Source of the DNA: Deltaproteobacteria bacterium | GTDB lineage: Bacteria; UBA10199; JACPAL01; GCA-016699445 | Assembly (NCBI GenBank): GCA_016699445.1 | Contig: CP064976.1 | Location: 1,618,952 to 1,682,951, forward strand | Reading direction: 5' to 3' | DNA: 64,000 bases | Shown here: positions 1 to 64,000 of the stretch, piece after piece | Position numbering within the stretch: position 1 is the first letter of the stretch | Layout of the letters: each line of letters begins with the position of its first letter | Notes under the pieces: generated by a model | Databases searched by the model: none | The model's input: the letters and a program-made list of their open reading frames with translations, nothing else | What the model was told of the DNA's origin: nothing | Position numbers and translations under genes: made by a program

Positions 1-2226
1 GAGGGGATTATTCTTCTGCGTCAGGGTGCTGATACCTTGGGCACGTGCGCAGAGGTACGAAAGACTGTGGCACGACTTAATCAATCAGGTTTGCCCGCAG
101 GTGTGCAGATCGTCCCTTTTTATGATCGCACCAATTTAATTAAAAAATGTAGTCATACAGTCTTTCATAATATTTTCTTTGGAATCTTCTTGGTCTGTCT
201 CATTCTTGTTTTGGGTTTAGGGACTCAATATTGGGCTCTCATTTTGGGTGTTGCTCTCATTATCCCTTTTGCACTTTTAATTTCATTTGTTGGAGTTAAG
301 TCGGCCGGCTACATCCCCAATTTGATTTCTTTGGGAGCCGTAGATTTCGGTATTATTGTTGAAACAGCTATCTTTGCTGCGGAAGCTGTCATTGCGATGT
401 TGATTACAAAAAAAACAAAAACAATCTTTACTCTTTCTGAGACACTTTCTGAAGTGTTGTCACCAGCCTTGTTATGCGCCTTTTTGCTCTTGATTGCTTT
501 TGTTCCCATCCTGAGATTGCAGAGAGTCGAAGGTCGTATTTTCAGACCTTTGGGAATTACGTTGGTTTCAGCTGTGATTGGAGGACAATTAGGAGCTTTG
601 ATTTTTATTCCCACTTTCTCTCAATTGAGCCCGATTTCTGAACACCCTCATAAAGTATTTTTGGATCGTTTTTTTGATTGGGTGATACAGAAATGTGAAA
701 AAATAGTTAAAAGCTTATCTGAGGTTAAACATCTTCTTTTATATTCAGGAATCTGTTTTGGAATTGCTGTGATAGTTTTAATGATGAGTGTTGGTAGAGA
801 GTTTTTACCACAGCTCAATGAAGGCGCTTTGTATATTCGAGCGACAGCTCCATCGACCATTTCTCGAGAAAGCGCTTCTGAGTTGGCTGAAAAAGTCAGA
901 AGTCGTTTGAAAACAATTCCTGAAGTAAAAGATGTTATTTCTCAAATTGGCCGACCTGATGATGGTACGGATGTGAATGGTTACAATAACGTCGAAAGTT
1001 TTGTGGTGCTTGACGATCCTGATCATTGGAAGTCTGCTCATGATATCGATGGTTTTGTGAAGCTGGGACAAAAAGCATTATCGGATTTGGAAGGGGTGCA
1101 GTTTAATTTTTCTCAACCGATTAAAGACAATGTTGATGAAGCGATTAGTGGTGTGAAAGGGGAATTGGTTGTTAAAATATTTGGGCCCAATCTGGAAGTG
1201 TTGCAAAAATTGGCGGATCAAATTCAAACATTGGTGAATAAAATACCAGGAGCTCAAGATGTGGCTGCTGAAGAGGTGTTTGGTCAGCCTGAGCTTCCAT
1301 TCAAGATGAATCACGACATGCTGGCTCGTTATGGTTTGCGTGTCAGTGATGCGGAAGAAGTTTTAGAATCTGCTTTGCGGGGTAAGGTTGCCACTCGTAT
1401 GATTGATGAGCAAGGTCGATCCATTGATGTACTCGTCAAACCTCAAATTCCCGACCCGCCAGACCGAGATACCTTGGCCGCTCTTCCTGTGATTACCCCA
1501 GATGGAGCCAAGATTCCTTTGGGAGATGTTTCGTCACCTCCGATCTCTCCAGTTGAAGGGGTGAGCCGTGTCTATCGTGAAAAGGGAGATCGTCGAATAG
1601 CGGTCAAATCATCTGTGCGTGGTCGTCCAGTGGTTGAGTTTGTCAATGAAGCCAATCAGAAGATTCTCAATGAAGTCAAACTGCCTCCTAACTATCGTTT
1701 GGAATGGTCAGGATCTTTTGAAAATGCCAAACGAGCTAGTCAACAATTGATGATCTTGGTGCCTATCTGCTTACTTGTGATGATCATTATTTTGTATTCG
1801 TGGTTTAAAAACTGGAAATATGTTGGGTATCTTTTGTGGGAAATTCCATTTTCTGCAATTGGTGGGATCTTAGGTTTGAAGCTGACAGGACTTAATTTGA
1901 GTATATCAGCAGCTGCAGGAGCTGTGGTACTGATTGGGGTTTCATTTTTGACGGGTATGATGTTTTTGGAAGATTGGATTCTCCATCATGATGTTTGGCA
2001 AACTCTCCGTGACAAGAGTCGAAGTATTTTAATTTCAAGTCTGGTAGCAATTGTTGGATTAGTTCCTGCAGCATTTTCTCATGGAATAGGTGCGGAAACT
2101 GCAAGGCCTTTTGCTGTGATGATATTATCAGGTTTGACTACATCCCTGATTTTTAGTCTCACACTTTTGCCAGCTTTTGTGGCAAGGTCTCATAGTAACG
2201 TTGCCATTTCTTTAAAAAATCATTAA
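1..2226 (+). CDS. Heavy-metal-efflux RND inner-membrane transporter (CusA/CzcA family), C-terminal ~740 aa; the 5' end lies upstream of the window
   Basis: The reading frame is open from base 1. The sequence EGIILLRQGADTLGTC..VQIVPFYDRTNLI..LISLGAVDFGIIVETAIF matches CusA/CzcA periplasmic and TM segments, and there are many TM helices. The ORF track begins at an internal TTG (37). Confidence 0.8.
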   Translation, partial: EGIILLRQGADTLGTCAEVRKTVARLNQSGLPAGVQIVPFYDRTNLIKKCSHTVFHNIFFGIFLVCLILVLGLGTQYWALILGVALIIPFALLISFVGVKSAGYIPNLISLGAVDFGIIVETAIFAAEAVIAMLITKKTKTIFTLSETLSEVLSPALLCAFLLLIAFVPILRLQRVEGRIFRPLGITLVSAVIGGQLGALIFIPTFSQLSPISEHPHKVFLDRFFDWVIQKCEKIVKSLSEVKHLLLYSGICFGIAVIVLMMSVGREFLPQLNEGALYIRATAPSTISRESASELAEKVRSRLKTIPEVKDVISQIGRPDDGTDVNGYNNVESFVVLDDPDHWKSAHDIDGFVKLGQKALSDLEGVQFNFSQPIKDNVDEAISGVKGELVVKIFGPNLEVLQKLADQIQTLVNKIPGAQDVAAEEVFGQPELPFKMNHDMLARYGLRVSDAEEVLESALRGKVATRMIDEQGRSIDVLVKPQIPDPPDRDTLAALPVITPDGAKIPLGDVSSPPISPVEGVSRVYREKGDRRIAVKSSVRGRPVVEFVNEANQKILNEVKLPPNYRLEWSGSFENAKRASQQLMILVPICLLVMIIILYSWFKNWKYVGYLLWEIPFSAIGGILGLKLTGLNLSISAAAGAVVLIGVSFLTGMMFLEDWILHHDVWQTLRDKSRSILISSLVAIVGLVPAAFSHGIGAETARPFAVMILSGLTTSLIFSLTLLPAFVARSHSNVAISLKNH

Positions 2227-2252
2227 CTTAACCAATTACATGCTCTTAAAAA

Positions 2253-3383
2253 ATGGCCAAAATTTCAAAATTTCTGGTGTGTTTTAATTTCAGCCTCCTT
2301 TATTTTTGTTATTGGTTGCAGTCGGGATAAAAAAATCAGGATAAGTCTGATAAAAAAGATAAGAGCAGCTTTTTTTCAAAAACCTCCAAAAAAGAAAAAA
2401 CAGTTTCTGTCATCACGCCCACAGTCCGTGAAATCCCTATTGTAATCAAGACATCAGGTAAGACTGATGTTTCGGAGCGATATGAGGCTAAAGCTCCGGC
2501 AGAGATGAAAGTGCTTAAAGTTTTTGTCGAAGAAGGTGGTAAGGTTCAAGCGGGAGATCCGTTGGTGCAATTTGACGATGAGACCATCAAGCTTAAACTA
2601 AATCTGGTACGTTCTGAGATTAAAGAAGCCGAAGCCGCTTTAGCGAATATTAATTATCTAATTCAAAACAAAGAACAGCTAATAAAGGAAGAAAAAGTAT
2701 CTGAGACGGAAGCTGAAGGTTTTGATTTGAGGCTTAACTGGTACCAAAGTACAGCAGACCGTGCAAAAGCCGAAGTCGACCTTTATGAGCATACGGGTGA
2801 TATGTCTCAGATCAACAGCCCTATTGGAGGTATTGTAACCTTCAAAAGTGTGGATGAAGGGGTATCGGTCACACAAGATCAAAAATTGATTGAAGTGGCT
2901 CGAATGGATCCCATTCATTTTGTTTTTTCTGTTTCTAGTGATGAAGCCACAGCACTATCAAAAGTCCAATCAATCTCAGTGAAATTTCCCTTAATTCCCA
3001 ATCAGGATTTTACAGCCGAAGTAGCCAGTGTAGGCGCAGAAGCTAAAGCGGAGTTAGGTGGTGTTCCAGTGAGACTTAAAATTAACAATCCTGACTTTAA
3101 TCTTAAAGGTGATATGGCAGGGGATGTTTTGATCCGTACCCAAGCTAACAAAAAAGCTTTTATGGTTCCTGAATTTGTTTTGAAAAAAACTGATAAATCT
3201 TATTTTGTTTTTAAAGTCGAAGATGGAAAAGCGAAAAAAGTATTTGTCGATTTGGCAGAGACTCCTAGTAATGGTACGGCATTGGTGGTGAAGGGTCTTG
3301 TTGAAAAAGATGTGTTAGTCTCAGATTCTGACGAAGATGTAAAAGATGGAGACAGTGTTCAGTTAAAATTGAGGAAAAGAAAA
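2253..3383 (+). CDS. RND periplasmic adaptor (membrane-fusion protein, HlyD/CusB-like). The reading frame is interrupted by an in-frame TAA at 2328-2330 and has no stop before the next gene
   Basis: From 2331 the translation reads KTVSVITPTVREIPIVIKTSGKTDVSERYEAKAPAEMKVLKVFVEEGGKVQAGDPL, a lipoyl-like and beta-barrel MFP core. The ATG at 2253 encodes the hydrophobic N-terminus MAKISKFLVCFNFSLLYF in the same frame, but a TAA follows at 2328. The C-terminus runs straight into the next ATG. Confidence 0.55.
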
Positions 3384-4070
3384 ATGAAGAAGTGTTGTTT
3401 AGCATTTTTCCTTTTATTGAGTTCTGTGGTTTTTGCCGAAAATCCTATTGAGTATTTCAGTACCACTTCTCCGAAGATTCATTATTTTAAAATTCAACCG
3501 TCTCAAGCACATTTGGATATCTTATTGAGTGCTGGAGGGTTGACGGCCTCCGAGTTTCGCAAACGTAATAAATCCAATCTTGTGATCAATGGTGGTTTTT
3601 TTGATCTCGAAGGAAAATCTCTCGGTCTGATTATCAGGCATGGGCAAGAAGTGAATACTTTGCGAAAAAATTCATGGCCGATTTTTTTATTGGGTGGAAA
3701 AAAATCACAGGAAGCATTCATTGTGTCTCGTGAAGAATGGGAAAGAAATCAGAAACAGTATGGAGACGTGCAATTAGCCTTACAGGTGGGCCCCCGTTTA
3801 GTGGTCGATAGACGGGTACAAACTTTTAAAGAAAGTACTGTAGATCGTCGCTCTGCCATTGGAGTTACTCCAGATGGAGCTGTCATGATTGCCATGTCTG
3901 AACAACCTCTGTGGCTTAAAGAATGGGCTACGGTACTGGCCAAATATTGCACTCAAGCCCTCAACCTTGATGGTGGAGGCTCTTCGCAAATTTCATTTCA
4001 TGATAAAGGTGTGAGTTTTGATATCGACGGCGATACGCCAGTCCCCAATGCTGTTTCAGTGGCTTACTGA
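3384..4070 (+). CDS. Secreted phosphodiester-glycosidase-family protein (DUF2233/NAGPA-like)
   Basis: It has its own signal peptide [18 protein letters not shown]. The motifs [22 protein letters not shown] and [11 protein letters not shown] are typical of this family. Confidence 0.55.
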
Positions 4071-5311
4071 TTCATTGAGTCCATAAATTCTTTATTATTC
4101 TTCGTTCCCTGCATTTTATCTGTGAGGAATTCCATTGAATCCACGACATTGAGAGGGGCGAGAATTTTTCGAAGAATCCAGACACGATTGAGAACATCAG
4201 CAGGCAAAAGTAATTCTTCTTTTCGAGTTCCAGATTTGTTCACATCCATACATGGGAAGATACGTTTTTCCATGAGCTTGCGATCCAAATGAATTTCAGC
4301 ATTACCCGTTCCTTTGAATTCTTCAAAGATAACTTCATCCATACGGCTTCCCGTATCGATCAATGCTGTAGCGATGATGGTTAAACTACCACCTTCTTCA
4401 ATGTTTCGAGCCGCTCCAAAGAAACGTTTAGGTTTATGAAGAGCATTGGAGTCCACACCACCAGAAAGTATTTTTCCAGAAGGAGGCACAACGGAGTTAT
4501 AAGCACGAGCCAGACGTGTGATAGAATCCAAAAGAATGACAACGTCCTTTTTGTGTTCAACCAAGCGTTTAGCTTTTTCGATGACCATTTCAGCCACTTG
4601 CACGTGACGTGTTGCGGGTTCGTCAAATGTGGATGAAACCACTTCACCTTTAACAGAACGCTGCATGTCGGTCACTTCTTCAGGTCGTTCGTCAATCAAG
4701 AGAACAATTAAAACAATGTCAGGATGATTGGACGTGATCGCATTCGCAATATTTTGCAGCATCATCGTCTTACCCGTACGAGGAGGCGCCACAATCAAGG
4801 CGCGTTGTCCTTTTCCAATCGGTGTCAGGAGATTAATGATACGCGATGTGGCATTTTTAGGATCGTATTCAAGATTGATCTGTTCATTAGGATAAAGAGG
4901 TGTGAGGTTATCAAATAAGATCTTATCACGCGCGACTTCAGGATCTTCAAAATTGATGGATTCAACTTTGAGCAAAGCAAAATAACGTTCAGAATCTTTT
5001 GGAGAACGGATCTGTCCGGAAACCGTATCACCGGTACGCAGATTAAACTTACGAATTTGCGAGGGAGATACATAAATATCATCAGGACCAGGAAGATAGT
5101 TGTAATCAGGAGCACGAAGAAATCCAAAGCCATCAGGCAAAATTTCCAGAATACCTTCACCAAAGATCATGCCGTTTTTGTCTGTCTGTGCATTTAAAAC
5201 CGCAAAGATCAGATCTTGTCGACGCATACCAGCGGCATTTTCGACGCCGAAGTCTTTTGCTTTTTCGATCAAGTCTGCAATCTTCATCTCTTTAAGATCA
5301 CGAAGATTCAT
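4064..5311 (-). CDS. rho: Transcription termination factor Rho. The ORF is open to 5464, giving a possible 51-aa N/Q/R/P-rich N-terminal extension
   Basis: The canonical N-terminus [22 protein letters not shown] is present, followed by the RNA-binding FGFLR segment, Walker [12 protein letters not shown] and the Q/R loops. The conserved core is about 415 aa. Confidence 0.9.
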
Positions 5312-5651
5312 GACATTGGCAGCCTCTTCACCGGTAGGTCGTGTGACGAGATCGGTATTCGGATCGATCGTATAAGCTTCAGACCGAGGGTGGTCTTTGC
5401 GAGGACGTGGTGGAGGCATATTGTTTCTTTTTTGTTTGTGTTGGTTGTTTGGATTTGAGTTCAAGATGATTAGGGGTTAACTGCGGTTTGAAACTGATTT
5501 ATGGTTTATATTTTATCTATTTTTTATTTTTTTTGGTTTTATTCTTTTTTTGGTTTTATTCTAAATTCTTTTGGATTTTAAAAGATTCCTTCCGGAAAAA
5601 ATCAAAAAACTGAATGACTGCTCAGTAATTTCACAGAATCAGCCAACCCTG

Positions 5652-6059
5652 TCAATGAGAAATTTCGTTTTTTATATGTTTGACCCTGATTTGGTCTACA
5701 TGAAGGAAGTCTCCATCAGTAGTCGCTAAGGTGCCCCCTATAAAGGAGGTGCAGGCGGCAATCCATATATCGTTTGTAGGAATAGGCCTTCCTTTTCGTT
5801 TCAGTGATGAGGCGATATCTCCAAATAATAGAGCGATATCAAAGTCGATGGGAACGATTTCGACATGGAAAGTTTTGATAAACAGCTTCAACCTTTTGAT
5901 ATTTTCCTCATAGCGTTTCCCGTGTCTGTACCCATGGCAGAGCTCGCCGACCACAATGGAGGGGAGGTAATACTTTTGAGCTTCTGTCATGATATCGATA
6001 GCGATTTCGTTGCCGACATCGAAAAGTGAATAGAAGTTTGTATCTATGACGAGCTTCAT
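5652..6059 (-). CDS. vapC: PIN-domain toxin (VapC-like)
   Basis: The acidic PIN residues (IDTNF, ..TND.., TTDGDF) are present in a 135-aa protein. Its gene lies 5 bp downstream of a small RHH gene. Confidence 0.7.
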   Translation of the reverse strand: MKLVIDTNFYSLFDVGNEIAIDIMTEAQKYYLPSIVVGELCHGYRHGKRYEENIKRLKLFIKTFHVEIVPIDFDIALLFGDIASSLKRKGRPIPTNDIWIAACTSFIGGTLATTDGDFLHVDQIRVKHIKNEISH

Positions 6060-6064
6060 CGTTG

Positions 6065-6317
6065 TTATTTCCAGAGAGAGGGGTCAATGGTTTCAAAATC
6101 TTCGACAGCCTTTTGGAGAGATTCAAAATCTTCTTGAGAAAGTTTCCCAGAAAAAGCCCGTAGGCGCTTCTTTTTCTGGGCTTTGGAATGAAGTCCAAAC
6201 TTTTCAGCTAACGCTTCGATGACAATCTGTGACTTGCTCTTGCCACATTGTTTGGCCTCAGCCTTCAGGGCTCGTTCAATGTCTTGAGGAAGTGATCGGA
6301 TACTTAAATAACTCATA
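6065..6317 (-). CDS. vapB: Ribbon-helix-helix antitoxin (VapB-like)
   Basis: The sequence MSYLSIRSLPQDIERALKAEAKQCGKSKSQIVIEAL is an RHH beta-strand plus helices. The start is chosen at the internal Met; the ORF track extends to 6352. Confidence 0.55.
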
Positions 6318-6441
6318 CGTACTACGATATGATATATTTGTAGTGCAGACAATATTAAAAATAATGTATATTTTTTCTTACTTCTCTTATTTTTAGCAAC
6401 TCATATATGAACATGGCGACTAGGGCCTAGAGGATAATATT

Positions 6442-7239
6442 ATGAATACAGATATGTATAGTAACTGGTTTCAGGTCACTGGTCTGAGTGTTGCGACGTC
6501 CGATATTACTCAACAGGCTTTTAAACTGCCAGTGTATGCACCCTATATACAAGATAACTATCATGATATTCCGAGCTATACGGCTACAGAAAGAGCTCTG
6601 GCTTTGGCCGTACGTTTACAAGAATTGTTGGGAACTCCGAAACTTACCGCTTCTAATAATGGGTTTTTGTGTCAATACCGTTTAATGGGATCTTTGAGTT
6701 CTTTAGAGATAGCTTTTGAGGGGAGTGGAAACAAATGGCAGATTAATAGTGGCCATACTATTTTCGTAGGAATGACTCTAGCCGTGAGTCCAGATTTATC
6801 GACTCACACTAAAGCCTCCTTAGATGCGATGATGATTTCAGCCAAAGTGCTCTATCAATTGTTATGTGATCATCATTTGATCGTGAGTGATAGGGATCAG
6901 TTCAAACTCAAAGATCCTCAGCTTAAGGAAACTATCCAGTCTGAAGCCTGGACACGATTTCTCACAGGTTTAGGTTATGTTGCCCCAACAATAAAGAGTG
7001 TTGATAGTTATCCCAGGGATGGGAAGTGGGCTGATTTTTATGACTCCATGTTCACTCTTGCGAATGAGCTATATTCCAATCGTTGGAAAGATATAAAGCC
7101 ATTTATGGACGCGGCAGCTCAAAACCCTCAGCAATTACACGCTCTCTTTTCAATCATGAATTCTGAATATGGTGGAAATCGTGACGTCCAAGTACTTAAA
7201 AATAAGTTGATAAGAGCTGGCTTGATAAGTTTCGAATAA
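6442..7239 (+). CDS. Hypothetical protein, 265 aa
   Basis: This is a long ORF with coding-like composition. No motif was recognised. Confidence 0.4.
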   Translation: MNTDMYSNWFQVTGLSVATSDITQQAFKLPVYAPYIQDNYHDIPSYTATERALALAVRLQELLGTPKLTASNNGFLCQYRLMGSLSSLEIAFEGSGNKWQINSGHTIFVGMTLAVSPDLSTHTKASLDAMMISAKVLYQLLCDHHLIVSDRDQFKLKDPQLKETIQSEAWTRFLTGLGYVAPTIKSVDSYPRDGKWADFYDSMFTLANELYSNRWKDIKPFMDAAAQNPQQLHALFSIMNSEYGGNRDVQVLKNKLIRAGLISFE

Positions 7240-7307
7240 TATTCTTGAGCTGAACCAGATGGTAGTCCATTTCTTGACAAGGACAGTGCGCGTCATTACG
7301 AGGCCGC

Positions 7308-8699
7308 ATGGCTCAAAAAAATAAATCTCAAAAATGGTCTGGACGTTTTGCTCAAGGGTTGGATCCCTTAGCCCTCGATTTTACTCAATCTATTTCCTTT
7401 GATCAGAAGCTTTATTATTATGATGTGAAGGGGAGTTTGGCCCATGCCAAGATGTTGCAGAAGGTCGGGATTCTCACCAAAAAAGACTATGATGATATTC
7501 GTCGTGGGCTGACCTCGATTGTGGATGATCTTCAGCAGGGGAAATTCGAATTTAAAGAAGAATTAGAAGACGTACATCGCAATATTGAAACAGAATTGAT
7601 CAAACGCATTGGGGCTGCTGGTGGCAAACTGCATACAGCCCGTAGTCGCAATGATCAAGTGGCTTTGGATTTTAGGCTCTACTGTCGTGATCGAGTGATG
7701 GAGCTGCATGATTCGATCCTAGAGCTCGAAGAAGCTTTTGTTGTGAAAGCGGAAGAGTTTCCTGAAGTCGTCATGCCTGGATATACTCATCTTCAAAGGG
7801 CTCAACCGGTACTCTTTGCACATCATCTTTTAGCTTACGTAGAAATGTTGGAAAGAGATCGTGAGCGTTTGCAGGATCTTTATAAGCGCGTCGATACCTT
7901 GCCTTTAGGTTCTGGGGCGATCGCGGGAACGACATTTCCAATCGATCGAGAATTTGTTGCTAAAGAATTAGGGTTTGGTCGTGTCTCACATAATAGTATG
8001 GATGCTGTTTCGGATCGGGATTTTGCGATTGAGATTGCGTCGGCGGGATCGATTCTCATGATGCATTTGTCTCGTTTGAGTGAAGAAATGATTTTGTGGT
8101 CGTCGTCTGAGTTTGATTTTATCAAATTGCCCGAATCCTTTTGCACAGGTTCTTCGATGATGCCCCAGAAAATGAATCCCGATGTTCCTGAGTTAATTCG
8201 TGGAAAAACAGGTCGTGTGTATGGGTCTTTGGTGTCTCTTTTAACGACAATGAAGAGTTTGCCTCTGGCCTACAATAAAGACATGCAGGAAGATAAAGAA
8301 CCGATTTTTGATGTGTTTGAGACGGCTATTAATTGTGTTGATGTATTGGTGCCGGTAGTTTTGGGGATGAGACCCAAAGAAGACAAGATGAATATTGCGG
8401 TCTCAGATGGTGGTTTGTTGGCAACCGAAATTGCGGATTGGTTGGTGACGCAAGGAGTGGATTTTAGATCGTCGCATGAAGTGACAGCGCAAGTCGTGCG
8501 GTATTCTTTAGAAACTAAAAAAGATATTACCGAAATGTCGCTGCAAGAATTTCAAAAGTTTTCAGGAAAATTTAACGAGAAAATTTTTGATGTATTGACG
8601 GTGAAAGCAGCAGTAGATCGAAGACGTTCTTTGGGTGGAACGTCGGGTGTGAATGTTAAAAAAGAAATTAAACGAATAAAGAAAGTTATCGAATCATGA
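7308..8699 (+). CDS. argH: Argininosuccinate lyase
   Basis: Fumarate-lyase signature regions are present ([12 protein letters not shown]) in a 463-aa protein. The gene overlaps lysA by 4 bp (ATGA). Confidence 0.9.
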
Positions 8700-9924
8700 A
8701 CCACTTTAATTACAAAAAAAACGAACTGTATTGCGAGGATGTTTCTTTAGCACGCATTGCTCAAGAAGTAGGGACTCCAGCTTATGTCTATAGCTATGCA
8801 ACACTGACACGTCACTTTGATGTGTTTGATAAAGCTTTTGGAAAGCTGCCACATCTGGTGTGCTTTGCGATGAAGGCTAATTCCAATATTGCTATTCTTA
8901 GAGCTCTTATCAATCGGGGAGCGGGGATTGATATTGTTTCTGAGGGGAACTTTTCCGTGCACGAACAGCAGGAGCTCCAGCAAATAAAATTGTTTATTCA
9001 GGTGTTGGAAAAACACGCGAAGAAATGGCCTATGCTCTTAAAGAAGGTATTTTACAGTTTAATATCGAATCTGAAGAAGAGGTCTTTGTTTTAAATGAGG
9101 TGGCGACAAGTTTGGGTCTCAAAGCTCCTGTGTCGTTTCGGGTGAATCCGAATATTAATCCCAAAACACATCCATATATTTCGACGGGATTGAAGAAGAG
9201 TAAGTTTGGTGTGCCTTTTGAACGGGCGATTGAGATTTATGAAAAAGCACGCAAGCTTCCTGGAATTTCTGTCCAAGGCGTGAGCTGTCATATTGGATCG
9301 CAGATTACAATTCTGACGCCGTTTCGGGATGCTTTAGCTAAAGTCAGTGTCTTGGTGGCTGAGCTGCGCAAGCGGGGTTTTGATATTCGTCGTGTAGATT
9401 TGGGTGGAGGTTTGGGGATTCCTTATAAAAATGACAAAGTACCCAGCCCCAAACAGTACGCAGATATTTTGAAAAAAGGGATTAAAGAATTAGGCTGTAC
9501 GGTCATGTTTGAACCGGGTCGTGTGATTGTTGGAAATGCGGGGATCTTGCTGACGAAAGTGATGTATAAAAAAACGAGTGGGAAAAAGACGTTTGTGATT
9601 ATTGATGGAGCCATGAATGATTTGATTCGGCCCGCTTTGTATGGATCTCATCATGAAATTTTGCCAGTACAAAGAAGAAAGGCCACAATGAAAGCTGATA
9701 TTGTGGGCCCTGTATGTGAGTCGGGAGATTTTTTTGCGGAAAATAGATCGTTCCCTGCTTTAAATTCAGATGATCTTTTAGCTGTGATGAGTGCTGGTGC
9801 TTATGGGTCTGTGATGTCGTCTAATTATAATTCACGGCCTTTAGTGGCAGAAGTGATGGTAAATGGAAATGAATTTCACGTTGTTCGGCAAAGACAGGAA
9901 TATAAAGATTTATTACGTGGTTAA
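8696..9924 (+). CDS. lysA: Diaminopimelate decarboxylase, split by an apparent single-base frameshift in a G4 run at ~8944-8947
   Basis: The N-terminal part reads ..AGIDIVSEG in one frame. The rest ([41 protein letters not shown]..) reads in the -1 frame, and one extra G restores continuity. Confidence 0.85.
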
Positions 9925-9944
9925 CATGTTCCGAAATTTTTAAT

Positions 9945-10787
9945 ATGAAACTAAAATTCACAAAAATGCATGGCCTGGGAAATGATTTTATCGTTGTTAA
10001 TGGGGTTAATGGGGTAGCCGGCCGCAAAGGCACATTACCCAATTTTAAAAAAACCGGGAAAATTTTAGGCGATCGACGCTTTGGCGTGGGTTGTGATCAG
10101 ATTCTTGTTCTGAAAAATTCCAAAAAGGCCGACTTCAAGATGGAAATCTACAACTCCGATGGCAGTCAGGTGGAGATGTGCGGCAATGGGATTCGTTGTC
10201 TGGGACACTATGTGCGCACGCATAAGCTCTCGCGGAAATCAGAGCTGAGTGTTGAGACATTGGCCGGCATTCAGATTATCAAATTTTTGCCTAAGGGCTT
10301 GATTCAGGTGGATATGGGTGCGCCGGTTTTGGAAGGCTTAAAAATCCCCACGACTATTCATGGAAATATTGTGAATCACGATGTGAGTTTTGATGGTCAT
10401 CCTTTTCAGATCACGTGCGTGTCGATGGGAAATCCGCATTGTGTGATTTATGTGAAAAATGTGGATGAGTATCCCGTGCATGAGATTGGGCGCATGATTG
10501 AAACGTCCTCTATTTTTCCCAAGCGGACGAATGTGGAATTTGTGGAATTGATTTCCTCCAAAGAAGTTAAAATGCGCGTGTGGGAACGTGGAGCGGGCGA
10601 GACGTTGGCGTGTGGAAGCGGTGCTTGTGCTGTGGGTGTCGCAGGGGTTTTGAATGAAGTTCATGATCGAAAAGTGAAAGTGAATTTGCCTGGTGGGCCT
10701 TTGGTGATTGAGTGGAATCAGAAAACCAATCATGTGTTGATGACGGGACCTGCCGAGGAAGTGTTTGAAGGAGTGATACAGGTTTAG
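9945..10787 (+). CDS. dapF: Diaminopimelate epimerase
   Basis: The motifs MHGLGNDFIVV and two catalytic Cys (CGNG.., GSGACA) are present in a 280-aa protein. Confidence 0.9.
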   Translation: MKLKFTKMHGLGNDFIVVNGVNGVAGRKGTLPNFKKTGKILGDRRFGVGCDQILVLKNSKKADFKMEIYNSDGSQVEMCGNGIRCLGHYVRTHKLSRKSELSVETLAGIQIIKFLPKGLIQVDMGAPVLEGLKIPTTIHGNIVNHDVSFDGHPFQITCVSMGNPHCVIYVKNVDEYPVHEIGRMIETSSIFPKRTNVEFVELISSKEVKMRVWERGAGETLACGSGACAVGVAGVLNEVHDRKVKVNLPGGPLVIEWNQKTNHVLMTGPAEEVFEGVIQV

Positions 10788-10788
10788 T

Positions 10789-10871
10789 TGTCATGGCGAG
10801 CGAAGCGTGGCCATCTCCCGGCAATACGGGATATTCAAGAGATCGCCACGCCCTTCGGGCTCGCAATGACA
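10789..10871. repeat. Imperfect palindromic intergenic element, copy 1 of 3 (83 bp)
   Basis: The 5' arm tgtcatggcgagcgaagcgtggccatctcccg is followed by a variable loop and a 3' arm gagatcgccacgcccttcgggctcgc(a/g)atgaca that is its inverted complement. The ORF-track TTG start at 10788 reads through it. Confidence 0.8.
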
Positions 10872-10898
10872 GTCGAACGTAGGCATTTAGGAGAATTT

Positions 10899-11792
10899 AT
10901 GTTTCAAGGAATGTTTCAAGGGTCAGCCGTAGCACTTGTCACTCCGTTTAAAAATGGAGAAATTGACGAAAAAACTCTTCGAGATTTGGTGGAGTGGCAT
11001 ATTGCTGAAGGAACGGATGTTATTGTTCCGTGTGGAACCACCGGTGAATCGGCGACCATCAATTATGAAGAGCATGATCGCGTGATTAAAATAGTGGTCG
11101 ATCAAGTTAAAAAAAGAATTCCGGTTCTCGCAGGTACAGGCTCGAATGCGACTTCTGAAGCTATTGAAATGACCAAGCATGCCAAGGCTATTGGCGCTGA
11201 TGGTTCGCTACAAGTCACACCTTATTACAATAAACCAACACAAGAAGGCCTCTACCGACATTTTAAAACGATTGCAGAGGCGGTTGATCTGCCGATGATG
11301 TTGTACAATGTGCCGGGTCGCACGAGTGTCAATATGTTGCCCGAAACTTCGGCGCGTTTGGCGTCCATCAAGAACATTATTGGAATCAAAGAAGCCTCCG
11401 GAAATTTGGACCAAGTGAAGAAAGTGATCGAGCTGTGCAAAAACGTCCGGCCTGATTTTCAAATCCTCTCGGGTGAAGACGCTCAGAATTTAGAAATTAT
11501 CGAATTGGGCGGCGTCGGCATGATATCGGTCACAGCCAATGTGGTGCCGGGAAAACTCGCTCAAATGTGGGATCTCTATCGTGCGGGTAAAAAAGTTGAG
11601 GCGCAAAAAATTCACCAAGAACTTCAACCTCTCCATGCCGCGATGTTTTTTGAAACCAATCCCATTCCAGCCAAAACAGCTCTGTCTATGATGGGAAAAA
11701 TTGGCCCCGAGATGCGCTTGCCATTATGTGAGATGGGGAAAGAAAATTCAGAGAGACTTAAAAAAGTATTACAGGAGTTTAAACTCGTATGA
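10899..11792 (+). CDS. dapA: 4-hydroxy-tetrahydrodipicolinate synthase
   Basis: The DapA fold motifs are present (GTTGES, active-site Lys region IIGIKEASGN). The start is taken at the ATG preceded by AGGAG, downstream of the repeat element. Confidence 0.9.
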   Translation: MFQGMFQGSAVALVTPFKNGEIDEKTLRDLVEWHIAEGTDVIVPCGTTGESATINYEEHDRVIKIVVDQVKKRIPVLAGTGSNATSEAIEMTKHAKAIGADGSLQVTPYYNKPTQEGLYRHFKTIAEAVDLPMMLYNVPGRTSVNMLPETSARLASIKNIIGIKEASGNLDQVKKVIELCKNVRPDFQILSGEDAQNLEIIELGGVGMISVTANVVPGKLAQMWDLYRAGKKVEAQKIHQELQPLHAAMFFETNPIPAKTALSMMGKIGPEMRLPLCEMGKENSERLKKVLQEFKLV

Positions 11793-12589
11793 CTAAAATT
11801 ATTGTCACAGGTGCAGCAGGACGGATGGGACAGAGAATCATTGCGAATATCTGTGCCGATAAAAATTTAAAATTAGTGGGTGCTGTGGAGCATGCAGGTC
11901 ATGCGGCTTTAGGCAAAGATGCTGGGAGTCTTGCGGGTTGTGGAGACTGTGGTGTTCTTATCACGTCTGATTTAAGTGCTGCAGTGGCGTTAGGTGATGT
12001 CGTGATTGATTTTACAGCACCTTCAACCACAGTGCCTCATTTGGAGATTGTTGAAAAATTTAAAAAAGCCATTGTGATTGGTTCTACGGGTCATAATGAG
12101 GAACAAAAAAAGACGATTACTGACTATTCAAAAAAAATCCCTATTGTGATGGCCTCTAATATGAGTGTGGGCGTGAATGTGATGTGGAAGATCATCGCCG
12201 ATGCGGCCAAGCTTTTAGGCAATGCTTTTGATATCGAAGTGCTCGAAGCTCATCATAAGCTTAAAAAAGATGCCCCCAGTGGAACCGCGATGACCACCGC
12301 TGAAGTTTTGGCTCAAGCCACAGGTCGTGATTTGGCCAAAGATGCTGTCTATCATCGTGAAGGTTTGATTTGTGAGCGTAAGCCTAACGAAATTGGCATC
12401 CAAACGATTCGCGGTGGAGATGTTGTGGGTGATCATACGGTATTTTTCTTAGGAAATGGAGAACGATTAGAAGTCACTCACCGCGCGACATCACGAGATA
12501 CATTTGCCATGGGCTCCATCCGAGCAGCGAAATGGTTGGTGGGAAAGGCTCCTGAGCTTTATCACATGAAAGATGTATTGGGACTTTAA
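11789..12589 (+). CDS. dapB: 4-hydroxy-tetrahydrodipicolinate reductase
   Basis: The N-terminal Rossmann motif VTGAAGRMG and the C-terminal DapB motif EAHHKLKKDAPSGTA are present. The gene overlaps dapA by 4 bp. Confidence 0.9.
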   Translation: MTKIIVTGAAGRMGQRIIANICADKNLKLVGAVEHAGHAALGKDAGSLAGCGDCGVLITSDLSAAVALGDVVIDFTAPSTTVPHLEIVEKFKKAIVIGSTGHNEEQKKTITDYSKKIPIVMASNMSVGVNVMWKIIADAAKLLGNAFDIEVLEAHHKLKKDAPSGTAMTTAEVLAQATGRDLAKDAVYHREGLICERKPNEIGIQTIRGGDVVGDHTVFFLGNGERLEVTHRATSRDTFAMGSIRAAKWLVGKAPELYHMKDVLGL

Positions 12590-12591
12590 AA

Positions 12592-14340
12592 ATGAAAATC
12601 TCAAAAAGTGTTTTTCTTGTCTTTTTTTGTATCTTTTTTTCAGCTTGCTCTAGTGTTTCGGTATCACCCGGGAGTGGTGGCTCTGGAGGAAGTGCTGGTA
12701 CTGGAGGCACCTCTGGGACAGGTGGTTCTTCGGAAAATGTTGGAACTGTTGATATCAATCAAGACCGTTATGATATAGGTTCTCCTACTCTCTTTAATGT
12801 TTATTTTAGTCCTACTGGTAGTAGTGATAATGATGGGCTGACCCCAAGCACCCCACTTCGCTATTTAAATTCTATCAAAAATTTTATTCGTACACGTGAA
12901 GGTGTCACCGATCGGGATGCAGTGCTGACTCTTTCTCGTACAGGTTATCAGATTAATTTAGCTCCAGGGACTTACTCTGATGAAGATACAGGGCATGTGA
13001 TGGATAATATCCAAGGCACAGCTGAGTTTCCCATTATTATTAAATCCAGTTCAACAGCTCAAGGTGGTGATGCCATTGTTCAAACTGATTTAGAGTTTGA
13101 TCATGTTAAGTATCTTTATCTGATGAATTTCACCATTTCTCGCCATGGTGATGCCCTTCATATCTCTCATTCAGACCATGTACTTGTCAGCAACATGATT
13201 CTCAATGGAGGTACTTATGATGGTCATGGTGCAGATTCTATTTCATCGGTAGCTCATGACATGTTTAAGGTGAACCAGGCTCAATATATTTTCTTTGAAG
13301 ATAGTCTTGCTAGTGGTGCTGATGACAATGTGATGGATTGGGTTGCTGTTCAGGTGGGACATGTCGTGGGGAATACTATTCACAATTCCCATGACTGGTG
13401 TGGTTATGTCAAAGGCGGCTCTTCTTATATCGTCGTTGAAAACAATTTGATCTATGATTGTTATAATGGCGGTTTTACTGCAGGCCAGGGAACTGGATTT
13501 GAATACATGGTAGCTCCGTGGCTCTTTTATGAAACCATGGATGTGAAAATTATTAATAATGTGATTCATGATACTCATGGTGCTGGTTTAGGAGTGGCAG
13601 GTGGCTATAACACTCTATTAGCTTATAACACTCTTTATAAAGTTGGTGATGATCTTCATGAATATGGTCGAGCTCAGGCTTTTGATATTGTTCATGGAGG
13701 TCGAGAATGTGATCACGACGGAGATTTGCTAGGTTATTGCAATACTAATCTCAGTCAAGGGGGCTGGGGCCAGCCTTTCTCAAGTTCAAGTGAAGTTCAT
13801 ATACCGAGTAAAAATATTTTTATTTATAACAATATTGTCTACAACCCTGATACTTATAATACCATCGATGCAGTTTTTAATGTGGATGCTCCTGTAACGA
13901 CCAATGCTGATGATTCTAATATCCCATCACCATCTATTGTTGATTCCAATTTGGTAATTAAAGGTAATTTTATTTATGCCAATCCTTGGCCGGGACATGA
14001 ATCAAGTCTCTTTTCCCATGCTGAAGGGTGTGCTACTTCCAATACGACATGTAATGCCACACTGGTGAATGCTAACAATAGTATCAATGCGGCTGTGCCA
14101 CAATTTCAATCGCTAGATCCCGATAATACACATTTTCTCAAGCCCACAGCTTCTGGAAATATTTTTTCAGTAACAACCTATTCCCCGCCTGATTTTGCTT
14201 GGTTGGATGTCCCCAGTCTTAATGAGACAGCTACAACACGGACGCCTTCTGCTGGAAATCTCTCTAATACTATTTTGGTAGATAAGAGTGGAAATGCTAG
14301 AACAGGTTCAAGTATCCCCGGAGCTTATTCAGAACCTTAA
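12592..14340 (+). CDS. Lipoprotein with a Gly/Ser/Thr linker and right-handed parallel beta-helix (PbH1) repeats; a putative secreted polysaccharide-active enzyme
   Basis: The lipoprotein signal is MKISKSVFLVFFCIFFSAC. A GSGGSGGSAGTGGTSGTGG linker follows, then repeated NN(V/L)I(H/Y)D..(G) beta-helix rungs. Confidence 0.5.
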   Translation: MKISKSVFLVFFCIFFSACSSVSVSPGSGGSGGSAGTGGTSGTGGSSENVGTVDINQDRYDIGSPTLFNVYFSPTGSSDNDGLTPSTPLRYLNSIKNFIRTREGVTDRDAVLTLSRTGYQINLAPGTYSDEDTGHVMDNIQGTAEFPIIIKSSSTAQGGDAIVQTDLEFDHVKYLYLMNFTISRHGDALHISHSDHVLVSNMILNGGTYDGHGADSISSVAHDMFKVNQAQYIFFEDSLASGADDNVMDWVAVQVGHVVGNTIHNSHDWCGYVKGGSSYIVVENNLIYDCYNGGFTAGQGTGFEYMVAPWLFYETMDVKIINNVIHDTHGAGLGVAGGYNTLLAYNTLYKVGDDLHEYGRAQAFDIVHGGRECDHDGDLLGYCNTNLSQGGWGQPFSSSSEVHIPSKNIFIYNNIVYNPDTYNTIDAVFNVDAPVTTNADDSNIPSPSIVDSNLVIKGNFIYANPWPGHESSLFSHAEGCATSNTTCNATLVNANNSINAAVPQFQSLDPDNTHFLKPTASGNIFSVTTYSPPDFAWLDVPSLNETATTRTPSAGNLSNTILVDKSGNARTGSSIPGAYSEP

Positions 14341-14353
14341 AGGGAAAATTTTT

Positions 14354-14929
14354 ATGGCAAAAATACTTCAGGTCGAGCCGACCCCTAATCCCATGTCTTA
14401 CAAAGCCACAGTGGATCAAACCCTCGCTACAGGCAATGGTCGTCATTATGCCAAAAAAGAAGATGCTTGGGATAATCCGGTGGCTACAAAGATATTTGAT
14501 ATTCATGGAGTGCAGTCCGTATTTTTTATGGAAAATTTTGTGACAGTCACCAAGACACCTGCCGGGATTCGGGATTTTATTTTTTTCCGTTTACAAGAAA
14601 TTCTCATGGAAGCTCGTGACATTGTTCCGGTGAAAGGTGATGGGGATGAGTCTAAACCTTTGGCAGAGATCAAACCTTCGGATTACCAACAGATGTCGCA
14701 TGAGGAAAAATTGAAGACGATTAATCAAGTGATCGATGCGACGATTCGTCCAGGTCTTGCGCGCGATGGGGGAGGGTTGGAAATTATTGAGCTGGTCGAA
14801 AATGTTTTGCGCGTGAAATACCAAGGTGCTTGTGGAAGCTGTCCGAGCTCTACTTCTGCGACTCTTCACTACATCTCCAGCATGCTTCAAAACCGTGTAA
14901 GCCCTGATTTGATGGTGCAGATTGGATAA
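14354..14929 (+). CDS. Nfu/NifU-type Fe-S cluster scaffold protein (Nfu N-terminal domain plus NifU-like C-terminal domain)
   Basis: The C-terminal motif GACGSCPSS is present. The start is chosen at MAKILQ; the ORF track starts at 14288 inside the preceding gene. Confidence 0.7.
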   Translation: MAKILQVEPTPNPMSYKATVDQTLATGNGRHYAKKEDAWDNPVATKIFDIHGVQSVFFMENFVTVTKTPAGIRDFIFFRLQEILMEARDIVPVKGDGDESKPLAEIKPSDYQQMSHEEKLKTINQVIDATIRPGLARDGGGLEIIELVENVLRVKYQGACGSCPSSTSATLHYISSMLQNRVSPDLMVQIG

Positions 14930-14932
14930 TCT

Positions 14933-16711
14933 ATGAATGCACTTCCCATTGTCATTGGAAGTCTTTGTTTTTTTATAATCGCCTATCGCTATTATTCGGG
15001 ATTTATCGCCGCCAAAGTTTTGGCTCTCGATGACTCTCGCAAAACTCCTGCTCATACAGAATATGACGGGCAAAATTATTATCCGACTAACAAGTGGGTG
15101 CTCTTTGGTCATCATTTTGCGGCGATCACAGGAGCGGGTCCACTCATTGGGCCTGTGTTGGCCACACAGTTTGGATTTTTGCCGGGGCTTCTGTGGCTTT
15201 TAATAGGTGTTGTTGTGGGTGGAGCGGTTCATGATTTTATTATTTTAACGGCTTCGATTCGTCATCGAGGTCGTTCGCTAGCTCAATTAGCAAAAGAATA
15301 TTTAGGACCTGTGGCGGGCATTGTGTGTTCGATTGCTGTTTTGTTTATTATTGTCATCGCACTTTCAGGTTTAGGCTTGGCGGTTGTGAATGCTCTTCAT
15401 GACAGCCCTTGGGGGACGTTTACGATTGCCGCATCGATTCCTTTGGCTTTTGCCATGGGGATTTACACGTATAAAATCCGTAAAGGAAAAATTACTGAAG
15501 CCACGGTTGTGGGTGTTGCTGGGCTTTTGGCCGCGGTGATTTTTGGAAAATATGTTCCTGAAACCTCGTGGGGTCTTTATTTTAATTTATCCAAAAATGG
15601 CATTACGGCTGCTATTGCCATTTATGGTTTTGTCGCCAGCATTCTTCCCGTGTGGTTGCTCTTGTGTCCGCGGGATTATTTATCGTCTTATATGAAGCTC
15701 GGGACGATCGCGTTTTTGGCGATCGCCGTTGTCGTTGTTCATCCAGATTTAAAAATGGCACCCGTCACTGAGTTTATTCACGGGGGTGGCCCCATTGTGC
15801 CCGGCAAGCTCTATCCGTTTATGTTCATCACCATTGCGTGTGGTGCTATTTCTGGATTTCACTCTCTCGTGGCTTCGGGAACCACTCCCAAGATGTTGGC
15901 TCTTGAGAGCCATGCGAGGCCGATTGGCTATGGGGCGATGTTGATTGAGAGTTTTGTGGGGATCATGGCGTTGATTGCTGCATCGTCACTTTTTCCAGGA
16001 GATTATTTTGCGATCAATGTGAGTATAGAAAAGTTTGCACATTTAGGGATGGAAGCGGTGAATCTGACGGACCTGTCTTTGCAGGTGGGTGAGACGATTG
16101 TGGCACGGCCGGGAGGAGCTGTGTCATTGGCTGTCGGAATGGCTCAGATTTTTTCGTCGATACCAGGCATGAGGCATTTGATGTCGTACTGGTACCATTT
16201 TGCCATTATGTTTGAGGCTCTTTTTATTTTGACGACAATCGATACGGGGACTCGTGTGGGTCGTTTTGTGATGCAGGAATTCTTATCGCATTTCGACAAA
16301 CGTTTTGAAAAAACAGATTGGCTTCCGGGAGCTTTGATTTCGTCGTTTCTGATTGTGGGTGGTTGGAGTTATTTTATTTACACGGGAAGCATTCAAACCA
16401 TCTGGCCCATGTTTGGGATTTCCAATCAACTTTTAGCCGCCATCGCCTTATGTATTGGGACGACGTTCTTGTTAGAAAATGGAAAGAAAAAATATATTTG
16501 GGTGACGATGATCCCTTTGGTTTTTGTGGCTGTGACGACTTTGTTTGCGGGCTTTGAAAGTGTGAGAGATAATTTTTACCCTCTCACAGTATCATCAGAA
16601 CCCGGAAAAGCCATGCAGGGTTGGGTGGATATCGTCCTGACAGTGATGATCATGATCATGGCCTTGATCATGATCGGGGCGTCGTTGAGGAAGTGGAAAA
16701 AGTTGTTATAA
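14933..16711 (+). CDS. cstA: Carbon starvation protein A (peptide/pyruvate transporter family)
   Basis: A 592-aa polytopic membrane protein with the typical CstA N-terminus ([14 protein letters not shown]..) and conserved segments. Confidence 0.85.
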
Positions 16712-16743
16712 CTTTTTGACTTTGCCGGGTTGGCATTATTGGT

Positions 16744-17841
16744 TTGCTCAGTTATCATAGCTTTATGCCGTACTACCGACTCTCACGTTATTCTTCTCAA
16801 ACCGATGTTTCATCGTCTCGGCCGGTGGAACCTATCGAGAAAGTATCTTCAGCTCTGCCGCATGAAATTCCTCAGATTACTTATGCAAAATCCCCTGTTG
16901 TGAGAATGACAACTCCAGACAGTTTGGTGCAAAAAGATACGTTTACTTTTGAGCCCAGCACCACACCCGCATTTTTGGAGCCTTACGAGCAGTTGCGCAC
17001 TCAGTGGAGTCCTTATGAGAAACAAATGCTCTCTTCTTCACCATTGAAAATTTTGATTGGGTACGAAGGTGTTTTTTCAGAACGCTCTTTGGCTTTAGGT
17101 TTTGCTTGGGCGCGACGTTATCATGCTCAGGTGTTGGTGGTGAATGTTCTCGAAGGAGCGAAGCTTTCCAGTGCCAAAGAAATTGAAATGTTGGAATCCA
17201 TTCAGAGTGTGTTGGAAAAGCAGACGGAAAATTCTTATTTTAAAACGTATCCACCTAAAGTTTTATTAAAGACCTCACCAAAAATTTCTGAAGGTCTTGT
17301 TCAAGTAGCACAAGATCAGCATGCATCGATGATTGTGCTAGCCACTCATGGCAAAACAGAAGAAGAAAAATTGCGCCATGGGAGTGTGGCTGAAGAGGTT
17401 TTGAAAAATGCTCCATGTCCTGTTTTGATTGGTCATGAAGGGATGAATGTCTTTCATCCTCAAGTGATTGTGGCTCCGATTGATTTTTCACCTTTTACGT
17501 ACCGAGCCATTGCTCACAGTATTATTTTATCAAAAGATTTTGGATCGCATTTATATCTCTTCCATACAAGTCAGGATAAGGCTCAACACCAACAAGACAA
17601 GCTAGGTTTGGAAAATTTGATGGTTCAAATGAATTGGCAGCACATTGATCATGAGCTGGTTGTTGAGAGTGGAAATGTGGTGAACGGGATGATTGATTTT
17701 TGTGCCACACACAAAGCCGATCTGATTGTCGTTGGCACTCATCGAGTGGATTACGATAAGCATACGTACGCCAATAGCCTCGTTTCACAATTGATCGAAC
17801 GCGCTCCTTGTCCGGTGCTGGTGGTGCATCCGGAAGTGTGA
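16744..17841 (+). CDS. Tandem universal stress protein (two UspA domains) with an N-terminal extension
   Basis: Two Usp-like halves each end in a G..G..GS/T-type motif (VLATHGKTEEEKLRHGSVAEEVLKNAPCPVL.. and VVGTHRVDYDKHTYANSLVSQLIERAPCPVLVV). Confidence 0.7.
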   Translation: MLSYHSFMPYYRLSRYSSQTDVSSSRPVEPIEKVSSALPHEIPQITYAKSPVVRMTTPDSLVQKDTFTFEPSTTPAFLEPYEQLRTQWSPYEKQMLSSSPLKILIGYEGVFSERSLALGFAWARRYHAQVLVVNVLEGAKLSSAKEIEMLESIQSVLEKQTENSYFKTYPPKVLLKTSPKISEGLVQVAQDQHASMIVLATHGKTEEEKLRHGSVAEEVLKNAPCPVLIGHEGMNVFHPQVIVAPIDFSPFTYRAIAHSIILSKDFGSHLYLFHTSQDKAQHQQDKLGLENLMVQMNWQHIDHELVVESGNVVNGMIDFCATHKADLIVVGTHRVDYDKHTYANSLVSQLIERAPCPVLVVHPEV

Positions 17842-17848
17842 GAGTGAG

Positions 17849-19669
17849 TTAGGCACTTCGACGGCGAAGGACGGCTTTTAATCCCAATCGTACGAGATAT
17901 GAAAATCCTAGTGTAAGCCCATCATACCATCGAAATCGAGTGGGTGTATTGGCCCATGGCAAACGTGTTGTTGAAAGCATGTGCGCTTTTGTCGCTTCGT
18001 CATCTCTTCTCACTGATCCATCAGGATTAATGCGCATTCTCATCGCGTTTTCATGAGGATCAGGTGTTATAAGAGGTGTCGGAACAACAGGTTGTTTCGG
18101 TATGGCAGGGAGAGCCGGCATGGCATTAGTGAGTGGAGCAAGTCCTACTGGTGGCATTGTGGGTTGTCTTGGAGGCATGGGATTAAAATCGGCTGCGCGT
18201 CGTGCTGCCCGGAGGGGTGCTGTGCCTACTTTTGCAGCTCTTGCTGCAGCTAAAGCCTGATCTGCACTTAGAGGTGACACCGTCGGCACGCGTGATGTGT
18301 CTCCTTCATCAATATAAGTATCAGCTCCCCCTCTGGCTAAATCTCCAAATTGAATAGTAGTTTCTCCTTCTCGAGTATTTCTGTATTCTTCAAGCTGATA
18401 GGTACCGGTATGGGGATCAACTTTTAAAATATAACGTCTAGCATTTTTGGGGTCGCCATCAGGGCAGACGATGAGGAGATCCTCATTAAAAATATTATGA
18501 TAGCCACTTGTTAAAGGAGATCCCTCGGGGCTTGTTGTATGGTTTTGAATGGAAATCGTAGCAGGGTCATCGGGAGTAAGCATTACCAAAACTTGGAGTG
18601 TGTTGTGATTTGTTGGTTGTATTTGTAGGTAAGGGACTTGATGGATATCAATGGTGGTGCCATGGCGAGTGATTTCAACATCACGACCATTTGTCTGGTC
18701 CCACTCATGCACGAGACCATTCGTACGGGTTTTTATCAGTGTTCTTCCAGCACGTATTTCACTGGCAACACTTTTTTCACTATTACCCATTTGGACTACT
18801 CTACCATTATTAGCTATTAGAGGTTGAAAGTATCCATTATTGCTCACCCAGCTTTGATTAGGGCCTGCCATATCTCTTACCCAGATATTCTGACCATTCC
18901 TATCAATAACATTTAAGAAAGCGAGGTGAGCTGCTTTAACTCCATGAACATGAGCTCCTACGATGATGTGACTTCCGGAAGTTCCTAAGTAAGTAGGTTT
19001 TGCACGATCTACTGAAACAGATTCTAAAGCGAGGACGGGAGTATTTTTACCCTCCAGTCGTCTAGTATCTGCGGTTTGGATAATATGGTTGAATTCTGCG
19101 TCTCCCAGAAGCTTTAAACCGCGGACTCGATCGCCTGTTTCAGCGTTATGATAAGTGACTGCGTAGCGGAAAAATTCTGTGTCTCTAATTACCAGTAGAA
19201 TAACATCGTGTTGGTGAATGACTTCAGTGTCACCTAAATTGAGGGTCGGCGTGTTTGGGTCATCATGTCTGTATAGCATTTGCTCGTCAGAATCATACAG
19301 GACAGTATGTTTTATTATTAAATCTTTGCCAGCTTGGTTCAATGGATTTGTTTTAACTTGAACTCGGTCATGAGGGGCTGGTGCGATTGTAAATAACGGT
19401 GTGCCTCCAAAAAGAAGTATTGTCTCATCGCTACTAATAGTAAAAAGTCCACCTGACGTTTTTGTTGTTGAGCCCGCTGAGGATGTTACCAAAACGGTTT
19501 CGTCGACTAGTGTTGAAGCTCCTTCATCGGGTTGGCCAACCCGCCCCGCCGCCGCAGGAACTCTCACTGTGCTATCTTCCGGATTTCTACCAAAACCTCC
19601 AGGTCCTTTATCGTAAGGCCCTAAAAAAGCTCCTGGTAAACCACCACTCATCACATTAAATCTCAACAT
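17849..19669 (-). CDS. Hypothetical 606-aa protein with a Gly-rich N-terminus and Pro-rich C-terminal region
   Basis: A long uninterrupted ORF with no recognisable catalytic motif and no N-terminal signal peptide. Confidence 0.4.
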   Translation of the reverse strand: MLRFNVMSGGLPGAFLGPYDKGPGGFGRNPEDSTVRVPAAAGRVGQPDEGASTLVDETVLVTSSAGSTTKTSGGLFTISSDETILLFGGTPLFTIAPAPHDRVQVKTNPLNQAGKDLIIKHTVLYDSDEQMLYRHDDPNTPTLNLGDTEVIHQHDVILLVIRDTEFFRYAVTYHNAETGDRVRGLKLLGDAEFNHIIQTADTRRLEGKNTPVLALESVSVDRAKPTYLGTSGSHIIVGAHVHGVKAAHLAFLNVIDRNGQNIWVRDMAGPNQSWVSNNGYFQPLIANNGRVVQMGNSEKSVASEIRAGRTLIKTRTNGLVHEWDQTNGRDVEITRHGTTIDIHQVPYLQIQPTNHNTLQVLVMLTPDDPATISIQNHTTSPEGSPLTSGYHNIFNEDLLIVCPDGDPKNARRYILKVDPHTGTYQLEEYRNTREGETTIQFGDLARGGADTYIDEGDTSRVPTVSPLSADQALAAARAAKVGTAPLRAARRAADFNPMPPRQPTMPPVGLAPLTNAMPALPAIPKQPVVPTPLITPDPHENAMRMRINPDGSVRRDDEATKAHMLSTTRLPWANTPTRFRWYDGLTLGFSYLVRLGLKAVLRRRSA

Positions 19670-19717
19670 ACGTTCTCCTTACGCTTTTAAAATAAGCGCA
19701 GACTTATTATCGTCATT

Positions 19718-21112
19718 TTGGCAAAAAAGTTGCCCCCTTCTTCAAAAAAAACACATACTCCCTCCATGAAAAATGGATCTGCAGCCTACAAGCCTCAAAC
19801 AATCCAAAGTATCCTGACTCTCTTCCGCCCGCGGGATCATCTCTCCATCCCCCTGGCGACGGGTCAACCCATGGCTCTGATGAACGCTCTCTCCGATCGT
19901 ACTGATTGGGAGCGCTTAGAAATTTTTACTGGTTTGTTGAGTTTTCCGTATCCGATTTTGATGAATCCCAATGTCTATGTGACCAGTGGTTATTATGGGC
20001 CGATTGAGCGGTACTTGAACGCTCAGGGATTCCACATGAATTACTTCCCGTCGGATTTTACTGGGTTTGAGATTTATTCTTTGAAGAAACCTTCACGCGT
20101 TGTGGCCACGACTCTGTCGCCTCCGGATGCTGACGGCTATCTTACGTTTGGGACTCATGCGGCTGCGATTGTGAAACCTTTTTTAGCGGCGTGTCGTAAT
20201 CCCGATCAGATTGCCATTGCTGAAATCAATACACGCATGCCGATTGTGTATGGAGATCAAAATCAAGACGACAACAAAGTGCATATTTCAGAATTGAAAT
20301 ATTATTTTGAAACAGACCAGACACCATCAGAATTGCCAAAATCAGAACCTAGTGAAGCTGAATCCAAAATAGCTGATTTTGTGCAGAGTTTGATTCATTC
20401 TGGAGAGACGTTGCAGTTTGGGATTGGAGCGATTGCCGATCAAGTTGCTTCTCATTTAGCTCAAGGGTCGATGGGAGATTTTGGAATTCATTCTGAATTG
20501 ATTTCCGATGGATTTATAAAAATGCTGGAAGCGGGAAAGATTTCCAATCGTCACAAAAAGAATTTTCAAAACCAGTCTGTCTTCACTTTTGCTTTTGGCA
20601 GTCAGGATCTTTATGATTTTTTAGATGAGCGCAAAGGGAAGAACAAACGCCAAGCCATTGCCCTTCCGGTGAGTATCGTCAACGATCCTCATATCATTTC
20701 TCAAAATCCAAATATGACGAGTGTTAACTCCGGTCTGATGATCGATTTTTCCGGACAGGTCTGCTCGGAAGCCATTGGCTTGCGCCAATATAGCGGCGTC
20801 GGTGGCCAGCTCTCTTTTGTGCAAGGAGCGTATGCGTCTCCGGGAGGTAAAAGCATTATCTGTATTAAATCGACAGCTCTAGTAGACGGACAAAAGATTT
20901 CAAACATCCTTGCCACTCTTCCCATAGGCAGCATGGTGAGTACACCACGTCATTACACGCAATATGTAGTGACTGAATACGGCATTGCTGATCTTTATGG
21001 AGTCAGTGACGAAGAGCGTGCCGAAAAACTCATCGCTGTAGCTCATCCGGATTTTCGCAATGAGTTGGGGATCAAATTTGAAGAAATGAAACGGGATTTT
21101 TTTAAAAAATAA
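19718..21112 (+). CDS. Acetyl-CoA hydrolase/transferase family protein (4-hydroxybutyrate/succinyl-CoA:acetate CoA-transferase-like)
   Basis: The family motifs GIGAIADQVASHL and VNSGLMIDFSGQVCSE..QYSGVGGQLSFVQGA are present. Confidence 0.75.
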   Translation: MAKKLPPSSKKTHTPSMKNGSAAYKPQTIQSILTLFRPRDHLSIPLATGQPMALMNALSDRTDWERLEIFTGLLSFPYPILMNPNVYVTSGYYGPIERYLNAQGFHMNYFPSDFTGFEIYSLKKPSRVVATTLSPPDADGYLTFGTHAAAIVKPFLAACRNPDQIAIAEINTRMPIVYGDQNQDDNKVHISELKYYFETDQTPSELPKSEPSEAESKIADFVQSLIHSGETLQFGIGAIADQVASHLAQGSMGDFGIHSELISDGFIKMLEAGKISNRHKKNFQNQSVFTFAFGSQDLYDFLDERKGKNKRQAIALPVSIVNDPHIISQNPNMTSVNSGLMIDFSGQVCSEAIGLRQYSGVGGQLSFVQGAYASPGGKSIICIKSTALVDGQKISNILATLPIGSMVSTPRHYTQYVVTEYGIADLYGVSDEERAEKLIAVAHPDFRNELGIKFEEMKRDFFKK

Positions 21113-21133
21113 ATCCGTGATTCTTTGTAATCA

Positions 21134-23323
21134 TTACTTAAGAATGTTTTTTAATGGAGGAAAAGGATAAAAAAAATCGTGATTACTCACTATCCATTTT
21201 GCAATATCATCTTTTAATTGTGAAATGGGTTTATTCCCATTCATGATAATTCCTATAAGATCTTTCCACATCCATTGGCAGCTTTCATCGGCATTATTTA
21301 AAAGAATAATATGTACCATCTGACTGACTTTTGATCGTGTTTTGCAAATATCACGTATTCTATTGATGAGTGTTCCATACCAGCCCTGAGCGGCTGGAGT
21401 GAGGTCTGAAACTTTCATCAGGTGTATTTTTTGATGAGGCTTCGGGCATGGAATGGCTTCTCCTGCAACTATATCCCATACATGAGGCCAAGCTGAAGCT
21501 TCGTTTGTTTCCATAAATTGAGCTATAGATCTCAGAGAATCCTCTGAAGGTAAAATAAGTCGGGCATGACCATCGATTTCAACAATATGAGCCTGGTTTA
21601 AAATATCTAGATCAAGGTTGGGTCCCGCAGAATTTTTAAGTAAGTTTTGAATTAATTCATGGCCTTGGTTTCTTTGGAGTTGTGAGGTTTTCCGTTCATA
21701 CCCAAAAAAAGCGAGGGCTTCTTTAGCTTCTTTTAATAAACTTTTTTCCAATAGAAAGAAGACGATTTCCATAAAATGTAAAATAGTATTGAAGTAATCT
21801 TTTTGCTCTTGGGTTGAAAAATTTTCAGGGATTGAGTCATCCTCTACATTTTTATGTTTTTTCAATTCTTTCCACCAATAAGAGCCCCATTGAACAAATG
21901 ATACGGGACAACCTTCTAGGGAAAATCGATAGCCTTCAGCTTCTCTTTCGGAGAGTCTTCTTTGGTAAGCTTCAAAAAGGGTCTCTTCTTGGATAATGTT
22001 TTGTATGGCTTCGATTCTTATTTGATAGAATGATTGAGCGGGTTCTCCTGGATTTAAAGACTTATGTGCTTTTTGCAGATCAACTCCAACAGCTTGTAAG
22101 CTATAGAGAATGCGCGAAGCTATTTGACTGGCTTCACAGCTTGCTACGAAGTCAGGTGTGCATTCTTTCCAAAAAGTAGATTCCGGAATGAAGGCAAGCT
22201 CAGGATAGAGTGAAAGCATAAATACAGCATGGGAGGTGCGAGTCATTTCAACCCACCGGGCTATTTTAGGATCAGTCCCCTTAGGGATACTAGGAGCGGC
22301 TAAGAAACCTGTTTCAGGTACTGGTGGTTTCTCTGTAAATGTATAAGCAGGGCCAGCTTCTCTTAAAGTTTTTAACTGAGTTTCTAGCTGACGTCTGGAA
22401 TTTATTACTATTTCTAAAACGAGTTCTGTATCACTTTCGATGGTAGGCGCAAAACCTCTTAGTGCAGAATTTTTTGACACATCGGTTTTGATCACTTTAA
22501 TTTTTTTTGTAAGGTCTTCGAATAAAGTTCTGAGTTTTGAAATGTCAGATTGGAGTTCTTCAATCATTTTATCTTGTTCAGATTTTTTTACGATATTCTG
22601 AGGAATAGGTTTTGAGAGGGTAGGTGGAATATCCGAGACGAGTTGACTAATTTTCGCATAAATTCCCTCTAATAGAGAGACCGTTTCTTTTTTACCAGCC
22701 CCCAATGCGGCGGGTCTCTCACAGCAGATCAGTTGTATTTTTGCGCTGGGTGTTTCCAGTCTCTCAAGTCTTTTTTTATAAGATGTTCTTAAAGAAGCGA
22801 TGGCATTATTGATACTGTGATCAGGATCTTGAAGGTGTTTGCCTTGAATATGTGTGAGTAAAGCACCTATTTCACCGAGCTCTCGCAAGGTTTTTTCGTA
22901 ATGTGCTTTTTCTTCAAAAAGAGTCATGGAACCTACGGTAAGGGCAGATTCTGCTGTCTGAACGGCTCCATTTAAGTATTGCTGCGCAGTGCTTGCAACA
23001 GCCGGCGGAACATCCTCTTTAAGTGCAGAGACAATAACTTCTAAAGCCCCTGAAGGAACTCTTTTCTGCATGCAAAGATTAATAAAATCAGGCCATGAAA
23101 AGGGATGTGATAATTTTTGAGAAATACTGCCAGCTAAAGAACGTGCTGCTAGTGCAGCGTTTAGTGAAACAGGTCTTTGAGAAGGATCTTGAAAGTAGGA
23201 GTGGGCATGATTTGCTTGTTGATCAGCTCTTAGGAGCATAGCCGCTAAGTTATCAAATGCGAAAGAAACGTTCCCTACAACGACTGAAAGAGGTTTTGAT
23301 GTTATTGTATCCATGTCTTGCAT
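21134..23323 (-). CDS. Large (729 aa) predominantly alpha-helical hypothetical protein, visibly AT-rich
   Basis: An uninterrupted ORF with no signal peptide and no known motif. Its composition looks more AT-rich than the flanking genes by eye. Confidence 0.4.
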   Translation of the reverse strand: MQDMDTITSKPLSVVVGNVSFAFDNLAAMLLRADQQANHAHSYFQDPSQRPVSLNAALAARSLAGSISQKLSHPFSWPDFINLCMQKRVPSGALEVIVSALKEDVPPAVASTAQQYLNGAVQTAESALTVGSMTLFEEKAHYEKTLRELGEIGALLTHIQGKHLQDPDHSINNAIASLRTSYKKRLERLETPSAKIQLICCERPAALGAGKKETVSLLEGIYAKISQLVSDIPPTLSKPIPQNIVKKSEQDKMIEELQSDISKLRTLFEDLTKKIKVIKTDVSKNSALRGFAPTIESDTELVLEIVINSRRQLETQLKTLREAGPAYTFTEKPPVPETGFLAAPSIPKGTDPKIARWVEMTRTSHAVFMLSLYPELAFIPESTFWKECTPDFVASCEASQIASRILYSLQAVGVDLQKAHKSLNPGEPAQSFYQIRIEAIQNIIQEETLFEAYQRRLSEREAEGYRFSLEGCPVSFVQWGSYWWKELKKHKNVEDDSIPENFSTQEQKDYFNTILHFMEIVFFLLEKSLLKEAKEALAFFGYERKTSQLQRNQGHELIQNLLKNSAGPNLDLDILNQAHIVEIDGHARLILPSEDSLRSIAQFMETNEASAWPHVWDIVAGEAIPCPKPHQKIHLMKVSDLTPAAQGWYGTLINRIRDICKTRSKVSQMVHIILLNNADESCQWMWKDLIGIIMNGNKPISQLKDDIAKWIVSNHDFFYPFPPLKNILK

Positions 23324-23430
23324 TGTCGTTCATGAATAAAAAAAGTTTCGTTTAATCTTAATTTAGCTGACTTTATGATTTTTTATCAGTTTGACTCTTA
23401 AATACGGACCCTCTAAAACGATTAGTCTTT

Positions 23431-26189
23431 ATGCCTAGTTATCTATCGAATATTAATGCAGCTTACATTGAGGAGCTGGAACAGAAATATCATGAAAATC
23501 CAGGTGGGATTGATCCTAGTTGGCGGTATTTTTTTGATGGTTTGAGTGTGCAGCAAAACTTGAATGATCCTCAAGCTCAAGCGGGCTCAACCATTTCCAG
23601 ATCGGCTCTCGAATTTGAAATTAAAGTCATGCAGTTGATTCAAGGATATCGAGAAATGGGCTATCTCATTGCTGATATCAACCCCTTGGATCGTGGGGTG
23701 AAAACCCATCGTTTGCTCAAGCTTGAGAATTTTGGCCTGACTGAAAATGAGCTTAATAGTGTTTGTCAGATTGGTCATGTTTTGGGTCTAGGAGCGATTC
23801 CTCTTTCGGAAATTATTAAAAACTTAAAATCCTATTATTGTTCGGCTGCGACAGTGGAGTACGAGCATATTGATGATCCTCAAACGCGTGAATGGATTCG
23901 ACGTCATGCAGAGTCAGGGATTTTGAGTCAGCCGGTGGATAAAGAAACCAAGCTTCAAGCCCTTCAAAAACTATGTGAGGCTGAAGTTTTTGAAAGTTTT
24001 CTTCATCGCAGATTTGTGGGACAAAAACGTTTTTCTGGAGAAGGTGTTGATGCGATTATCCCATTTTTGGATTACGTCATAGAGCAAGCGGCTGAGGTGG
24101 GAGCTGATGAGATTTTGTTGGGTATGGCTCATCGGGGGCGTTTGTGTGTTTTAGCTAATATATTTAAAAAAGATTTGAATGTGATGTTCGCTGAATTTTC
24201 CGGAAATCTATCGGCCAATGTGGGTGATGGTGATGTGAAGTATCACATGGGTTTTTCCAAAAATATCAAAACCAAGAATGGAAAAACTGTTCATCTCTCG
24301 CTTCTTCCTAACCCCAGTCATCTTGAAGCTGTGAATGCTGTTGTTGTCGGGACTGCCCGTGCCAAGCAGGGCTTGAAACAAGACGCTGAACAAACCAAAG
24401 TGATTCCGATCCTCTTGCATGGAGATGCTTCTTTTGCAGGCCAGGGCAGTGTTTACGAACTTCTCAATATGTCTGAATTGGAAGGTTATCACGTAGGTGG
24501 GACCATCCATGTGATTTTAAACAATCAAGTGGGTTTTACCACCAACCCTCGTGATGCTCGATCGACACCACATTCGACGGACGTGGCTAAGATGCTGGAA
24601 GTGCCTATTTTTCGTGTGAATGGAGATGAAGTGGAAGCGGTGATTCAAGTGGCCGCATTGGCTCTGAAATTTCGTCAGGAATTTAAGAGAGATGTGGTTA
24701 TCGATTTGATGGGTTATCGTCGCTATGGTCACAATGAAGGTGATGAGCCCACTTTTACTCAGCCTTTGATGTATCAGCTGATCAATAATCACCCTCGAGT
24801 CTTCGATATTTTTGCGCGTCGTTTGGTTCAAAATAAAGTTGTCGAGCAATCTCATGTGGATGGAATTGTGAATGAGTTTACCTCCACACTTGAAGATGCT
24901 TTGGTGGTTTCAAAAGAATTCAAAATATCATCCCAGATGCATTCGTTTGGTGATCGCTGGAAATCTTTTCATAAAGGTACTGAAGTGGAAGTTTTTAAAT
25001 CGGTAAAAACAGAAGTATCACTGGAGAGTTTGAAATCTGTGGGAGAGAAAATACTGGCTTCTCCCATGGGATTTAATGTTCATCCAAAAATCAAAAAACT
25101 CATCGAAGATAGAAAAGAGATGGTGGAAGGTCGCAAGCCTATAGACTGGAGTGTGGGTGAGGCCTTTGCATTCGGTACTTTGATACAAGATGGATATAAA
25201 GTGCGGCTCTCGGGGCAGGATTGCGAAAGGGGCACTTTTTCTCATCGCCATGCTGTTTTTAATGATGTGGTAACCGGTGCGAAATATGTGTCTTTGGATC
25301 CAAAGAGATCTTTTGATCCTGATTTTGAAGTCGTGAATAGTTTGTTGTCAGAGTATGCCGTTTTGGGTTTTGAATTTGGACAAAGTATTTCAAACCCCAG
25401 AAAACTCACCTTGTGGGAAGCTCAGTTTGGTGATTTTGCCAATGGTGCTCAAATCATTATCGATCAATTTATCACAACGTCAGCAGCCAAGTGGCAGCGT
25501 TATAGTGGACTCGTGATGCTGCTACCACATGGTTATGAAGGTCAGGGCCCTGAGCATTCTTCGGGTCGTTTGGAACGCTTTTTACAAGCGTGTTCCCAGA
25601 ATAATATTCAAGTATGTAATCTGACTACGCCAGCTCAATATTTTCATGTATTGCGTCGACAGATGTTGAGGGACTTTCGATTGCCCTTGATCGTCATGTC
25701 TCCTAAGAGTCTTTTAAGAAGCCCTGCAGCGGTATCATCTCTTGAAGATTTTCAAAAAGGACATTTTCAGGAAGTGATTGATGATGTTCAGATAGAAAAT
25801 AAAAAGAAAGCGAAGAGAATCGTTTTTGTAGTGGTAAGATTTACTACGAACTTTTGGACACCCGTCAGAAGAGTAAAGACGAATCAGTCAAAAATATCCC
25901 TATTATTCGCGTGGAGCAGTTTTACCCTTTCCCTCAAGCTCGTTGGGAAGAAATTTTGTCTCAATATCCCAACGCCAAGGAAATTGTCTGGTGTCAGGAA
26001 GGCCCTCAAAATATGGAAGGTTGGAGTTTTATTTTTCAGAGAGTGATGCCTCTTTTGCAAAGAAATCAGGAATTGATTTATGCAGGACGCAATCCTCAAG
26101 CTAGCCCTGCAGATGGTTTTATGCACTTGCATTTGCAGGAGCAAAAACGGATCTGTCAGGAAGCGTTAGGCGAAAAACAAAAAGGTTAA
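23431..26189 (+). CDS. sucA: 2-oxoglutarate dehydrogenase E1 component, with an apparent 1-bp frameshift in a T5 run at ~25823-25827
   Basis: E1o/TPP motifs run throughout. The C-terminal block DTRQKSKDESVKNIPIIRVEQFYPFP..EIVWCQEGPQNMEGW continues in the -1 frame, and one extra T restores KRIVFCSGKIYYELLDTRQ. Confidence 0.9.
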
Positions 26190-26192
26190 TTT

Positions 26193-27415
26193 ATGAAACA
26201 TGAAGTGATCGTTCCCTCTGCGGGAGAGTCAGTGAGTGAAGTTTTTATTGCGGGTTGGAGAAAGAAAAGCGGGGATCTTGTCAAAAAAGATGAAATTCTC
26301 GTGGATCTAGAAACCCAAAAAGCTTCCTTTGAGCTTCAATCTGAATTTGGTGGTCGCTTGGAAGTTTTGTTTCCCAACAATGATACCAAAGTAAAGCCAG
26401 GAGATGTGATTGCTTATGTGGATGATGGCCCTGGTGCTCAGGATACAGCTTCTGTTTCTTCAGAACCAGTAGCGAAAACTTCAAGCTCTTTTGAAGTGGA
26501 ACAAGCTGTGAGCCCTGCAGCGCGCAAAATGGCTGCTGAAAAAAATGTTAATTTAGCTTCCGTGCAAGGTACCGGTAAAAGTGGTGTGATCTTAAAAGAA
26601 GATATTCAAAGAGCTGCCGAAGCTCCTCAAAAGTGGCGGCTCAACCTGCTCCAACGCCATCAGCCACTTCCCAGTCGACAGTTCTCAATTATCAAATCGA
26701 CGAATCTCGTGGAGAGAGACGGGTGCCGGCCTCGCGCATTCGTAAGCAGATTGCGATGAATTTGGTGGCAGCCCAACATACAGCGGCCATTCTGACGACG
26801 TTTAATGAAGTGGATATGACGCAGGTTTTGGAATTCAGGAAAAAATACAAAGATCAGTTTAAAGAAAAATATGGAGTGAACTTGGGGATGGTGAGTCCTT
26901 TTGCTCTAGCAACCGTTCGTGCGATCAAGATGTATCCTCAGGTGAATAATATTTTTACAGGAGAAGATATTATTCAAAGAGACTTTGTGGATCTTTCGAT
27001 TGCTGTCAGTACGGATAATGGTTTGGTGGTTCCTGTGCTTCGCAATGTGGATAAAATGAATGTAGCTTCATTTGAAAAAGGTCTTTCGGAGTTAGCGGAA
27101 AAAGCTCGTTCCCGAAAACTTTCCATTCCTGAAATGACGGGTGGAACATTTACCATTACCAATGGTGGTGTGTTTGGATCGTTGATTTCAACACCTATTC
27201 TCAACATGCCTCAGGCGGCGATTTTGGGACTTCACAAAACACAAGAGCGTCCTGTGGTGGTGGATAAGCAGATTGTTATTCGCCCTATGATGTATATGGC
27301 CCTTTCTTATGATCATCGGATTATCGACGGTCGTGAAGCTGTTGGATTTTTAGTGGCTATCAAGGAAGGTATTGAGAATTTGAGTTTGATTATTAATGAA
27401 AAGGAGCTTTTCTAA
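26193..27415 (+). CDS. sucB: Dihydrolipoyllysine-residue succinyltransferase (E2o), with an apparent 1-bp frameshift in an A4 run at ~26629-26632
   Basis: The lipoyl domain (..DLETQKASFEL..), the E3-binding domain (AVSPAARKMAAEKNVNLASVQGTGKSGVI) and the catalytic domain (..TTFNEVDM.., DHRIIDGREAV) are all present, with the catalytic domain in the -1 frame. Confidence 0.85.
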
Positions 27416-27416
27416 T

Positions 27417-28820
27417 ATGGCTGACTCTCAAAATTTTGATTTGGTTGTGATCGGAGCGGGTCCTGGTGGTTATGTAGCCGCGATTCGTGCGGCACAATTA
27501 GGTATGAATGTCGCCTGTGTTGAAAAAGAATCCACACTGGGTGGTACCTGTCTCAATGTCGGTTGCATTCCCAGTAAAGCTCTTTTGGAATCTTCCGAAC
27601 TCTATGCTCAAGCCAAAGAAAAATTTCAGGATCATGGGATTGGTCTTAAAGATCTTTCGATCGACATGAAAAAGTTTATCGATCGGAAAGATAAAGTCGT
27701 CAAACAGCTCACCGGCGGCATTGCGGGGCTTTTTAAGAAAAATAAAATCACTTCCATTTTTGGTACGGCTCAAGTGGGTCGTGATCGTTCAGTTTCTGTC
27801 ACCACCAAAGACGGTGTTGTGCAGCTTTTGGCCAAACATGTGATTATTGCGACCGGAAGTCAGCCGATTGCGATTCCCGGTGTGGAGATGGATGGGAAGA
27901 CTATTATTGATTCCACAGGTGCTCTCAATCTTTCAGAAGTGCCCGGCACAATGGTGGTCATTGGTGGTGGTGTGATTGGGTTGGAGTTGGGTTCTGTTTA
28001 TGCGCGGTTGGGAAGTAAGATTATTGTGCTGGAAGCTTTAGACCGTATTGCTCCGTCGCTTGATGTGGAAGTGGGAAAAACTTTTCAGCGTATTCTTTCT
28101 AAACAAGGGATGGAATTTCATCTTTCTACAAAAGTGAAAAAAGCTGTTTCTAAGGGAAATCAAGTGGAAGTGACCGTTGAAGCTGAAGGTAAAGAATCGG
28201 TGATTGTGTGCGATAAAGTTCTCGTGGCTGTAGGTCGTAAACCTTATGTCACAGGTCTGGGTTTAGCAGAAGCGGGTATTAAGCTGGATGAACGTGGCCG
28301 TATTGATGTGAACGATCATTTTGAGACATCTCTGAAAGGTGTTTATGCGATTGGTGATGTGATCAAAGGAGCGATGTTGGCACACAAAGCTTCAGAAGAA
28401 GGTGTGGCTTTGGTTGAGCAATTAGCCGGTCAGGCAGGTCATGTGAATTACCATACGATTCCCAGTGTGGTGTACACCTGGCCCGAAGTGGCTTCTGTGG
28501 GTTTTACAGAAGAGGAGGCTAAGGCTAAGGGTGTGGATTATAAAGTGTCGAAATTTCCCTTTTTAGCCAGCGGTCGTGCGATTGCGATGAATGAGAAAGA
28601 TGGTTTTGTAAAACTCATTGCCGATAAAAAGACGGATCGTCTTTTGGGCGCTCACATTCTGGGCCCTCGAGCCTCCGATATGATAGCAGAGCTGGTGATT
28701 GCGATGGAATTTGGTTCCAGTGCCGAGGACATTGCGAGGACTTGCCATGCTCATCCGACCTTGGCCGAATCTGTGAAAGAAGCTGCCTTGGCTCTTGGAA
28801 CCGGCGCAATTCATATATAA
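27417..28820 (+). CDS. lpdA: Dihydrolipoyl dehydrogenase (E3)
   Basis: The FAD motif GAGPGGYVAA, the redox-active disulfide GGTCLNVGCIPSK, the NAD motif and the C-terminal HAHPTLAE are present. Confidence 0.9.
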   Translation: MADSQNFDLVVIGAGPGGYVAAIRAAQLGMNVACVEKESTLGGTCLNVGCIPSKALLESSELYAQAKEKFQDHGIGLKDLSIDMKKFIDRKDKVVKQLTGGIAGLFKKNKITSIFGTAQVGRDRSVSVTTKDGVVQLLAKHVIIATGSQPIAIPGVEMDGKTIIDSTGALNLSEVPGTMVVIGGGVIGLELGSVYARLGSKIIVLEALDRIAPSLDVEVGKTFQRILSKQGMEFHLSTKVKKAVSKGNQVEVTVEAEGKESVIVCDKVLVAVGRKPYVTGLGLAEAGIKLDERGRIDVNDHFETSLKGVYAIGDVIKGAMLAHKASEEGVALVEQLAGQAGHVNYHTIPSVVYTWPEVASVGFTEEEAKAKGVDYKVSKFPFLASGRAIAMNEKDGFVKLIADKKTDRLLGAHILGPRASDMIAELVIAMEFGSSAEDIARTCHAHPTLAESVKEAALALGTGAIHI

Positions 28821-28978
28821 TTTTAAAAATTTCTCAGAAAAAACATCTCTCGAAAAAAACATAGCAACTTTTTTGCCTTTTTTGACGATGTGCGTCATGA
28901 GAGGTTTCTATGTTTCTAAATCGTTTAGCTCCCGGATGTTTTCATGCCGCTTGTGATGTCGGTGGTGGATTTCGTGAA

Positions 28979-29356
28979 ATGAATCCTAAACATACTGTTT
29001 TAGTTGTTGATGATGACGCTGTTCAGAGAGCTCTCTTGGCGAGGATACTGGATATTAGCGGATATCATGTTTTAACAGCAGCTAATGGTCGTGAAGCTCT
29101 GACTATTTTGAAACAGAAGTCTGTAGAAGTTATTGTGACTGATGTAGATATGCCTGAAATGTCGGGGATTGAATTGGTCAGAGAAGTGAAGGAGCATCCC
29201 GTTTTAGGAGCGCCACTGTTGGGTGTCGTTATCCTGTCAGGTTTAGAAATTCATCGTGATGAGGCTCTCGGATTAGGAGTTTCGAATCTAATTTTTGGGG
29301 TTAAACCGATTGATGTTGAATCGCTTTTAGAGAAATTTTCCAAATTTTTTCGATAA
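28979..29356 (+). CDS. CheY-like single-domain response regulator
   Basis: The receiver-domain motifs VLVVDDD..VTDVDMPEMSGIEL are present. The start is chosen at MNPKHTV; the ORF track starts at 28910. Confidence 0.65.
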   Translation: MNPKHTVLVVDDDAVQRALLARILDISGYHVLTAANGREALTILKQKSVEVIVTDVDMPEMSGIELVREVKEHPVLGAPLLGVVILSGLEIHRDEALGLGVSNLIFGVKPIDVESLLEKFSKFFR

Positions 29357-29421
29357 TTTTATCCGCTCCATCTTATTAAAATCTCTGATACTTTCTGAGA
29401 ATGTCATTTTAGTCAGACGTT

Positions 29422-29952
29422 GTGATGATCCAGTCGGAGCAACTTTTATCCAGCTTTGACGAAAAATCTAATCAAGGAGTTTCTATGATTAGTTTTTCTC
29501 GTGCGATGAATTATGGTTTTGTTGTGCTGTCACCAGGCGAAGTTCCTGCTGGTGGTCCTGCAGTTGCTCCTCAAAGGATCGTATTAGTTGTAGAGGATGA
29601 AGGTCCAATTAGAAGTATTCTCTCCAGAGGGTTACAAAAAGGTAATTATACAGTTCTTACCGCTGAAAATGGCCAGGTTGCACTGGGAATACTTAAAGAG
29701 AGAGGAAACCAGATTGGTGCGCTGCTGACTGATATGGATATGCCAGTTATGAATGGAATAGCTTTAATAACAGCCATTCGTGCAGGACAGACACCAGAAT
29801 TTACAGGGGGAATATTGGCTATGAGTGGCAGGATGGGTGATCATCAGCCGACTTTGGAAAGTCTTGGAATTCTTCCTCAGAATATGCTTCTAAAACCATT
29901 TACATTAAGCGTCATTTTAGCCGCCGTTGAATCTGTATTTCAAAATCCTTAA
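29422..29952 (+). CDS. CheY-like response regulator with a ~45-aa N-terminal extension
   Basis: The receiver-domain motifs IVLVVEDEG..LTDMDMPVMNGIAL are present. Confidence 0.6.
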   Translation: MMIQSEQLLSSFDEKSNQGVSMISFSRAMNYGFVVLSPGEVPAGGPAVAPQRIVLVVEDEGPIRSILSRGLQKGNYTVLTAENGQVALGILKERGNQIGALLTDMDMPVMNGIALITAIRAGQTPEFTGGILAMSGRMGDHQPTLESLGILPQNMLLKPFTLSVILAAVESVFQNP

Positions 29953-30881
29953 TACAACAATCCACACCTAAGTCCCCGATCACTCACGATCACTTCTGAT
30001 ACAGCCAGTTTTTTCATGATACATTGAAGAATCAGTGTGCCTGCTAAGATGGTGTCTTCACGACCTTTGACCATTCCCACAATCGTTCTTCGTTCTTCGT
30101 TTTTTGTTTTTCGGAATAATTCTACAAAACCATCGATGTCTTGGATTGTTAATAAAGAGCCCTGTACCTTGCTGCCATCCCATTCTTTTAAACTTTGTTT
30201 GATCGCGGAGAGGGTGGTCACAGAACCGGCGAGGCCGATGAGTGTGGGATTTTCGTAGGGGCGTGATTGATCACGCCCGGGCGCAATGAATTGCGCCCCT
30301 ACGATTTTTTCAATTTTATTTTTCATTTCCAAAAACTCCTCTTCAGTCACTGGGTCATGCTTCACAAGCGATTCCGTTAAGATCACCGCTCCCACATCAA
30401 AACTCACACCACCTTCTTTGGAAATGATTTCAGTCGATCCACCGCCAATATCTAAAACATATAAATCTGGATGCTGCGCTCCAAAATCATGTTCGGCTGA
30501 GAGGTAAGAGAGACGCGCTTCTTCATCACCTGAAATAATTCTGACTTCGATGTCTGTTTTATTTTTAATATCGTCGACAAACCCTTGTGCATTCTGTGCT
30601 TTACGAAAAGCGGCGGTGCCGACAGCCAGAATTTTCTCGACACCCAACTCATCACATTTTTTCCTGTAATCCAGCAAAGCACTCAAGACACGTTCGCGCG
30701 CCTCGGGAATAAATTTTTTGGTCTCGTGAAGTTTTTCCCCCAGTCGCGTGATCCGTGCTTCATCATGTAAAACGTGTAGGGGCAAGCCTCCGTGCTTGCC
30801 CTGCGTGCCATGAATACCCGAAACATCAGCAATCAACAGCAATGCTGTATTAGTTCCTAAATCAATCGATGCAATTTTCAT
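29949..30881 (-). CDS. Ppx/GppA-family exopolyphosphatase / guanosine pentaphosphate phosphohydrolase
   Basis: The N-terminal actin-like ATPase motif MKIASIDLGTNTALLLIA and E..VLDIGGGSTE are present. Confidence 0.8.
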   Translation of the reverse strand: MKIASIDLGTNTALLLIADVSGIHGTQGKHGGLPLHVLHDEARITRLGEKLHETKKFIPEARERVLSALLDYRKKCDELGVEKILAVGTAAFRKAQNAQGFVDDIKNKTDIEVRIISGDEEARLSYLSAEHDFGAQHPDLYVLDIGGGSTEIISKEGGVSFDVGAVILTESLVKHDPVTEEEFLEMKNKIEKIVGAQFIAPGRDQSRPYENPTLIGLAGSVTTLSAIKQSLKEWDGSKVQGSLLTIQDIDGFVELFRKTKNEERRTIVGMVKGREDTILAGTLILQCIMKKLAVSEVIVSDRGLRCGLLY

Positions 30882-30958
30882 AATCCCTCATGTTTCTTTG
30901 GACGCCATTTGAAAAATGAATTAAATACTTCGAACTTTTTACAAACAAAAGGAGTTTT

Positions 30959-33043
30959 ATGGATATCATCTCAAGTATTTTCGATCTTCTCACGGGGCAA
31001 GGCGTTTTCTTTTTGTTTTTGGCGGTACTCATTCTTTTTATTATCTATAATTCGATTGCGATTGTGGGAGGTTCTGAAACGGCCATTCTGGAAAGACGCT
31101 GGATTGGAAAACAAATGCCCGAAGGTCGTGTCGTGGCGATGGGAAATGAGGTCGGTGTACAAGCGCGGCTTTTGGGACCTGGACTTCATTTTTTGTTTCC
31201 ATTCATTTACCGTGTTCAAAAATTTCCCATGGTGGATGTGAGAGAAGATGAGATTGGTTTAGTGGAATCCATCGATGGTGTGCCAGTGGAGACGTCACGT
31301 ATTTTTGCTAAAGTTGTAGAAGGTCATAATCTTTTTCAAGATGGTGAATTGTTTTTGAAAAATGGTGGTGAAAAAGGTCCTCAAATTCAACTTCTCCCTC
31401 CAGGGCGTTATCGCGTGAATCCATATTTGTTTCGTGTCGAAAAAGTCCCTGCGATTGCGATTCCCAAAGGAAAAATTGGTTTGGTTTCTTCAACTGACGG
31501 GCGTCAAATCGATGCCGGACGTCTTTTGGGTAAAAGTATTCCGGATCATGATAATTTTCAAAATGGTCAGTCGTTTTTAGAGCATGGAGGACAAAAAGGT
31601 CCTCAGCTCGATATTTTATTAGCCGGTACCTATCGTATTAATACTAAACTTTTTCAGATCGAAATCCGTGAAGCGACGATTATTCCCACGAAAAAAATTG
31701 GGTTGGTCACAGCTCGTGACGGTGAGCCTCTTCCATCGAGTGAGTATGTGGCATGTTCTGTACAAGGTCATCGAGAATTTCAGGATGCCTCAACATTTTT
31801 GAAAAATAATGGCCAACGTGGTCCTCAACTCGATTTCCTCAAACCAGGTATTTATTACATTAATCCTCTGATGTTTGATGTGACTTTGGATGAAGTGCTT
31901 AATGTACAACGCGGTGAAGTGGCTGTGGTCGTGTCCAACGTTGGAAAAGATCCTACAGAGCTCATTAAACAAGCGGACGGAAAGCCTGTGACATCTGATG
32001 AGCGTTTGAAATCAGGTGTGGAACGCTATGTGGTGGATGCAGGGTATCGCGGTATTCAGAGAGAAGTGCTAGGGCCTGGAACCTATTATTTAAACAAATT
32101 GGCCTACACGTCCCATATTATTCCAACGACCAATATTACGATCGATTGGGCAGATGAAAAATCAGACGTCAAAGCACGCGTTTTTAATCCTCTTTTGATT
32201 GTATCCAAAGATGGTTTTGAAATGACGATTTCAGTCAAGGTCATCATCCGCGTGCTCCCTCAACAAGCTCCTCACATGCTAGCGCGTATTGGAACGATCG
32301 AGAACTTGATCGAACATGTGATTCATCCTTTGATTGATAGTTCTTTTAGAAACCAGGCTTCCTCCTCAGAAGCGATGAAATTCATGCAGGATCGTCACGA
32401 AGAGCAGCGAAAAGCTGAAGAGCATATCGCCGATGAGTTGACGAAATATCATGTAGAATGCGTGAGTGTCTTGATCTGCCAGATCGTGTTGCCAGAACGT
32501 TTGATGGAAACTCTCACGAGCAAAGTTGTCGCGAGTCAGCAGAAGTCGATGTACGACTCTCAACAAGAAGCCGAAGAGCGTCGTCGTGAAATGGAAAAAA
32601 CAAAAGCTCAGGCCAACCTTCAGCCGGATCTGGTGAAGGCTGAGATCAGTGTGCAGATTGCTAATCAGCAAAAACAACAGGCAATTGTACTGGCCGAAGG
32701 TAAAGGTCAGTCGACCAAGCTTGAACAAGAAGGTGCTGCCGCCGGTATTGAAGCGGTGGGTCGTGCTGAAGGTGAAAAGATTCGTGCGATTGGTCAGGCC
32801 ACCGCAGAAGCGTATACGCGCCAATCTCAGGCCGTAGGACAGATGCCGTTGGCGTTGATTGAAATCATGAAGCAAATCTCCAGTGGCAATATCAAGATCA
32901 CTCCAGATGTGATGGTCCAATCCGAAAAAGGCGACGGCAATGCGAGCTCAAACGTCTTGTCCGCTTTTCTAGCAAGCTTGATGGCGAGTGGGATGAAGCT
33001 TGTGCCAGCCTCCGAACCAGTGAAGCCTACGACAAAAGCTTAA
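30959..33043 (+). CDS. Flotillin-like SPFH/band-7 membrane protein with four N-terminal internal repeats and a C-terminal EA-rich flotillin domain
   Basis: An N-terminal TM helix is followed by a ~75-aa unit (F(Q/L).G..FL..GG.KGPQ...L.PG.Y.(I/V)N) repeated four times. The SPFH core and C-terminal AAAGIEAVGRAEGEKIRAIGQATAEAY follow. Confidence 0.7.
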   Translation: MDIISSIFDLLTGQGVFFLFLAVLILFIIYNSIAIVGGSETAILERRWIGKQMPEGRVVAMGNEVGVQARLLGPGLHFLFPFIYRVQKFPMVDVREDEIGLVESIDGVPVETSRIFAKVVEGHNLFQDGELFLKNGGEKGPQIQLLPPGRYRVNPYLFRVEKVPAIAIPKGKIGLVSSTDGRQIDAGRLLGKSIPDHDNFQNGQSFLEHGGQKGPQLDILLAGTYRINTKLFQIEIREATIIPTKKIGLVTARDGEPLPSSEYVACSVQGHREFQDASTFLKNNGQRGPQLDFLKPGIYYINPLMFDVTLDEVLNVQRGEVAVVVSNVGKDPTELIKQADGKPVTSDERLKSGVERYVVDAGYRGIQREVLGPGTYYLNKLAYTSHIIPTTNITIDWADEKSDVKARVFNPLLIVSKDGFEMTISVKVIIRVLPQQAPHMLARIGTIENLIEHVIHPLIDSSFRNQASSSEAMKFMQDRHEEQRKAEEHIADELTKYHVECVSVLICQIVLPERLMETLTSKVVASQQKSMYDSQQEAEERRREMEKTKAQANLQPDLVKAEISVQIANQQKQQAIVLAEGKGQSTKLEQEGAAAGIEAVGRAEGEKIRAIGQATAEAYTRQSQAVGQMPLALIEIMKQISSGNIKITPDVMVQSEKGDGNASSNVLSAFLASLMASGMKLVPASEPVKPTTKA

Positions 33044-33099
33044 GGGCCCGTCGAGCCCCTCAGGTTGACATAAAGTATATTTTATGTTTTTATGTTTTT

Positions 33100-33321
33100 A
33101 TGAATACGCGTATTACCATCGATCTGCAAGAACAGGCCCTGCTTATGGGTTTAAAGTGGCAGGCAGCTCAAGAGCATAAGGCTTTGAGAGAAATTGTCGT
33201 TGAGGCTTTGCAGAGCTATCTTTCTTATAAAAAGGAAAACCAGGCTCTCATGAAAATAGCGGAAGCTTCGTTTGAGGAATGGGACAATCCCAAGGACGCA
33301 GAATATGATCGCCTACCATGA
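33100..33321 (+). CDS. Small antitoxin (RHH/MazE-like)
   Basis: A 73-aa protein (MNTRITIDLQEQALLMGL..). Its 3' end overlaps the start of the MazF-like gene by 18 bp. Confidence 0.5.
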   Translation: MNTRITIDLQEQALLMGLKWQAAQEHKALREIVVEALQSYLSYKKENQALMKIAEASFEEWDNPKDAEYDRLP

Positions 33322-33655
33322 AGGAGACCTTTGTCTCGTCCCTTTTCCCTTTACTGACCTGACGACCTCCAAGAAAAGACCCGCGTTGATCTTGGCGTGC
33401 ACGAGACCCAAGAAGCTGCCACCTCTTTACGTAGTGGCTATGGTAACGAGTCAAGTGGAGTCAGAAAATATTGATGGTGATTGTCTATTGACGTCTTCCA
33501 AGGAATGCGGACTTTTACATCCCTCGAAGGTGCGATTGACCAAATTAGTGACTCTTGAAGAAAAGATGATTTTTAGTAAATTGGGAAGCCTTGTTAAGAA
33601 AGACAAACAAGGCATCTCTAAGGAGTTGAGTCGAGTCTTCAAAGAGTGGCTTTAA
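33304..33655 (+). CDS. MazF/PemK-family endoribonuclease toxin
   Basis: The sequence GDLCLVPFPFTDLTTSKKRPALILA resembles the MazF/PemK N-terminus. The start is chosen at MIAYHEGD; the ORF track begins at 33272. Confidence 0.65.
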
Positions 33656-33686
33656 GTCACCCGGCAGAAAAATAAGATAATCCAGT

Positions 33687-34955
33687 TTACTTCACCCACG
33701 GTCCCCAAGAAGGTTGGAGAGAGCCTGCAGGGCCAACTTCGGTTTGATTGGCGCCATCTTCACGCATGATGTTCACTGCCGTTTTGCCAGAGCGGGTTGA
33801 GGTGAAAGCAATGAAGCGGGCGTTCGGAGCCCAAGTAGGGCTTTCGTTGTTGCCGCTGCCCGACGTCAGTCTTTGGAGCATGGACCCGTCGGTGTTCATG
33901 ATGAAAAGATCCCAATTTCCTTCTAAGCTTTGAAAGACGATTTTGTCGCCTTTAGGTGACCAAGCGGGATTGTCGTTTTGGACACCGACATAGGTGAGTC
34001 GTTCGACATGGTTGCCACTGGCATCAGCTTTAAACAGATGCAGGCGACCAGCGCGCTCGGAAGCAAACACAAACTGTGATCCATCCGGAGACCAAGAGGG
34101 ATTGACATCAATACCAAAGCTTGAGGTGAGCTTGCGGACAATGTTTCCAGCCATGTTGAGCAAGACGAGATTCGTGTCACCTTCCTGAGCTTGAGCGACG
34201 GTGAGTAATCCATTGGGAGACCAAGTAGGAGAGACATTGACGGTCCCACTGGAGGTGATTTTTTTCGATCCACCCCCGTGACTTCCGGTGACATAGATTT
34301 CGGCATTTCCTGTTTTGCTAAAACTCGTATAAGCAATGGATTGTCCGTCAGGAGAAAAAGCCGGTGAGAGATTGATCGATTTGTCTTTCGTAATGACGCC
34401 GGCATTTTCACCATTCATATCCATGATGCCGATCTCTTTTCCTTTTTTAGCTGCTTGAATGTAGGCAATCTCCGTTGAAAAAACACCACGCTCACCGGTG
34501 AGTTCACGCATGATTTCATCAGAAAAATGATTGGCGACAATCGAAATCTCGTTGATGTTGGTCGTGTAGGTTTTACTCACCAAGCGTGTTGCGGTGACAG
34601 GATCAAACAAAGCCATGTCCACTTGAACTCCTGATTTGCCACCGGAATAAGTACCAATCACCAAAGCTTGAGCTCCAATCAAAGTCCAGGGAGCAAATTG
34701 GATAGCACCCAGATTGGGAGAAATTCCAGGACCGTCTGTGGGGTGTTGGTTGTTTGGAATCAAATCAAACATGCCTGTGAGAGCCAGATTTTTACTGATG
34801 ATATCGGGAATATCTTCACCAATGGAAGAAGATTTCCCTTGAGGAATTAAGTCTGCCACAGCGATTGGAAATTTTTTGTCAGAGGCTTGATCGATTTGAA
34901 TAAAGATACGTGCGTGAAGCGTAGATGAGAGTAACGTTAGGAATCCAAGAACCAT
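33687..34955 (-). CDS. tolB: TolB periplasmic beta-propeller protein
   Basis: The TolB N-terminal domain and repeated SP(D/N)G..(I/L)(A/V)(F/Y) propeller blades are present. The start is chosen at MVLGFLTLLSSTLHA; the ORF track extends to 35126 through repeat copy 2. Confidence 0.85.
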   Translation of the reverse strand: MVLGFLTLLSSTLHARIFIQIDQASDKKFPIAVADLIPQGKSSSIGEDIPDIISKNLALTGMFDLIPNNQHPTDGPGISPNLGAIQFAPWTLIGAQALVIGTYSGGKSGVQVDMALFDPVTATRLVSKTYTTNINEISIVANHFSDEIMRELTGERGVFSTEIAYIQAAKKGKEIGIMDMNGENAGVITKDKSINLSPAFSPDGQSIAYTSFSKTGNAEIYVTGSHGGGSKKITSSGTVNVSPTWSPNGLLTVAQAQEGDTNLVLLNMAGNIVRKLTSSFGIDVNPSWSPDGSQFVFASERAGRLHLFKADASGNHVERLTYVGVQNDNPAWSPKGDKIVFQSLEGNWDLFIMNTDGSMLQRLTSGSGNNESPTWAPNARFIAFTSTRSGKTAVNIMREDGANQTEVGPAGSLQPSWGPWVK

Positions 34956-34975
34956 GACAGCAAAAAAATGACGTC

Positions 34976-35051
34976 TGTCATGGCGAGCGAAGCGTGGCCA
35001 TCTCCCGGCGATGATCGTGAGATCGCCACGCCCTTCGGGCTCGCGATGACA
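34976..35051. repeat. Imperfect palindromic intergenic element, copy 2 of 3 (76 bp)
   Basis: It has the same arms as copy 1 and sits immediately upstream of tolB. Confidence 0.8.
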
Positions 35052-35088
35052 AAATATATTTGATTTCATAAGTTTTCCTTTAATTTCA

Positions 35089-35884
35089 TTAATGAGTCGC
35101 ATTTTGAGGTTTAAACTCAACCACAAAACCTTCGTTTAAGACTTCATACTTTAAACGTTCTGGTGGAATATCTAACGGAGATGATTTTTCAACAGCTCGT
35201 AAGGCCGATTGATCAAACGAAGGATTGCCTGATTGTGTTTCCCATTCGGTTTTTACCACTTCACCACGCTCATTGATGTGAACATTGATGCGACACAAAA
35301 GTCCCATTTCTTGTTCTGTAAATTTCATTGGGATAATCCATTCGTTCATGATTCTCTGTCGGATTTTAGCTTGGTAGATCACATATTCTGGGTCGTTGGG
35401 CATGACATAAGGGCCTGTGGTATTTCCAAAAGTAAAACCACCAGGTTGTCCATCAGGTACTTGAGCGGCTTCAGGGACTGCAGGTTGTTTCGTCGCTAAT
35501 CGTTTCATGCGGCTTAAAGCATCTTCCACTTTTGAATCCGGAAGGCCCGGACGATTCGGCGGCTGAGGAGTATTTTTCTTAACCGTCTTTTTTCTGCTGA
35601 AAAGTCATGTCTGGAGTTTTGTGTCCAGAAGGAGCTGATTCGAGAGTTTGTTTTTGTTGTTGGATCGTAGACTTTGGCAGGCCTTCTGATTTTTTCATCG
35701 GAGTGCCAAAATCGTTGGTGGTGCCTTTAGGAAGATTGATCCAGACAATATCTTCCTGTTTTAAAGGTCGGTGACCAAAAAAAGAGGGAAAGGGGCCAAC
35801 GACAAAAAGTAAAAAGATCGCTGCATGAAGGCCTAGCGAGTAGTAGATCGATTTTTTAAATGGTGTAGGAAGTGAGTCCAACAC
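35089..35884 (-). CDS. tolA: TolA/TonB-like protein (TM anchor, Pro/Lys-rich linker, TonB_C-like domain), split into two ORFs by a frameshift at an A6/T6 run (35588-35593)
   Basis: The N-terminal ORF has the TM helix and ends ..MTFQQKKDG*. Read upstream, the C-terminal ORF frame gives KKTVKKNTPQPPNRPGLPDSKVEDALSRMKRL.. in continuity. The position between tolR and tolB fits. Confidence 0.6.
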
Positions 35885-35885
35885 A

Positions 35886-36335
35886 CTATTTCTTCCCTTG
35901 TTTTTTACGGGGTTTTTCTTCTTCAGCAGGCTCTTGCTGTGTCATGAGCCCAACGCGAATCACCCCTGATTTTTTTGCTAAGGCAATAGCTTTGGCCACA
36001 TACCCATAATTAGCTTCCTGATCCGCTCGAATCAAAAGATCTTTCTTTTCACGTCTTTCAAAAATGGCCGTCAGCTTACTCTCTAAATCATCCATGGTGT
36101 AAGCCTTTTGGTCATTTTGCAAAAAAATACGGCCATTTTTATCGATCGTCATCGTGAGATCTTGTTCTGCATGCTCCATTGCGGGAGCTTCAGCTTCGGG
36201 CAGATGAATATCAATCCCTTGTGAGAGAAGTGGGGCTGTGACCATAAAAACTATCAGTAGCACCAGCATGACGTCGACCAAGGGTGTTATATTAATTTCC
36301 GAAAGGGTATGGTTATGTGAGGATCCGAGTTTCAT
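35886..36335 (-). CDS. tolR: TolR/ExbD biopolymer transport protein
   Basis: A 149-aa protein with a single TM helix (INITPLVDVMLVLLIVFMV). Confidence 0.85.
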   Translation of the reverse strand: MKLGSSHNHTLSEINITPLVDVMLVLLIVFMVTAPLLSQGIDIHLPEAEAPAMEHAEQDLTMTIDKNGRIFLQNDQKAYTMDDLESKLTAIFERREKKDLLIRADQEANYGYVAKAIALAKKSGVIRVGLMTQQEPAEEEKPRKKQGKK

Positions 36336-36338
36336 TTT

Positions 36339-36995
36339 TTAAGAGAAATAATCCTGTTGAATTCTTTGTGAAAGATCTTCGGCAAACCCATTAACATCTT
36401 TTAAAAATGAACGGGTCTGATTGACAAAAATATTATAAAAAATAACCGCAGGAATCGCAGCAGCCAAACCGACGGCTGTGGCAATCAAAGCTTCGGCAAT
36501 GAAAGGTCCCACAACGGCTAAACTTGAAGATCCTGCTTTACCAATTTTCCAAAAAGCAGCGAGAATTCCCCACACCGTTCCAAACAAACCAATAAAGGGC
36601 GCCACGCTACCGGTTGTTGCTAAAAAAGGAATGTACCGTTCGATGCGATCTTCTTCCATGGAGATGGCATTTTCGATGCGTCGTTGTACCAGAGAGAGTG
36701 TGACTTTGCGTCCCTCGCCTTTGTTTTTTCTCATAATGTCGCTGATGCCGGTTCGGAAAATATTAAAGAGGGGATTTTCCTGCCCGGCACTTTTGGCCAA
36801 AAGCTCTTCCAGGCTTGGAGTTCTCCAAAAAGCTTCAAAAAAACGGGCTGCAGAAATTTTCCATTTTTTGAGTTCTTTATATTTGTAAACCACAATAGCC
36901 CAGGATCCGACAGAAAATCCCAAAAGGATAAGAAGTGTTAATTTAACAACTGGATCGGAATCCCAAAGGATTTGGAAAATATGATTTTGTTCCAT
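36339..36995 (-). CDS. tolQ: TolQ/ExbB proton-channel protein
   Basis: Three TM helices and conserved TolQ motifs are present. The start is chosen at MEQNHIFQILW. Confidence 0.85.
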   Translation of the reverse strand: MEQNHIFQILWDSDPVVKLTLLILLGFSVGSWAIVVYKYKELKKWKISAARFFEAFWRTPSLEELLAKSAGQENPLFNIFRTGISDIMRKNKGEGRKVTLSLVQRRIENAISMEEDRIERYIPFLATTGSVAPFIGLFGTVWGILAAFWKIGKAGSSSLAVVGPFIAEALIATAVGLAAAIPAVIFYNIFVNQTRSFLKDVNGFAEDLSQRIQQDYFS

Positions 36996-37112
36996 AGGTG
37001 GCGAAGGGATAATGGGAAGGATTTTAAAAGTCAATTTTGTGAGAGTGGTACTTCTTGTCTTTTCTTCTGAGAGTGAGAACACGCGAAGGCTTAAAGGATT
37101 TTTTTAGTTATT

Positions 37113-37796
37113 ATGACAAATAGTCCCCAAATTGTGGCTTTAAACCTCCAGAGTTATCTTGAACATGCTCAGGCTTTGTATCCTTTTGTAGGAAGAGATG
37201 CCTCTCCATTGCCCATTGATATTGGAAAGGCTTCTCAATTTATCAATGGAGCTCAATGGTTTTTGCGTGAATTTGGATGTTTGATACCGGAAGCTCGTAA
37301 AGCTCAGATGAGTATCCTCTTGGATCAAATAAAAAAAGGTGGAGCAGAAGATTTTAAGACACAAGCAAGCAGGATAGCTCAAGCTCTGGTTGATGATGCC
37401 CTGATACCCATAGATTCGAATGCTTTGTCTGATTATGGGTCTTTTTTGATAGAAGGTCTTGGTCGTTCTGATTCAACTATTTCTTTGGCTTTACTGTATT
37501 CAGGGGCGGTGACATGTTTGAATGCCTCTACAGCCAATGACAATGCTGTGAATCAAGGGATTGCGTCCTTACGGAAGGCTTTAAGTCCTGTGGTGGGAGA
37601 CGATAGAATTCAGTTAATTGTCGATCAAGTTGGTGTTGGAGAAGGTGGATCTCAATCTCTGCTACGTTCTTTATCCTTTTTGGGTTTAGCTCCTGAACAT
37701 CCTGAAACCTTAAGTCCTGCGGAATTAGCTCTCTTTTATAGTGCTATCCGTACGACAAAATCTTCAGCGGGTTCTTCTGTGTCGGGGGAAACGTAA
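37113..37796 (+). CDS. Hypothetical protein, 227 aa
   Basis: An ORF with no recognised motif. It is the first gene of the kinase island. Confidence 0.4.
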   Translation: MTNSPQIVALNLQSYLEHAQALYPFVGRDASPLPIDIGKASQFINGAQWFLREFGCLIPEARKAQMSILLDQIKKGGAEDFKTQASRIAQALVDDALIPIDSNALSDYGSFLIEGLGRSDSTISLALLYSGAVTCLNASTANDNAVNQGIASLRKALSPVVGDDRIQLIVDQVGVGEGGSQSLLRSLSFLGLAPEHPETLSPAELALFYSAIRTTKSSAGSSVSGET

Positions 37797-38758
37797 ATGA
37801 TTTCTACACATAAGGGAATGTGTCTTGTTTATCACCCTCGTATCAATCAAGGCAGTATGGCTCGTGTATATCGTGGGCGTTGGGAAATGGTGTGGAGACG
37901 CAAGATGTTGCCATAAAAATGGTCAATGTAGATCGTGAAAAAAATCCAGATCTTTATGCTCTTGTTGTTCAGAGGTTTGAACGGGAAGCTAAAGTTTTAG
38001 AATTGTTGTCGGGTGTTCCTTACATGATGAGGCTTGTGGATCATGGGTCGGATTCCTTGCTTGTGTGTTCTTTGGTGGAAGGGGAGAGTTTAATGAACTT
38101 TTCCAGAGAAAAAATGATGGTGAAAGATCAGGCCCAATTGGCTTTGAAAATTGTGGATGCTTTGATGGGAGCTCATCAACGGGGCATTGTGCATGGAGAT
38201 GTCAATTCCACCAATCTCATGGTGGCCGACAATTCACCTGTCTTCATCGATTTTAACCTGGCTCAAAATTATCCACCGACAGCTCAAGGCTTTGGCGGCA
38301 AGTTTTCCCGAAAAGCTTTTGAAGGAGCCCCTGGATATTTAGCGCCTGAAATGTTTTTGGGGAAAAGTGTGGGCCAATCTGTTGATTTAACATGGGAAAA
38401 CGCTGTGCAGGTGGATGTCTATGGTTTGGGGGCTGTGTTGTATCATTTGTTTACAGGCTATATCCCCTACATGGGGTTAGATTTTGTTCGTGATCTGCTC
38501 AGTCAAGAAGCCTTTCAAGAAGCCGTTAATGAAGAGGACCGTCGGCGCAAATTATTTAAACATGTGGCTGAGTTGATGAATGCCTGGGGTACGGTAACCA
38601 ATCCTGCCGACGTAAATTATGAATTGCCTATCGAAATTGGGAATATAATTTTAGAATTACTTAATAAAAATCCTTCCAACAGGCCGTCTCTTTTGCAGGT
38701 GAAAAAAGTTTTAAGTCATTGGGTTAAAACTTCAGACTCTTTCGAAGCCGTAGCCTAA
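37797..38758 (+). CDS. Atypical eukaryotic-like Ser/Thr protein kinase-like protein (possible pseudokinase), with an apparent 1-bp frameshift at an A3 run (~37885-37887)
   Basis: The Gly-loop (INQGSMARVYRGRWE) is encoded from the ATG at 37797 in one frame. The motifs VAIK, HGDVNSTN (degenerate catalytic loop), DFN (instead of DFG) and GAPGYLAPE read in the next frame, and one extra A joins them. Confidence 0.6.
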
Positions 38759-38810
38759 AATTTAGCAACATTTCCACACTTTCACCGATAACTCTTAAGC
38801 CTATTGATAA

Positions 38811-39653
38811 TTGAAGGAGGCTTTGGTGAATTCGTTTTCTGTAAAACAATATAATCAAGAAGTAACACAGCTCTTTGGTTTTGTCGCAAGAACTGCAGTT
38901 TTAGCACAGCCATCTCAAGGGCTTACGAGCACAATAACAGCTCCTCAAGTCTCTCTTCCGTCTCAAACGGAAACGCTCATTCGGGCTTCCCAAAAGTCAC
39001 TTCAAACTATCGTTGGTCAAATGGGGGATTTCTCTCAAAAACTTCCGGCTGATTGGCAAGCCTATGTCAATTCGGCTGTTCATCCTGTGGTGACTGAAGG
39101 TGCGACGCCTACGGTAAATCAAGTCAATCTGGCTATCGAAGTCCTAAAAGCTGTGGGCTATTTACCGGTCAATAGAAGTGATGTCATGGCTTATGGAGCT
39201 TTTCTTGAAACTACATTTAAAAATGAAAGATTTAATCCTTGTCAGGTGATGTTTGTGGGGGCTCTTCAATCATTGAAAGCTAATACTTTGCTTCCAGATT
39301 TTTTTTCGCGACCGATAGCTTTGATAGGATCAGCTCTTGCGATCACGACAAGTGTCTATGTCTTGTATGATAATTTGGGTGAAGAATTGCGTGTTAACCT
39401 CTTGGGTCTTGCGGACGAGATGACCCGTTTAGTGCCTCAAGCCATTGCAAAAGAAAGTGCTCAAGGGATGAGTCGTGAAGAAGCAGCCAAAGTATTTAGA
39501 ACTTTAGCCAGTCGGGGAATGTTGGGGTCTTTGGCCGCTTCGGCAGCTCCGGTAGTCCCAGAAGTCTCGGAAGAAGAAAAGAGTCTTTCGGTGCCAATTT
39601 CCTCGAGACCTTCTTTATTAAATGATTTTTCGAACCCCTTAAAAATATTTTAG
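38811..39653 (+). CDS. Hypothetical protein, 280 aa
   Basis: An ORF with a TTG start in the track. A GTG at 38826 is preceded by GAAGGAGG. No motif was recognised. Confidence 0.4.
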   Translation: MKEALVNSFSVKQYNQEVTQLFGFVARTAVLAQPSQGLTSTITAPQVSLPSQTETLIRASQKSLQTIVGQMGDFSQKLPADWQAYVNSAVHPVVTEGATPTVNQVNLAIEVLKAVGYLPVNRSDVMAYGAFLETTFKNERFNPCQVMFVGALQSLKANTLLPDFFSRPIALIGSALAITTSVYVLYDNLGEELRVNLLGLADEMTRLVPQAIAKESAQGMSREEAAKVFRTLASRGMLGSLAASAAPVVPEVSEEEKSLSVPISSRPSLLNDFSNPLKIF

Positions 39654-39673
39654 GTATTGAATCATTAGCCGAT

Positions 39674-40369
39674 TTGACAATTGATCGCTGCTCTCAAATT
39701 TACAATGGGCTTGCTGTGGCGCTTAAAGGGCTTCAAGTAATCAGATCCAGTGAGGTCAATATTCATTTCCCTCTTCCGAGGGTGACAGGTGCCGCCCTTG
39801 ATTATCAGGAGTGTCTTGATTCGTTGAGAGTTTTATTGAGATCGGATCACTATCGAGAGACATCTTTATTTAAAGAAATATCAAAAGACGTGGATTTCGA
39901 CACAGATCCTTCGAGATTTGGTCAAAATATTATTGAACGTGTTTCAACACGTCTCGAAGCTCTTGTTAAAAGTTATGGTTTTGAAATTGATCCTAAACAT
40001 TTAAATGAGTTTTTTAAAGCGCAGATGGTTATCTCCACTGAAGGCAATTTTAAAAATCTTTCTTCTGATAAGAAATGGAGCAAGCTGCACAGTGATCTGG
40101 AAATCATTTTCAATCAAGTGATTAGCGCGAAAGGGTATTTTGCTAAAATGGGACTAGATCCTGTGACATTAAGAGCTCTTCCTGTGGGTTATCTTGCATT
40201 GGCTAAAGAATTGGCAAAAAAAGAAGCCCCTGCTGAGTTGCCGGAATTACCCCCTGAACTTTTAGAGAGTGATTCGGGTGATGATTCAAAAGATGGTTCT
40301 CAAGGTGACAGGGAAACTCCAGAAGAAGAGGCTGCGCGTCTTGAGCGTGCGGAAGAGGAAACAAAATAA
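39674..40369 (+). CDS. Hypothetical protein, 231 aa, with a strongly acidic C-terminal tail
   Basis: The C-terminus is ..ESDSGDDSKDGSQGDRETPEEEAARLERAEEETK. No motif was recognised. Confidence 0.4.
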   Translation: MTIDRCSQIYNGLAVALKGLQVIRSSEVNIHFPLPRVTGAALDYQECLDSLRVLLRSDHYRETSLFKEISKDVDFDTDPSRFGQNIIERVSTRLEALVKSYGFEIDPKHLNEFFKAQMVISTEGNFKNLSSDKKWSKLHSDLEIIFNQVISAKGYFAKMGLDPVTLRALPVGYLALAKELAKKEAPAELPELPPELLESDSGDDSKDGSQGDRETPEEEAARLERAEEETK

Positions 40370-40372
40370 ATT

Positions 40373-41647
40373 TCAACGGTTAGAATCTATTTGGAGTGCC
40401 TGAAAGGCTTGTTTCACTTGGTTGATATCGGGATAGCGCCCTGACGGAGTTTCTGAGAGATCTGTCGTGAGACATCTCGGGAGAAACGGTTTTAATTTTT
40501 CGGGAATATTGGAGAATTTTCGGTCCTGTGGATTTCTAAGAAAAAGATCCATGTGTTTTTGCAGCTGGGAGCCTGTGGCTTGATCAAATCCTCGAAAATA
40601 AAGTTTCTCAAACAGTGTGACACCTAAGCTGTAAACATCCCCTTGGGGAGACCAAAGAAATTTTTTGTTTTTAAATTCAGGATTTCCTGAATTAATGATT
40701 TCACACTCTGCTTCCGGAGGGATATAGCCGATGGTTCCGATACGATGGTGTTGGGGTTCTTGAATCTGAAGATCACGTTCATAGACGGAAAGAGCAAAGT
40801 CACAGAGTTTGAAATTTTGGTTTGGAAAGATGAGAATATTTCCGGGCTTGATGTCTCGTAATATTAGGTGGGTGCGCGGGCTTAGTTCTCCTTCGTGGGC
40901 GGCGGCGTAGAGAGAAAGAATGGATCCTAAAGTGGCCCAATCTTCACTTTCTGTTCCCATCATAAATTTATCAAAACTTTGAAGGGCGCTCTCCATACAA
41001 ATATCAAATAAAAATGTATCGTTTGCGGAACTTTCTGTGCATCCTCCAAAATCAAGAGCTTTCACCACATGTGGACTTTCTGTCCCTAACGTCATCGCTA
41101 GTTCCATCCAAAAGCCATAGGCTGGAATCACCTTGAGGTTGAGATCAGATCTTTTGAAACGTTTAATGGCTATTTCCCGATCAGAGTTTTCCCAAAGAGA
41201 GACTTCCGAAGAGCTATGAGGCCCTTCATGAATTGTTTTTGTTTTTGAAAAATCCTTCTTAATAAAAGGAGAATCCTGGGTCCCTTCTAAAATAGCCTTA
41301 AGACGTGATAGTACTTCATCAGAATTTTCTCCTATCAAGCCACAATGTTTGAAGGCAGCTCGGTTTCCTCTTAAGACAGCTTCAGGAGATACGTTATCAT
41401 CCGGAGTGAATTGATGGGCACGATTTAAGACTTTCAATCTGTGTTGAAGATCTTTTAAAAACTGAGCTCCTTGTTCACACGAAGCATCCAGATATTGAGC
41501 TGTAGAGACTGCTTGCTGGTAATAAGTATTGAGCAAACCATCATAATCAATGGCGCCAATATTTCGAGGCGCAGGGGAAGAATCCGTCATCCACGGAAAT
41601 TGTTTTTGGAGGGCGACAAATTGTTGAGTTAGGACCGAAGTATCCAT
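40373..41647 (-). CDS. Atypical eukaryotic-like Ser/Thr kinase-like protein with a ~140-aa N-terminal extra domain
   Basis: The motifs REIAIKRF (VAIK-like), LILRDIKPGNIL (catalytic loop), KLCDFALS (DFA in place of DFG), GTIGYIPPE and DVYSLGVTLFE are present. Confidence 0.65.
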   Translation of the reverse strand: MDTSVLTQQFVALQKQFPWMTDSSPAPRNIGAIDYDGLLNTYYQQAVSTAQYLDASCEQGAQFLKDLQHRLKVLNRAHQFTPDDNVSPEAVLRGNRAAFKHCGLIGENSDEVLSRLKAILEGTQDSPFIKKDFSKTKTIHEGPHSSSEVSLWENSDREIAIKRFKRSDLNLKVIPAYGFWMELAMTLGTESPHVVKALDFGGCTESSANDTFLFDICMESALQSFDKFMMGTESEDWATLGSILSLYAAAHEGELSPRTHLILRDIKPGNILIFPNQNFKLCDFALSVYERDLQIQEPQHHRIGTIGYIPPEAECEIINSGNPEFKNKKFLWSPQGDVYSLGVTLFEKLYFRGFDQATGSQLQKHMDLFLRNPQDRKFSNIPEKLKPFLPRCLTTDLSETPSGRYPDINQVKQAFQALQIDSNR

Positions 41648-41686
41648 TCATGAAATTCGTCGAAGCTTTAAAAGAAAAGTTTCGAA

Positions 41687-42262
41687 TTATTGACGGCAAA
41701 GAATAAAATATTGTCCGATCGATTTTCCTTTTTTGGTCGCTTCGCCAATAAAGACGTTTTTGGACACACGTCGCAGGTAGTCCTTCATATACCCATAAAC
41801 CAACTTTGTGAGTCCGGTTTCGTTGGATTTAATTTCCGGCCAGCCAGCGACATTTTCTTTGGGAAGTCGGGTGTAGTCCACCATGATTTCCCCTGGGCGA
41901 TCAGTAGCCTCATCAATCACAAAACATCCAGGACCTGTGATTTTTTGGAATGTCTGAAAATTATACCCCCACACTTTAGATCCATCCCCCGATCCAGAAA
42001 GAGCCATTCTTTTTTGAAAAGTTGAAAAAAGAGGAAGTGAATTTTTCCCGTAAAAAATGACTTCCTGCAAAGGTTTAGCATCGGAGGGCATCAAGTCTGA
42101 AAATTTCAAATCAGGAGTCGCGATTTGAAAAAGACAAGATTGAAACTTCCCTCCGACACTATTGATTTCCTTTAATCGATCTTCGTGACTCAACCCATCC
42201 AAAAAAGCCCCAATACTTTTTTGTGATTTCCCTGCCTTAATCATCTCAAGAAGCGACGACAT
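41687..42262 (-). CDS. Hypothetical protein, 191 aa
   Basis: An ORF with no recognised motif. Confidence 0.4.
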   Translation of the reverse strand: MSSLLEMIKAGKSQKSIGAFLDGLSHEDRLKEINSVGGKFQSCLFQIATPDLKFSDLMPSDAKPLQEVIFYGKNSLPLFSTFQKRMALSGSGDGSKVWGYNFQTFQKITGPGCFVIDEATDRPGEIMVDYTRLPKENVAGWPEIKSNETGLTKLVYGYMKDYLRRVSKNVFIGEATKKGKSIGQYFILCRQ

Positions 42263-42307
42263 AGTACCCCCTTTATGTTGTCTGTTTTGTGAGAGTGGAG
42301 TGTGGAG

Positions 42308-43732
42308 TTATTTTTTCATCGACTCAATTAAAATCTTTGCCACTTCAGGTCGGGAAAATTCCACAGGAGGCAATGTACCTTGAGTTAAGAGCTCGCGGAC
42401 CTTGGTGCCTGAAAGTGTGACGCGGTCTTCTGCAGCGTGAGGACAGGTTTTGTTAGAAGCCATGCCTTCGCATTTTTTGCAGAAGAAAGTGTGGTCAAAG
42501 AAAAGAGGTGTGATGCCGATTTCTTCCGGTGTGAATTCATTAAAAATGAAGTGAGCATCGAAAGTGCCATAGTAATTACCCACACCGGCATGATCACGAC
42601 CAACGATAAAATGTGTGCAGCCATAATTTTTGCGGATCAAGGCATGGAAGATCGCTTCACGAGGTCCAGCATAGCGCATGGACGCAGGATTGACCGCCAA
42701 AACTGTACGATCCATAGGGTAATAATCTTTAAGCAAAACTTCATAACATTTCATACGCACGTCTGCAGGAATATCATCACCTTTGGTATCTCCCACGAGC
42801 GGGTGGATCAAAAGACCATCACAGATTTCCAAAGCGACTTTGGTCAAATATTCATGAGCACGGTGGATTGGATTGCGCGTTTGAAAAGCGACAATACGCT
42901 TCCATTTTTTTTCTACAAAAAGAGCACGCAGAGCTGAGGGATCTAATCTTTGAGGAAGAAAATCAGAATAGCTCACACGATTGAGAACTTCGACTTTTCC
43001 ACCCAAGTAGACGTCGCCTTGTTTTTTGACGACGGCCACGCCGGGATGAGCCTCTTCAGTGGTTTTGTAAACTTTTTGGCATTCGAGCTCTTTTTGAGCC
43101 AAATATTTTTCTTCCAAAAGAAGAACAGCCAATTCTTTGCCGGTTTCGTCTGTGAGTAAAATGGGTTTCCCAATGGCAAATTTTTCAGCCTCTTCTTTGC
43201 TCACAGCCAGAGTAATGGGAATCGTCCAAGGAGCCCCGTTGGCTAAGTGCATATTATTAACAACACCCAAATAATCTTTTTCCCCCATAAATCCTTCAAG
43301 AGGTGAGAGGGCGCCGCAAGCGATCATATCCAGATCACTTTTTTCACGAGAACCGAGAACGATCTTCGGAAGACTGGCTGCTTGTGAAAGCCATTGAGAA
43401 CGTTTTTGGGAATCAACCACGCGGTTGATCAGAGTGCCACCATGAGCTTCGATAGGCGCTCCACCCGCAATCGCTGGCACGATGGATAATTCATCGCCTG
43501 CTTTGACGGGTGTGGCTTCGCCATTGAGGAAACGGATATCTTCGTTGTTCACATAAAAATTAATGAAGCGGCGTAATCCACCTTTTTCATCATAGAGACG
43601 CTCTTTGATGCCGGGGTATTGTTTCTCTAAATCCGCCAAGAGGTCTTTGACGCTCGCGCCAGCAGCGGAGACTTCGCCTAAGTTGGCGGTGATTTTTTGT
43701 AGGGGTGTGGGGATGCGGACTTTGATCGACAT
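42308..43732 (-). CDS. sat: Sulfate adenylyltransferase (ATP sulfurylase) with an in-frame N-terminal MoaD/ThiS-like ubiquitin-fold sulfur-carrier domain ending in Gly-Gly
   Basis: Residues 1-91 (MSIKVRIP...KAGDELSIVPAIAGG) resemble MoaD, including a C-terminal ..GG. They are followed directly by the canonical Sat N-terminus APIEAHGGTLINRV, then QTRNPIHRAHE and GRDHAG, for 474 aa in total. Confidence 0.85.
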   Translation of the reverse strand: MSIKVRIPTPLQKITANLGEVSAAGASVKDLLADLEKQYPGIKERLYDEKGGLRRFINFYVNNEDIRFLNGEATPVKAGDELSIVPAIAGGAPIEAHGGTLINRVVDSQKRSQWLSQAASLPKIVLGSREKSDLDMIACGALSPLEGFMGEKDYLGVVNNMHLANGAPWTIPITLAVSKEEAEKFAIGKPILLTDETGKELAVLLLEEKYLAQKELECQKVYKTTEEAHPGVAVVKKQGDVYLGGKVEVLNRVSYSDFLPQRLDPSALRALFVEKKWKRIVAFQTRNPIHRAHEYLTKVALEICDGLLIHPLVGDTKGDDIPADVRMKCYEVLLKDYYPMDRTVLAVNPASMRYAGPREAIFHALIRKNYGCTHFIVGRDHAGVGNYYGTFDAHFIFNEFTPEEIGITPLFFDHTFFCKKCEGMASNKTCPHAAEDRVTLSGTKVRELLTQGTLPPVEFSRPEVAKILIESMKK

Positions 43733-43742
43733 ATATTTCTCC

Positions 43743-44204
43743 TTAAATTATTTTTTTTTGGTTGTAACCTTTCAGGGATTCGTCCCAGAAAAATTCGTTA
43801 ATTTCTTTTAACTCTCTGTTGTAAATCGATACCACTAAATACGAAATGCCGGGATAGCTGGGCTCTCCCCACGGAGCGGCGACTAGGCGATCTTCTTCTG
43901 AAAAATAAGCGTCGTGCTCGCAATGTGAATGGTAAATACATTTCACTTCTTGTCTGTTTTTTTCAGCTTCATCAAAAATACGCTGCTGTTCTTTTGGATC
44001 AATCAAGTAGGCAGTTTTAGCAGTGCGTGGGTATTGATCCGGATATTTTTCATGCATGTCGTTATAAATATTTTTGATCGGAATAAATTCCGCCACAGAC
44101 TCTTGACCTTTGTCTCCAATTAACAATCCACAGGATTCGTCAGGCCAATGTTTTTTGGCGTAAGCGACAATCGTCTCAATTGTTTTATCGCAAATAATCG
44201 TCAT
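43743..44204 (-). CDS. JAMM/MPN+ metalloprotease (Mec+/CysO-hydrolase-like)
   Basis: The JAMM motif HSHCEHDAYFSEED (H-x-H-x7-S-x2-D) and the upstream conserved Glu (ESCG) are present in a 153-aa protein. Confidence 0.8.
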   Translation of the reverse strand: MTIICDKTIETIVAYAKKHWPDESCGLLIGDKGQESVAEFIPIKNIYNDMHEKYPDQYPRTAKTAYLIDPKEQQRIFDEAEKNRQEVKCIYHSHCEHDAYFSEEDRLVAAPWGEPSYPGISYLVVSIYNRELKEINEFFWDESLKGYNQKKII

Positions 44205-45103
44205 ACTTCAAAATACCTCTCTCCATGATCACAAAAAATGGTGACGATGGTGCCTTCCTGAATTTTTTCAGCCACGCGTAGCGCCGCGGCCATATTGCCT
44301 CCTGAAGAATGACCCACAATCAAGCCTTCTTCATGAGCGAGGCGTTCTGACATATCGTAAGCAGGCTCGGTTTCCATCGAAATCTTTTGATCTAACTCAT
44401 TTTCTTTATAAATCCCAGGCACGATCGATGACGCCATATGCTTCATACCTTCAAGCCCATGCATGGCATTGTCGGGCTCCACAGCAATGACTTGAATGTT
44501 TTTGTTATAATCTTTTAACCGTCGACCCGTTCCCATCACCGTGCCACCTGTACCAATACCTGCTATGAAGTGGGTGACTTGATGATCTGTTTGTTCCCAA
44601 ATTTCAACGCCTGTACTGTCATAATGAGCGCGTGGGTTGAATTCGTTGTTATATTGATCCGGCATAAAATAACGATCGGGATTTTCTTTTAGAAGTTTTC
44701 GTGCGAGCAAAATCGCTCCATCAGAACCTTCCATCGGCGAGGAATAAATAATATTCGATCCAAAAGTTGTCACAATAAGCTTGCGCTGAGGACTGACGTT
44801 TTCGGGCATGACGAGATCGATCTTGATCCCCATGGCCGCTCCGATCATCGCGTAGGCCACACCCGTATTCCCAGAAGTGGAATCCAACACCGTCTTCTCT
44901 TTTGTCAATTTTCCTGATTTCAAACCTTCTTGAATCATGCGTAAAGCCGGACGATCTTTGATTGAACCACCGGGATTAAAATACTCAAGCTTGGCATAGA
45001 TCTTCACTTTGCCCGATTGGATTTGAGGCAATTCTTTCCCAACCTCGCGAATGCGTACGAGTGGAGTGTTTCCAATTTTTTCTAGAATGGAATGGATCAG
45101 CAT
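44201..45103 (-). CDS. cysM: CysM-type cysteine synthase B / O-phosphoserine sulfhydrylase-like PLP enzyme
   Basis: The motifs GNTPLVRI, NPGGSIKDRPA (PLP Lys), TSGNTGVAYA and GIGTGGT are present in a 300-aa protein. The gene overlaps the JAMM gene by 4 bp. Confidence 0.8.
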   Translation of the reverse strand: MLIHSILEKIGNTPLVRIREVGKELPQIQSGKVKIYAKLEYFNPGGSIKDRPALRMIQEGLKSGKLTKEKTVLDSTSGNTGVAYAMIGAAMGIKIDLVMPENVSPQRKLIVTTFGSNIIYSSPMEGSDGAILLARKLLKENPDRYFMPDQYNNEFNPRAHYDSTGVEIWEQTDHQVTHFIAGIGTGGTVMGTGRRLKDYNKNIQVIAVEPDNAMHGLEGMKHMASSIVPGIYKENELDQKISMETEPAYDMSERLAHEEGLIVGHSSGGNMAAALRVAEKIQEGTIVTIFCDHGERYFEV

Positions 45104-45122
45104 AACATCACGTGAGAGAAGA

Positions 45123-45458
45123 TTAAGACTCCATCACACTAATCTCAATGGGCTCGACCTTCACACCACGTTTGCGAAAATAGGCAAAAGCTTTGTCGAG
45201 AACACTGACGGGCGCTTCGAGCTCAAGTGCGATCAGCCCGAGATTGTCACTGACAGAAGCTGAGCGAATGTTGAAACGCACTTTATAGAGATCATACATA
45301 TCGCAGATAATAGCTTCTTTGGTTTGGCGTTCTGGAAAGGTCACATAGACTTTGCGGCGGACCACAGGGTCTTTGTTTGTACTTGTTGTTTTTTTTGAAG
45401 CCATAATGTCTCCAGTTTGATGGTTCGACAAGCTCACCATGTCCTTGATGAGTGACAC
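45123..45458 (-). CDS. Small protein resembling a NIL domain (MetN C-terminal-like ferredoxin-fold sulfur-amino-acid-associated domain)
   Basis: The pattern ..EAIICDMYDLYKVRFNIRSASVSDNLGLIALELEAPVSVLDKAFAYFRKRGVKVEPIE resembles the NIL domain. The true start may be the internal MASKK at 45404. Confidence 0.35.
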   Translation of the reverse strand: MSLIKDMVSLSNHQTGDIMASKKTTSTNKDPVVRRKVYVTFPERQTKEAIICDMYDLYKVRFNIRSASVSDNLGLIALELEAPVSVLDKAFAYFRKRGVKVEPIEISVMES

Positions 45459-45490
45459 CCTGAGGCTGTCGAAGGGTTTAGTTTACTTTT

Positions 45491-46717
45491 TCAATGCAGC
45501 ATCCACCTCATCAATTCGGGGTTGATGATCGTTGGTTTGCCGACATGTCCTGTCATGGCTTCCTGGGTTTTGAGGCCATTGCCAGTGATACAGATGACGA
45601 CCGATTCATCTTTTTTAATTTTACCCAGCTTGATTAATTTCTTAGCCACACCCGTGGTGACGCCACCAGCTGTCTCAGTAAAGATACCTTCGGTTTCACC
45701 CAAAAGTTTAATCGCTTCGACAATTTCTTCATCGGACACATCTTCACTCCAGCCCCCTGTTTCTTTCATCGACTGCATGGCGTAAAAACCATCGGCTGGA
45801 TTTCCAATCGCTAGCGACTTGGCGATGGTGTTGGGTTTGACCGGTTTGAAAAGTTCCCAATCATTTTTTAAGGCTGTTGCAATGGGCGAACATCCCGTGG
45901 CTTGAGCCCCGTGGACTTTGCATTTTGGGTCGGTATTGTCAGTAAGGAGGCCGATCTTATGAAACTCCTTCATCGCTTTATGGACTTTGGTTAAAAGAGA
46001 TCCACTGGCCATCGGCACGACGACGTGATTAGGCACTTTCCATCCCAACTGCTCCATCATTTCATAAGCCAATGTTTTGGATCCTTCAGCGTAGTAAGGG
46101 CGGATGTTGATATTGACGAAAGCCCATTTATACTTGGCTCCGATTTCACTGCAGAGACGATTGACTTCATCGTAGGTGCCGCGAATGCCAATCACGTTAG
46201 CCCCATAGACAAGGGTGCCCAAGACTTTACCTGCTTCCAAATCATAAGGAATAAAGACGTAACATTCGAGTCCCGCTGAGGCAGCATTGGCCGCGACAGA
46301 GTTGGCGAGATTTCCCGTCGACGCGCACGAGACGGTTTTAAAACCAAACTCTTTGGCTTTTGAAAGTGCGACAGAAACCACACGATCTTTAAATGAAAGA
46401 GTGGGGTAGCAAACAGCATCGTTTTTAACCCAAACTTCTTTGACGCCTAAAGCTTTCGCCAAATTTTTAGCAGGAACCAATGGTGTGTATCCTGCGAGAA
46501 CTCCCACGGTAGGATCTTTTTCGATAGGAAGAAGCTCTCGGTAACGCCACATGGTTTGAGGACGCTTTTCAATTTTTTCTCGTGTGAGAGATTTGGCAAT
46601 CTGGTCGTAATTGTAATCCACTTCCAGAGGACCAAAACAAAATTCACAGACATGAGTGGGTGCGATCGGAAAATGATGACCACACTCGCGACACTTAAGA
46701 CCTTTTATGTATGACAT
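45491..46717 (-). CDS. Threonine-synthase-family PLP enzyme with an N-terminal Cys4 zinc ribbon
   Basis: The ribbon is KCRECGHH..CEFCFG. The ThrC PLP-lysine motif TLSFKDRVVS and Gly-rich loops are present. The ORF track extends to 46774 and overlaps the upstream gene. Confidence 0.8.
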   Translation of the reverse strand: MSYIKGLKCRECGHHFPIAPTHVCEFCFGPLEVDYNYDQIAKSLTREKIEKRPQTMWRYRELLPIEKDPTVGVLAGYTPLVPAKNLAKALGVKEVWVKNDAVCYPTLSFKDRVVSVALSKAKEFGFKTVSCASTGNLANSVAANAASAGLECYVFIPYDLEAGKVLGTLVYGANVIGIRGTYDEVNRLCSEIGAKYKWAFVNINIRPYYAEGSKTLAYEMMEQLGWKVPNHVVVPMASGSLLTKVHKAMKEFHKIGLLTDNTDPKCKVHGAQATGCSPIATALKNDWELFKPVKPNTIAKSLAIGNPADGFYAMQSMKETGGWSEDVSDEEIVEAIKLLGETEGIFTETAGGVTTGVAKKLIKLGKIKKDESVVICITGNGLKTQEAMTGHVGKPTIINPELMRWMLH

Positions 46718-46727
46718 ATATTTGCTC

Positions 46728-47527
46728 CTAATGAATAAATTTCTTCTGCAAACTAAAATATCTTTCTCCGCCATCGGGAAAGACAGTGACGACAGTTTTA
46801 TTTTTATCTATTTGCTGAGCGATCTGACGACTCGCCACAAAAGCGGCTCCGCACGAGATGCCCACCAGCAAACCTTCTTTTTGAGCGACTTCACGAGCGC
46901 CTAAAAAAGCTTCTTCATCGGTGATCGTGATGATCTCATCCACCAAAGAACGATCCAAGATCGTGGGAACAAATCCCGGGCCGATTCCTTGAATCTTATG
47001 ATGCCCCACTTTCCCTTGGCTGAGAGTCGGTGACGCAGCGGGTTCTACCGCAATGATTTTGGTTCCGTTCTTCTTTAAAATTTGAGCCGCTCCCATCAGC
47101 GTCCCGCTCGTTCCGATACCGGCGACGAAAAAATCGATCGGTTTCCCGAGATCCTTTTGAATCTCCTGAATTGTCTGATGATGCGCTTTGGGCGTTTCTT
47201 CATTTTCAAACTGATCAAAAAAATACGCGTCTGTTTTTTGGCATAATTCTTTGGCCCGATCGAGAGCGCCTTTATCCCAATATAAGCCAATCCAATCCCC
47301 GAATTTCCCGTCGTCGCGGCCACAATAGTGCCGCGAGCCGCGAGCCGCGAGCTCTTCTCCGCTTTCTCTAGAAGGTGTATGACAACTCGATCTTTAACCG
47401 AACCACCTGGATTATACTTCTCCAGCTTGGCATACACGGACGCACACCCCTCTGGCAGGCTTTTACTCAGCCTTAAAAGGGGGGTATTTCCAATGGCTTC
47501 AAGCAACGATTCCATAATAAGATCCAC
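46728..47527 (-). pseudogene. O-acetylserine sulfhydrylase (CysK/MccA-like) pseudogene with an internal ~115-bp out-of-frame deletion
   Basis: The N-terminal 110 aa (..NPGGSVKDR..TTGNSGIGLAYIG) and the C-terminal ~200 aa (DKGALDRAKEL..FVAGIGTSGTL..GIGPGF..) are CysK-like but lie in different frames. About 39 aa of the conserved core (..YKL.LTMPE..ERR.LL.A.GA.LVLT..) is absent between them. A (ccgcgag)x3 heptamer tandem sits at 47331-47351. Confidence 0.7.
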
Positions 47528-47531
47528 AAAT

Positions 47532-47700
47532 AAAAAAACCTCTTCCAGATAAGAAGAGGTGTGATTGAAGGTCTCTTCTCATCTGTCCCCATCTGCATTT
47601 AACTGCAGGGTTGGAGTTAGCACCATTTCTCCTTTTTTTTAGGAGACGGTTGCTGTGACGTCTTAGGGCCTTTCCCTCGGTCACTCTTGATAAGGTGCCG
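47532..47700 (-). ncRNA. SAM-I (S-box) riboswitch with an intrinsic terminator expression platform
   Basis: The minus-strand RNA reads CACCUUAUCAAGAGUGACCGAGGGAAAGGCCCUAAGACGUCACAGCAACC..GGAGAAAUGGUGCUAACUCCAACCCUGCAGUUAAAUGCAGAUGGGGACAGAUGAGAAGAG. This matches the S-box core (UUAUCAAGAG.G..GAGGGA..GGCCC.A.GA..GCAACC, AUGGUGCUAA.UCC..CUGCAG, GAUGAGAG). A CCUCUUC/GAAGAGG hairpin plus U7 follows at 47532-47559, immediately upstream of the cysK-like start. Confidence 0.8.
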
Positions 47701-47701
47701 C

Positions 47702-47731
47702 AAAGTAGGGGAAATGGGAGGTTGTTGTCAA
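47702..47731 (-). promoter_or_regulatory. Putative sigma70-type promoter of the riboswitch-led operon
   Basis: A minus-strand TTGACA (47726-47731) is separated by an 18-nt spacer from TACTTT (47702-47707). This places the TSS at the riboswitch P1 helix. Confidence 0.4.
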
Positions 47732-47793
47732 TACGAATGGCAAAGAATAAGTGTTTTCTTGATCTATACTACTTAGTCGTATAGCATTACCTG

Positions 47794-48144
47794 ATGAGAA
47801 GATTGTTTGTTGAAGCTGAGGGGTTTCGTAAGAGAATAGATCAATTAAAACAACCTCTACTGTTACGTTTAATTCAGAATGAAATTTTAAAAGATCCTCA
47901 TCGAGGGACTGTGATTCCTGGTTTGGGAGGGTTAAGAAAAATAAGAATTGGAGATGTAGAAAAAGGAAAAGGTAAACGGGGTGGATATAGAGTTGTTTAG
48001 CTAGATTTGATGAAGAAAGAAAAAACATATCTGATTTGGATTTATTCTAAGAACGAATCTGAGGATATGACCCCAGACGAAAAGAAAACCATTCGCCATT
48101 TGGTGGATGTATTAAAGAAGGAGAATCAATCGTATGAAAACTAA
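47794..48144 (+). pseudogene. HigB/RelE-family toxin interrupted by an in-frame TAG at 47998-48000
   Basis: The sequence ..ILKDPHRGTVIPGLGGLRKIRIGDVEKGKGKRGGYRVV* resembles this family. The downstream in-frame continuation LDLMKKEKTYLIWIYSKNE..LVDVLKKENQSYEN is the expected C-terminal half of the same family. Confidence 0.55.
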
Positions 48145-48463
48145 AATGGGCCAAGCCTTAATTGAAGGGTTAAATGATATTGTTGAATATGAAAAAGGGA
48201 AAAAGAAGTTGAGATCTTCTTTTATGGATATTCCACCACCAGCGCCTGTGTGGAGTCAGAAGAAAATATCTAAATTGCGTAAGGAGGTTTTTAAAGTGAG
48301 TCAGACCGTTTTTGCTGCGATGTTGAGTGTGAAGCCTGCAACAATTCGTGCCTGGGAGCAGGGACTGAAATCTCCTTCTGGAGCTGCAAACCGTTTGATT
48401 CAAATTATTTCTATTTCTCCCGATATTTTTAAAAAATTAGCTCTCATCTCCATCAGAGGTTGA
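48134..48463 (+). CDS. HTH (XRE-family) antitoxin, HigA-like
   Basis: The HTH segment is SQTVFAAMLSVKPATIRAWEQG. The gene overlaps the 3' end of the toxin remnant. Confidence 0.55.
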   Translation: MKTKMGQALIEGLNDIVEYEKGKKKLRSSFMDIPPPAPVWSQKKISKLRKEVFKVSQTVFAAMLSVKPATIRAWEQGLKSPSGAANRLIQIISISPDIFKKLALISIRG

Positions 48464-48536
48464 GCTGCTTTTTGCTTACACAAGGTATCTATTAAAGATA
48501 GTCAGTCTTTCCAGAATTCGATAAAGTCTTTCATTC

Positions 48537-51446
48537 ATGAAAAAACTTAAACTTGTTTTCATGCTGCTGGCTTTTCTTTTTTCACAGAAACTCTCTGCAG
48601 CCACTTACGATCCCAAGCTCGTCTGGCGCACGGTGACGACCGATCATTTTCATATCCATTATTATCAAGGAGAAGAAATGGTCCTGAAAAAGATCGTTCC
48701 GATGGTGGAAGAGGTTTATCAGGAGCTCACCAAACGTTGGGATTGCTATCCTTGGGGGCGGACGGAAGTTGTGGTCACGGATAATTATGATCAGGCCAAC
48801 GGACTCACCGAAATTGTTCCTTACAATCTCATCGTGCTGCGCCTGGTGCCTCCGACGGCGGATTCGTCGTTGGCGGATGTCGATGATTGGATGCGCGGGC
48901 TTTTTACTCATGAGTTTACCCATGTCCTTCATCTGACGGATACGCGCTATCCAGCGCGGTTGTTGAAATTTCTTTTTGGAAGCATGGTCGCTCCCAATGC
49001 CTTGACGCCTGGTTGGGTGATTGAGGGTTTGCCGACCTATTTTGAAACCAAAGAAGGGCATGGAGGGCGTGGCCATTCGGCGTATGCCGACATGCTTCTG
49101 CGTACGGATATTCTGAAAAATCAATTTCTGAAAATAGACGAGATGCCGGGGAGTCAATACGACTGGCCTGCGTGGCAAGCCCAATATCTCTATGGTGTGG
49201 GTTTTTGGAATGAGCTTTCTGCAAAATATGGCGAAGAGTCCGTTATGAAATTTAGCCATAAATACGGCGCGTCTTTATGGTTTTTTTCTCTCAACAATAA
49301 ATCCAAAAGGTCTTTTAAGGATCAAAACGGAAAAGGAAAAAGTTTTTATTCCCTCTGGAAAGATTGGAAAGGGAATTTGGATTTAAAATATGGGGCTCTT
49401 AAAAAAGAATTAGAAGCGGAAGGTCTTAAAGAAGGTGAGGCTTATCTGACGCCTCAAAAAGGCGAGAGTTTTACCCAGCCTGTTTTTTCTCCTGATCGAC
49501 AGGCTCTTGTTTATATCGCCAATTCTGTCGATCATCCTATCCAATTGCGCTTGCGAGATTTGAAAAGTGGGAAAGAGAAAATTCTCCTGACCAAAAAAGA
49601 AATTCAGCAGATGAGTTTTTCTCCAGACGGAAAAAAACTGATTTATTCGGCTTATGGAAATTTTAAAAGATATTACAATGTCGCCGATCTTTATGAGCTG
49701 GATCTAGAAACTTTAAAATCAACACAGCTCACCCAAGGCAAACGCGCTCGTGATCCGGATGTCTCTCCCGATGGGAAAAAGATTATAGCGGTCGTTCAAG
49801 ATACGGGGGGAGCGACGCTGGCTATTTTTGATCGTGAAACAAAAGAGTGGAAAACTGTTTTGAATGTTGAACAAGCCAACTTCCCTCGTTGGGTGAACGA
49901 TCAGGATGTGGTCGTCATGCTTCATCAAAAGTCAGATCTTCAAGATCGAAAAAGTTGGAATCTTTTTTTAGTGCGCACAGACACAGGGGCTCTCCAAGCA
50001 TTGACTCAGGATGGTATCGTTCAAAGCCGACCAGTCGTGGATCGTGATCAGGAGAGGGTTTACTTTTCTGCAGACAGAAAAGGGATTTTTAATGTGTATG
50101 CGTTTGATTTGAAAACGGGTGAGGAAGAAAAGATTACCAATGTCACCAGCGGAGCTTTTGCTCCTGCGTTGCCTCAGGATGGTAAGATTGTTTTTCAGTA
50201 TTATGATGGAAAAGGGTATGAGTTAAGATCCGTAGGGGCGCCATTGATGGCGCCCAGCAATCATGACGTTTTGCATCCGGTTGTTGTGGAAAATGGGGAG
50301 GTTTCTGGGCGTGATGAATCACACCCCTACGATTCTCGTCATTATAGTCCTTGGAAAAAGCTTCTAGTGCCACGTACTCTTTTCCCAAACTTGGCTGTCA
50401 TCGACGGATCATTTTTTCTTTCCGGAACCCTCATCAACAACGATCCCCTCAATCGCCATCTTTGGTTTGCGGATGTGAACTATCGCAGCGACAATAAGTT
50501 TTTGGGTTATGGTGCAGGGTATACGTATAATCGTTATCGCACTCCTGTGAGTCTTGGTTTTGTTGATTACTCGGTGAATTATGGAAATATTTACGGAGCG
50601 GGTTTTGATTATTTTGAAGAGCGTCGGAGAGGGTTTGTCGGCATTGGATATCCTTGGAAATCAAACCGATTGTCTCTCAACTATTTTTTCGAAAATAGGA
50701 CGACCCAATCAGGGCTTCCTTCAGGAGCGGCGGCGCCCACACTAGGTCGCTATGCGGGTTTTGTCGCTCAATACACCTATCGCAAAACATCGTCGACATT
50801 AGCGTCTATCAGCACAGAGACAGGGAGTCGTGTGACGGTCAACTTTGAAGGGACGGACCATCATTTAGGTTCTTCTCACGATTTGGAGCAGTATGTCGCT
50901 TGGGGCGATGCACGTACGTATGTGGAAATGCCTTATGCGAAACATCATGTGATCGCCTGGAGAGCTGCGGGTGGCGCGGCGTTTGGTGATCAACTCTTTC
51001 AGGGGAATTTTGGTTTGGGGGGAGCGTTGGGTGAGAGTCCTTTTACGGGAACGACCACAAGACTCTTCACGCTGAGAGGTTTGCCGCTTTCGACATTTTC
51101 CCGAGATCGGGTGTGGGTGACTTCTTTAGAATATCGACTTCCTTTAGTGAGTATTCAACGCGGTTTGGGCACACTTCCTTTTGCGATCAATCAAGCGCAT
51201 TTCGCTTTTTTTGCCGATATGGGGGATGCGATGCGACGCAGCAATACACAGTTTAAGCCTCTCTTGGGCGTGGGCGCCGAGCTGCGCGCGGACTTCATTT
51301 TAAGCTGGCACCCGCCTGTCACGGGCAGATTAGGATACGGTGTCATCGTGACCAACCGCGATCGTATCACGGGCGCCAAAGACGATCTGACGGGCGCGGA
51401 TGCGAGAAATGGTGTGGTCGTGATGGAATTGGGAACGTCGTTTTAA
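48537..51446 (+). CDS. Outer-membrane multidomain protein: signal peptide, HExxH zincin-like metallopeptidase domain, TolB-like beta-propeller and Omp85-family C-terminal beta-barrel
   Basis: The signal is MKKLKLVFMLLAFLFSQKLSA. The motif FTHEFTHVLH (HExxH) is followed by repeated SPDGKK(L/I)I.. blades. The C-terminal ..LGVGAELRADFILSWHPP..GYGVIV..NGVVVMELGTSF ends in Phe like bacterial-surface-antigen barrels. Confidence 0.55.
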   Translation: MKKLKLVFMLLAFLFSQKLSAATYDPKLVWRTVTTDHFHIHYYQGEEMVLKKIVPMVEEVYQELTKRWDCYPWGRTEVVVTDNYDQANGLTEIVPYNLIVLRLVPPTADSSLADVDDWMRGLFTHEFTHVLHLTDTRYPARLLKFLFGSMVAPNALTPGWVIEGLPTYFETKEGHGGRGHSAYADMLLRTDILKNQFLKIDEMPGSQYDWPAWQAQYLYGVGFWNELSAKYGEESVMKFSHKYGASLWFFSLNNKSKRSFKDQNGKGKSFYSLWKDWKGNLDLKYGALKKELEAEGLKEGEAYLTPQKGESFTQPVFSPDRQALVYIANSVDHPIQLRLRDLKSGKEKILLTKKEIQQMSFSPDGKKLIYSAYGNFKRYYNVADLYELDLETLKSTQLTQGKRARDPDVSPDGKKIIAVVQDTGGATLAIFDRETKEWKTVLNVEQANFPRWVNDQDVVVMLHQKSDLQDRKSWNLFLVRTDTGALQALTQDGIVQSRPVVDRDQERVYFSADRKGIFNVYAFDLKTGEEEKITNVTSGAFAPALPQDGKIVFQYYDGKGYELRSVGAPLMAPSNHDVLHPVVVENGEVSGRDESHPYDSRHYSPWKKLLVPRTLFPNLAVIDGSFFLSGTLINNDPLNRHLWFADVNYRSDNKFLGYGAGYTYNRYRTPVSLGFVDYSVNYGNIYGAGFDYFEERRRGFVGIGYPWKSNRLSLNYFFENRTTQSGLPSGAAAPTLGRYAGFVAQYTYRKTSSTLASISTETGSRVTVNFEGTDHHLGSSHDLEQYVAWGDARTYVEMPYAKHHVIAWRAAGGAAFGDQLFQGNFGLGGALGESPFTGTTTRLFTLRGLPLSTFSRDRVWVTSLEYRLPLVSIQRGLGTLPFAINQAHFAFFADMGDAMRRSNTQFKPLLGVGAELRADFILSWHPPVTGRLGYGVIVTNRDRITGAKDDLTGADARNGVVVMELGTSF

Positions 51447-51528
51447 TGTATAATATCATTCAATTTGAGAAATTTCTTGGTTGTTTTGTAAAAACTAGAT
51501 AGAATTTCATAGTTTACAAATTAATCTC

Positions 51529-51987
51529 ATGAGTCCGGGGGGAACTGTGAGTGACTGGAAAGTTTTACTCGTTGATGACGAAAAAGATTTTTGGGAAGAT
51601 CTCTATGATCGTCTATCCGTTGTCTTCGGAAAGATGAATGTTCTGATTGCTTCTTCCGGTGAAGAGGCTCTTCAAATTCTCAAAAATCAACCTATTGGTG
51701 TGATCCTTTCGGATCAACGCATGCCAGGTGTTTCGGGTCATGAATTATTAGAAGAAGTCTCACGACGTTGGCCTGATGTTGTGCGAATACTTCTGACAGC
51801 ATTTCCTGATATCAGATCTGCCAAAGACTCTGTGAATAAAGGTGAAATTTATCAGTATGTTTCAAAAAGCACATCTTTGTCGGAAATTGAATCTTTAGTG
51901 AAAAGTGGTTTGCAGAAGTTTGAGTCGGATGAAAAGACGTCAGCTTTTGAAGGAAAAACAGGAGTTTTTGAAAAAGCTTTATATTGA
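51529..51987 (+). CDS. Response-regulator receiver domain, probably the N-terminal part of a REC-PP2C protein
   Basis: The receiver motif is VLLVDDEKD..LSDQRMPGVSGHEL. Its 3' end overlaps the PP2C ORF in another frame. Confidence 0.6.
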   Translation: MSPGGTVSDWKVLLVDDEKDFWEDLYDRLSVVFGKMNVLIASSGEEALQILKNQPIGVILSDQRMPGVSGHELLEEVSRRWPDVVRILLTAFPDIRSAKDSVNKGEIYQYVSKSTSLSEIESLVKSGLQKFESDEKTSAFEGKTGVFEKALY

Positions 51988-52687
51988 AGAGCATCTTCTT
52001 CCAGAATCGACTCCCAAAATACCCGGCCTCTATTTCGATTCTTACTATCAATCGGCTCAGGAAGTCGGAGGCGATTATTTTGATTTTATCGAAATTGATG
52101 AACGTTATTTAGGTATTGTGGTGGCAGATGTTTCGGGAAAAGGGTTGGAGAGTTCGATGTTGATGTCGATTGTCTGTCATGCCTTGAGGTCTCAGGCAGG
52201 ATTGAGTTTGTCTCCTCGAGAGGTCATTGATGAGACTGAAGGTCTTCTTCTTCCCAAGCTTGGACAAAATCACTTTGTCACACTTTTTTATGCAATTTTG
52301 GATCGCAAGAAGATGACACTCAAGTGTTCTAATGCTGGTCATCCTCCATTGCTCGTTGGAAACCGTATAACAGGAAAAACTCATTGGGTTCGGCCCAAGG
52401 GTGTGGCTTTGGGGCTTAGTCGTTTTCAAAGAATTACTGTCAGGGAAGAGTGTGAGGTTTCACTAAATCCAGGAGATTTTCTTTTTTTCTATACAGATGG
52501 TGTGACGGAAGCTCGTAATAGCGATGATGATTGTTTTGGTCGTAAACGTTTGGAAACATTTTTCTCCGAAACTTCCCGAGAGAAAATTCAAATCATTCAT
52601 GAGTTAAAAACAGAATTAGAAAATTTTGCAGAAGGTGCCCCACAGCAAGATGACGTGACGGCGGTCTATCTAGAAAGGTGTGCGTAG
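51929..52687 (+). CDS. PP2C/SpoIIE-family Ser phosphatase (RsbU/RsbP-like)
   Basis: The motifs EVGGDYFDF, VADVSGKGL, FYTDGVTEA and DDVTAVYL are present. It may be fused to the upstream receiver through a frameshift. Confidence 0.7.
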   Translation: MKRRQLLKEKQEFLKKLYIEEHLLPESTPKIPGLYFDSYYQSAQEVGGDYFDFIEIDERYLGIVVADVSGKGLESSMLMSIVCHALRSQAGLSLSPREVIDETEGLLLPKLGQNHFVTLFYAILDRKKMTLKCSNAGHPPLLVGNRITGKTHWVRPKGVALGLSRFQRITVREECEVSLNPGDFLFFYTDGVTEARNSDDDCFGRKRLETFFSETSREKIQIIHELKTELENFAEGAPQQDDVTAVYLERCA

Positions 52688-53051
52688 TATGTCTCATTTT
52701 GATGTCGAAGTTTTGTTTTCCGAAAATCAACCAAGTAAAGCTGTCTTGCGATTGGTTGGGAGTCTAGATGCATTTGCTCTTTCTCAGATTGAAAAGCGTA
52801 TCCAAACATTGATCCGTGATGAACAAAAAATAAAACTCGTCGTGGATTGCGGAAAACTCAAATTTATTTCTAGCCCCGGCTTAGGGCTTTTTTTGGGAAC
52901 TTTGAATGAGTTGGAAAAACGTGGTGGAAAATTAATTTTTTCCCAAGTCATCCACCCTGATGTGAATGATGCAATGAGCTGTCTGGGTTTTTTTGATATT
53001 TTTCAGGCTTATAACTCTGAAGAGGAAGCGTATCGACATTTGGATGATTAA
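52680..53051 (+). CDS. STAS-domain anti-sigma-factor antagonist (RsbV/SpoIIAA-like)
   Basis: A 123-aa protein with the phosphorylatable Ser region (FISSPGLGLF). Confidence 0.75.
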   Translation: MRSMSHFDVEVLFSENQPSKAVLRLVGSLDAFALSQIEKRIQTLIRDEQKIKLVVDCGKLKFISSPGLGLFLGTLNELEKRGGKLIFSQVIHPDVNDAMSCLGFFDIFQAYNSEEEAYRHLDD

Positions 53052-54047
53052 ATGATGAATACCGAACAAAATTACCCTGAAGAAATGAAGATTTTTTGCG
53101 ACACAGAGTGTCTCGAAAAAGTACGAGATTTTGTTCGCTCTCAGGCGATAGCTGCGGGTCTTCCTCAAAAAGAAATTGGAAAACTAGTTTTAGCGGCGGA
53201 TGAAGCTTCCTCCAACATTGTCAAACATGCCTACCGCTTTCAATCAGGACATAATATTTATGTCAGTTGGAAAGAAAATAACAATCAGGCTGTGATTGAG
53301 ATACGAGATGAGAGCGATCAGCCGTATTTACCTGAAGGTTCTGATTTTGATCTGGATACTAAGCTTAAGTACCGACATGTGAGTGGTTATGGGCATTATA
53401 TGCTCGATCAACTGGTAGATGATGTTCATTATGAAACAACTCCTGGCTCGCATAATAAGATCAGTCTGATTAAGTTTTTAAATCCTGATGCGGCACCTAA
53501 GGAAAAACCCAAAAAGAAAGATGCTAAAAAGCAGCTGGCTTTTTCTCTCAATGGAGTTTTGTCTTTAGCCAATCATTTGGCACAAGAAAGGCATCCGGAT
53601 ATTTTGGTTAAAATGTATTTGTATGGATTGATGGGATTGTTTTCGTCTTATCCCATTTCTATTTTAATTCCCAAAGGGAAGTCGGAGCCTTTTTATATGG
53701 CAGGGCAAGTGGGGCTTTCGAGTAAGATTTTGCCCAGTGAGATTCATATCCCACGTTATGGATGGCTTCCGGAGCGGTTGAGAATTGGTAAAGGGCCTTT
53801 GCTGGCGCACAGTCTCAAAAGCCAAGGCATTCAAGAAGAAGAAATGTCTGTCATCGATAAGATTCGAGCAGCCTTGGTAGTGCCTGTTTTTTTAAGAGAT
53901 CATCTAACTGCGATTGTGTGCTTGGGCCCCAAAAAGAATAAAGAATGTTTCTCCGAAACTGATGTCAACATCACTCAAATGATTACCGTCCATACTCTTC
54001 TCTTGTGGGAGAGAGCTTTGGAAAAACAGGTGAAGAAAAATCCCTAA
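53052..54047 (+). CDS. RsbW/SpoIIAB-like GHKL Ser kinase (anti-sigma-regulatory factor) fused to a C-terminal GAF-like domain
   Basis: The N-terminal ~150 aa carry an HATPase N-box (LAADEASSNIVKHAY) and G-box (SGYGHYML). The C-terminal ~170 aa resemble GAF (..ALVVPVFLRDHLTAIVCLGPKK..). Confidence 0.6.
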   Translation: MMNTEQNYPEEMKIFCDTECLEKVRDFVRSQAIAAGLPQKEIGKLVLAADEASSNIVKHAYRFQSGHNIYVSWKENNNQAVIEIRDESDQPYLPEGSDFDLDTKLKYRHVSGYGHYMLDQLVDDVHYETTPGSHNKISLIKFLNPDAAPKEKPKKKDAKKQLAFSLNGVLSLANHLAQERHPDILVKMYLYGLMGLFSSYPISILIPKGKSEPFYMAGQVGLSSKILPSEIHIPRYGWLPERLRIGKGPLLAHSLKSQGIQEEEMSVIDKIRAALVVPVFLRDHLTAIVCLGPKKNKECFSETDVNITQMITVHTLLLWERALEKQVKKNP

Positions 54048-54680
54048 TTACTTTGTTGTTTGAAGAGAGTTGAGAAAAGCTTTTATGCCTTCTGATTCTT
54101 CCGGTGTCAGGACGGGCTGGTTGTCATAGCTTGTGACATAGTAGCCTGAAATAAAAAGATGATTGGGTGATACAACGGGTAAATCAAAAGGATTGTTTGG
54201 ATCTTTTTTGGGAGCTGTTTTGATGGCTTTTAATTTATGATCAAACGTGAGGACTGTCAGAGAGCTTTTGCCATCAACCATTTTGCCCGAAATTTCTAGG
54301 CCGTTCCCTTTGATTTGTCCCACAGATGATACTTTTTTTTCATGAGTTGTCTTTTCATCCAATGTTCCCATGACATCGACCTTAGACATTTCTCTTAAAT
54401 CATCATCCGAGACCGTTTCTGTTGTGACAAGAGCGTTAAGGGTAAACTCGATTGCATTTCCAGCATCTGAAGAGTTTGGAATCTTCTTTCTAAAAGAAAG
54501 GGCGCAAGAGTTGGTCTCAGAATCATTTTTTAAAATCCATGATGCCGGGTACTGAAAAGAGACAAAATCATTTTTAAAGCTTTTCATTTTTTTGGTTCCT
54601 GTGTGGGCTCCTGTGTCGGCTCCTATGAGTTGGAATGAGAAGGCTGTCATGAGGGTTAAAAATAAGAAAAATTTTTTCAT
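54048..54680 (-). CDS. Secreted hypothetical protein, 210 aa
   Basis: A signal peptide MKKFFLFLTLMTAFSFQLIGA is present. No other motif was recognised. Confidence 0.4.
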   Translation of the reverse strand: MKKFFLFLTLMTAFSFQLIGADTGAHTGTKKMKSFKNDFVSFQYPASWILKNDSETNSCALSFRKKIPNSSDAGNAIEFTLNALVTTETVSDDDLREMSKVDVMGTLDEKTTHEKKVSSVGQIKGNGLEISGKMVDGKSSLTVLTFDHKLKAIKTAPKKDPNNPFDLPVVSPNHLFISGYYVTSYDNQPVLTPEESEGIKAFLNSLQTTK

Positions 54681-54772
54681 GAGAGTGATTATTTCGTTTA
54701 TGTGAAGTGAGTGTCAATGAGCATCAGAGAAGATTGACAATATTTACTAACCTCCATTACATCCGCCCGCCT

Positions 54773-55936
54773 ATGAATATTACATTAGCCGAGCGCATAA
54801 AAAATCTTCCTCCTTATCTTTTTGCCGAAATTGATCGGTTGAAAGCGGAACAAATTAAAAAAGGTGTCGATGTCATTGATCTTGGAGTGGGTGATCCGGA
54901 TGTCGCAACCCCTAAGCATATTATTCAGGCTTTGCAAAAAGCAGCTGAAGATGCGGCCAATCATCAATATCCTAGCTACACCGGAATGAATAGTTTTCGT
55001 GAAGCGGCTGCAACGTGGATGAAAAATCGTTTTGGTGTGAGCTTAGATCCTGTGAGCGAAGTGGTGTCGTTGATTGGGTCTAAAGAAGGGATTGCTAATT
55101 TTCCTTTAGCTTTTGTGAATCCTGGTGATGTGGTTTTGGTGCCTTCTCCGGGTTATCCTCCTTACCATAGTGGAGCCTTGTTTGCCGGTGGTGTGCCGTA
55201 TCATATGCATTTGAAACGTGAGCTGGGATTTTTGCCGGATCTTGAAGCGATTCCTGCTGACATTGTGGCTCGTGCCAAAGTCATGCATGTGAATTATCCC
55301 AACAATCCTACAGGAGCGATTGCCGGAAAAGATTTTTATGAGCGCGTGATCGCATTTGCCAAAAAACATAACATCATCGTGTGTGCAGATGCGGCTTATG
55401 TGGAACAGTATGATCAGGTAAAACCCATTTCCTTTTTGGAAGTCCCTGGAGCGCGTGACGTGGGGATTGAGTTTCATTCTCTTTCAAAGACCTACAATAT
55501 GACCGGCTGGCGCATTGGTTTTGCGTGTGGCAACAAAGACATCATTGCTGGTCTTGGAAAAGTGAAGACCAATATTGATTCCGGTATTTTTCAAGCGGTG
55601 CAACATGCGGGCATTGCCGCTCTCACCAGCGATCAAGGATGTGTTGATGAGATGCGACAAATTTATCGTCGTCGTCGTCAACTCTTAGTGTCTGGTCTGA
55701 AAAAATTAGGCTGGGATGTGGCTTCCGCCGCTGCTGCTTTTTATGTGTGGGTGGCGGTTCCTAAAGGCAGTGATTCCAAAACATTTGCCAAAAAAGTTTT
55801 AGAAGAAGCGGGTATCGTCATCACTCCAGGAGTGGGCTTTGGTGAAGGTGGAGAAGGGTATGTGCGTTTCGCGCTTACTCGGGATGAAAACCGTCTTCAA
55901 GAAGCTCTTCAACGACTTGAGAAAATTAAGTTTTGA
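54773..55936 (+). CDS. Class I PLP aminotransferase; candidate LL-diaminopimelate aminotransferase (DapL-type)
   Basis: The PLP-Lys motif SKTYNMTGWRIGF and NPTGA are present. The nearby lysA-dapF-dapA-dapB cluster has no dapD/dapE. The start is chosen at MNITLAER. Confidence 0.7.
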   Translation: MNITLAERIKNLPPYLFAEIDRLKAEQIKKGVDVIDLGVGDPDVATPKHIIQALQKAAEDAANHQYPSYTGMNSFREAAATWMKNRFGVSLDPVSEVVSLIGSKEGIANFPLAFVNPGDVVLVPSPGYPPYHSGALFAGGVPYHMHLKRELGFLPDLEAIPADIVARAKVMHVNYPNNPTGAIAGKDFYERVIAFAKKHNIIVCADAAYVEQYDQVKPISFLEVPGARDVGIEFHSLSKTYNMTGWRIGFACGNKDIIAGLGKVKTNIDSGIFQAVQHAGIAALTSDQGCVDEMRQIYRRRRQLLVSGLKKLGWDVASAAAAFYVWVAVPKGSDSKTFAKKVLEEAGIVITPGVGFGEGGEGYVRFALTRDENRLQEALQRLEKIKF

Positions 55937-56400
55937 GTATCTTGAGTTACATGGCTGTTGGTTCTAATCTAGGTGACCGACTTCAGAATATTCAAACTGT
56001 TCAACAAAAACTGAATACTTCCGAGATAAAGGTTCTTCGTACGTCTCCATTTTATGAAACTCAGGCTCTGTGTCGTCCAGATCAGGATTTTATGCCAGAT
56101 TTTCTCAATGGTGTTTTTGAAGTTAAAACTTCTTTGAGTCCTGAAGCTCTTCTAAATGCTATCGAAAAAATTGAAAGAGACATGGGCCGTACTTCAAAAA
56201 GTGATTGGTCGCCACGTGTGATTGATCTCGATATTCTTTTTTATGGAGATCAAATCATTGATACAGCACATCTTCAGATTCCCCACCCTGAAATTCAAAA
56301 TCGTTGGTTTGTATTAAAACCCTTGTCAGATTTGATTCCGGACTTTAAGCACCCACTACTTTTAAAAACCGTTCAACAATTATTGAGTGAACTAACCTAA
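55933..56400 (+). CDS. folK: 2-amino-4-hydroxy-6-hydroxymethyldihydropteridine pyrophosphokinase
   Basis: The motif ERDMGRTSKSDWSPRVIDLDILFYG is present in a 155-aa protein. Confidence 0.8.
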   Translation: MSILSYMAVGSNLGDRLQNIQTVQQKLNTSEIKVLRTSPFYETQALCRPDQDFMPDFLNGVFEVKTSLSPEALLNAIEKIERDMGRTSKSDWSPRVIDLDILFYGDQIIDTAHLQIPHPEIQNRWFVLKPLSDLIPDFKHPLLLKTVQQLLSELT

Positions 56401-56409
56401 GGAGTTTTT

Positions 56410-57054
56410 ATGGAATTTTTTCTAGATACCGCTGACACAAAAGAAATCAAAGAATGTTGGGACATGGGAGTGATTGATGGCGTGACCACCAATCCTTCTC
56501 TCGCAGCTAAAACAGGGCGTAATTATGACGAGACCATTAAGGAAATTGCGACAATTGTCGATGGCCCAATCAGTGCAGAAACGGTGAGTTTAGATTATGA
56601 AGGCATGCTCAAAGAAGCCTATCACTTTGCAAAAATGCACAAGAATATCGTGATCAAAGTCCCTATGACATTGACGGCGATGAAGGTGGTTAAAAAACTT
56701 GCTAGCGAAGGTATTAAAACAAACGTCACCTTACTTTTTAGTCCTAACCAAGCTCTTCTGGCCGCAAAAGCTGGAGCGACTTATGTGAGCCCTTTCGTCG
56801 TACGTTTCGATGATATTTCGGAAGAAGGAATGCTGTTAATCGAACACATCCGCCAGATTTATGACAATTACGAATTCAAAACAAAAATCCTGGTCGCATC
56901 GATTCGCAATCCTATCCACGTCCGTGACTCCGCTTTGATTGGTGCCGATGTTGCGACGATTCCCTACAGTGTTATCAAACAATTGGCCAACCATCCTTTG
57001 ACTGACATTGGTATTGAGAAGTTTTTGAAGGATTGGGAAAAGGTGCCGAAGTAA
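56410..57054 (+). CDS. Short transaldolase / fructose-6-phosphate aldolase family protein
   Basis: A 214-aa protein with [13 protein letters not shown], the Schiff-base Lys region IVIKVPMT and a TIM-barrel pattern. Confidence 0.8.
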
Positions 57055-57087
57055 ACTTTACAAAATCCGGTCTTACCCCAATTCCGC

Positions 57088-57112
57088 ACCTCTTTTTGAA
57101 AGAGGTTGTTTT
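57088..57112 (+). terminator. Rho-independent terminator after the transaldolase gene
   Basis: An 8-bp stem ACCTCTTT / AAAGAGGT with a 3-nt loop is followed by TGTTTTAATT. Confidence 0.55.
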
Positions 57113-57131
57113 AATTGGTGTAAAATAATTT

Positions 57132-57207
57132 TGTCATGGCGAGCGAAGCGTGGCCATCTCCCGCGATAAAACGTGAGATCGCCACGCCCTTCGGGCTCGC
57201 GATGACA
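57132..57207. repeat. Imperfect palindromic intergenic element, copy 3 of 3 (76 bp)
   Basis: It has the same arms as copies 1 and 2 and lies between convergent genes. Confidence 0.8.
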
Positions 57208-57238
57208 CTCAGGAAAAATCAACTGCGGAATTTTGGTC

Positions 57239-57844
57239 TTATTTGAAAATCGATCTCATCTCAGCATCGACATTCAGTAATCTTGTTGAATTTAATTCAG
57301 GATGAGGGTGTCGACTTAATCTCAAAGTATTATTACTTTCTAAGTAAGGTGCTAATCCGGCAATTTCATGAAACGCTGAGTATAATTGCTGAAAAACGAA
57401 TGTTATAAATGAGACGCTTCCACCTCCATCTTCGCTAATCTGATTGGATGGCATCTCCCCAAAAAGTTGAAATGTTAGGCTTTCAGACTGAGGGGTATTT
57501 AAAGAAGGCGCCAGATCAAAAAAAACTCGGACTCCACACTCAAGATTTGGATAAGAAGCTAAATCCATTGTGATGCGAGGTCCTTGTGATGTTTCTTCAA
57601 CTTTTGGATTCTCAAATTTTTTTGAAGGGTAGAAGCCTTGAAATTCCTTTCTTACAGTCAGTAAGACTTTTAGGACTTCAGTGCATCTTCGACTTAAATC
57701 TTCAGTTGTTGTGACACCTTCTGTGATACCTTCTATGATATCAAGCTTCACACACCCCGATGCAGGTTCATGCACGGGGTGCGGATCGAGATTTCGAAAA
57801 GCCAGACTTTCAAACTGACTGTACTCCAGAGGTCTTGGTATCAT
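57239..57844 (-). CDS. Hypothetical 201-aa protein translationally coupled to the S8 protease array
   Basis: The start codon overlaps the stop of protease A (TAATG). There is no signal peptide and no recognised motif. Confidence 0.4.
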   Translation of the reverse strand: MIPRPLEYSQFESLAFRNLDPHPVHEPASGCVKLDIIEGITEGVTTTEDLSRRCTEVLKVLLTVRKEFQGFYPSKKFENPKVEETSQGPRITMDLASYPNLECGVRVFFDLAPSLNTPQSESLTFQLFGEMPSNQISEDGGGSVSFITFVFQQLYSAFHEIAGLAPYLESNNTLRLSRHPHPELNSTRLLNVDAEMRSIFK

Positions 57845-60666
57845 TAGGGTGTTGTGGGACATGTATCTGCCAATGAAGGACGGTAACCTGCTTGGCAAGT
57901 ATTAAAAGTGGCGGTGGTGTTTTGTCTGACAAAGCAGGTTGGGCAACCTAGCTCGAGGTAATTAATAGGCGTACCATCACGCATCATGCGAGCTTGAGCT
58001 GTGGACAAGGCTGTAGCGTAGCTTTGCCCTGCTTGAGTGCTGTCTGTAGGCACAATGGTTCCATCACGTCTAGCCGCCCGCATGGTGAGCGAATACATCT
58101 GACCAATCATAGGGCTGGCCGTAGGATTGGCTGTGAACTGAAGTGAAGGGAAAGAAAAATATCCAGCTGTTTTTTGAGTATCGAGATAAGAACTTGAAAG
58201 CCGAGAGCTTGAAGGAAAAAGCTGAGTGCTGGTAGTACCGCCCATAAATCGGGCACCAGTAGCTGTGCCACCAAAACTGGTCGGATCAAAAACAACAACA
58301 GGTTTAAGCACAGGATAGAGCATGCGAGTAGGTGCTCCTGTGTCAATAGTATCAGGAGTGGACGCTCCAACACGGACTCCTCCAGTTTCACCCGTCAAAT
58401 AGAAGACAGGTTGAGGCCCGATTCCATCAGCATAACGAGGGATTAAGCTCATATTGGAAGGCGGGTATTCAGAAGCCGGGAGAAATGTTTCGGTCCCATT
58501 GATGGTGCGCGCAGTTCTGGGAGAAGAGGTCATGTTTTGATTGAGACGAACATGATTAGGTCTACCGCGCATGTAGATGGTATTTTCTTTTTCTAATTTT
58601 AGATAGCCTCGACCATATTTGTAGCTGGTTCTGACTTCCCCATAGCGAGGATTATTAGGATCTTCGGAATATCGAGCATAAATGGATTGGAGACCGACAC
58701 TTCTTTCAGCCAGTCTTATGAGGGCTGCTTTGAGTTCGGAAGGGTTTCGTCTGAATTGGGGATAACGATCGAGAAGTAAAGCTGTCATTCCAGAAGTGAC
58801 TGCAGCGGCTCCTGAAGTACCGGAAGCAATACCAGGACTTTCTCTCAAAGAAGGAGAAGGTGCTATAAAGTCGGGCTTAACCGAATCAGAATTTAAATCA
58901 CTGTGTGATTGAAGTGTGAGGAAGTTTCGATTTAATTCATTAGGCTGCATTCCAAAAGTAAGAGCAGGGCCGCGGCTACTGTTTGTTGAAGGTCCTTGAA
59001 CTCCACAACCTGAATCTAATGGAGCAATGCATAAAGCCGCAGCGACAGTTACAGATTCTGGAAATGTGTTTGATTCCGACAAAGATACCGAAGTGTTATA
59101 TATTTTTAATGTATTATATATTGTAAACAGATTGATGTATGTGGGGTCATGGCTAGTTGAGGCGGATCGACTTTTTTCAATAACAATTCCGTAGCGAGCT
59201 AGGCCTGCAGGACAATTTGATGATGGAATATCTGTCTGGATCAAATCTCCAGAAACAGTTTCTGTGTTCGAATTATCATATAAAATGAATCTTTTGGAAT
59301 AATAGATACCCATTCCATTATCTGAGACCAAAGCTCTCCATCCTCTCTCGCCAGGGAGATATTTTACCAATGTCAATGTATAGTCGATAGAATCTTGCGG
59401 AGAGAGACCGGCATCTATTCTGATGGGGTAATCTGATGACGCTGTAGGCTCCAGGCAACCCAGATCATTGACGATTACTTCCCCTGACACATTGCTAGTT
59501 TCCGCAAGGTCAATATTTGTAGGTGTGACAGCATCAGAAATAAAAGTTGTAGCTGTCTGTGTATTCCAATTGAGTAATTGAGGGTATCGGGTTGAGGGGG
59601 TAAATAGGCCTGACCAATGCATTCCAGGAGCAGCATAATTTCCAGCGCTAGCAATGATAAGAGTATTTTGATCTATGGCTTTTTGATGTTGGGCTTGGGC
59701 TGGGCCCGGAAAGGCATTGCGGCCTACACGACGATCGATCAAATTTGCGAGAGACGTATTAATAATATCAGGGTTTAATGTAAGTGCTGTGTTGATACCT
59801 TGAATCAGCGCTTGAGAAGAATCACTTGCATGAATTAATAAAAAATGAGCCTCGGGAGCTATTTCATAGATCAACTGAAGCATTTTATTTCCATGATCGT
59901 TATAGGATTCGGGAGTTGGAGGAGTTAGATTTCTTGTGATAGTTGTTCCTGGAGGAATTAATCCTCTTGAGATGAGATCAGGAAACTGGCGCTCATCAAA
60001 TTTGTCGACAATAGCAATCGTGACAGGATTTCCGTCTCCGCCGCGGCCACTCCCTGTCACACGTCCGGTCAGCTGCCACCAATTATCATTGGTTCCTATC
60101 CAACCAGCAGTTTTGGCTGTGGTATCCGTATAACCTGTGATTTCAAGTCCTGCGACGTATTGGGAGAGTTCTCTAAGATGAGAAATTGGGAGTTCAATTT
60201 CAACAGCCCTTGGATCAAAGTTAGGAGTGACTTTGGCTCCATGTTCAGTCAAGAGAGAAGGAAAATCTCTTTTTTGACCTGAATAATCATAATCAAAAGC
60301 AGTGAGGATCAGTCTATCTTCAATGACACGATCGTGAGAGATGTGACCAGCTTTAGCCCAATTGGCATCTCCATTTTCATAAGCTGTGAGAGCTGTCAGA
60401 AGTTGATCTCCAAGAATGCCCCACAACATTGTCTCTTCATCGGACTTTTCTTTTAAGCCAATAGATTTTGCGGAAGCTTTGAGAGCTTCAAGCTGTTCTT
60501 TCTTTTGATTGGCAATAGAATCTGGAAGCGGATCCTTGAGAGTCTCTTGGAAAACATTTTGAGAAATATCTTTAATGTCTTCAACAACAGGCTTTGTGTG
60601 AGCTGACTGCGTGAATGAAAGCAGTGTTAAACAAGAGAGAAGAGCGATTTTATTTTTTAGAATCAT
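57844..60666 (-). CDS. Secreted subtilisin-like (S8) serine peptidase, paralog A, with an I9-like propeptide, a large insert between the oxyanion Asn and the catalytic Ser, and a Cys-rich C-terminal domain
   Basis: A signal peptide is followed by Asp IAIVD, His DHGN, Asn SAGN and Ser GTSGAAAVTSG. The C-terminus is ..GCPTCFVRQNTTATFNTCQAGYRPSLADTCPTTP. Confidence 0.75.
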   Translation of the reverse strand: MILKNKIALLSCLTLLSFTQSAHTKPVVEDIKDISQNVFQETLKDPLPDSIANQKKEQLEALKASAKSIGLKEKSDEETMLWGILGDQLLTALTAYENGDANWAKAGHISHDRVIEDRLILTAFDYDYSGQKRDFPSLLTEHGAKVTPNFDPRAVEIELPISHLRELSQYVAGLEITGYTDTTAKTAGWIGTNDNWWQLTGRVTGSGRGGDGNPVTIAIVDKFDERQFPDLISRGLIPPGTTITRNLTPPTPESYNDHGNKMLQLIYEIAPEAHFLLIHASDSSQALIQGINTALTLNPDIINTSLANLIDRRVGRNAFPGPAQAQHQKAIDQNTLIIASAGNYAAPGMHWSGLFTPSTRYPQLLNWNTQTATTFISDAVTPTNIDLAETSNVSGEVIVNDLGCLEPTASSDYPIRIDAGLSPQDSIDYTLTLVKYLPGERGWRALVSDNGMGIYYSKRFILYDNSNTETVSGDLIQTDIPSSNCPAGLARYGIVIEKSRSASTSHDPTYINLFTIYNTLKIYNTSVSLSESNTFPESVTVAAALCIAPLDSGCGVQGPSTNSSRGPALTFGMQPNELNRNFLTLQSHSDLNSDSVKPDFIAPSPSLRESPGIASGTSGAAAVTSGMTALLLDRYPQFRRNPSELKAALIRLAERSVGLQSIYARYSEDPNNPRYGEVRTSYKYGRGYLKLEKENTIYMRGRPNHVRLNQNMTSSPRTARTINGTETFLPASEYPPSNMSLIPRYADGIGPQPVFYLTGETGGVRVGASTPDTIDTGAPTRMLYPVLKPVVVFDPTSFGGTATGARFMGGTTSTQLFPSSSRLSSSYLDTQKTAGYFSFPSLQFTANPTASPMIGQMYSLTMRAARRDGTIVPTDSTQAGQSYATALSTAQARMMRDGTPINYLELGCPTCFVRQNTTATFNTCQAGYRPSLADTCPTTP

Positions 60667-60692
60667 AAGAGAGTCCTTAAATTATTAAATAT

Positions 60693-63503
60693 TTAGGGTG
60701 TTGTGGGACATGTATCAGCCAAAGAAGGACGGTAAGCAGCCTGACAAGTATTAAAAGTGGCGGTTGTGTTTTGTCTGACAAAGCAGGTTGAGCAACCTAG
60801 CTCGAGATAATTAATAGGGGTGCCATCACGCATAGAGCGAGCTTGAGCTGCGGACAAGGCTGTATTGTAGTCTGAAGTAGCTTGAGTGCTGCCCGTAGGG
60901 ACCAGTGAGCCATCACGTCTAGCGGCTCGCATGGTGAGCGAATACATCTGACCAATCATAGGGCTGGCCGTAGGATTGGCTGTGAACTGAAGTGAAGGGA
61001 AAGAAAAATATCCAGCTGTTTTTTGAGTATCGAGATAAGAACTTGAAAGCCGAGAGCTTGAAGGAAAAAGCTGAGTGCTGGTAGTACCGCCCATAAATCG
61101 GGCACCAGTAGCTGTGCCACCAAAACTGGTCGGATCAAAAACAACAACAGGTTTAAGCACAGGATAGAGCATGCGAGTAGGTGCTCCTGTGTCAATAGTA
61201 TCAGGAGTGGACGCTCCAACACGGACTCCTCCAGTTTCACCCGTCAAATAGAAGACAGGTTGAGGCCCGATTCCATCAGCATAACGAGGGATTAAGCTCA
61301 TATTGGAAGGCGGGTATTCAGAAGCCGGGAGAAATGTTTCGGTCCCATTGATGGTGCGCGCAGTTCTGGGAGAAGAGGTCATGTTTTGATTGAGACGAAC
61401 ATGATTAGGTCTACCGCGCATGTAGATGGTATTTTCTTTTTCTAATTTTAGATAGCCTCGACCATATTTGTAGCTGGTTCTGACTTCCCCATAGCGAGGA
61501 TTATTAGGATCTTCGGAATAACGAGCATAAATGGATTGAAGCCCGACGCTTCTTTCAGCCAATCTCATGAGAGCGGCTTTCAGTTCTGAGGGATTTCGTC
61601 TGAATTGAGGGTAACGATCGAGAAGTAAAGCTGCCATTCCAGAAGTGACTGCAGCGGCTCCTGAGGTGGATGGATCGCTTGAATCAAAGGGTAGATAAGC
61701 AGTTGGGGTGACAAAATCAGGTTTCACAGCATCGACATCTGAATCTTTGCGGGATTGAAGTGTGAGGAAGTTGCGATTTAAATCATTAGGCTGCCTTCCA
61801 GCAATGACAGCAGGCCCTCGGCCTGAATAGCTGCGCGGACCTTGAACTGGACAAGGTGAATTAGAAGCTGCGAAGCAAGTGGCGGCTCCTACTGTGACAG
61901 TCTGTGGCCATGTACTGCTCTCCACTAACGAGGATGCTGTAGTAAAAACCCTCATGGGTTGGTGTGTGGTGAAAACGCTTATGAATGCTGGATTTGCCCC
62001 AGATGAAATAGGGATATCACTTGAGATGACTATGCCATATCGATCTTGGTTAGTTGCGCAGTTTGAGCTGGGGATGTTTGCTTGAATCAAATTTCCAGAA
62101 GTAGCATCATTAGTATGATTTAAAAAACCGATAAATCTTATGGTAATTTCCATTCCTCCACTGCCATCATAGGCCACAGTTCTCCAACCCCTTTGAGACG
62201 GAATATATTTAACAAGAAATAATTGGTAAGAACTTGGATGATCATTAGAAAATCCAGCTTCGATGAGGATGGGGAGGTCACTGGAATCTGAGTCTGCTAA
62301 ACATCCTAGATCATTAACAACAACTTCTCCAGAGACATTACTTGTTTCGGCTAAATCAACCAATGGCCCTGGAGGTGAATCTAAAATTGGAATGCTGGCT
62401 GTTTGAGTATTCCAATTAAGAAGTTTAGGGTACATCGTTGAGCGCGTAAAAAGCCCCGCCCAATGCATTCCAGGGTCAGCTTGATTTCCTGCTGAAGCTA
62501 CAGTGAGTATTCCACTGTTAAAAGCTTCTTCATGGGATGCTTGAGTCGGTCCTGGAAAGGGTGCATGCCCTAGTTTTCGATCAAAAAAAGATCCTATTGA
62601 TGTATTAATAATATCCGGATTCATTGAAATTGCTGCACGTATTCCCTGCGCACCGGAATCGACCGTATTACCAACATTTATCAAAATATAACGAGCTTCG
62701 GGTGCTTGCTCATAGGCTAAGGCAAGCATGAGATTTCCATGATCACTCACATTGGAGGGGTCAAGATTTCGAGCGATGACCGATCCTGCCGGGATAAGGC
62801 CTCTGGAAATCAGATTGGGGAATTGGCTTTCATCAAACATATCTACAATGGCAATGGTCACAGGATTACCATCACCACCACGGCCACTGCCTGTCACACG
62901 TCCAGTCAGCTGCCACCAGTCGGCGTTTGTTCCTCCCCAAGAAGAGCTTTTTGCTGTTGTATAAAGATATCGGGCAATCGCAAGCCTTGCGACATGATTG
63001 GATAGCTCTCTGAGCTCTGAGATGGGGACTTCGATTCCAAAAGCTCTAGGATCTTCATCGGTAAGAATCTTAGCTCCATGTTGAGTCAACACTTCATGAA
63101 AATCTCTTTTTTGACCTGAATAATCATAATCAAAAGCAGTGAGGATCAGTCTATCTTCAATGACACGATCGTGAGGGATGTGAGCCGCTTTGGCCCAATC
63201 AGAATCTCCATTTTCATAAGCTGTGAGAGCTGTCAGAAGTTGATCTCCAAGAATGCCCCACAACATTGTCTCTTCATCGGACTTTTCTTTTAAGCCAATA
63301 GATTTTGCGGAAGCTTTGAGAGCTTCAAGCTGTTCTTTCTTTTGATTGGCAATAGAATCTGGAAGCGGATCCTTGAGAGTCTCTTGGAAAACATTTTGAG
63401 AAATATCTTTAATGTCTTCAACAACAGGCTTTGTGTGAGCTGACTGCGTGAATGAAAGCAGTGTTAAACAAGAGAGAAGAGCGATTTTATTTTTTAGAAT
63501 CAT
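60693..63503 (-). CDS. Secreted subtilisin-like (S8) serine peptidase, paralog B
   Basis: The first ~100 aa and ~250 aa of the C-terminal region are DNA-identical to paralog A. The catalytic core is divergent. Confidence 0.75.
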   Translation of the reverse strand: MILKNKIALLSCLTLLSFTQSAHTKPVVEDIKDISQNVFQETLKDPLPDSIANQKKEQLEALKASAKSIGLKEKSDEETMLWGILGDQLLTALTAYENGDSDWAKAAHIPHDRVIEDRLILTAFDYDYSGQKRDFHEVLTQHGAKILTDEDPRAFGIEVPISELRELSNHVARLAIARYLYTTAKSSSWGGTNADWWQLTGRVTGSGRGGDGNPVTIAIVDMFDESQFPNLISRGLIPAGSVIARNLDPSNVSDHGNLMLALAYEQAPEARYILINVGNTVDSGAQGIRAAISMNPDIINTSIGSFFDRKLGHAPFPGPTQASHEEAFNSGILTVASAGNQADPGMHWAGLFTRSTMYPKLLNWNTQTASIPILDSPPGPLVDLAETSNVSGEVVVNDLGCLADSDSSDLPILIEAGFSNDHPSSYQLFLVKYIPSQRGWRTVAYDGSGGMEITIRFIGFLNHTNDATSGNLIQANIPSSNCATNQDRYGIVISSDIPISSGANPAFISVFTTHQPMRVFTTASSLVESSTWPQTVTVGAATCFAASNSPCPVQGPRSYSGRGPAVIAGRQPNDLNRNFLTLQSRKDSDVDAVKPDFVTPTAYLPFDSSDPSTSGAAAVTSGMAALLLDRYPQFRRNPSELKAALMRLAERSVGLQSIYARYSEDPNNPRYGEVRTSYKYGRGYLKLEKENTIYMRGRPNHVRLNQNMTSSPRTARTINGTETFLPASEYPPSNMSLIPRYADGIGPQPVFYLTGETGGVRVGASTPDTIDTGAPTRMLYPVLKPVVVFDPTSFGGTATGARFMGGTTSTQLFPSSSRLSSSYLDTQKTAGYFSFPSLQFTANPTASPMIGQMYSLTMRAARRDGSLVPTGSTQATSDYNTALSAAQARSMRDGTPINYLELGCSTCFVRQNTTATFNTCQAAYRPSLADTCPTTP

Positions 63504-63529
63504 AAGAGAGTCCTTAAATTATTAAATAT

Positions 63530-64000
63530 TTAGGGTGTGGTGGGACAGGTATCAGCCAAAGAAGGACGGTAACCTGCTTGACAAGTATTAAAAGTGGCAG
63601 TGGTGTTTTGTGGCACGTAGCACGTTGGGCAACCTAGCTCGAGATAATTAATAGGAGTGCCATCACTCATCATGCGAGTAAGAGCGGCTTGATAAGCATC
63701 CATAAAATTTTGGTTGGCTTGAGTACTGCCCGTAGGGACCAGTGAGCCATCACGTCTAGCGGCTCGCATGGTGAGCGAATACATCTGACCAATCATAGGG
63801 CTGGCCGTAGGGTTAGCTGTGAACTGAAGCGAGGGGAATGAGAAGTAGCCTGCAGTTTTCAGTGTATCGAGATAAGAGCTTGAAAAACGTGAATCTGAAG
63901 GAAAAAGCTGAGTGCTGGTGTTTCCACCCATAAATCGGGCGCCAGTAGCTCTGCCGCCAAAGCTGGCCGGATCAAAAACAACAACAGGTTTAAGAACAGG
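63530..64000 (-). CDS. Subtilisin-like peptidase paralog C, C-terminal part only; the gene continues beyond the window edge
   Basis: The frame is open to base 64000. The C-terminal domain is ~85% identical to A and B, and the 26-bp spacer is identical. Confidence 0.7.
   Translation of the reverse strand, partial: PVLKPVVVFDPASFGGRATGARFMGGNTSTQLFPSDSRFSSSYLDTLKTAGYFSFPSLQFTANPTASPMIGQMYSLTMRAARRDGSLVPTGSTQANQNFMDAYQAALTRMMSDGTPINYLELGCPTCYVPQNTTATFNTCQAGYRPSLADTCPTTP

Follow-up and report, generated by a model that had tools for sequence, protein, structure and literature searches.

The window analysed here, a 64,000-nucleotide stretch of DNA, contains on its minus strand seven domains in six genes, which lie downstream of a SAM-I riboswitch with a terminator/antiterminator platform. 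In order, these are a broken cysK and genes for a Zn-ribbon ThrC-like enzyme, a NIL protein, a CysM-like enzyme, a JAMM protease and a ThiS::ATP-sulfurylase fusion. A sequence-only reading had placed a six-gene minus-strand cluster with an S-box leader at this locus; Rfam and HMM searches recovered all of its elements, and the ThiS, JAB, PALP, NIL and ATP-sulfurylase searches that it had proposed bore out every domain assignment. The order cysK–metM-like–NIL–cysM–JAB–thiS(–sat) recurs in ∼30 MAG loci labelled UBA10199 or 'Deltaproteobacteria', ∼20 of them with the riboswitch. What had been regarded as an unusual gene combination is instead how the operon is normally built across an entire uncultured lineage. 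Other phyla have related arrangements that include ThiS::NIL fusions, and the SAM riboswitch was not found at these MetM-like/ThiS::NIL clusters.

The SAM-I (S-box) aptamer (47576–47696, minus strand) matches Rfam RF00162 over its full length (model positions 1–108 of 108) with 74.5 bits (gathering score 44.4; E 1.3e-15), and homologous aptamers precede this operon in L035 (an independent assembly with 99% identity) and in ∼20 other loci. Folding of the expression platform (47531–47585, minus strand) yields an antiterminator, in which 47585–47573 pairs with 47558–47546 (−18.2 kcal/mol), and a terminator hairpin (47560–47538; −12.8 kcal/mol) followed by a U-run (47537–47532). Most relatives have the same CCUCUUCUUA...AAGAGG+Un terminator. 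The riboswitch and terminator that had been read from the letters are thus confirmed. Some bases of the 3' strand of P1 also form part of the antiterminator's 5' arm; according to these computations, at high SAM the S-box aptamer would close P1, the terminator would be freed and transcription would stop, while at low SAM the antiterminator would form and the operon would be transcribed.

A promoter-like site (47702–47731, minus strand), read from the sequence, consists of a −35 element TTGACA (47731–47726), an 18-nt spacer and a −10 element TACTTT (47707–47702), which puts the predicted transcription start at about the first base of the aptamer. As for the single promoter claimed earlier, the site is only consensus-like and falls below the threshold of the promoter scanner, which made no call, but TTGACA recurs at a similar distance 5' of the aptamer in many relatives. 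The gaps between the operon's genes measure 10, 86, 19, −4 and 10 nt, and the cluster contains no internal terminator-like site that has a good T-run, so the six genes are probably co-transcribed. A gene for a conserved hypothetical protein of 191 aa (41687–42262, minus strand) begins 45 nt downstream of sat and may also be co-transcribed. It lies outside the core: it follows sat only in the closest relatives (L002–L006 and L035), and its product has no significant family match (DUF4334, E 0.043).

The first gene, an O-acetylserine sulfhydrylase A-like cysK (46728–47515, minus strand), is a pseudogene, as had been proposed, with its start at ATG 47515 rather than at GTG 47527. Its PALP fragments match only positions 1–84 and 179–295 of the cysK model. 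Relative to L035, in which cysK is intact (295 aa), 116 nt at ∼47274 are replaced by 1 nt, a net deletion of 115 nt that shifts the frame. cysK would represent a direct sulfide route that belonged to the ancestral operon and was inactivated in this genome. Because several genes in the window are frameshifted, among them cysK and, at its 3' end, the MetM-like gene, this copy of the operon may be partly impaired.

The JAMM/MPN+ metalloprotease (43743–44204, minus strand; 153 aa, Mec/HcyD-like) matches Prok-JAB with 71.6 bits, has the motif E23...H92-S-H94-x7-S102-x2-D105 in its translation and is 100% identical in L035. The gene that follows encodes a fusion of 474 aa (ThiS residues 5–91, PUA_2 and ATP-sulfurylase). 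Its N-terminal part (43460–43732, minus strand; residues 1–91, ending ...PAIAGG) is a CysO/MetO-type ThiS/MoaD carrier domain (PF02597, 59.1 bits), whose best solved relatives are Mycobacterium tuberculosis CysO 3dwg_C (76 bits, full length) and 4n6e_B; it is 52% identical to a Nonomuraea MoaD-like protein. The ATP sulfurylase (Sat) part (42308–43459, minus strand; PF14306 and PF01747) begins with an A-P linker, scores 556.8 bits against NF003166 (cut-off 387) and contains the motifs QTRNPIHRAH and GRDHAG in its translation.

ThiS::Sat fusions also occur in L035 and, in a different form, in L001. Several 1–2-nt homopolymer indels split genes in the window relative to L035, which would suit the idea that the fusion and the broken cysK are both products of an error-prone assembly. 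We regard this idea as highly improbable: L035, assembled independently, has exactly the same fusion junction, AIAGGAPIEAHGG, and the L001 junction, GGSELPIAAHGG, is different, which excludes the fusion as an artefact. Judged by these junctions, the fusion is genuine and that of L001 arose independently. In cysK, 116 nt are lost beside a 9%-diverged tract, which is no homopolymer slip; this lesion may still be an artefact, and for the 1-nt indels an artefactual origin is possible.

Among the unfused carriers of the relatives, 25 of 27 (three from the same organism) have 1–6 residues after GG, so trimming by the JAMM protease would be the rule, and both Sat and NIL occur fused behind an intact AIAGG. 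We therefore suggest that translation first gives a ThiS::Sat precursor, which the JAMM protease would cleave after Gly91 (AIAGG|AP). The products would be a CysO/MetO-type carrier whose Gly-Gly end is free and an ATP sulfurylase of normal form; the latter would turn sulfate into APS for the assimilatory branch. The ThiS/JAMM pair might instead form a ubiquitin-like, sampylation-type modification system that regulates enzymes. Such regulation through covalent linkage is known for SAMP1/HvJAMM1 (PMC4443979), and the NCBIfam models for SAMP1 (52.8 vs 60) and desampylase (58.2 vs 130) give sub-threshold matches here. Yet among solved structures the carrier is closest to CysO, a sulfur carrier, the gene context behind the SAM switch is exclusively sulfur amino-acid metabolism, and no E1, E2 or E3 is encoded nearby; a modification system is accordingly very hard to credit.

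The Zn-ribbon ThrC-family PLP enzyme (45491–46717, minus strand; 408 aa) has an N-terminal CxxC...CxxC ribbon, a PALP match of 235.6 bits and the PLP lysine in PTLSFKDR. Its start is better placed at ATG 46717, which has an AGGAG ribosome-binding site, than at 46774 as first annotated, and the loss of one nucleotide from a C-run at 45517 alters its last 11 residues. Sequence models alone would name it a threonine synthase, since it exceeds the cut-off of the thrC model TIGR00260 (283.8 vs 167.1 bits), and its best solved relatives are such enzymes. The operon's carrier, JAMM protease and CysM-like enzyme might then serve cysteine alone, with SAM control reflecting the O-phosphohomoserine branch point. 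Solved threonine synthases, however, score just 164–199 bits, and the enzyme is far closer (408 bits, 54% identity) to a Nonomuraea ThrC-like protein that is SAM-riboswitch-linked and encoded beside a MoaD-like gene. It is 68% identical to ThrC-like proteins encoded beside ThiS::NIL in other phyla; members of the family share the signature N-x-R-P-Y/F-Y-A-E-G-S-K-T, together with the Zn ribbon, across phyla, and the association with ThiS, ThiS::NIL and JAB extends as widely. The S-box 5' of the operon also suits methionine rather than threonine metabolism. An ordinary threonine synthase is thus improbable, and the enzyme is predicted to be a MetM-like, carrier-thiocarboxylate-dependent homocysteine synthase.

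The CysM-like cysteine synthase (44201–45103, minus strand; 300 aa, PALP 228 bits) falls just under the cut-offs of both TIGR01138 cysM (356.8 vs 394.2 bits) and cysKM (339.1 vs 344.15 bits). Its gene overlaps the start of JAB by 4 nt and in relatives always lies directly 5' of JAB-thiS, and from this gene order it may use the carrier. The less likely, though still credible, alternative is that it uses free sulfide or thiosulfate, as enterobacterial CysM does, and that carrier dependence is confined to homocysteine synthesis. The enzyme scores ∼212 bits against Escherichia coli/Salmonella CysM and up to 225 bits against ordinary cysteine synthases, compared with 190 bits against M. tuberculosis CysM, and the alignment does not include the region of the mycobacterial enzyme past residue 280. 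Against this stand its invariable position right before JAB-thiS and the separate cysK of the ancestral operon, which already provides a sulfide route.

The stand-alone NIL-domain protein (45123–45404, minus strand; 93 aa, PF09383, 43.9 bits) probably starts at ATG 45404 and not where it was first placed. Its AF2 model (pLDDT 70.6) best matches the methionine-binding C2/NIL domain of MetN (3dhx_A, TM 0.64). The gene is kept at the same position in all ∼30 loci, and its subfamily is small (179 representatives) and otherwise fused to ThiS or JAB. Because NIL is fused in other phyla to the carrier (ThiS::NIL, >1,700 proteins) or to JAB, and such fusions adjoin MetM-like genes, it appears to belong to the carrier system, and we predict that it partners the carrier/JAMM system as an adaptor or by binding a small ligand. 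The operon protein shares its Pfam family and fold with the C2 domain of the methionine importer MetN, and an unrelated DUF39 homocysteine pathway requires a NIL/ferredoxin protein (PMC5764234); the protein here lacks the ATPase part of the former and the ferredoxin part of the latter. Methionine or homocysteine is the theme of all three contexts. As the weakest step of our model, NIL might serve the carrier/JAMM/MetM module as its dedicated partner, most plausibly a subunit that binds a methionine/homocysteine-type ligand or acts as an adaptor, in feedback control or in recognition of aminoacyl adducts.

Taken together, the cluster is real and is most likely a SAM-riboswitch-controlled operon that makes homocysteine and cysteine via a small ubiquitin-like sulfur-carrier protein, and we consider it probable that it is methionine/SAM-repressed and uses a protein thiocarboxylate to build sulfur amino acids. 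The thiocarboxylate-dependent synthesis proposed earlier is strengthened because (i) the best solved relative of the carrier is M. tuberculosis CysO; (ii) both the ThrC-like enzyme and the carrier have their orthologues together in a SAM-riboswitch-linked pair of the metM-metO type from an actinomycete; (iii) gene order is kept in ∼30 related loci; and (iv) nearly all relatives have a carrier that must be processed by the JAMM protease. Homology and synteny suggest that the carrier thiocarboxylate would be condensed with O-phosphohomoserine by the MetM-like enzyme and with O-phosphoserine or O-acetylserine by the CysM-like enzyme, and that, after an S-to-N acyl shift, the same JAMM protease would hydrolyse both the carrier-homocysteine and the carrier-cysteine adducts.

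Carrier loading is assumed, as an E1 is absent from the window and related clusters; a MoeZ/ThiF E1-type enzyme encoded elsewhere would adenylate and thiocarboxylate the carrier. In phmmer searches (E ≤ 10) of the six-frame translation of the window, ThiF queries gave no match, in line with the sequence-only reading, and neither did TusA, ThiI-like, APS kinase, sulfate symporter or variant radical-SAM queries. On reading the ORF translations, the window likewise contains no APS reductase or sulfite reductase, as had been stated, and E1 and both reductases are absent from every related cluster. The pathway had been called incomplete; the cluster does lack an E1, but this is normal for CysO-/MetO-type systems because their activator is a shared enzyme encoded elsewhere.

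This kind of pathway is already known, the host here being an uncultured bacterial lineage; two features are unusual, namely the fusion of the carrier to ATP sulfurylase and the additional small NIL-domain protein. In the mec-cysO-cysM cluster through which M. tuberculosis reportedly makes cysteine, a CysO-type carrier, a JAMM protease and a CysM-family PLP enzyme occur together, as in the window. The M. tuberculosis E1 (MoeZ) is encoded outside that cluster, and CysO ends in GG without an extension. Neither a riboswitch nor MetM, NIL or Sat is known from the mycobacterial cluster. The window CysM-like enzyme has no special closeness to mycobacterial CysM.

Wolinella succinogenes is said to make homocysteine by an HcyS/HcyD/HcyF/MetY pathway. 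The literature confirms that MetY depends on the carrier. A C-terminal extension of HcyS is removed by a JAMM protease, as is predicted for the carrier of the window operon. MetY, however, is an O-acetylhomoserine sulfhydrylase of a different PLP fold, whereas the window enzyme is ThrC-type, and the Wolinella cluster encodes the E1, PAPS reductase and sulfite reductase, whereas the window cluster has no E1 or reductases. Wolinella and 'type 4e' clusters share with the window sulfate-assimilation genes, including ATP sulfurylase; 'type 4e' ThiS/MoaD-JAB neighbourhoods contain cysteine synthase, ATP sulfurylase and a ThiS-sulfite reductase fusion (Iyer et al. 2006, PMC1779556).

In Streptomyces albulus, metM-metO is linked to a SAM riboswitch and converts O-phosphohomoserine and carrier thiocarboxylate to homocysteine (Hasebe et al. 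2024, Appl Environ Microbiol 90:e01247-24). There, a ThrC-homologous PLP enzyme is likewise reported beside a MoaD/ThiS-type GG carrier behind the riboswitch, with a Mec-type JAMM protease and a MoeZ-type E1 as helpers. The Nonomuraea order (SAM riboswitch, Zn-ribbon ThrC-like gene, MoaD-like gene) matches this published arrangement, and the likeness of the window pair to MetM/MetO was measured against these Nonomuraea homologues (54% and 52%). Compared with the system as described there, the window carrier is not beside the enzyme, follows cysM and JAB, is fused to Sat and needs cleavage; the operon adds NIL, a CysM-like gene and, ancestrally, cysK; and its lineage is uncultured and not Actinomycetota.

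A close parallel to the precursor is the SAMP1-MoaE fusion, in which, as in ThiS::Sat, a Ubl carrier is joined via GG to a following enzyme. The cargo differs, being MoaE of molybdopterin synthase in the former and, in the latter, an ATP sulfurylase, which has no direct use of the carrier. HvJAMM1 cuts the linear SAMP1-MoaE fusion exactly after GG, and the fusion is inactive until this cut is made (PMC4443979).

The window carries a compact gene array on the minus strand between 47731 and 42308, placed behind a riboswitch. The sequence-only reading had proposed, in transcriptional order, a cysK-like pseudogene, a zinc-ribbon ThrC-like enzyme, a small NIL protein, a CysM-like enzyme, a JAMM (JAB) protease and a ThiS/MoaD carrier domain fused to ATP sulfurylase (Sat), and HMM searches confirmed all of these assignments. 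Intergenic gaps are 10, 86, 19, −4 and 10 nt, and the likely true start codons are ATG 47515 (cysK), ATG 46717 (ThrC-like; an ORF of 408 aa with AGGAG ahead of it) and ATG 45404 (NIL; 93 aa). A 191-aa ORF (41687–42262, minus strand), 45 nt after sat, is confined to the window and its closest relatives; its one family match, DUF4334, was non-significant, and it was dropped as a core operon member. A hairpin at 42255–42282 overlaps its start codon.

A search of the 64-kb window against Rfam returned the SAM-I aptamer as the sole RNA family match (RF00162; 47696–47576, minus strand; 74.5 bits against a gathering threshold of 44.4, E = 1.3e-15, model positions 1–108 of 108). The terminator hairpin ACCUCUUCUUAUCUGGAAGAGGU and its U run follow directly 3' of the aptamer (47560–47538, minus strand), and the S-box riboswitch with terminator that had been read by eye is thereby borne out. 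When the leader is folded without constraints, an antiterminator pairs 47585–47573 with 47558–47546; this helix takes the 3' strand of P1 and the 5' arm of the terminator and so competes with the terminator. The layout is that of a classical S-box off-switch, with SAM binding and switching predicted from it. A promoter-like site was read from the sequence on the same strand (a perfect TTGACA at 47731–47726, then TACTTT 18 nt on) and implies a transcription start at about the first base of the aptamer. Because its −10 element is weak and a promoter scanner run on the leader did not report it, we regard an operon promoter in the 47731 region as no more than plausible. Among related loci, the aptamer lies 5' of the first gene in ∼20, nearly always accompanied by a terminator of the form CCUCUUCUUA...AAGAGG followed by a run of U, and is absent from seven evaluable ones.

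Divergent from the operon promoter, a toxin–antitoxin-like pair was recognized by eye in the translations (47794–48463, plus strand). Its RelE/HigB-like toxin is split over two frames (47794–48000 and 48007–48144) and is followed by an HTH antitoxin-like ORF (48134–48463). A 115-aa minus-strand ORF (47681–48028) overlaps the pair and is probably spurious.

Two enzymes of the operon could use a carrier thiocarboxylate. The ThrC-like enzyme matches PALP at 235.6 bits, has an N-terminal CxxC...CxxC ribbon and a PTLSFKDR motif with the catalytic lysine, and scores 164–199 bits against solved threonine synthases. Our homologue search with this enzyme covered relatives of at least 70% identity only, and Streptomyces MetM lies outside that range. 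A tblastn search against PLSDB found a match in a chromosome-sized record of the actinomycete Nonomuraea gerenzanensis, where a SAM-I riboswitch (68.7 bits) is followed by a Zn-ribbon ThrC-like gene and then by a 91-aa MoaD-like gene ending in AVAGG. The two Nonomuraea proteins are, respectively, 54% identical to the window enzyme (408 bits) and 52% identical to the window carrier domain. The same arrangement is described for metM–metO of Streptomyces albulus. According to the GapMind 2026 preprint and an mSystems paper, MetM produces homocysteine there from O-phosphohomoserine and MetO-thiocarboxylate, Mec and MoeZ assist, and metM is preceded by a SAM riboswitch. Given the Nonomuraea pair behind SAM-I and the match of the carrier to CysO, we read the ThrC-like enzyme and the CysO/MetO-type carrier of the window, which share an operon behind RF00162, as a putative MetM-like and MetO/CysO-like pair by homology and context. 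The scores against solved threonine synthases could also be taken to indicate a true threonine synthase, but the operon context and the Nonomuraea pair make this improbable; the GapMind 2026 authors state that threonine synthase is a frequent misannotation of MetM.

The CysM-like enzyme is less sharply classified. It scores 356.8 bits against TIGR01138 (cut-off 394.2) and 190 bits against M. tuberculosis CysM, with an alignment that ends at residue 279, and reaches up to 225 bits against generic cysteine synthases; PDB sequence searches did not place it in the mycobacterial subtype. These scores leave room for a carrier that is needed for homocysteine only and not for cysteine, an alternative that would leave the rest of the model intact. 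The gene is embedded between those for NIL and the JAMM protease, in an order that is kept among relatives, and we consider the alternative unlikely. The CysM-like enzyme would probably draw on the same carrier as the MetM-like enzyme to make cysteine.

The carrier itself is encoded within a 474-aa fusion ORF that consists of a ThiS/MoaD domain (residues 1–91), a two-residue A–P linker and a complete ATP sulfurylase. The carrier domain matches PF02597 (59.1 bits, residues 5–91) and ends in PAIAGG; its best solved relatives are M. tuberculosis CysO (3dwg_C; 76 bits, full length) and a second actinomycete ThiS/MoaD protein. The Sat part scores 556.8 bits against NF003166 (cut-off 387) and 444.6 against TIGR00339 (cut-off 322.95), has PUA_2 and ATP-sulfurylase domains, and contains the motifs QTRNPIHRAH and GRDHAG in translation. 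As another 383 residues, those of ATP sulfurylase, come after Gly91, the primary product has no free C-terminal glycine. We infer that a free carrier end would need proteolysis, from the extensions found in relatives and from a published precedent, in which HvJAMM1 cleaves a linear SAMP1–MoaE fusion exactly after GG and so activates SAMP1–MoaE (PMC4443979). A second precedent is a 2006 catalogue of ThiS/MoaD–JAB neighbourhoods, in which these genes stand beside cysteine synthase or beside ATP sulfurylase and further genes of sulfate assimilation, with one ThiS joined to sulfite reductase (PMC1779556). Among 27 unfused relatives (three from one organism), the carrier runs 1–6 residues past an invariant PAIAGG in 25 and ends at GG only in two loci, L016 and L019. 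This argues that a protease trimming the C-terminus would belong to the normal pathway in this lineage, with the Sat fusion as what appears to be the extreme case of such extensions. The JAMM protease of the operon is a candidate for this role: it matches PF14464 (Prok-JAB, 71.6 bits), retains an intact E...HxH-x7-S-xx-D metal site in translation (E23, H92, H94, S102 and D105), and gave only weak PDB sequence matches, to uncharacterised JAMM proteins. That it would cleave carrier extensions and carrier–amino-acid adducts is supported indirectly by the 25 extended carriers.

The SAMP1/HvJAMM1 pair also raises the alternative that ThiS and JAMM here form a protein-modification system. The pair shares its operon with sulfur amino-acid enzymes. 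We find a modification system barely credible at this locus and retain carrier maturation for sulfur amino-acid synthesis as the preferred role.

A neighbour-joining tree of Sat places unfused L006, L002 and L003–5 between the fused lineages (the window with its close relative L035, and L001), and the linkers differ (AP in the window and L035, SELP in L001); because of both, the data point to two independent thiS–sat fusions. Such a fusion would be easily reached, since relatives have a 4-nt overlap between thiS and sat.

Comparison with L035, a Logan contig from a separate assembly that is 98.8–99% identical to window positions 35485–54047, bears on whether these features could be artefacts. 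L035 contains the same riboswitch, NIL and JAB proteins identical to those of the window, an intact 295-aa cysK and the ThiS::Sat fusion with an identical junction, AIAGGAPIEAHGG; the fusion is therefore no assembly error. By contrast, the window cysK matches model positions 1–84 and 179–295 only (HMM), and at ∼47274 a single nt stands in place of 116 nt of the L035 sequence and puts the gene out of frame. What is left of cysK 3' of this point (46743–47273) has diverged by 9% from L035, against ∼1% in the flanks, with 30 synonymous and 12 non-synonymous codon changes, and the divergent tract stops exactly at the inactivating deletion. This high but mostly synonymous divergence suggests a recent inactivation beside a recombination tract. 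The other differences between the window and L035 are 1–2-nt homopolymer indels that split genes, and one at 45517 changes the C-terminal 11 residues of the ThrC-like enzyme. They reflect either an error-prone window assembly or a strain accumulating lesions and pseudogenes. The indels might be taken to suggest that the ThiS::Sat fusion and the broken cysK are artefacts too. With the fusion junction identical in L035, this is scarcely conceivable as an explanation of both, although the 1-nt indels may be errors and the cysK lesion could be one.

Elsewhere in the window, indels at 51931, 39625 and 37881 relative to L035 split a response-regulator/SpoIIE gene and two Ser/Thr-kinase-like genes, and lysA, sucB and the 3' end of sucA seem to be split too (8696–9924, 26193–27415 and ∼25900). 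Two tandem paralogues of ∼940 aa (57844–60666 and 60693–63503, minus strand) are followed by a third, C-terminal fragment (63530–63931). Their signal-peptide/N-terminal regions are identical, their C-terminal regions near-identical and their middles diverged; a secreted protein has recently been duplicated in tandem here.

Conservation of the cluster was assessed by a scan with a NIL alignment, one genome per species, in which the motif IICDMYD was one of two search patterns. It yielded 29 loci, all from MAGs labelled Deltaproteobacteria, Myxococcota, 'Pseudomonadota', Nitrospira or bacterium, several of them named UBA10199. A phmmer map of these 29 loci and four more from protein look-ups shows that the order cysK–ThrC-like–NIL–CysM-like–JAB–thiS is kept. 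The sat gene lies downstream of the carrier in nearly all clusters that reach far enough downstream, and in about a third it is directly behind, overlapping or (twice) fused to it: it overlaps thiS or sits just behind in L003–5, L007, L011, L025 and L032, and is fused in the window, L035 and L001. Elsewhere, inserted genes part thiS from sat, encoding a variant radical-SAM protein, a Na/sulfate symporter, Usp, an AAA_14 ATPase, kinases or APS kinase. These genes were considered as E1, rhodanese or reductase candidates, but their families proved otherwise, and none of the inserted genes is present in the window. The variant radical-SAM protein (∼390 aa) is encoded directly after the carrier gene in L012, L018, L020, L022, L023 and L030, often followed by the Na/sulfate symporter and Usp genes; NF045502 scored it above cut-off in L018 only.

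The NIL protein matches PF09383 (43.9 bits, gathering threshold 24), and the best Foldseek match of its moderate-confidence AF2 model (pLDDT 70.6) is the methionine-binding MetN C2 domain 3dhx_A (TM 0.64, E 9e-4). Exhaustive phmmer against 1.84 billion representatives found 179 relatives at E ≤ 1e-3. In five of these (P0253, P0254, P0283, P0300 and P0367) NIL is fused behind a CysO-type ThiS with an intact AIAGG, in P0296 it is fused behind a JAB protease, and other relatives are tandem NIL proteins. A further protein, P0318 (238 aa), has a MetM-like fragment, the C-terminal portion of ThiS (…AIAGG) and NIL in a single ORF; it may be a triple fusion or else a chimeric gene call. The ThiS::NIL family comprises 1,741 proteins at E ≤ 1e-10, from Thermodesulfobacteriota, Deltaproteobacteria and Ca. 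Limnocylindrales, and the best 120 all have both domains. Three contexts of its genes were read: (i) MetM-like–ThiI-like PP-loop ATPase–TusA–ThiS::NIL–JAB, with ThiF and PALP genes nearby; (ii) the same with the PALP gene within the cluster; and (iii) MetM-like–ThiS::NIL alone, in a Limnocylindrales MAG. The clusters from other phyla (L037, 2001–7974; L039, 2606–9246; L038, 5664–7516) have neither Sat nor a SAM riboswitch, and identity to the window in the ThiS::NIL clusters is 68% for the MetM-like enzyme, 56–57% for ThiS and 43–52% for NIL.

These repeated fusions to the carrier or the protease make NIL a likely missing component of the pathway, and we conclude that it is a genuine partner of the carrier/JAMM/MetM module. 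A NIL/ferredoxin protein is also genetically required in the unrelated DUF39 homocysteine route (PMC5764234), so that a common role in handling homocysteine or methionine is directly testable. Our literature search for NIL together with ThiS/MoaD found no paper linking them. As to its job, ligand sensing for feedback or recognition of aminoacyl adducts for the protease would be guesses. The conserved Cys of IICDMYD was rejected as a persulfide site, given that the motif had been used to collect the loci and that ThiS::NIL fusions do not have the Cys. We hold only tentatively, and with more doubt than confidence, that thiocarboxylate-dependent homocysteine synthesis has NIL as an obligatory third component, one not described so far.

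How the carrier is activated can be approached from gene content. The sequence-only reading had found no E1 in the window, and the six-frame translation agrees, with no match to ThiF, TusA, ThiI-like, APS kinase, sulfate symporter or variant radical-SAM queries; likewise, none of ∼30 related clusters in the phmmer map encodes ThiF/E1, TusA or a PP-loop ATPase. A missing local E1 is not in itself unusual, because the M. tuberculosis and Streptomyces systems likewise have their E1 (MoeZ) gene outside the cluster. The pattern is complementary: UBA10199-type clusters have Sat and no ThiF, TusA or ThiI-like genes, while the ThiS::NIL clusters of other phyla show the reverse. Sat is an adenylyl-transferring enzyme, and its superfamily includes carboxylate-adenylating enzymes. 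The carrier might be loaded without a classical E1, with the Sat module taking over activation or sulfur delivery, perhaps together with NIL or the variant radical-SAM protein of relatives, but we consider this highly improbable.

In brief, we consider it likely that this is a SAM-repressed operon in which a JAMM-matured carrier thiocarboxylate feeds the MetM-like enzyme for homocysteine and probably the CysM-like enzyme for cysteine. In such a model, SAM would repress the operon; JAMM would mature the CysO/MetO-type carrier; the MetM-like enzyme would use its thiocarboxylate to form homocysteine; and Sat would supply sulfate assimilation, with cysK lost in this strain and NIL as an accessory. 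One carrier and one JAMM protease would then appear to serve both cysteine and homocysteine under one SAM switch, and the carrier extension, be it a single residue, a domain (NIL) or an entire enzyme (Sat), would in each form need a JAMM cut.

Thiocarboxylate-dependent homocysteine synthesis is a recent description from Streptomyces. The locus would extend this pathway to an uncultured lineage (UBA10199-type MAGs), with related clusters in Thermodesulfobacteriota-like and Chloroflexota genomes; there, annotation routinely labels the key enzyme a threonine synthase. It is not a new kind of system, because each component has a described relative. New compared with the known systems are a layout that puts cysteine and homocysteine synthesis together under one S-box, a carrier::Sat precursor, a carrier that is generally extended at its C-terminus and a recurrent link to NIL.

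Follow-up and report, generated by a model that had tools for sequence, protein, structure and literature searches.

Results

A sulfur-carrier domain is fused to ATP sulfurylase in a SAM-riboswitch operon

The DNA analysed here (the window) is a 64-kb stretch of a ~2.75-Mb Deltaproteobacteria contig, and carries on its minus strand an operon headed by a SAM riboswitch aptamer and including Sat (ATP sulfurylase), which is followed by a conserved 191-aa protein (Table 1). The aptamer also precedes the operon in six other loci (L012, L004, L011, L088, L169 and L021), and the terminator-like hairpin that lies between it and the first gene is probably its expression platform. This first gene, cysK, is broken: it is without a 116-nt block found in the independent assembly L088, where cysK is intact, encodes 295 aa and meets the NCBIfam cysK cutoff, and its stop codon is lost. 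The closest solved structures to the ThrC-like protein are threonine synthases; its context (SAM riboswitch, carrier and JAMM genes) makes it a candidate MetM-type homocysteine synthase. The NIL gene sits in the same position in all related operons inspected, and its 93-aa call in L088 places the start in the window probably near 45404. PDB matches of the CysM-like protein include M. tuberculosis CysM (3DWG_A), and homologues of the 191-aa protein lie directly after Sat in L088, L021, L092 and L169.

Table 1 Features of the operon in the window, in order of transcription.
Feature	Position	Strand	Evidence or remark
SAM riboswitch (S-box) aptamer at the head of the operon	47576..47696	-	Rfam RF00162, 74.5 bits (gathering 44.4), E 1.6e-16
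Terminator-like hairpin and T-run	47538..47560	-	consensus scan only: 9-bp stem, then TTTTTTATTT
cysK-like O-acetylserine sulfhydrylase, broken into two ORFs (143 and 122 aa)	46728..47527	-	both Pfam PALP
Threonine-synthase homologue with N-terminal Cys4 zinc ribbon	45491..46717	-	Pfam PALP and zinc ribbon; NCBIfam thrC
Small NIL-domain protein	45123..45458	-	Pfam NIL, E 2.1e-11
CysM-like PLP cysteine synthase	44201..45103	-	Pfam PALP; best NCBIfam cysM, 356.8 bits (below the 394 cutoff)
JAMM/MPN+ metallopeptidase (Mec+/HcyD-like), proposed processing enzyme	43743..44204	-	Pfam Prok-JAB, E 6.3e-20
CysO/ThiS-type beta-grasp sulfur-carrier domain, residues 1-91 (first 91 codons of the fusion ORF), ending AIAGG	43460..43732	-	Pfam ThiS
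Junction codons Ala92-Pro93	43454..43459	-	GGT GGA GCG CCT ATC; Gly91/Ala92 is the proposed scissile bond
ATP sulfurylase (Sat) module, residues 94-474 and stop codon	42308..43453	-	Pfam PUA_2 and ATP-sulfurylase; NCBIfam above cutoff
Conserved 191-aa protein after Sat	41687..42262	-	no Pfam, NCBIfam or PDB match

Carrier and Sat are encoded by a single 474-aa ORF (42308..43732, minus strand) that starts with ATG and reads through a CysO/ThiS-type carrier and Ala-Pro into a complete ATP sulfurylase, with Pfam domains ThiS at residues 5-91 (E 6.4e-16), PUA_2 at 94-252 and ATP-sulfurylase at 262-470. The carrier domain scores 59.1 bits against PF02597 (cutoff 22.5), its best match among solved structures is M. 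tuberculosis CysO (3DWG_C, E 1.9e-20) in a full-length alignment, and the glycines of its terminal AIAGG (residues 87-91), G90 and G91, hardly vary across the family alignment. Residues 94-474 match the NCBIfam sulfate adenylyltransferase model NF003166 with 556.8 bits (cutoff 387) and TIGR00339 with 444.6 bits (cutoff 323), and hold the motifs QTRNPIHRAHE (catalytic HxxH) and GRDHAG (GRD). Between the modules the sequence runs ..SIVPAIAGG-AP-IEAHGGTLINR without a stop codon (junction-spanning peptide AIAGGAPIEAHGG), so that the conserved N-terminus of Sat begins just two residues, Ala-Pro, after Gly-Gly.

Upstream of the fusion, the JAMM gene ends 10 nt before the ORF, and a Prok-JAB gene directly precedes the carrier in every locus inspected. 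The JAMM protein scores 71.6 bits against Prok-JAB (cutoff 25) and retains an intact E...HxHx7Sx2D motif (PDESCG ... HSHCEHDAYFSEED); it does not reach the NCBIfam cutoff for desampylase, and its PDB relatives are weak. The initial annotation, which had described a carrier domain in frame with sat beside a JAMM gene, is thus borne out by the domain matches, the absence of a stop at the junction and the 10-nt gap.

The first methionine after the junction is M136, so that no ATG could yield a full-length separate Sat. An in-frame GTG (Val86) just upstream of the junction is a possible Sat start but has no convincing ribosome-binding site, and even with its use the carrier would still have no stop. 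In an AF2 model of the fusion (mean pLDDT 90), the score is 82-97 over carrier residues 1-87 and drops below 50 only at residues 88-98, and the protein is accordingly predicted to fold as two modules with a flexible junction between them.

The fusion is genuine

The window assembly contains frameshifts in lysA, sucB and cysK, which makes a cross-check in an independent assembly matter, and which might suggest that carrier and sat are truly separate genes joined by a sequencing or assembly artefact. The same junction is present in L088, an assembly from another sample (Logan SRR12404947; 98.6-99% nucleotide identity), amid 19 nucleotide differences across the fusion ORF (17 synonymous and 2 non-synonymous codons), one of them a synonymous difference two codons before Gly-Gly. 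A third contig (ERR12160659) is consistent with the fusion, its ORF after the JAB gene comprising at least 171 aa and running to the contig end. No stop/start remnant is left at the junction, and separating the genes would take a change of 11 nt rather than a slip in a homopolymer. The stop codon or frameshift that the initial annotation had considered is therefore not there, the likelihood of an artefact is negligible, and the fusion is confirmed as genuine. Judged on its codons it is also under purifying selection; for the 91 carrier codons by themselves, the window and L088 differ too little to give a selection test much power.

The carrier domain shows no decay, and its stand-alone relatives carry tails

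On the family HMM the carrier domain scores 158 bits, as compared to a median of 161 (range 122-168) for stand-alone members. When compared to L021, where Sat is unfused, the carrier is 93.4% identical and the Sat module 94.5%, with 86.8% for the JAMM protein, 90.0% for CysM and only ~76% at the DNA level. The near-equality with Sat and the normal HMM score suggest that the carrier is not decaying, although a very young fusion might not yet have had time to decay visibly. No second carrier was found in the 64-kb window. A scan of its ORFs of at least 150 aa, in which a few, mostly overlapping, ORFs were skipped, gave no match to an E1/ThiF-family gene (MoeZ/MoeB/ThiF); moeZ is unlinked in M. 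tuberculosis too (PMC3227635).

Since Gly91 is peptide-bonded to Ala92, the primary product of the fusion has no free Gly carboxylate. The same is true of nearly all stand-alone homologues: 1-8 residues follow Gly-Gly in 111 of 118 (94%), and the first of these is not conserved. These tails suggest that trimming after Gly-Gly is the norm of this carrier family.

The fusion is rare and has probably arisen twice

We found no carrier-Sat fusion at 80 related species loci, and a scan of metagenomes with the junction peptide returned 80 loci, in none of which the carrier was fused to Sat. A degenerate DNA pattern for AIAGGxPIxAHGG had no match in JGI metagenomes. Searching for homologues with residues 1-162 retrieved stand-alone carriers only, and an exhaustive search of representatives with residues 1-200 gave no carrier-Sat fusion, bearing in mind that unfused representatives can mask fusions. 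The first of these searches missed the fusion because its 90% cluster has a 385-aa Sat as representative. Clustering had pulled carrier, Sat and fusion sequences together, and the record of the fusion protein, QQR79521.1, is annotated just as 'sulfate adenylyltransferase'. Candidate Sat proteins with N-terminal extensions proved to be APS kinase-Sat fusions (P0195, P0213) or to carry unrelated sequence, and three loci whose tblastn match started at residues 69-87 (L063, L085, L024) hold ordinary Sat with unrelated extensions.

Profiling of other genomes, as the initial annotation had proposed, revealed the fusion in one other lineage (P0278/L169), and it is thus rare. This second case has a different junction, GG-SELP-IAAHGG, within the same operon, on a single 5.7-kb contig (GCA_020049755.1, JAHZTO010046189.1), and probably arose independently. 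Its junction letters 'GGATCC' (Gly-Ser) could be taken for a cloning linker, which we rejected as a whole natural operon surrounds them.

Relatives keep carrier and sat separate, some with overlapping stop and start codons, at distances of 17 nt to 3.3 kb; in most of them a radical-SAM gene, a DASS symporter gene or an ATPase gene lies between. In L009 the carrier end GGAQ* overlaps GTG-AAA-GCT-CCC-ATC, reading (M)KAPI, and an 11-nt deletion in this junction gives exactly GG-API. An origin by a short deletion between neighbouring genes is therefore plausible from sequence comparison.

Discussion

The fusion is a variant of a known arrangement

The layout of the fusion is that of MoaX and DR2607, in which an N-terminal ThiS/MoaD-type beta-grasp carrier is peptide-bonded through its Gly-Gly to an enzyme downstream in one polypeptide. 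MoaX is active only after cleavage at Gly82 (PMC4326299), and the D. radiodurans MoaD-MoaE fusion DR2607 is cut by the JAMM peptidase DR0402 (PMC8832034); function in both needs the cut after Gly-Gly, which in Deinococcus is made by a JAMM/MPN+ peptidase (PMC4326299, PMC8832034). HvJAMM1 and PfJAMM1 cut linear Ubl fusions regardless of the downstream protein (PMC8832034). In MoaX and DR2607 the carrier is joined to its own catalytic subunit, MoaE, whereas the partner here is Sat, which acts several steps upstream and makes no use of the carrier; the carrier here is CysO-type rather than MoaD, the JAMM gene is adjacent, and cleavage is predicted. The fusion is thus a variant of the carrier-enzyme kind, outside the MoaD-MoaE family. 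Of the unusual architecture claimed at first, the partner and the rarity stand, but the kind itself was already known from MoaX and DR2607, both cut at Gly-Gly (PMC4326299, PMC8832034).

By similarity the carrier belongs closest to CysO of the M. tuberculosis CysO-CysM-Mec+ system, in which Mec+ hydrolyses CysO-cysteine (PMC3227635), and CysM-like and JAMM genes neighbour it here as well. Compared with the CysO, HcyS and QbsE systems, the 'tail' is a 383-residue enzyme, and the operon adds ThrC-like, NIL, CysK and Sat genes and a SAM riboswitch, with no MoeZ gene found in the window. HcyS and QbsE reportedly carry a short tail behind Gly-Gly when first made, and a JAMM enzyme removes it. In the MetM/MetO/Mec/MoeZ homocysteine route of Streptomyces albulus (Hasebe et al. 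2024), a ThrC homologue is encoded beside the carrier gene behind a SAM riboswitch and the carrier, MetO, requires a Mec-type peptidase for its maturation (10.1101/2024.10.14.618325; PMC12172450). The present operon likewise links a ThrC-homologue gene to carrier and JAMM genes behind a SAM riboswitch, a likeness of gene context only, and differs in that one carrier would serve both the CysM-like and the MetM-like enzyme.

Fusion to a protein of the same pathway is frequent among beta-grasp sulfur carriers (PMC1779556), and our searches also returned ThiS-ThiG, sulfite reductase-ThiS, ThiS-E1, ThiS-rhodanese, ThiS-NIL and tandem ThiS fusions (P0265, P0205, P0234, P0164, P0122, P0014), none of these catalogued types joining the carrier to ATP sulfurylase. 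Gly-Gly stays free in sulfite reductase-ThiS and E1-ThiS, where the carrier forms the C-terminus, unlike here. Ubiquitin is made from UBA52 and RPS27A as the N-terminal part of a ribosomal-protein precursor, and is freed after Gly-Gly by a deubiquitinase-type peptidase. The pro-ubiquitin of Caldiarchaeum is processed by an Rpn11 homologue (PMC6043591). Both share with the fusion an N-terminal Ubl precursor joined to an unrelated housekeeping protein or a tail; however, these ubiquitin precursors are ancient, universally conserved and serve conjugation, whereas the fusion is young, sporadic and concerned with sulfur transfer.

A polyprotein probably processed by the adjacent JAMM peptidase

By analogy with the MoaD-MoaE fusions, we favour with reasonable confidence a polyprotein that is released by the adjacent JAMM peptidase; what we infer is that it is cleaved, which protease does so and what chemistry follows. 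Ancestrally, a SAM-riboswitch operon of cysK, thrC/metM-like, NIL, cysM, JAMM, carrier and sat genes would have had carrier and sat adjacent, probably with overlapping stop and start codons, and in this lineage a short deletion would have removed the carrier tail, its stop codon and the first sat codons, leaving one ORF for carrier-Gly-Gly-Ala-Pro-Sat, most likely a polyprotein. The JAMM/MPN+ peptidase, which would already trim the non-conserved tails of nearly all stand-alone relatives, would cut Gly91-Ala92 in the flexible junction, freeing the Gly-Gly carboxylate of the carrier and releasing a Sat short of only a few first residues. Adenylation and thiocarboxylation of the carrier would follow, by an E1-like enzyme of MoeZ type whose gene lies elsewhere, for use by the CysM-like and MetM-like enzymes. 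As the carrier would need processing in any case, fusing it to Sat is probably close to neutral, and this would account for the two origins. This precursor reading fits all evidence gathered (tails, adjacent JAB gene, predicted flexible junction, undecayed carrier), although with only Ala-Pro at the junction the folded Sat might hinder access of the peptidase.

It is unlikely that the fusion stays uncut, as a Sat with an inert N-terminal beta-grasp appendage whose carrier role is lost or taken over by a ThiS/MoaD paralogue elsewhere, a recent, tolerated accident heading to decay. Such an accident would fit the restriction to one species and one other contig, the already broken cysK and the tolerance of Sat for natural N-terminal fusions such as those with APS kinase, and the closeness of the window to L088 leaves it room. 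Against it, the comparison with L021 shows the carrier to be as conserved as Sat and better conserved than CysM or the JAMM protein, its HMM score is normal, it is intact in both fusions, and the window yielded no second one; the carrier-dependent JAMM and CysM genes are intact as well, with 1:0 and 41:3 synonymous to non-synonymous codon changes between the strains and a JAMM protein identical in L088.

Quite improbable, in our estimation, is a fusion that is selected rather than neutral, the JAMM peptidase controlling sulfate activation through a Sat inactive or mis-assembled until release, with carrier and Sat made 1:1, as a bacterial counterpart of the ubiquitin-ribosomal-protein fusion genes that evolved twice in one clade.

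We also see little chance that the cut after Gly-Gly is made by another protease or a different mechanism: the protease for M. tuberculosis MoaX was indeed unidentified when its cleavage was shown (PMC4326299), but a JAB gene invariably adjoins the carrier, here translationally close, and JAMM enzymes are the demonstrated processing enzymes for CysO, MetO, HcyS, QbsE and MoaD-MoaE (PMC8832034, PMC3227635, 10.1101/2024.10.14.618325).

That the fusion works as such, a carrier tethered to Sat coupling sulfate activation to carrier chemistry, is highly improbable, even though both proteins act in sulfur assimilation and two lineages have the fusion. Adenylation is impossible while Gly-Gly is buried in a peptide bond, and the distances and unrelated genes that separate carrier and sat in relatives give no hint of a conserved physical partnership, leaving the channelling of activated-sulfate chemistry proposed in the initial annotation unsupported. 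We know of no characterised system, among the ThiS, MoaD and CysO pathways, in which APS is a substrate for carrier thiocarboxylation.

Taken together, the fusion adds a rare and novel form to an arrangement already known, with no new chemistry. Annotation and clustering hide the fusion and its carrier from homology searches. The widespread SAM-riboswitch operon around it seems to join thiocarboxylate-dependent cysteine and homocysteine synthesis to sulfate activation, and the fusion would be a ready natural substrate for assaying an uncharacterised JAMM clade. If cleavage is confirmed, a bacterial sulfur-carrier system would have a JAMM peptidase of Mec+/HcyD type that accepts a whole folded enzyme as leaving group. 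What is known from MoaD-MoaE would then hold for an unrelated partner too, and the resemblance to the processing of ubiquitin precursors would be closer.

An ATP sulfurylase preceded in frame by a sulfur carrier

The initial annotation had described a sulfur-carrier domain ending in Gly-Gly, in frame with ATP sulfurylase (Sat) and beside a JAMM protease gene, and this was borne out by the ORF, by its Pfam and NCBIfam domains and by a stop-free junction. Positions 43460-43732 are precisely the 91 codons of the carrier, and residues 94-474 match sulfate adenylyltransferase models of NCBIfam far over their cutoffs. The junction reads ..SIVPAIAGG-AP-IEAHGGTLINR in protein and GGT GGA GCG CCT ATC GAA in DNA. 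The first methionine past it is M136, therefore a full-length separate Sat is impossible from any ATG; an in-frame GTG (Val86) upstream of the junction is a possible Sat start.

Independent assemblies were needed for the junction because the window assembly is flawed: a frameshift divides lysA (diaminopimelate decarboxylase), another divides sucB (2-oxoglutarate dehydrogenase E2), and 116 nt are missing from cysK. The breakage of lysA and sucB, essential genes, suggests indel errors in this assembly; the sucB frameshift sits close to an A-run. L088 (19 kb; Logan, SRR12404947), a contig that stems from a different sample and has 98.6-99% DNA identity to the window, encodes an identical JAMM protein and the same 474-residue ORF with the same junction. 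The two fusion ORFs differ by 19 nt, in 17 synonymous and 2 non-synonymous codons, one synonymous difference lying two codons 5' of Gly-Gly. A third contig (ERR12160659) has an ORF past the JAMM gene that runs for at least 171 residues, up to the contig end, and therefore passes Gly-Gly without a stop. Neither stop codon nor frameshift thus interrupts the junction, and the fusion is a genuine trait of this species; a sequencing or assembly artefact, excluded by L088, is hardly credible.

The protein is NCBI QQR79521.1, on a 2.75-Mb contig, annotated just as 'sulfate adenylyltransferase'. In its 90%-identity cluster, the fusion links stand-alone 92-residue carriers with 385-residue Sat proteins; the representative is an unfused Sat, and cluster-representative searches therefore hide the fusion and some carriers.

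Features of the fusion ORF, its operon and other regions of the window
Feature	Position	Strand	Remarks
SAM riboswitch	47576-47696	-	RF00162, 74.5 bits; operon leader
Terminator-like hairpin	47538-47560	-	with SAM riboswitch at operon head
cysK-like gene	46728-47527	-	first in operon; two ORFs in window, intact in L088
Threonine-synthase homologue with zinc ribbon		-	after cysK
Small NIL-domain protein gene		-	after threonine-synthase homologue
CysM-like PLP enzyme gene		-	after NIL gene; followed by JAMM gene, then carrier::Sat
Prok-JAB (JAMM) gene	43743..44204		10 nt upstream of fusion ORF; E...HxHx7Sx2D motif intact
carrier::Sat ORF	42308..43732	-	474 residues
ThiS-family domain	fusion residues 5-91		Pfam
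PUA_2 domain	fusion residues 94-252		Pfam
ATP-sulfurylase domain	fusion residues 262-470		Pfam
Conserved 191-aa protein	41687-42262	-	directly follows sat; no Pfam, NCBIfam or PDB match
Eukaryote-like Ser/Thr kinase gene	40373-41647	-	flanks operon
Eukaryote-like Ser/Thr kinase gene	37820-38758	+	flanks operon
lysA	8700-9924	+	frameshift-split
sucB	26193-27415	+	frameshift-split
Response-regulator and SpoIIE-phosphatase ORFs	51529-54047 region		overlapping, different frames; possibly another frameshift

A rare fusion with a simple origin

Profiling of other genomes yielded only one more carrier-Sat fusion, the genes being otherwise separate. The best 120 carrier homologues stand alone (91-99 aa), save two tandem carriers, and a carrier in frame with sat is absent from all 80 species-representative genomes whose Sat is most similar. 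Among species representatives, same-strand upstream carrier genes are separated from sat by 17, 61, 200, 406 or 448 nt, or by 1.1-3.3 kb. In many relatives, among them loci L001-L005 and L007, the long gap holds a DASS sodium/anion symporter together with a radical-SAM gene that matches variant_rSAM / MSMEG_0568-like families below their cutoffs (L001 8276-10896, L004 8295-10994, L007 1838-4422), whilst that of L021, the nearest relative (6528-7991), holds a 445-aa ATPase-like ORF without family match. The L021 carrier stop codon is followed immediately by two copies of a partly palindromic motif (AAATTTGTCGATTAYCCACTCGACAAA), perhaps the scar of an insertion.

A scan of JGI metagenomes with a degenerate junction pattern and junction peptides found no further fusion. 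The additional case, P0278 (476 aa), came from a second full-length homologue search and is known from a single contig, L169; its operon is the same as the window's and its junction differs (AIAGG-SELP-IAAHGG). The same carrier family also occurs as carrier-NIL (P0122), carrier-rhodanese (P0164), N-terminal carrier-E1 (P0265/P0205), C-terminal E1-carrier (P0234) and tandem carriers (P0014/P0085/P0138), with loci L113, L121, L133 and L165; Gly-Gly is buried in every N-terminal-carrier architecture too, and processing would be needed there.

How such a fusion can arise is illustrated by locus L009, where the genes overlap: the carrier ends in GGAQ-TGA, sat starts at the GTG within CAGTGA, and the Sat N-terminus reads (M)KAPIPAHGG. 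An 11-nt deletion (GCACAGTGAAA) in an L009-like junction gives GG-APIxAHGG, exactly the window's sequence. A neighbour-joining Sat tree places P0278 as sister to a group of the window, L021 and P0273, the latter two unfused, with N-termini (MKTPIPAHGG, MTKPIAAHGG) like those of the distant unfused P0279 and P0280 (MKTPI...). Because the window's group includes unfused proteins, their N-termini resemble more distant unfused Sats and the linkers differ, the simplest history is that the window and P0278 fusions arose independently; a single ancient fusion with later fissions is a less simple alternative.

Probable release of the carrier by the adjacent JAMM enzyme

A sulfur carrier requires a free Gly-Gly carboxylate. 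As the fused ORF has no stop there, the carrier can function only if cut out, and cleavage past Gly-Gly by the adjacent JAMM enzyme, one of two readings initially offered, is the best-supported explanation from our comparative analysis. Among stand-alone relatives, 111 of 118 (94%) carry 1-8 extra residues past Gly-Gly, and these tails, such as K, R, N, I, L, RG or AQ, show no conservation; removal of extra residues after translation thus appears to be the family norm, with little preference for the residue past the cut. The JAMM gene lies directly upstream of the carrier at every locus examined. An AlphaFold2 model of the fusion (mean pLDDT 90, pTM 0.78) has two confident modules, and pLDDT falls below 50 only at residues 88-98 (AIAGGAPIEAH), therefore the junction looks like an exposed, flexible tether. 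Precedents are experimental: MoaX function requires cleavage between Gly82 and Ser83 (PMC4326299), a MoaD-MoaE fusion is cut by DR0402, a JAMM peptidase of Deinococcus, and linear fusions of Ubl proteins are cut by HvJAMM1 and PfJAMM1 irrespective of the downstream part (PMC8832034). In the window, Sat would have replaced a two-residue tail, at little cost because processing is already obligatory, in keeping with a fusion that is young, scattered and has recurred.

That the fusion stays uncleaved and its carrier inert is unlikely. In favour of this view are the fusion's youth, the window cysK, which is broken already, and the existence of natural N-terminal Sat fusions such as APS kinase-Sat; against it stands the intact state of carrier, JAMM protein and CysM. 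Also in support of cleavage, the carrier domain shows no decay, scoring 158 bits on the family HMM (stand-alone members, 122-168); relative to L021, identity is 93.4% (carrier), 94.5% (Sat; DNA just ~76%), 86.8% (JAMM protein) and 90.0% (CysM). Its dependent partners are under purifying selection between strains, with synonymous to non-synonymous codon changes of 41:3 (CysM) and 1:0 (JAMM gene) between window and L088. It is improbable too that the fusion was selected, either to let the JAMM enzyme gate Sat or to keep carrier and Sat output at 1:1, and cleavage by another protease is about as improbable. The other initial reading, that the fusion channels activated-sulfate chemistry to the carrier, is very improbable: a buried Gly-Gly cannot be adenylated, and the two genes are non-adjacent in most relatives.

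A candidate thiocarboxylate pathway

The closest solved relative of the carrier domain is M. tuberculosis CysO (3DWG_C, E 1.9e-20, end-to-end alignment). In that organism, CysO is thiocarboxylated by MoeZ, O-phosphoserine is then added by CysM, and cysteine is freed by Mec+, a JAMM enzyme (PMC3227635); the window operon likewise has CysO-like carrier, CysM-like and JAMM genes. It also shares a ThrC homologue, carrier, JAMM gene and SAM riboswitch with Streptomyces albulus, where MetM (a ThrC homologue) makes homocysteine from the MetO carrier thiocarboxylate, MetO maturation requires Mec and a SAM riboswitch precedes metM (10.1101/2024.10.14.618325; PMC12172450). Judged by its context, the operon, with its putative enzyme specificities, would link sulfate activation to a synthesis of cysteine and homocysteine that depends on thiocarboxylates and is under SAM control.

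Riboswitch and gene order are shared with six loci (L004, L011, L012, L021, L088 and L169). The 191-aa protein, directly past sat in the window, L088, L021, L092 and partially L169, may be an unrecognised pathway member. Several kinase genes flank the operon (37820-41647 region), and the one past the 191-aa gene is syntenic in L021, at just 45% identity. Relative to L088, the window cysK lacks a 116-nt block and its stop codon, and is either a strain pseudogene or an assembly error. Strain divergence is elevated at window about 44200-47270 (L088 2901-6004), with flanks about 99-100% identical: identity is 90.8% for the cysK 3' part, 96.2% for the metM-like gene, where an indel of three codons is seen and the C-terminus differs, and 95.1% for cysM. 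This suggests recombination or strain mixing within the operon.

Significance of the fusion

The literature searched gave no account of a fusion between a carrier and ATP sulfurylase; the fusions catalogued by Iyer et al. include ThiS-ThiG, MoaD-MoaE, sulfite reductase-ThiS and ThiS-E1, with ATP sulfurylase as an operon neighbour only (PMC1779556). The architecture had been called unusual, which holds for the rare carrier-Sat pairing but not for a carrier-enzyme precursor with buried Gly-Gly, already known from the MoaD-MoaE fusions MoaX and DR2607. Release of a Ubl carrier past Gly-Gly by a JAMM peptidase, even from a whole enzyme, is likewise a known principle. The fusion is rare, recent and explained by a trivial deletion, without sign of new chemistry, and it is an attractive natural JAMM substrate for experiments.

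Follow-up and report, generated by a model that had tools for sequence, protein, structure and literature searches.

A 'threonine synthase' under SAM riboswitch control is most likely a MetM family member, with a NIL-domain protein as a conserved partner of MetM/carrier gene clusters

Why would a gene for an apparent threonine synthase be placed under the control of SAM? The question is raised by an operon in a stretch of 64,000 nucleotides (hereafter, the window) from a lineage of uncultured bacteria that NCBI lists as 'Deltaproteobacteria bacterium'. Comparison of protein sequences and gene neighbourhoods indicates that the ThrC-like protein encoded in this operon is most likely a member of the MetM family, which would produce homocysteine from O-phosphohomoserine and a sulfur carrier. 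Taken as a whole, the locus is best explained as coding for a MetM-type enzyme, carrier machinery and a NIL-domain partner under a SAM riboswitch, a reading to which we assign a probability of about 0.75.

The operon occupies the minus strand from 47527 down to 41687, with all intergenic gaps of 86 nt or less. It is preceded by a SAM-I (S-box) riboswitch aptamer (47576..47696, minus strand), which matches the full Rfam model RF00162 (positions 1-108) with 74.5 bits (gathering score, 44.4), and scores 120.3 bits (47571-47701) with our own covariance model R1. Between the aptamer and the first ORF, a consensus scan and the sequence itself reveal a terminator-like hairpin with a 9-bp stem and a T7 tail (47538..47560, minus strand), which is likely to be the expression platform of an OFF switch. 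The genes, all on the same strand, follow in the order: a broken cysK-like gene (46728..47527), consisting of two ORFs that match positions 1-84 and 173-295 of the PALP profile; the gene for the MetM-type ThrC paralog, a candidate PLP-dependent enzyme of 408 aa with a zinc ribbon (45491..46717); a gene for a standalone NIL-domain protein of 93 aa (45123..45404); a gene for a 300-aa cysteine synthase of the CysM/CysK family (44201..45103); a gene for a JAMM/MPN metallopeptidase resembling Mec and HcyD (43743..44204); a ThiS/MoaD sulfur-carrier domain of the CysO type, ending in AIAGG (43460..43732), fused in frame to an ATP sulfurylase (sulfate adenylyltransferase; 42308..43459); and, as the last gene, that of a 191-aa protein (41687..42262), which has no Pfam or NCBIfam match and the homologs of which are encoded directly 3' of the sulfurylase in relatives L001, L002, L088 and L089. 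Thus, the ThrC-family and NIL-like ORFs reported in a preliminary description of this DNA are both present, as is the S-box operon in which it had placed them. No second thrC and no thrB/homoserine kinase, hom or metE/H gene was found within the 64-kb window.

The thrC-like gene starts with an ATG at 46717, 8 nt downstream of the ribosome-binding site AGGAG, and runs to 45491 on the stop side. Its product matches the PALP profile (PF00291, E 1e-69) and scores 283.8 bits with the thrC model TIGR00260, above the equivalog cut-off of 167.1, so that the curated model names it threonine synthase. Because all tested members of the clade described below also pass this cut-off, the model does not separate MetM from ThrC. 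A cysteate synthase identity was rejected, TIGR03844 giving 56.5 bits against a cut-off of 324.9. The N-terminal CxxC-x11-CxxC motif (C9, C12, C24 and C27) is invariant among the aligned relatives, down to 42% identity, and forms the zinc ribbon to which the preliminary description had drawn attention. As judged from the alignments, this ribbon is not specific to homocysteine synthase function, given that distant ThrC-like representatives also align from their first residues. The features of fold-type II PLP enzymes are retained, namely, the SFKDR motif with the invariant K110, the STGN loop and N202. What is lost, in the window protein and across its clade, is the Thr/Ser/Arg set of canonical ThrC (PDB 2zsj and 1uim; T88, S155 and R160 in Thermus thermophilus, equivalent to T90, S157 and R162 in Aquifex aeolicus), which we take to be the substrate-phosphate site. 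The A. aeolicus residues are replaced clade-wide by L137, N204 and Y209, respectively, and an arginine, R206, is a new invariant residue of the clade.

The phylogenetic check suggested in the preliminary description separates this protein from the housekeeping enzyme. In a neighbor-joining tree, all 80 genomic homologs and P0246, a protein from Micromonosporaceae, fall together with it, apart from canonical ThrC, which is excluded in 100 of 100 bootstraps from the smallest clade that contains the window protein, P0246, and a cyanobacterial and a verrucomicrobial member. The claim of a distinct clade rests on this exclusion only and not on the exact boundary, which is poorly supported (P0241, P0242, P0244 and P0246 are included with 11-47% bootstrap). 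Members of the clade occur in Verrucomicrobiota, Planctomycetota, Nitrospirota, Nitrospinota, Cyanobacteria, Actinomycetota and further groups; a homology search seeded with P0246 retrieved only Micromonosporaceae among the best 120 matches listed. In public databases, all the homologs are named 'threonine synthase'. An ordinary thrC gene is found in the same locus as the thrC-like gene in three Nitrospirota and two Nostoc genomes (loci L031, L034, L046, L081 and L085), and the second copy in L046 scores 520 bits against A. aeolicus ThrC (2zsj), compared with 199 bits for the window protein.

The neighbourhoods of the homologs point in the same direction. A ThiS-like ORF ending in PA[IV]AGG lies directly downstream of the thrC-like gene in 72 of the 80 genomic loci, an adjacency that is common, not universal: eight loci have no adjacent ThiS. 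ThiS often follows the thrC-like gene where CysM is not encoded within 8 kb, as in Verrucomicrobiota and cyanobacteria. In 29 of the 80 loci, the thrC-like gene is immediately preceded by a SAM-I riboswitch on the same strand; the element likewise occurs in the relatives L004 and L005, Micromonospora coriariae and Nonomuraea gerenzanensis. Riboswitch-bearing members from Micromonosporaceae and Nonomuraea share 51-54% identity with the window protein. The Nonomuraea locus (L167) has the order riboswitch, thrC-like gene, ThiS, and its ThrC-like protein shares 53.7% identity with the window protein; in Micromonospora (L086), the riboswitch is present and no ThiS ORF immediately follows the thrC-like gene.

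These observations support the proposal of the preliminary description that the ThrC paralog makes homocysteine from O-phosphohomoserine by way of a protein thiocarboxylate. The MetM/MetO route that it had mentioned is published, having been described in Streptomyces albulus (Hasebe et al. 2024, Appl Environ Microbiol 90:e01247-24), as summarised in PMC12172450, in the citing preprint bioRxiv 10.1101/2024.10.14.618325 and in a further secondary source (bioRxiv 10.64898/2026.09.15.751699), so that the homocysteine-from-O-phosphohomoserine idea is already known and not new. According to secondary accounts, the S. albulus locus consists of a SAM riboswitch, metM, which encodes a ThrC homolog, and metO (PMC12172450; bioRxiv 10.1101/2024.10.14.618325), the order seen in Nonomuraea, and the pathway depends on the thiocarboxylate of MetO (bioRxiv 10.1101/2024.10.14.618325). 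A cyanobacterial homolog is reported to be 51.6% identical to MetM (PMC12172450). Micromonospora and Nonomuraea served here as actinomycete stand-ins for S. albulus, and the assignment of the window protein to the MetM family is based on clade, context and third-party statements.

The predicted sulfur carrier of this operon is, by its sequence, the ThiS domain at 43460-43732 (PF02597, E 6e-16), the best PDB match of which is Mycobacterium tuberculosis CysO (3dwg_C, E 1.9e-20), and not the NIL protein. The latter was rejected as a MetO-type carrier, having no C-terminal Gly-Gly and no match to the ThiS profile, and a ferredoxin-like rather than a beta-grasp predicted fold. The sulfurylase part of the fusion matches PF14306 and PF01747 and scores 556.8 bits with NF003166 (cut-off, 387). 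Compared with the two overlapping genes in L088, the junction of carrier and sulfurylase carries an 11-nt deletion, which rules out a single-base error as the source of the fusion, and fusions of ThiS have precedent (PMC1779556). Since the C-terminus of the carrier is blocked by the sulfurylase, cleavage is required, and the agent is probably the adjoining JAMM peptidase (PF14464 Prok-JAB, E 6e-20), in the translation of which the motif HSHCEHDAYFSEED (HxHx7Sx2D) is intact and which would both free the carrier from the fusion and hydrolyse carrier-amino acid adducts. The start of the JAMM gene overlaps the stop of the cysM-like gene by 4 nt. The CysM-like protein scores 356.8 bits with TIGR01138 (cysM), under the cut-off of 394.2, and up to 225 bits with cysteine synthases in the PDB, including 190 bits with M. 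tuberculosis CysM. Its gene is conserved in the cassette of relatives, where the cysM-like/JAMM/ThiS/sulfurylase cassette occurs with a free-standing ThiS. No E1 enzyme of the ThiF/MoeB/MoeZ type is encoded within the 64-kb window; it may lie in another part of the genome, as does the E1 for carrier activation in M. tuberculosis.

In the pathway that we propose, the operon would be transcribed when SAM is low. The JAMM peptidase would cleave after the Gly-Gly of the carrier and release it from the sulfurylase, and an E1-type enzyme encoded elsewhere would adenylate and thiocarboxylate it. The MetM-like enzyme would then exchange the gamma-phosphate of O-phospho-L-homoserine for the sulfur of the carrier thiocarboxylate, the CysM-like enzyme would perform the same thiocarboxylate chemistry with activated serine, and the JAMM peptidase would free homocysteine and cysteine from the carrier, the homocysteine passing into methionine synthesis.

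Other readings of the enzyme and of its operon were weighed against this pathway. That the protein is a true threonine synthase located by chance in a sulfur operon is highly improbable. The bit score above the TIGR00260 cut-off, the uniform naming of the homologs, the catalytic lysine and the retention of most PLP motifs speak for it, but it is opposed by the riboswitch here and in 29 of the 80 homologous loci, by the sulfur-carrier gene almost always next to the thrC-like gene and the canonical thrC in the same loci, and by the separate clade with its replaced phosphate-site residues; moreover, the GapMind authors report that annotations often mistake MetM for threonine synthase (bioRxiv 10.1101/2024.10.14.618325). 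It is unlikely, if less so, that the enzyme combines O-phosphohomoserine with free sulfide while the ThiS and JAMM proteins serve the CysM-like cysteine synthase only. The presence of ThiS immediately after the thrC-like gene in 72 of the 80 loci, often with no CysM nearby, and the thiocarboxylate dependence ascribed to the S. albulus route in secondary sources both count against this arrangement, even if in the window ThiS is found three genes away from the thrC-like gene, next to those for the JAMM and CysM-like proteins, if eight loci lack an adjacent ThiS, and if a study in Microcystis 'mimicked MetM activity' with Na2S as the sulfur source (PMC12172450). The window also contains lesions that reflect either error-prone assembly or gene decay. 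In the cysK-like gene, ~39 codons are missing (those for residues ~81-119 of the intact L001 ortholog, of 299 aa), with a change of frame at the junction; when the intact orthologs of L001, L004 and L005 are used as tblastn queries, the gene is recovered in two pieces, one in frame +1 and the other in frame +3. The final ~12 codons of the thrC-like gene depart from the reading frame of the relatives, at a CCCC run. Frameshifts also occur in lysA and sucB, at other places in the window. A locus that is decaying or misassembled here, so that the operon may not be functional, is unlikely: the five core genes (metM-like, NIL, cysM-like, JAMM and ThiS-sulfurylase) are full length and retain all invariant residues, and the ThiS-sulfurylase junction is a clean in-frame difference of 11 nt. 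In essential genes such as lysA and sucB, frameshifts look more like sequencing errors than decay, although, because of them, the quality of the assembly stays in doubt despite the 11-nt difference.

With the MetM-type reading retained for the enzyme, the new part of the finding is the small protein encoded next to it. The preliminary description had noted an ORF of about 95 aa with a NIL-like pattern; the gene starts with the ATG at 45404 and encodes 93 aa, a start backed by an alignment with 32 homologs (a start at the GTG at 45458, which gives the longest ORF, would yield 111 aa), and the product matches PF09383 with 43.9 bits (cut-off, 24; E 2e-11). The AF2 model (pLDDT 74) predicts a ferredoxin-like beta-alpha-beta-beta-alpha-beta fold. 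The best PDB folds found by Foldseek with this model are the C2 domains of MetN (TM 0.66-0.70; rmsd 1.5-2.5 A over ~75 residues), followed by ACT domains. The similarity to MetN C2 is low in sequence (17-22% identity) and detectable by profile (E 0.0025). Asn45 aligns with N295 of MetN and is invariant in 18 diverse homologs, a few distant ones having D or S at this position. In MetN, N295A abolishes binding of L-Met (PMC6233128), and mutation of N295 also abolishes transinhibition. Some database homologs of the window protein are named after the NIL-ferredoxin protein. The C-terminus reads ISVMES, and homologs end in IE, IEG, IES or similar. Cys34 is invariant in the lineage of the window and replaced by Y, W or F in other phyla, which argues against a general persulfide role of this residue, and the latter was rejected.

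The NIL protein is a widely conserved third partner of MetM/carrier clusters. It is encoded in 40 of the 80 genomic thrC-like loci, from many phyla and in four gene orders, as a free-standing gene in 31 and fused immediately after the Gly-Gly of ThiS in nine, the Gly-Gly being separated from the first NIL strand by 3-10 residues (~20 in L023). ThiS is extended C-terminally in other ways too, by R, RR or RDV in close relatives, by an E1 domain in L056 and by the sulfurylase in the window. In a metagenome scan seeded with the window-lineage alignment A1, a thrC-like gene was found in 51 of the 51 NIL loci for which the upstream DNA exceeded 1.3 kb. Across phyla and gene orders, the free-standing NIL genes show strong purifying selection, with 60-90% identity between NIL proteins where the MetM-like proteins share 70-86%. 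NIL is absent from all 20 cyanobacterial loci and from the Micromonospora loci and is, accordingly, dispensable for the chemistry in those lineages. In the literature searched, we found no description of NIL as a partner of MetM/carrier clusters.

The NIL protein is proposed to be a methionine-sensing subunit, regulatory or adaptor in nature. We tentatively suggest, with somewhat less than even confidence, that it acts as a small regulatory subunit of the ACT-like kind, which binds methionine or a close metabolite, in the manner of the homologous MetN C2 domain, and tunes MetM or the use of the carrier at the Thr/Met branch point. More tentative still is the specific proposal that NIL, free or fused to ThiS, is, in many bacterial phyla, a third component of the MetM/MetO system that senses methionine (or homocysteine or SAM) and exerts post-translational feedback at the O-phosphohomoserine branch; it would do so by inhibiting MetM or by gating either the use of the carrier or its JAMM-dependent maturation. 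It is possible, but doubtful, that NIL is instead an obligatory structural or catalytic partner, such as a carrier-docking adaptor or a cysteine sulfur relay. Its conservation, close to that of MetM, the nine direct fusions to the carrier C-terminus, the invariance of Cys34 in the lineage of the window and the genetic requirement of the NIL-ferredoxin protein of the DUF39 pathway for methionine synthesis (PMC5764234) are consistent with such a part. However, Cys34 is replaced in other phyla, half of the MetM/ThiS loci, including all 20 from cyanobacteria, lack NIL, and the predicted fold with the conserved asparagine suggests binding of a small ligand, as in MetN. A third possibility, that NIL is a removable cap or pro-domain of the carrier and that the free copies are remnants of little function, is very unlikely: the fusions with their short linkers and the variety of other ThiS extensions fit it, but most NIL genes (31 of 40) are free-standing, and these are under strong purifying selection, and the retained MetN-type ligand asparagine would be unneeded in a mere cap.

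If the regulatory reading of NIL as a sensor is correct, it would parallel the transinhibition of MetN, and one regulatory domain would join the DUF39 and MetM routes to homocysteine, which would help account for NIL domains beside two unrelated homocysteine pathways; should NIL determine how much O-phosphohomoserine goes to threonine and how much to methionine, it would represent a new point of control in amino acid metabolism. The operon itself would be a compact design, in which one carrier, fused to the first enzyme of sulfate activation, serves the synthesis of both cysteine and homocysteine. For annotation, the naming of clade members as threonine synthase means that a homocysteine route may be wrongly scored as absent from the genomes that carry them. 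MetM can be recognised by ThiS directly downstream, often a SAM riboswitch upstream, often NIL nearby, and the clade-specific active-site residues.

Several known systems resemble parts of this operon. The NIL protein shares its modelled fold and the aligned asparagine with the C2 (NIL) domain of MetN (PDB 3dhw, 3dhx, 3tui, 3tuz and 6cvl); unlike that domain, it is not the C-terminus of an ABC ATPase, and its partner would be a biosynthetic enzyme or a carrier. A role in methionine binding and enzyme regulation has been put forward for the NIL domain in the NIL-ferredoxin subunit of L-aspartate-semialdehyde sulfurtransferase (MA1822 / DvMF_0262; PMC12068725; PMC5764234). There, as is proposed for the window, a NIL domain is encoded with a non-canonical homocysteine route, but the window protein lacks the ferredoxin domain and the Fe-S cysteines, and its predicted partner is a ThrC paralog acting on O-phosphohomoserine, unlike DUF39/COG1900, which uses aspartate semialdehyde. 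As an analogy, without a shown sequence relationship, IlvN and IlvH, the small ACT-type regulatory subunits of acetohydroxyacid synthase, are likewise ferredoxin-like, encoded, as is the ~90-aa NIL protein, beside the enzyme that the subunit would regulate.

On the side of sulfur transfer, the CysO-CysM-Mec+ pathway of M. tuberculosis (CysO and CysM structures, 3dwg and 3dki) makes cysteine, and the window ThiS is nearest to CysO, with a CysM-family enzyme and a JAMM peptidase encoded beside it. Unlike in M. tuberculosis, the window operon would be controlled by SAM and is predicted to make homocysteine as well, through the ThrC paralog, and its CysM-like protein is not especially close to M. 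tuberculosis CysM (190 bits, versus 225 bits for other cysteine synthases). In Wolinella succinogenes, HcyS, HcyD, HcyF and MetY carry out thiocarboxylate-dependent homocysteine synthesis with a carrier from which a C-terminal extension is removed by a JAMM protein. The window shares with it a carrier with a C-terminal extension, a JAMM peptidase and the clustering with sulfate assimilation genes including ATP sulfurylase (neighbourhood type 4e in PMC1779556), whereas the enzyme differs, being a ThrC paralog of fold type II that presumably uses O-phosphohomoserine, rather than an O-acetylhomoserine sulfhydrylase of fold type I. A further relative is the MetM/MetO system of S. albulus, with which the window shares a ThrC homolog, a SAM riboswitch, a ThiS-type carrier and a JAMM peptidase, a Mec-type JAMM hydrolase being reported for the S. 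albulus pathway in secondary accounts. Unlike in S. albulus, the window has its carrier three genes downstream, as part of a fusion with ATP sulfurylase, the operon also includes cysM-like, JAMM and sulfurylase genes, and the position of metO is taken by the NIL gene, NIL being absent from the secondary accounts of the S. albulus pathway consulted here.

The thrC-like gene of the window lies in a single, closely spaced string of minus-strand genes that has a riboswitch at its head. The SAM-I riboswitch (47576-47696, minus; Rfam RF00162, 74.5 bits against a gathering score of 44.4) is followed by a hairpin (47560-47538, minus), rich in GC, with a 9-bp stem and a T7 tail, which from its sequence resembles an OFF-switch terminator. 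The genes of the string, all on the minus strand and recognized by domain matches, encode a CysK-like protein, in two separate ORFs (47527-47096 and 47096-46728); the 408-aa ThrC-like protein, read from an ATG preceded by an AGGAG ribosome-binding site (46717-45491); a 93-aa NIL-domain protein (45404-45123); a CysM-like cysteine synthase (45103-44201); a JAMM/MPN peptidase with the motif HSHCEHDAYFSEED (44204-43743); and a 474-aa fusion protein (43732-42308), in which residues 1-91 are a ThiS/MoaD sulfur carrier ending in AIAGG and the rest is an entire ATP sulfurylase (Sat). The coordinates, the zinc ribbon, the NIL protein and the S-box of the preliminary description were thus all confirmed by the ORF map and by the domain and Rfam matches. 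A 191-aa ORF (42262-41687, minus) had no matches in Pfam or NCBIfam, and its homologs occupy the same slot, 3' of the sulfurylase gene, in relatives (L001, L002, L088 and L089); the protein may be an unrecognized component of sulfur assimilation. Two genes for eukaryote-type Ser/Thr protein kinases are located just downstream of the operon (37820-38758, plus; 40373-41647, minus), and in the relative L005, a kinase gene is located between those for ThiS and Sat. Searches of the 64-kb window for an E1 enzyme, homoserine kinase, a second thrC and methionine synthase found none of these.

The ThrC-homolog route to methionine that the preliminary description half remembered is real and published as the MetM/MetO pathway (PMC12172450; bioRxiv 10.1101/2024.10.14.618325). 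According to these two papers, a 2024 study found in Streptomyces albulus that MetM, a threonine synthase homolog, converts O-phospho-L-homoserine and the thiocarboxylated sulfur carrier MetO to homocysteine, and that the JAMM hydrolase Mec and the E1 enzyme MoeZ act as accessories (bioRxiv 10.1101/2024.10.14.618325; PMC12172450). A SAM riboswitch is located upstream of S. albulus metM, and MetM shares 51.6% identity with a cyanobacterial "ThrC" whose gene adjoins a metO-like one (PMC12172450). Misannotation of MetM as threonine synthase is frequent, according to the GapMind authors (bioRxiv 10.1101/2024.10.14.618325). The window protein scores 283.8 bits with the NCBI thrC equivalog model (cut-off 167.1), but this model does not discriminate because every member of the MetM clade that was tested passes it as well. 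In a search of solved structures, the window protein matched Aquifex aeolicus ThrC with 199 bits, and the second thrC copy of a Nitrospirota locus (L046) matched the same structure with 520 bits.

Full-length relatives at 42-58% identity, one of them from Micromonosporaceae, were found among 1.8 billion representative proteins, and a scan of one genome per species yielded 80 loci whose products share 59-71% identity with the window protein. The loci are spread over Verrucomicrobiota, Planctomycetota, Nitrospirota, Nitrospinota, Thermodesulfobacteriota, Cyanobacteria, Actinomycetota, Aquificaceae and others. In a neighbor-joining tree, the window protein falls inside the clade of the 80 loci and is separated from canonical ThrC, as the preliminary description had proposed to check by phylogeny: in 100 of 100 bootstraps, the smallest clade that unites the window protein with the actinomycete protein, one cyanobacterial and one verrucomicrobial member left out canonical ThrC; finer boundaries were poorly supported. 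Comparison of conserved positions between 84 clade members and six canonical ThrC showed that the PLP lysine K110, the STGN loop and N202 are kept across the clade, whereas three positions are changed (from A. aeolicus to window numbering, T90 to L137, S157 to N204 and R162 to Y209), R206 is a new invariant residue of the clade, and the PLP-phosphate loop is PMASGSL rather than the PVGNAGN of canonical ThrC. The T, S and R positions of ThrC serve to bind the substrate phosphate, which that enzyme retains to assist the addition of water. Their replacement would fit a different fate of the gamma-leaving group. Thus, the window protein is, with high probability, a member of the MetM clade and a candidate homocysteine synthase.

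The genomic context points in the same direction. In an ORF and HMM survey of the 80 loci, a ThiS-like ORF with a PA[IV]AGG end was found directly 3' of the thrC-like gene in 72. A covariance model built on six of the SAM-I riboswitches detected a same-strand element directly upstream in 29 of the 80 loci; L004 and L005, which are close relatives, have one too, as do two cultured actinomycetes, Micromonospora coriariae and Nonomuraea gerenzanensis. No SAM riboswitch was detectable upstream of the cysK-like gene in L001, an 86%-identical relative. Five loci, three from Nitrospirota and two from Nostoc, also contain an ordinary thrC, and the two genes are therefore paralogs that have different roles. 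In the Nitrospirota, canonical thrC directly follows the metM-like, ThiS and NIL genes (L031, 9856-10947; L034, 2168-3268; L046, 1974-3101), so that both consumers of O-phosphohomoserine would be encoded side by side. The suggestion that this ThrC paralog serves the synthesis of homocysteine, not threonine, is therefore supported by the clade, by the ThiS and riboswitch context, and by the coexisting thrC. Variations on the ThiS arrangement were also observed. Three Verrucomicrobiota loci (L012, L022 and L030) contain a tandem pair of ThiS genes between the thrC-like and NIL genes, the first of which is more divergent (68-70 bits) and ends in AFAGG or SIAGG. In an Actinomycetota MAG (L056), ThiS is fused to an E1-like (ThiF/MoeB-type) sequence (9235-10302, plus; GGS-LSEDEVERYSRQIILSEIGGKGQEK...), with the NIL gene 3' of the fusion, and the JAMM and cysM-like genes 5' of the thrC-like gene.

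The closest solved structure to the ThiS domain of the window is CysO of Mycobacterium tuberculosis (E = 1.9e-20). The cassette of cysK-like, metM-like, NIL, cysM-like, JAMM and ThiS genes is kept in the relatives with 72-86% identical MetM, where ThiS is free-standing (92-94 aa in the deposited gene calls, with GG and 1-3 further residues at the end) and the sulfurylase gene is placed further downstream. L088 has ThiS and sulfurylase genes that overlap but are read in different frames; relative to L088, 11 nt (atgtttatgaa) are deleted in the window, so that the ThiS stop and the sulfurylase start are gone and the two frames are joined. With the carrier fused in frame to Sat, its release must depend on a cut after Gly-Gly, and the adjacent JAMM peptidase is presumably the protease responsible. 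Release of ThiS fusions by JAB peptidases is an early prediction, in a paper that also mentions a ThiS-sulfite reductase fusion (PMC1779556); no description of the ThiS-Sat architecture was found in the literature examined. In L001 (13229-13719; L002 is the same locus), a ParE toxin/DUF6290 antitoxin pair is located between the ThiS and sulfurylase genes.

Other differences affect how the sequence of the window is to be read. The cysK-like gene (46728-47527, minus) lacks ~39 codons in its middle, corresponding to residues ~81-119 of the 299-aa L001 ortholog, with a frame shift at the junction; the gene is intact in L001, L004 and L005. The 3' end of the metM-like gene (~45500-45530, minus; ~12 codons) is out of frame because of a 1-nt indel in a stretch of CCCC: the annotated frame terminates in ...TIINPELMRWMLH, and the -1 frame in ...PRIDEVDAALKK (RIDEVDAALKK before the stop), which matches the C-termini of the relatives (AKISEVDELLKK). 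Furthermore, lysA (diaminopimelate decarboxylase; ~8693-9924, plus) and sucB (2-oxoglutarate dehydrogenase E2; ~26193-27415, plus) appear to be split by frameshifts near 8950 and 26650, respectively, and because both are probably essential, sequencing or assembly errors in the window are likely. Sequencing error is the simplest explanation of the single-base frameshifts; the 117-nt and 11-nt differences look real. A single ORF at 2505-4070 (plus) combines HlyD-type membrane-fusion domains (residues 6-204) with a C-terminal NAGPA phosphodiester glycosidase domain (residues 356-519), an unusual pairing that could be another frame-fusion artefact.

The small adjacent ORF, previously described as NIL-like, is a genuine NIL protein by its domain match. 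Its AlphaFold model (pLDDT 74) most closely matches structures of the C2/NIL domain from MetN, the ATPase of the methionine importer (TM 0.66-0.70, rmsd 1.5-2.5 Å), and next best ACT-like and PII-like regulatory domains. The possibility that this protein is itself the MetO carrier was rejected, given that it ends in ...SVMES and is predicted to adopt a beta-alpha-beta-beta-alpha-beta fold. There are 22 invariant columns among 33 homologs of the lineage, and N45, A49, G56, L60, E61 and V83 are invariant among 18 homologs from different phyla. Cys34 is invariant in the lineage, but elsewhere its position is taken by aromatic residues, which speaks against a general role as a persulfide site. In a profile alignment, N45, in the motif FNIRSASV, pairs with N295 of Escherichia coli MetN, the N295A substitution of which reduces L-methionine binding to undetectable and relieves transinhibition (PMC6233128). 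The N-terminal tail of the free-standing NIL proteins of the window lineage and Verrucomicrobiota is variable, disordered and rich in Lys, Thr and Ser, as in MASKKTTSTNKDP or MATKKTVKKKTARKTTKRPVTKKGKK (45360-45404 in the window).

Of the 80 genomic loci, 40 have a NIL gene no more than 4.5 kb from the thrC-like gene; the share is 9/9 in Nitrospirota, 14/18 in Verrucomicrobiota and 0/20 in Cyanobacteria. There are four arrangements: metM-NIL-cysM-JAMM-ThiS; metM-ThiS-NIL; metM-ThiS-cysM-NIL; and metM followed by a ThiS-NIL fusion. The fusions (171-190 aa) were found in nine loci (L006, L008, L011, L015, L023, L026, L027, L028 and L033) from Sumerlaeota, Thermodesulfobacteriota, Syntrophaceae, Planctomycetia, Omnitrophota and Acidulodesulfobacterium, with NIL starting 3-10 residues past the Gly-Gly of the carrier (~20 in L023); the fusion ORF of L008 is at 9275-9790. 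Conversely, among 80 metagenome loci seeded with NIL, a thrC-like gene was present in all 51 that had more than 1.3 kb of upstream DNA; the remaining 29 were truncated by contig ends.

Under the mechanism we propose, transcription would be permitted when SAM is low; the carrier would be freed by the JAMM peptidase and thiocarboxylated by an unlinked E1; and MetM would exchange the phosphate of O-phosphohomoserine for the carrier sulfur, yielding homocysteine, possibly via a carrier adduct resolved by the JAMM peptidase. The CysM-like enzyme would catalyze an analogous, cysteine-forming reaction. We rank first, with a probability of roughly 0.4, the possibility that NIL is a regulatory subunit sensing methionine or another metabolite. 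This reading fits the MetN precedent, the methionine binding proposed for the NIL domain of the DUF39-pathway ferredoxin (PMC12068725), the need to split O-phosphohomoserine between ThrC and MetM, and the order metM-ThiS-NIL-thrC in Nitrospirota. An obligatory adaptor or assembly factor ranks second and appears rather unlikely, and a role as a mere carrier cap ranks third and is quite improbable.

The search of the "NIL domain" literature returned no paper that ties this domain to MetM or ThiS, and the GapMind pathway description does not mention NIL (bioRxiv 10.1101/2024.10.14.618325). Here we show that an operon headed by a SAM riboswitch brings together a MetM-clade enzyme, a CysO-like carrier-Sat fusion, a NIL protein, a peptidase of the JAMM type and an enzyme of the CysM family. 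The recurrent NIL partner with its ThiS-NIL fusions, and the operon layout of this lineage with its ThiS-sulfurylase fusion, go beyond the searchable literature. The enzyme itself is supported as a further member of the family published in 2024, so that its interpretation is not novel: the order of riboswitch, thrC-like gene and ThiS in Nonomuraea, where the protein is 53.7% identical to that of the window, is the published metM-metO arrangement.

Follow-up and report, generated by a model that had tools for sequence, protein, structure and literature searches.

Results

A sulfur amino-acid gene cluster behind a structured leader

The window, by which we mean the entire 64-kb stretch of DNA that was analyzed, carries on its minus strand a cluster of genes for sulfur amino-acid metabolism that is preceded by a structured leader (Table 1). 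A cysK-like pseudogene (psi-cysK) stands at the head of this cluster and is followed by genes for a ThrC-family enzyme, a NIL-domain protein, a CysM-like PLP enzyme, a JAB/MPN metalloprotease, and a ThiS/MoaD-like sulfur carrier that is joined to sulfate adenylyltransferase (Sat). The genes mostly overlap or are separated by at most about 20 nt; the gap before the NIL gene amounts to 32-86 nt, depending on the start codon. No convincing minus-strand terminator was found within the cluster. The ATG of the ThrC-family gene is preceded by AGGAG at a distance of 7 nt.

Table 1. Coordinates of the leader elements and genes of the cluster in the window.
Feature	Position	Strand	Basis
Candidate -35 box TTGACA	47726..47731	-	read from sequence; conserved in L001; function inferred
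Candidate -10 box TACTTT, 18 nt past -35	47702..47707	-	weak evidence
SAM-I (S-box) aptamer	47576..47696	-	RF00162, MFE fold, covariation over 47 leaders
Aptamer helix P1	47694-47689 with 47583-47578	-	
Antiterminator helix, 47585-47573 with 47558-47546	47546..47585	-	13 bp, -18.2 kcal/mol
Intrinsic terminator, 9-bp stem and 5-nt loop (47560-47538), then U-tract	47532..47560	-	terminator scan
cysK-like pseudogene	46728..47515	-	ATG at 47515, frame 0 to ~47276; C-terminal part in other frame, stop at 46728
ThrC-family enzyme, N-terminal Zn-ribbon, probable MetM	45491..46717	-	TIGR00260, 284 bits
NIL-domain protein, 93 aa	45123..45404	-	PF09383, E 2e-11; conserved behind metM in the window's clade
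CysM-like PLP enzyme, 300 aa	44201..45103	-	TIGR01138, 357 bits, equivalog cutoff of 394 not reached; PF00291
JAB/MPN (Mec-like) metalloprotease	43743..44204	-	PF14464, E 6e-20
ThiS/MoaD-like sulfur carrier fused in frame to sulfate adenylyltransferase	42308..43732	-	PF02597, PF14306 and PF01747

For comparison, we relied on 80 loci from GTDB representative genomes that had been retrieved with the MetM-like protein. The nearest MetM proteins are those of three metagenome-assembled genomes (MAGs): L001 (uncultured Pseudomonadota, 90%), L055 (labelled 'bacterium', 83%), and L002 (Myxococcota, 82%). Exact-protein matches to the MetM of the window (searched with two starts) or to its ThiS-Sat protein were absent from the collections queried; the CysM-like protein had an exact match on a single 3.5-kb Logan contig. 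A protein-based scan of metagenomes returned relatives of at most 86% identity and no contig from the same species.

MetM has been described as a homocysteine synthase whose substrates are O-phosphohomoserine and the thiocarboxylated form of MetO, a sulfur-carrier protein that Mec matures and MoeZ activates; according to the same source, the enzyme is 'often misannotated' as threonine synthase (GapMind 2026 preprint, doi 10.1101/2024.10.14.618325). A ThrC homologue, a ThiS domain and a JAB protease share one operon in the window, as the MetM/MetO route requires; a ThiF/MoeZ-type activating enzyme was not found between 47.5 and 42.3 kb. Judged from its sequence, the ThrC-family enzyme is probably a MetM-type homocysteine synthase, and this appears likelier than a function as a true ThrC. 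The NIL-domain protein was also considered as a candidate for MetO and was rejected, since it is a ThiS-like gene that directly follows metM in most related loci, and since the MetO of the literature is a carrier matured by Mec.

The tail of the operon departs from that of its relatives. The ThiS-Sat junction at about 43461-43450 reads '...AIAGG-APIEAHGG...'; the separate thiS genes of L001, L002, L081, L082, and L086 end with AIAGG, one to two further residues and a stop codon, and sat possesses its own start methionine in these loci. Among the six genomes compared, the fusion was found only in the window. As a carrier of this type needs a free Gly-Gly end, its release from the ThiS-Sat protein would require cleavage by the adjoining JAB protease. 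In L001, a 445-aa ATPase-like gene (9337..10674) is inserted between thiS and sat. Together with the fusion in the window, this insertion indicates that the operon tail is under rearrangement in more than one lineage. Two further co-directional genes lie downstream of sat: 41687..42262 (-) encodes a protein of 191 aa that has no NCBIfam match and is 84% identical to its counterpart at the same position in L001, and 40373..41647 (-) encodes a protein of 424 aa with a kinase-like C-terminal region.

On the other side of the leader, a RelE/HigB-like toxin ORF (47794..48144, +) contains a TAG stop codon in frame (47998-48000; '...GGYRVV*LDLMKKEKTYLIWIYSKNE...'), and the adjoining HTH/MqsA-like antitoxin gene (48134..48463, +) is intact. 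The corresponding position of L001 contains no such pair, which suggests that a toxin-antitoxin module, its toxin now dead, was inserted here.

The first gene of the operon is a pseudogene

The gene directly behind the leader had been read as a cysK-like pseudogene in the first-pass annotation of this DNA, a reading that our analysis bears out. In the three-frame translation of 47530..46700, the N-terminus of CysK ('MESLLEAIGNTPLL...GNSGIGLAYIG') is encoded in one frame, and its C-terminus ('KGALDRAKEL...DGGERYFSLQKKFIH*') in a different one. The hand-spliced protein lacks positions ~81-113 of TIGR01139 and reaches 278 bits, short of the 351-bit cutoff, and its alignment with intact homologues contains a gap of 38 columns ('NVKKLKVILTMPEN...TPAEEGM') exactly where the frame changes. 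At the junction (47276-47273), the sequence runs ATTGGG (47281-47276), AT, AAAGGC, and approximately 115 nt have been lost (38-39 codons; congruent to 1 mod 3). We rejected the idea that programmed frameshifting could rescue cysK, since 38 conserved residues are missing from the sequence itself. To judge from the coding sequence, psi-cysK is a real pseudogene that arose recently through one internal deletion with a frameshift.

Two further details of psi-cysK are placed on record here. In the sequence TGATG (47098..47094, -), the premature TGA of the frameshifted ORF overlaps with an ATG that is in frame with the C-terminal fragment and at which ribosomes could re-initiate and thereby keep the psi-cysK mRNA translated; this arrangement is possibly due to chance. 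Furthermore, the 5' part of psi-cysK contains a perfect tandem repeat of the heptanucleotide GCTCGCG (coding strand; 3.3 copies, 47330..47352) that encodes 'SSRLAARG'. The repeat does not itself shift the frame, since the length of this region is the same in the relatives.

An uninterrupted cysK gene is found beside metM in nine relatives, as judged from ORFs or tblastn matches, among them L001, L055, and L002 with full-length ORFs of 299-319 aa, and L082, L083, L087, L089, and L094 with single unbroken tblastn matches. The gene is absent from this position in L081, L085, and L086. On these gene orders, cysK appears as an optional first member of the operon. The cysK sequence of the window has diverged from the L001 copy faster than its neighbours (pN 0.36; only pN and pS are quoted throughout, dS being saturated), and its identity of 46%, compared with about 90% for the adjacent genes, fits relaxed selection prior to the loss of the gene.

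Could the pseudogene be an artefact of sequencing or assembly, the real genome possessing an intact cysK? Beyond the effect of the single junction, both halves are free of stop codons and retain conserved residues on either side, and the ThiS-Sat fusion constitutes a second odd junction in the same operon. The operon has two lesions peculiar to its lineage (the deletion in cysK, and this fusion); together with the nonsense codon in the toxin gene, they make either local decay or an assembly error conceivable. However, the loss concerns some 115 nt of unique coding sequence and is no homopolymer slip, cysK is dispensable at this position in the three relatives that lack it, and it evolves far faster than the genes next to it. 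We consequently regard an artefact as unlikely.

The leader contains a conventional SAM-I aptamer

A SAM-I (S-box) riboswitch had been assigned to the minus strand at 47698..47571 in the first-pass annotation, which named a covariance-model search as the way to verify it. This search (cmscan, Rfam 15) identified RF00162, the SAM riboswitch (S-box leader), at 47696..47576 (-) with 74.5 bits and an E-value of 1.3e-15, so that the coordinates agree. The match lies 30 bits above the gathering score of the family (44.4 bits), spans model positions 1-108 of 108 and is hence not truncated; no other Rfam family scored above its gathering threshold anywhere in the 64-kb window. The four-way junction with P1-P4 and a two-part P2 is the MFE fold of the isolated aptamer (-42.7 kcal/mol), and P1, P2, P3, and P4 are likewise backed by covariation over 47 leaders. 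The genomic position, according to the operon annotation and the literature, is that expected of the family: upstream of methionine and cysteine biosynthesis genes.

The claim that the S-box core is matched almost residue for residue needs a qualification. At the sequence level, the SAM-contacting core (AUC-AGAG, GCAACC, and GGUGC-AA in P1, J1/2, P3, and J3/4) is present in full, and the window agrees with 36 of the 43 columns that are conserved to at least 90% in the other leaders, five of the seven mismatches falling into compensated pairs. The G-A dinucleotides of the P2 kink-turn region align with the consensus in the RF00162 alignment, read as sequence. The pseudoknot between the P2 loop and J3/4 is the part that deviates: it reads AAGG/CCAA in the window and in L001, and thus comprises two Watson-Crick G-C pairs (GG/CC) and two A.A oppositions, whereas the relatives form 4 bp (CAGG/CCUG or CUGG/CCAG). 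In addition, the P2 internal loop has CC at 47680-47679, a place taken by UG in 42-45 of 46 relatives. Because both peculiarities are shared by L001, in which the operon is intact, the reduced pseudoknot and the odd P2 loop should be viewed as traits of the lineage and not as decay. Given these departures, the affinity of the window's aptamer for SAM could differ from that of model S-boxes. The element is a genuine and conventional SAM-I riboswitch; its family and fold are established, and we infer from them that it binds SAM.

Expression platform and candidate promoter

A terminator was correctly anticipated behind the aptamer, as was its U7 tract (TTTTTTATTT); its stem is longer and less rich in G-C pairs than the 7-bp GC-rich hairpin that had been envisaged, in that it consists of 9 bp with four G-C pairs and one G.U pair. 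The hairpin alone has a predicted energy of -12.2 kcal/mol. The earlier proposal that the 3' strand of P1 overlaps an antiterminator holds as well: CAGAUGAGAAGAG (47585..47573), which includes this strand, can pair with CUCUUCUUAUCUG (47558..47546), which corresponds to the 5' arm and the loop of the terminator. When explicit structures were evaluated over 47696..47531, the OFF state (P1 plus terminator) and the ON state (antiterminator, no P1) came to -55.5 and -52.3 kcal/mol, respectively, i.e., they are about 3 kcal/mol apart. Two mutually exclusive states of nearly equal energy represent the classic S-box layout, in which ligand-stabilized P1 decides the outcome. The termination mechanism, and its operation in vivo, would follow from this layout.

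A functional riboswitch might instead act mainly at the level of translation or through Rho. The U-tract ends about 16 nt before the ATG of cysK, so that the terminator also buries the region of a would-be ribosome-binding site, and the approximately 380 nt of psi-cysK mRNA beyond the premature stop codon could invite Rho-dependent polarity. Yet there is no Shine-Dalgarno sequence evident in the leader ahead of psi-cysK that could be sequestered, the 13-bp antiterminator exists and excludes the terminator, and hairpin and U7 are conserved in four divergent leaders, with stem pairing kept by compensatory changes in L001, L055, and L016. We therefore judge such a route to be quite improbable as the main mode of action, and intrinsic termination is the reading that we retain.

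The promoter is the least certain part of the leader. The hexamers TTGACA and TACTTT, separated by 18 nt, are present just as the first-pass annotation had listed them, and the -35 box is perfect; TACTTT matches TATAAT in three of six positions only, which is why the promoter is missing from the output of a consensus scan. The 64-kb window contains 24 copies of TTGACA, counted over both strands. L001 retains TTGACA and its upstream flank, and reads TACGGA in place of the -10 box. Its divergent upstream gene begins only about 98 nt from the aptamer, and the promoter of L001 must consequently be located within this stretch. In the window, the -10 box ends 5 nt ahead of the aptamer, and the transcription start predicted from it approximately coincides with the first nucleotide of P1, a tight spacing. 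The TTGACA/TACTTT promoter is plausible but unproven, and its use is suggested by these motifs.

Distribution and conservation of the riboswitch-metM arrangement

SAM-I control of metM is widespread. Using a covariance model built from the aptamers of the window, L001, and L016, we found that a SAM-I element in coding orientation precedes the metM homologue at 46 of the 80 genome loci and at 23 of 80 metagenome loci (69/160 overall). The genome loci that bear the element belong to Zetaproteobacteria, to Solirubrobacterales, and to the uncultured clade of the window; the model found none in the Thermodesulfobacteriota, Dadabacteria, Spirochaetia, Polyangia, and Acidobacteriota among the 80 loci. 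Rfam itself recognizes RF00162 in L001, L055, and L016 with 71-76 bits. The order riboswitch-cysK-metM is found in L001, L055, L083, L089, and L094, and riboswitch-metM with cysK missing in L085, L086, and Zetaproteobacteria. In two loci, L002 (5015..5974) and L082 (2089..2985), cysK-metM is present but no SAM riboswitch was detected; the intergenic region ahead of cysK in L002 measures less than 80 nt, and the search of this locus gave no SAM riboswitch even at E below 1. The element has thus been lost or replaced, and is dispensable, in some close lineages.

Several leaders contain SAM-I matches of 89-97 nt that lack P4 (L055, 4933..5021; L065, 5831..5927; and about 18 other Solirubrobacterales loci). 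In these, J3/4 runs straight into the 3' strand of P1, and the L055 element still attains 75.8 bits against RF00162. They could represent P4-less SAM-I variants or variants resembling SAM-I/IV.

In an alignment of 47 leaders, which was fitted to the covariance model and is to be read with this caveat, 91% of the cells fall into standard pairs, compared with about 42% (40-48%) when the partners are slid against each other; compensatory double changes occur in 20 of 38 pairs, and none of 500 shuffles reached the covariation score. From promoter to terminator, the leader is 79% identical to that of L001 (190/241 aligned positions), and synonymous sites between the two genomes are saturated (pS 0.83-0.87). 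This degree of identity despite saturation indicates that the leader is under purifying selection. ThiS, MetM, the CysM-like enzyme, and the JAB protease are 87-93% identical to their L001 counterparts, with pN values of 0.05-0.07. Where the two leaders differ in P1, P3, and the terminator stem, pairing is kept (in P3, for instance, UCUCC/GGAGA versus UCCCC/GGGGA). A DNA probe of the terminator matched only the window and L001 among the local loci, and none of the metagenome contigs.

The broken first gene, the abnormal ThiS-Sat fusion, the in-frame TAG in the neighbouring toxin gene, and the weakened pseudoknot might together suggest a non-functional relic in a decaying operon, too recent to have degraded, but this is very improbable in view of the low pN values of the intact metM, cysM-like, JAB, and ThiS genes against saturated synonymous sites, the recurrence of the same pseudoknot in front of the intact operon of L001, the pairing-preserving nature of the aptamer differences, a score far over the gathering threshold, and the normal coding density elsewhere in the window.

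Discussion

A regulatory model for the leader and its operon

The data lend themselves to a reading that we consider very likely: the segment 47731..47532 (-) leads into an operon for sulfur amino acids and contains a standard SAM-I 'off' riboswitch that is kept under selection by five intact genes. Transcription probably begins just past the TTGACA/TACTTT motifs. When SAM is abundant, it would bind to the aptamer, lock P1 and sequester its 3' strand; the hairpin and U-tract would then form, and RNA polymerase would stop ahead of the genes. At low SAM levels, this strand of P1 would be free to join the 5' arm of the terminator, and read-through into psi-cysK and the genes for the MetM-like enzyme, the NIL protein, the CysM-like enzyme, the JAB protease, and ThiS-Sat would ensue. 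The operon would in this way provide a protein-thiocarboxylate route to homocysteine and methionine, and probably to cysteine as well.

The initial description of the locus had emphasized that the regulatory RNA is intact while the first gene that it controls has decayed. Both observations stand, and there is no paradox in them: the RNA stays under selection because five intact genes, including the MetM-type enzyme, remain governed by it, and the status of cysK as an optional gene at the operon head explains how the RNA could outlive it once the single internal deletion, as we reconstruct it, had inactivated this gene.

A more far-reaching picture, which we put forward as a doubtful one, is that of a remodelled operon in which one SAM-I riboswitch gates a cysteine and a homocysteine branch that share a ThiS-type carrier. 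ThiS-Sat would then be a polyprotein cut by the operon's own JAB protease in a manner resembling ubiquitin fusions, the dead cysK, given the ATG that overlaps its premature TGA, would be no more than a lengthy stretch of translated spacer, and the weak pseudoknot could retune the range of SAM concentrations to which the switch responds. Irrespective of this picture, the locus is of practical value for annotation, as it combines a confident SAM-I call with a 'threonine synthase' behind it that is more likely a MetM. The current understanding of riboswitches is unchallenged by this element.

Comparison with known systems

With the S-boxes assembled in Rfam RF00162, such as the Bacillus subtilis yitJ and metE leaders and the Thermoanaerobacter tengcongensis metF aptamer, the window shares the P1-P4 junction, the nucleotides of J1/2, P3, and J3/4, a terminator/antiterminator platform that is switched by the 3' strand of P1, and a methionine/cysteine gene context. 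It differs from them in having two Watson-Crick pseudoknot pairs, where S-boxes usually have four, and in its unusual P2 internal-loop bases. Its host belongs to an uncultured lineage, not to the Firmicutes, and the nearest genomes are MAGs labelled Pseudomonadota or Myxococcota. The SAM-IV and SAM-I/IV riboswitches (clan CL00012) possess the same ligand-binding core; P4 of the window, in contrast, is normal and at the SAM-I position, and clan competition retained RF00162.

The CysO-CysM-Mec pathway of Mycobacterium tuberculosis, reportedly described by Burns et al. in 2005, produces cysteine by way of a thiocarboxylate. The window likewise has adjacent genes for a CysM-like enzyme, a JAB protease, and a ThiS-like carrier. 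In contrast to the M. tuberculosis system, this cluster is joined to metM under one SAM riboswitch, and no MoeZ/ThiF was seen in the operon.

The closest precedent is provided by Streptomyces albulus, whose metM has an upstream SAM riboswitch (Hasebe et al., 2024, cited in PMC12172450, doi 10.1101/2024.10.14.618325). As far as the citing accounts describe it, a SAM riboswitch stands in S. albulus over a ThrC-like MetM, a sulfur carrier, and a Mec-type JAB protease, as it does in the window. Measured against this description, the window has psi-cysK between riboswitch and metM, additional genes for a NIL protein, a CysM-like enzyme, and ATP sulfurylase, and a carrier that is fused to Sat. The riboswitch class is well known, and control of metM by a SAM riboswitch has already been published; the window represents a further instance of this regulatory arrangement.
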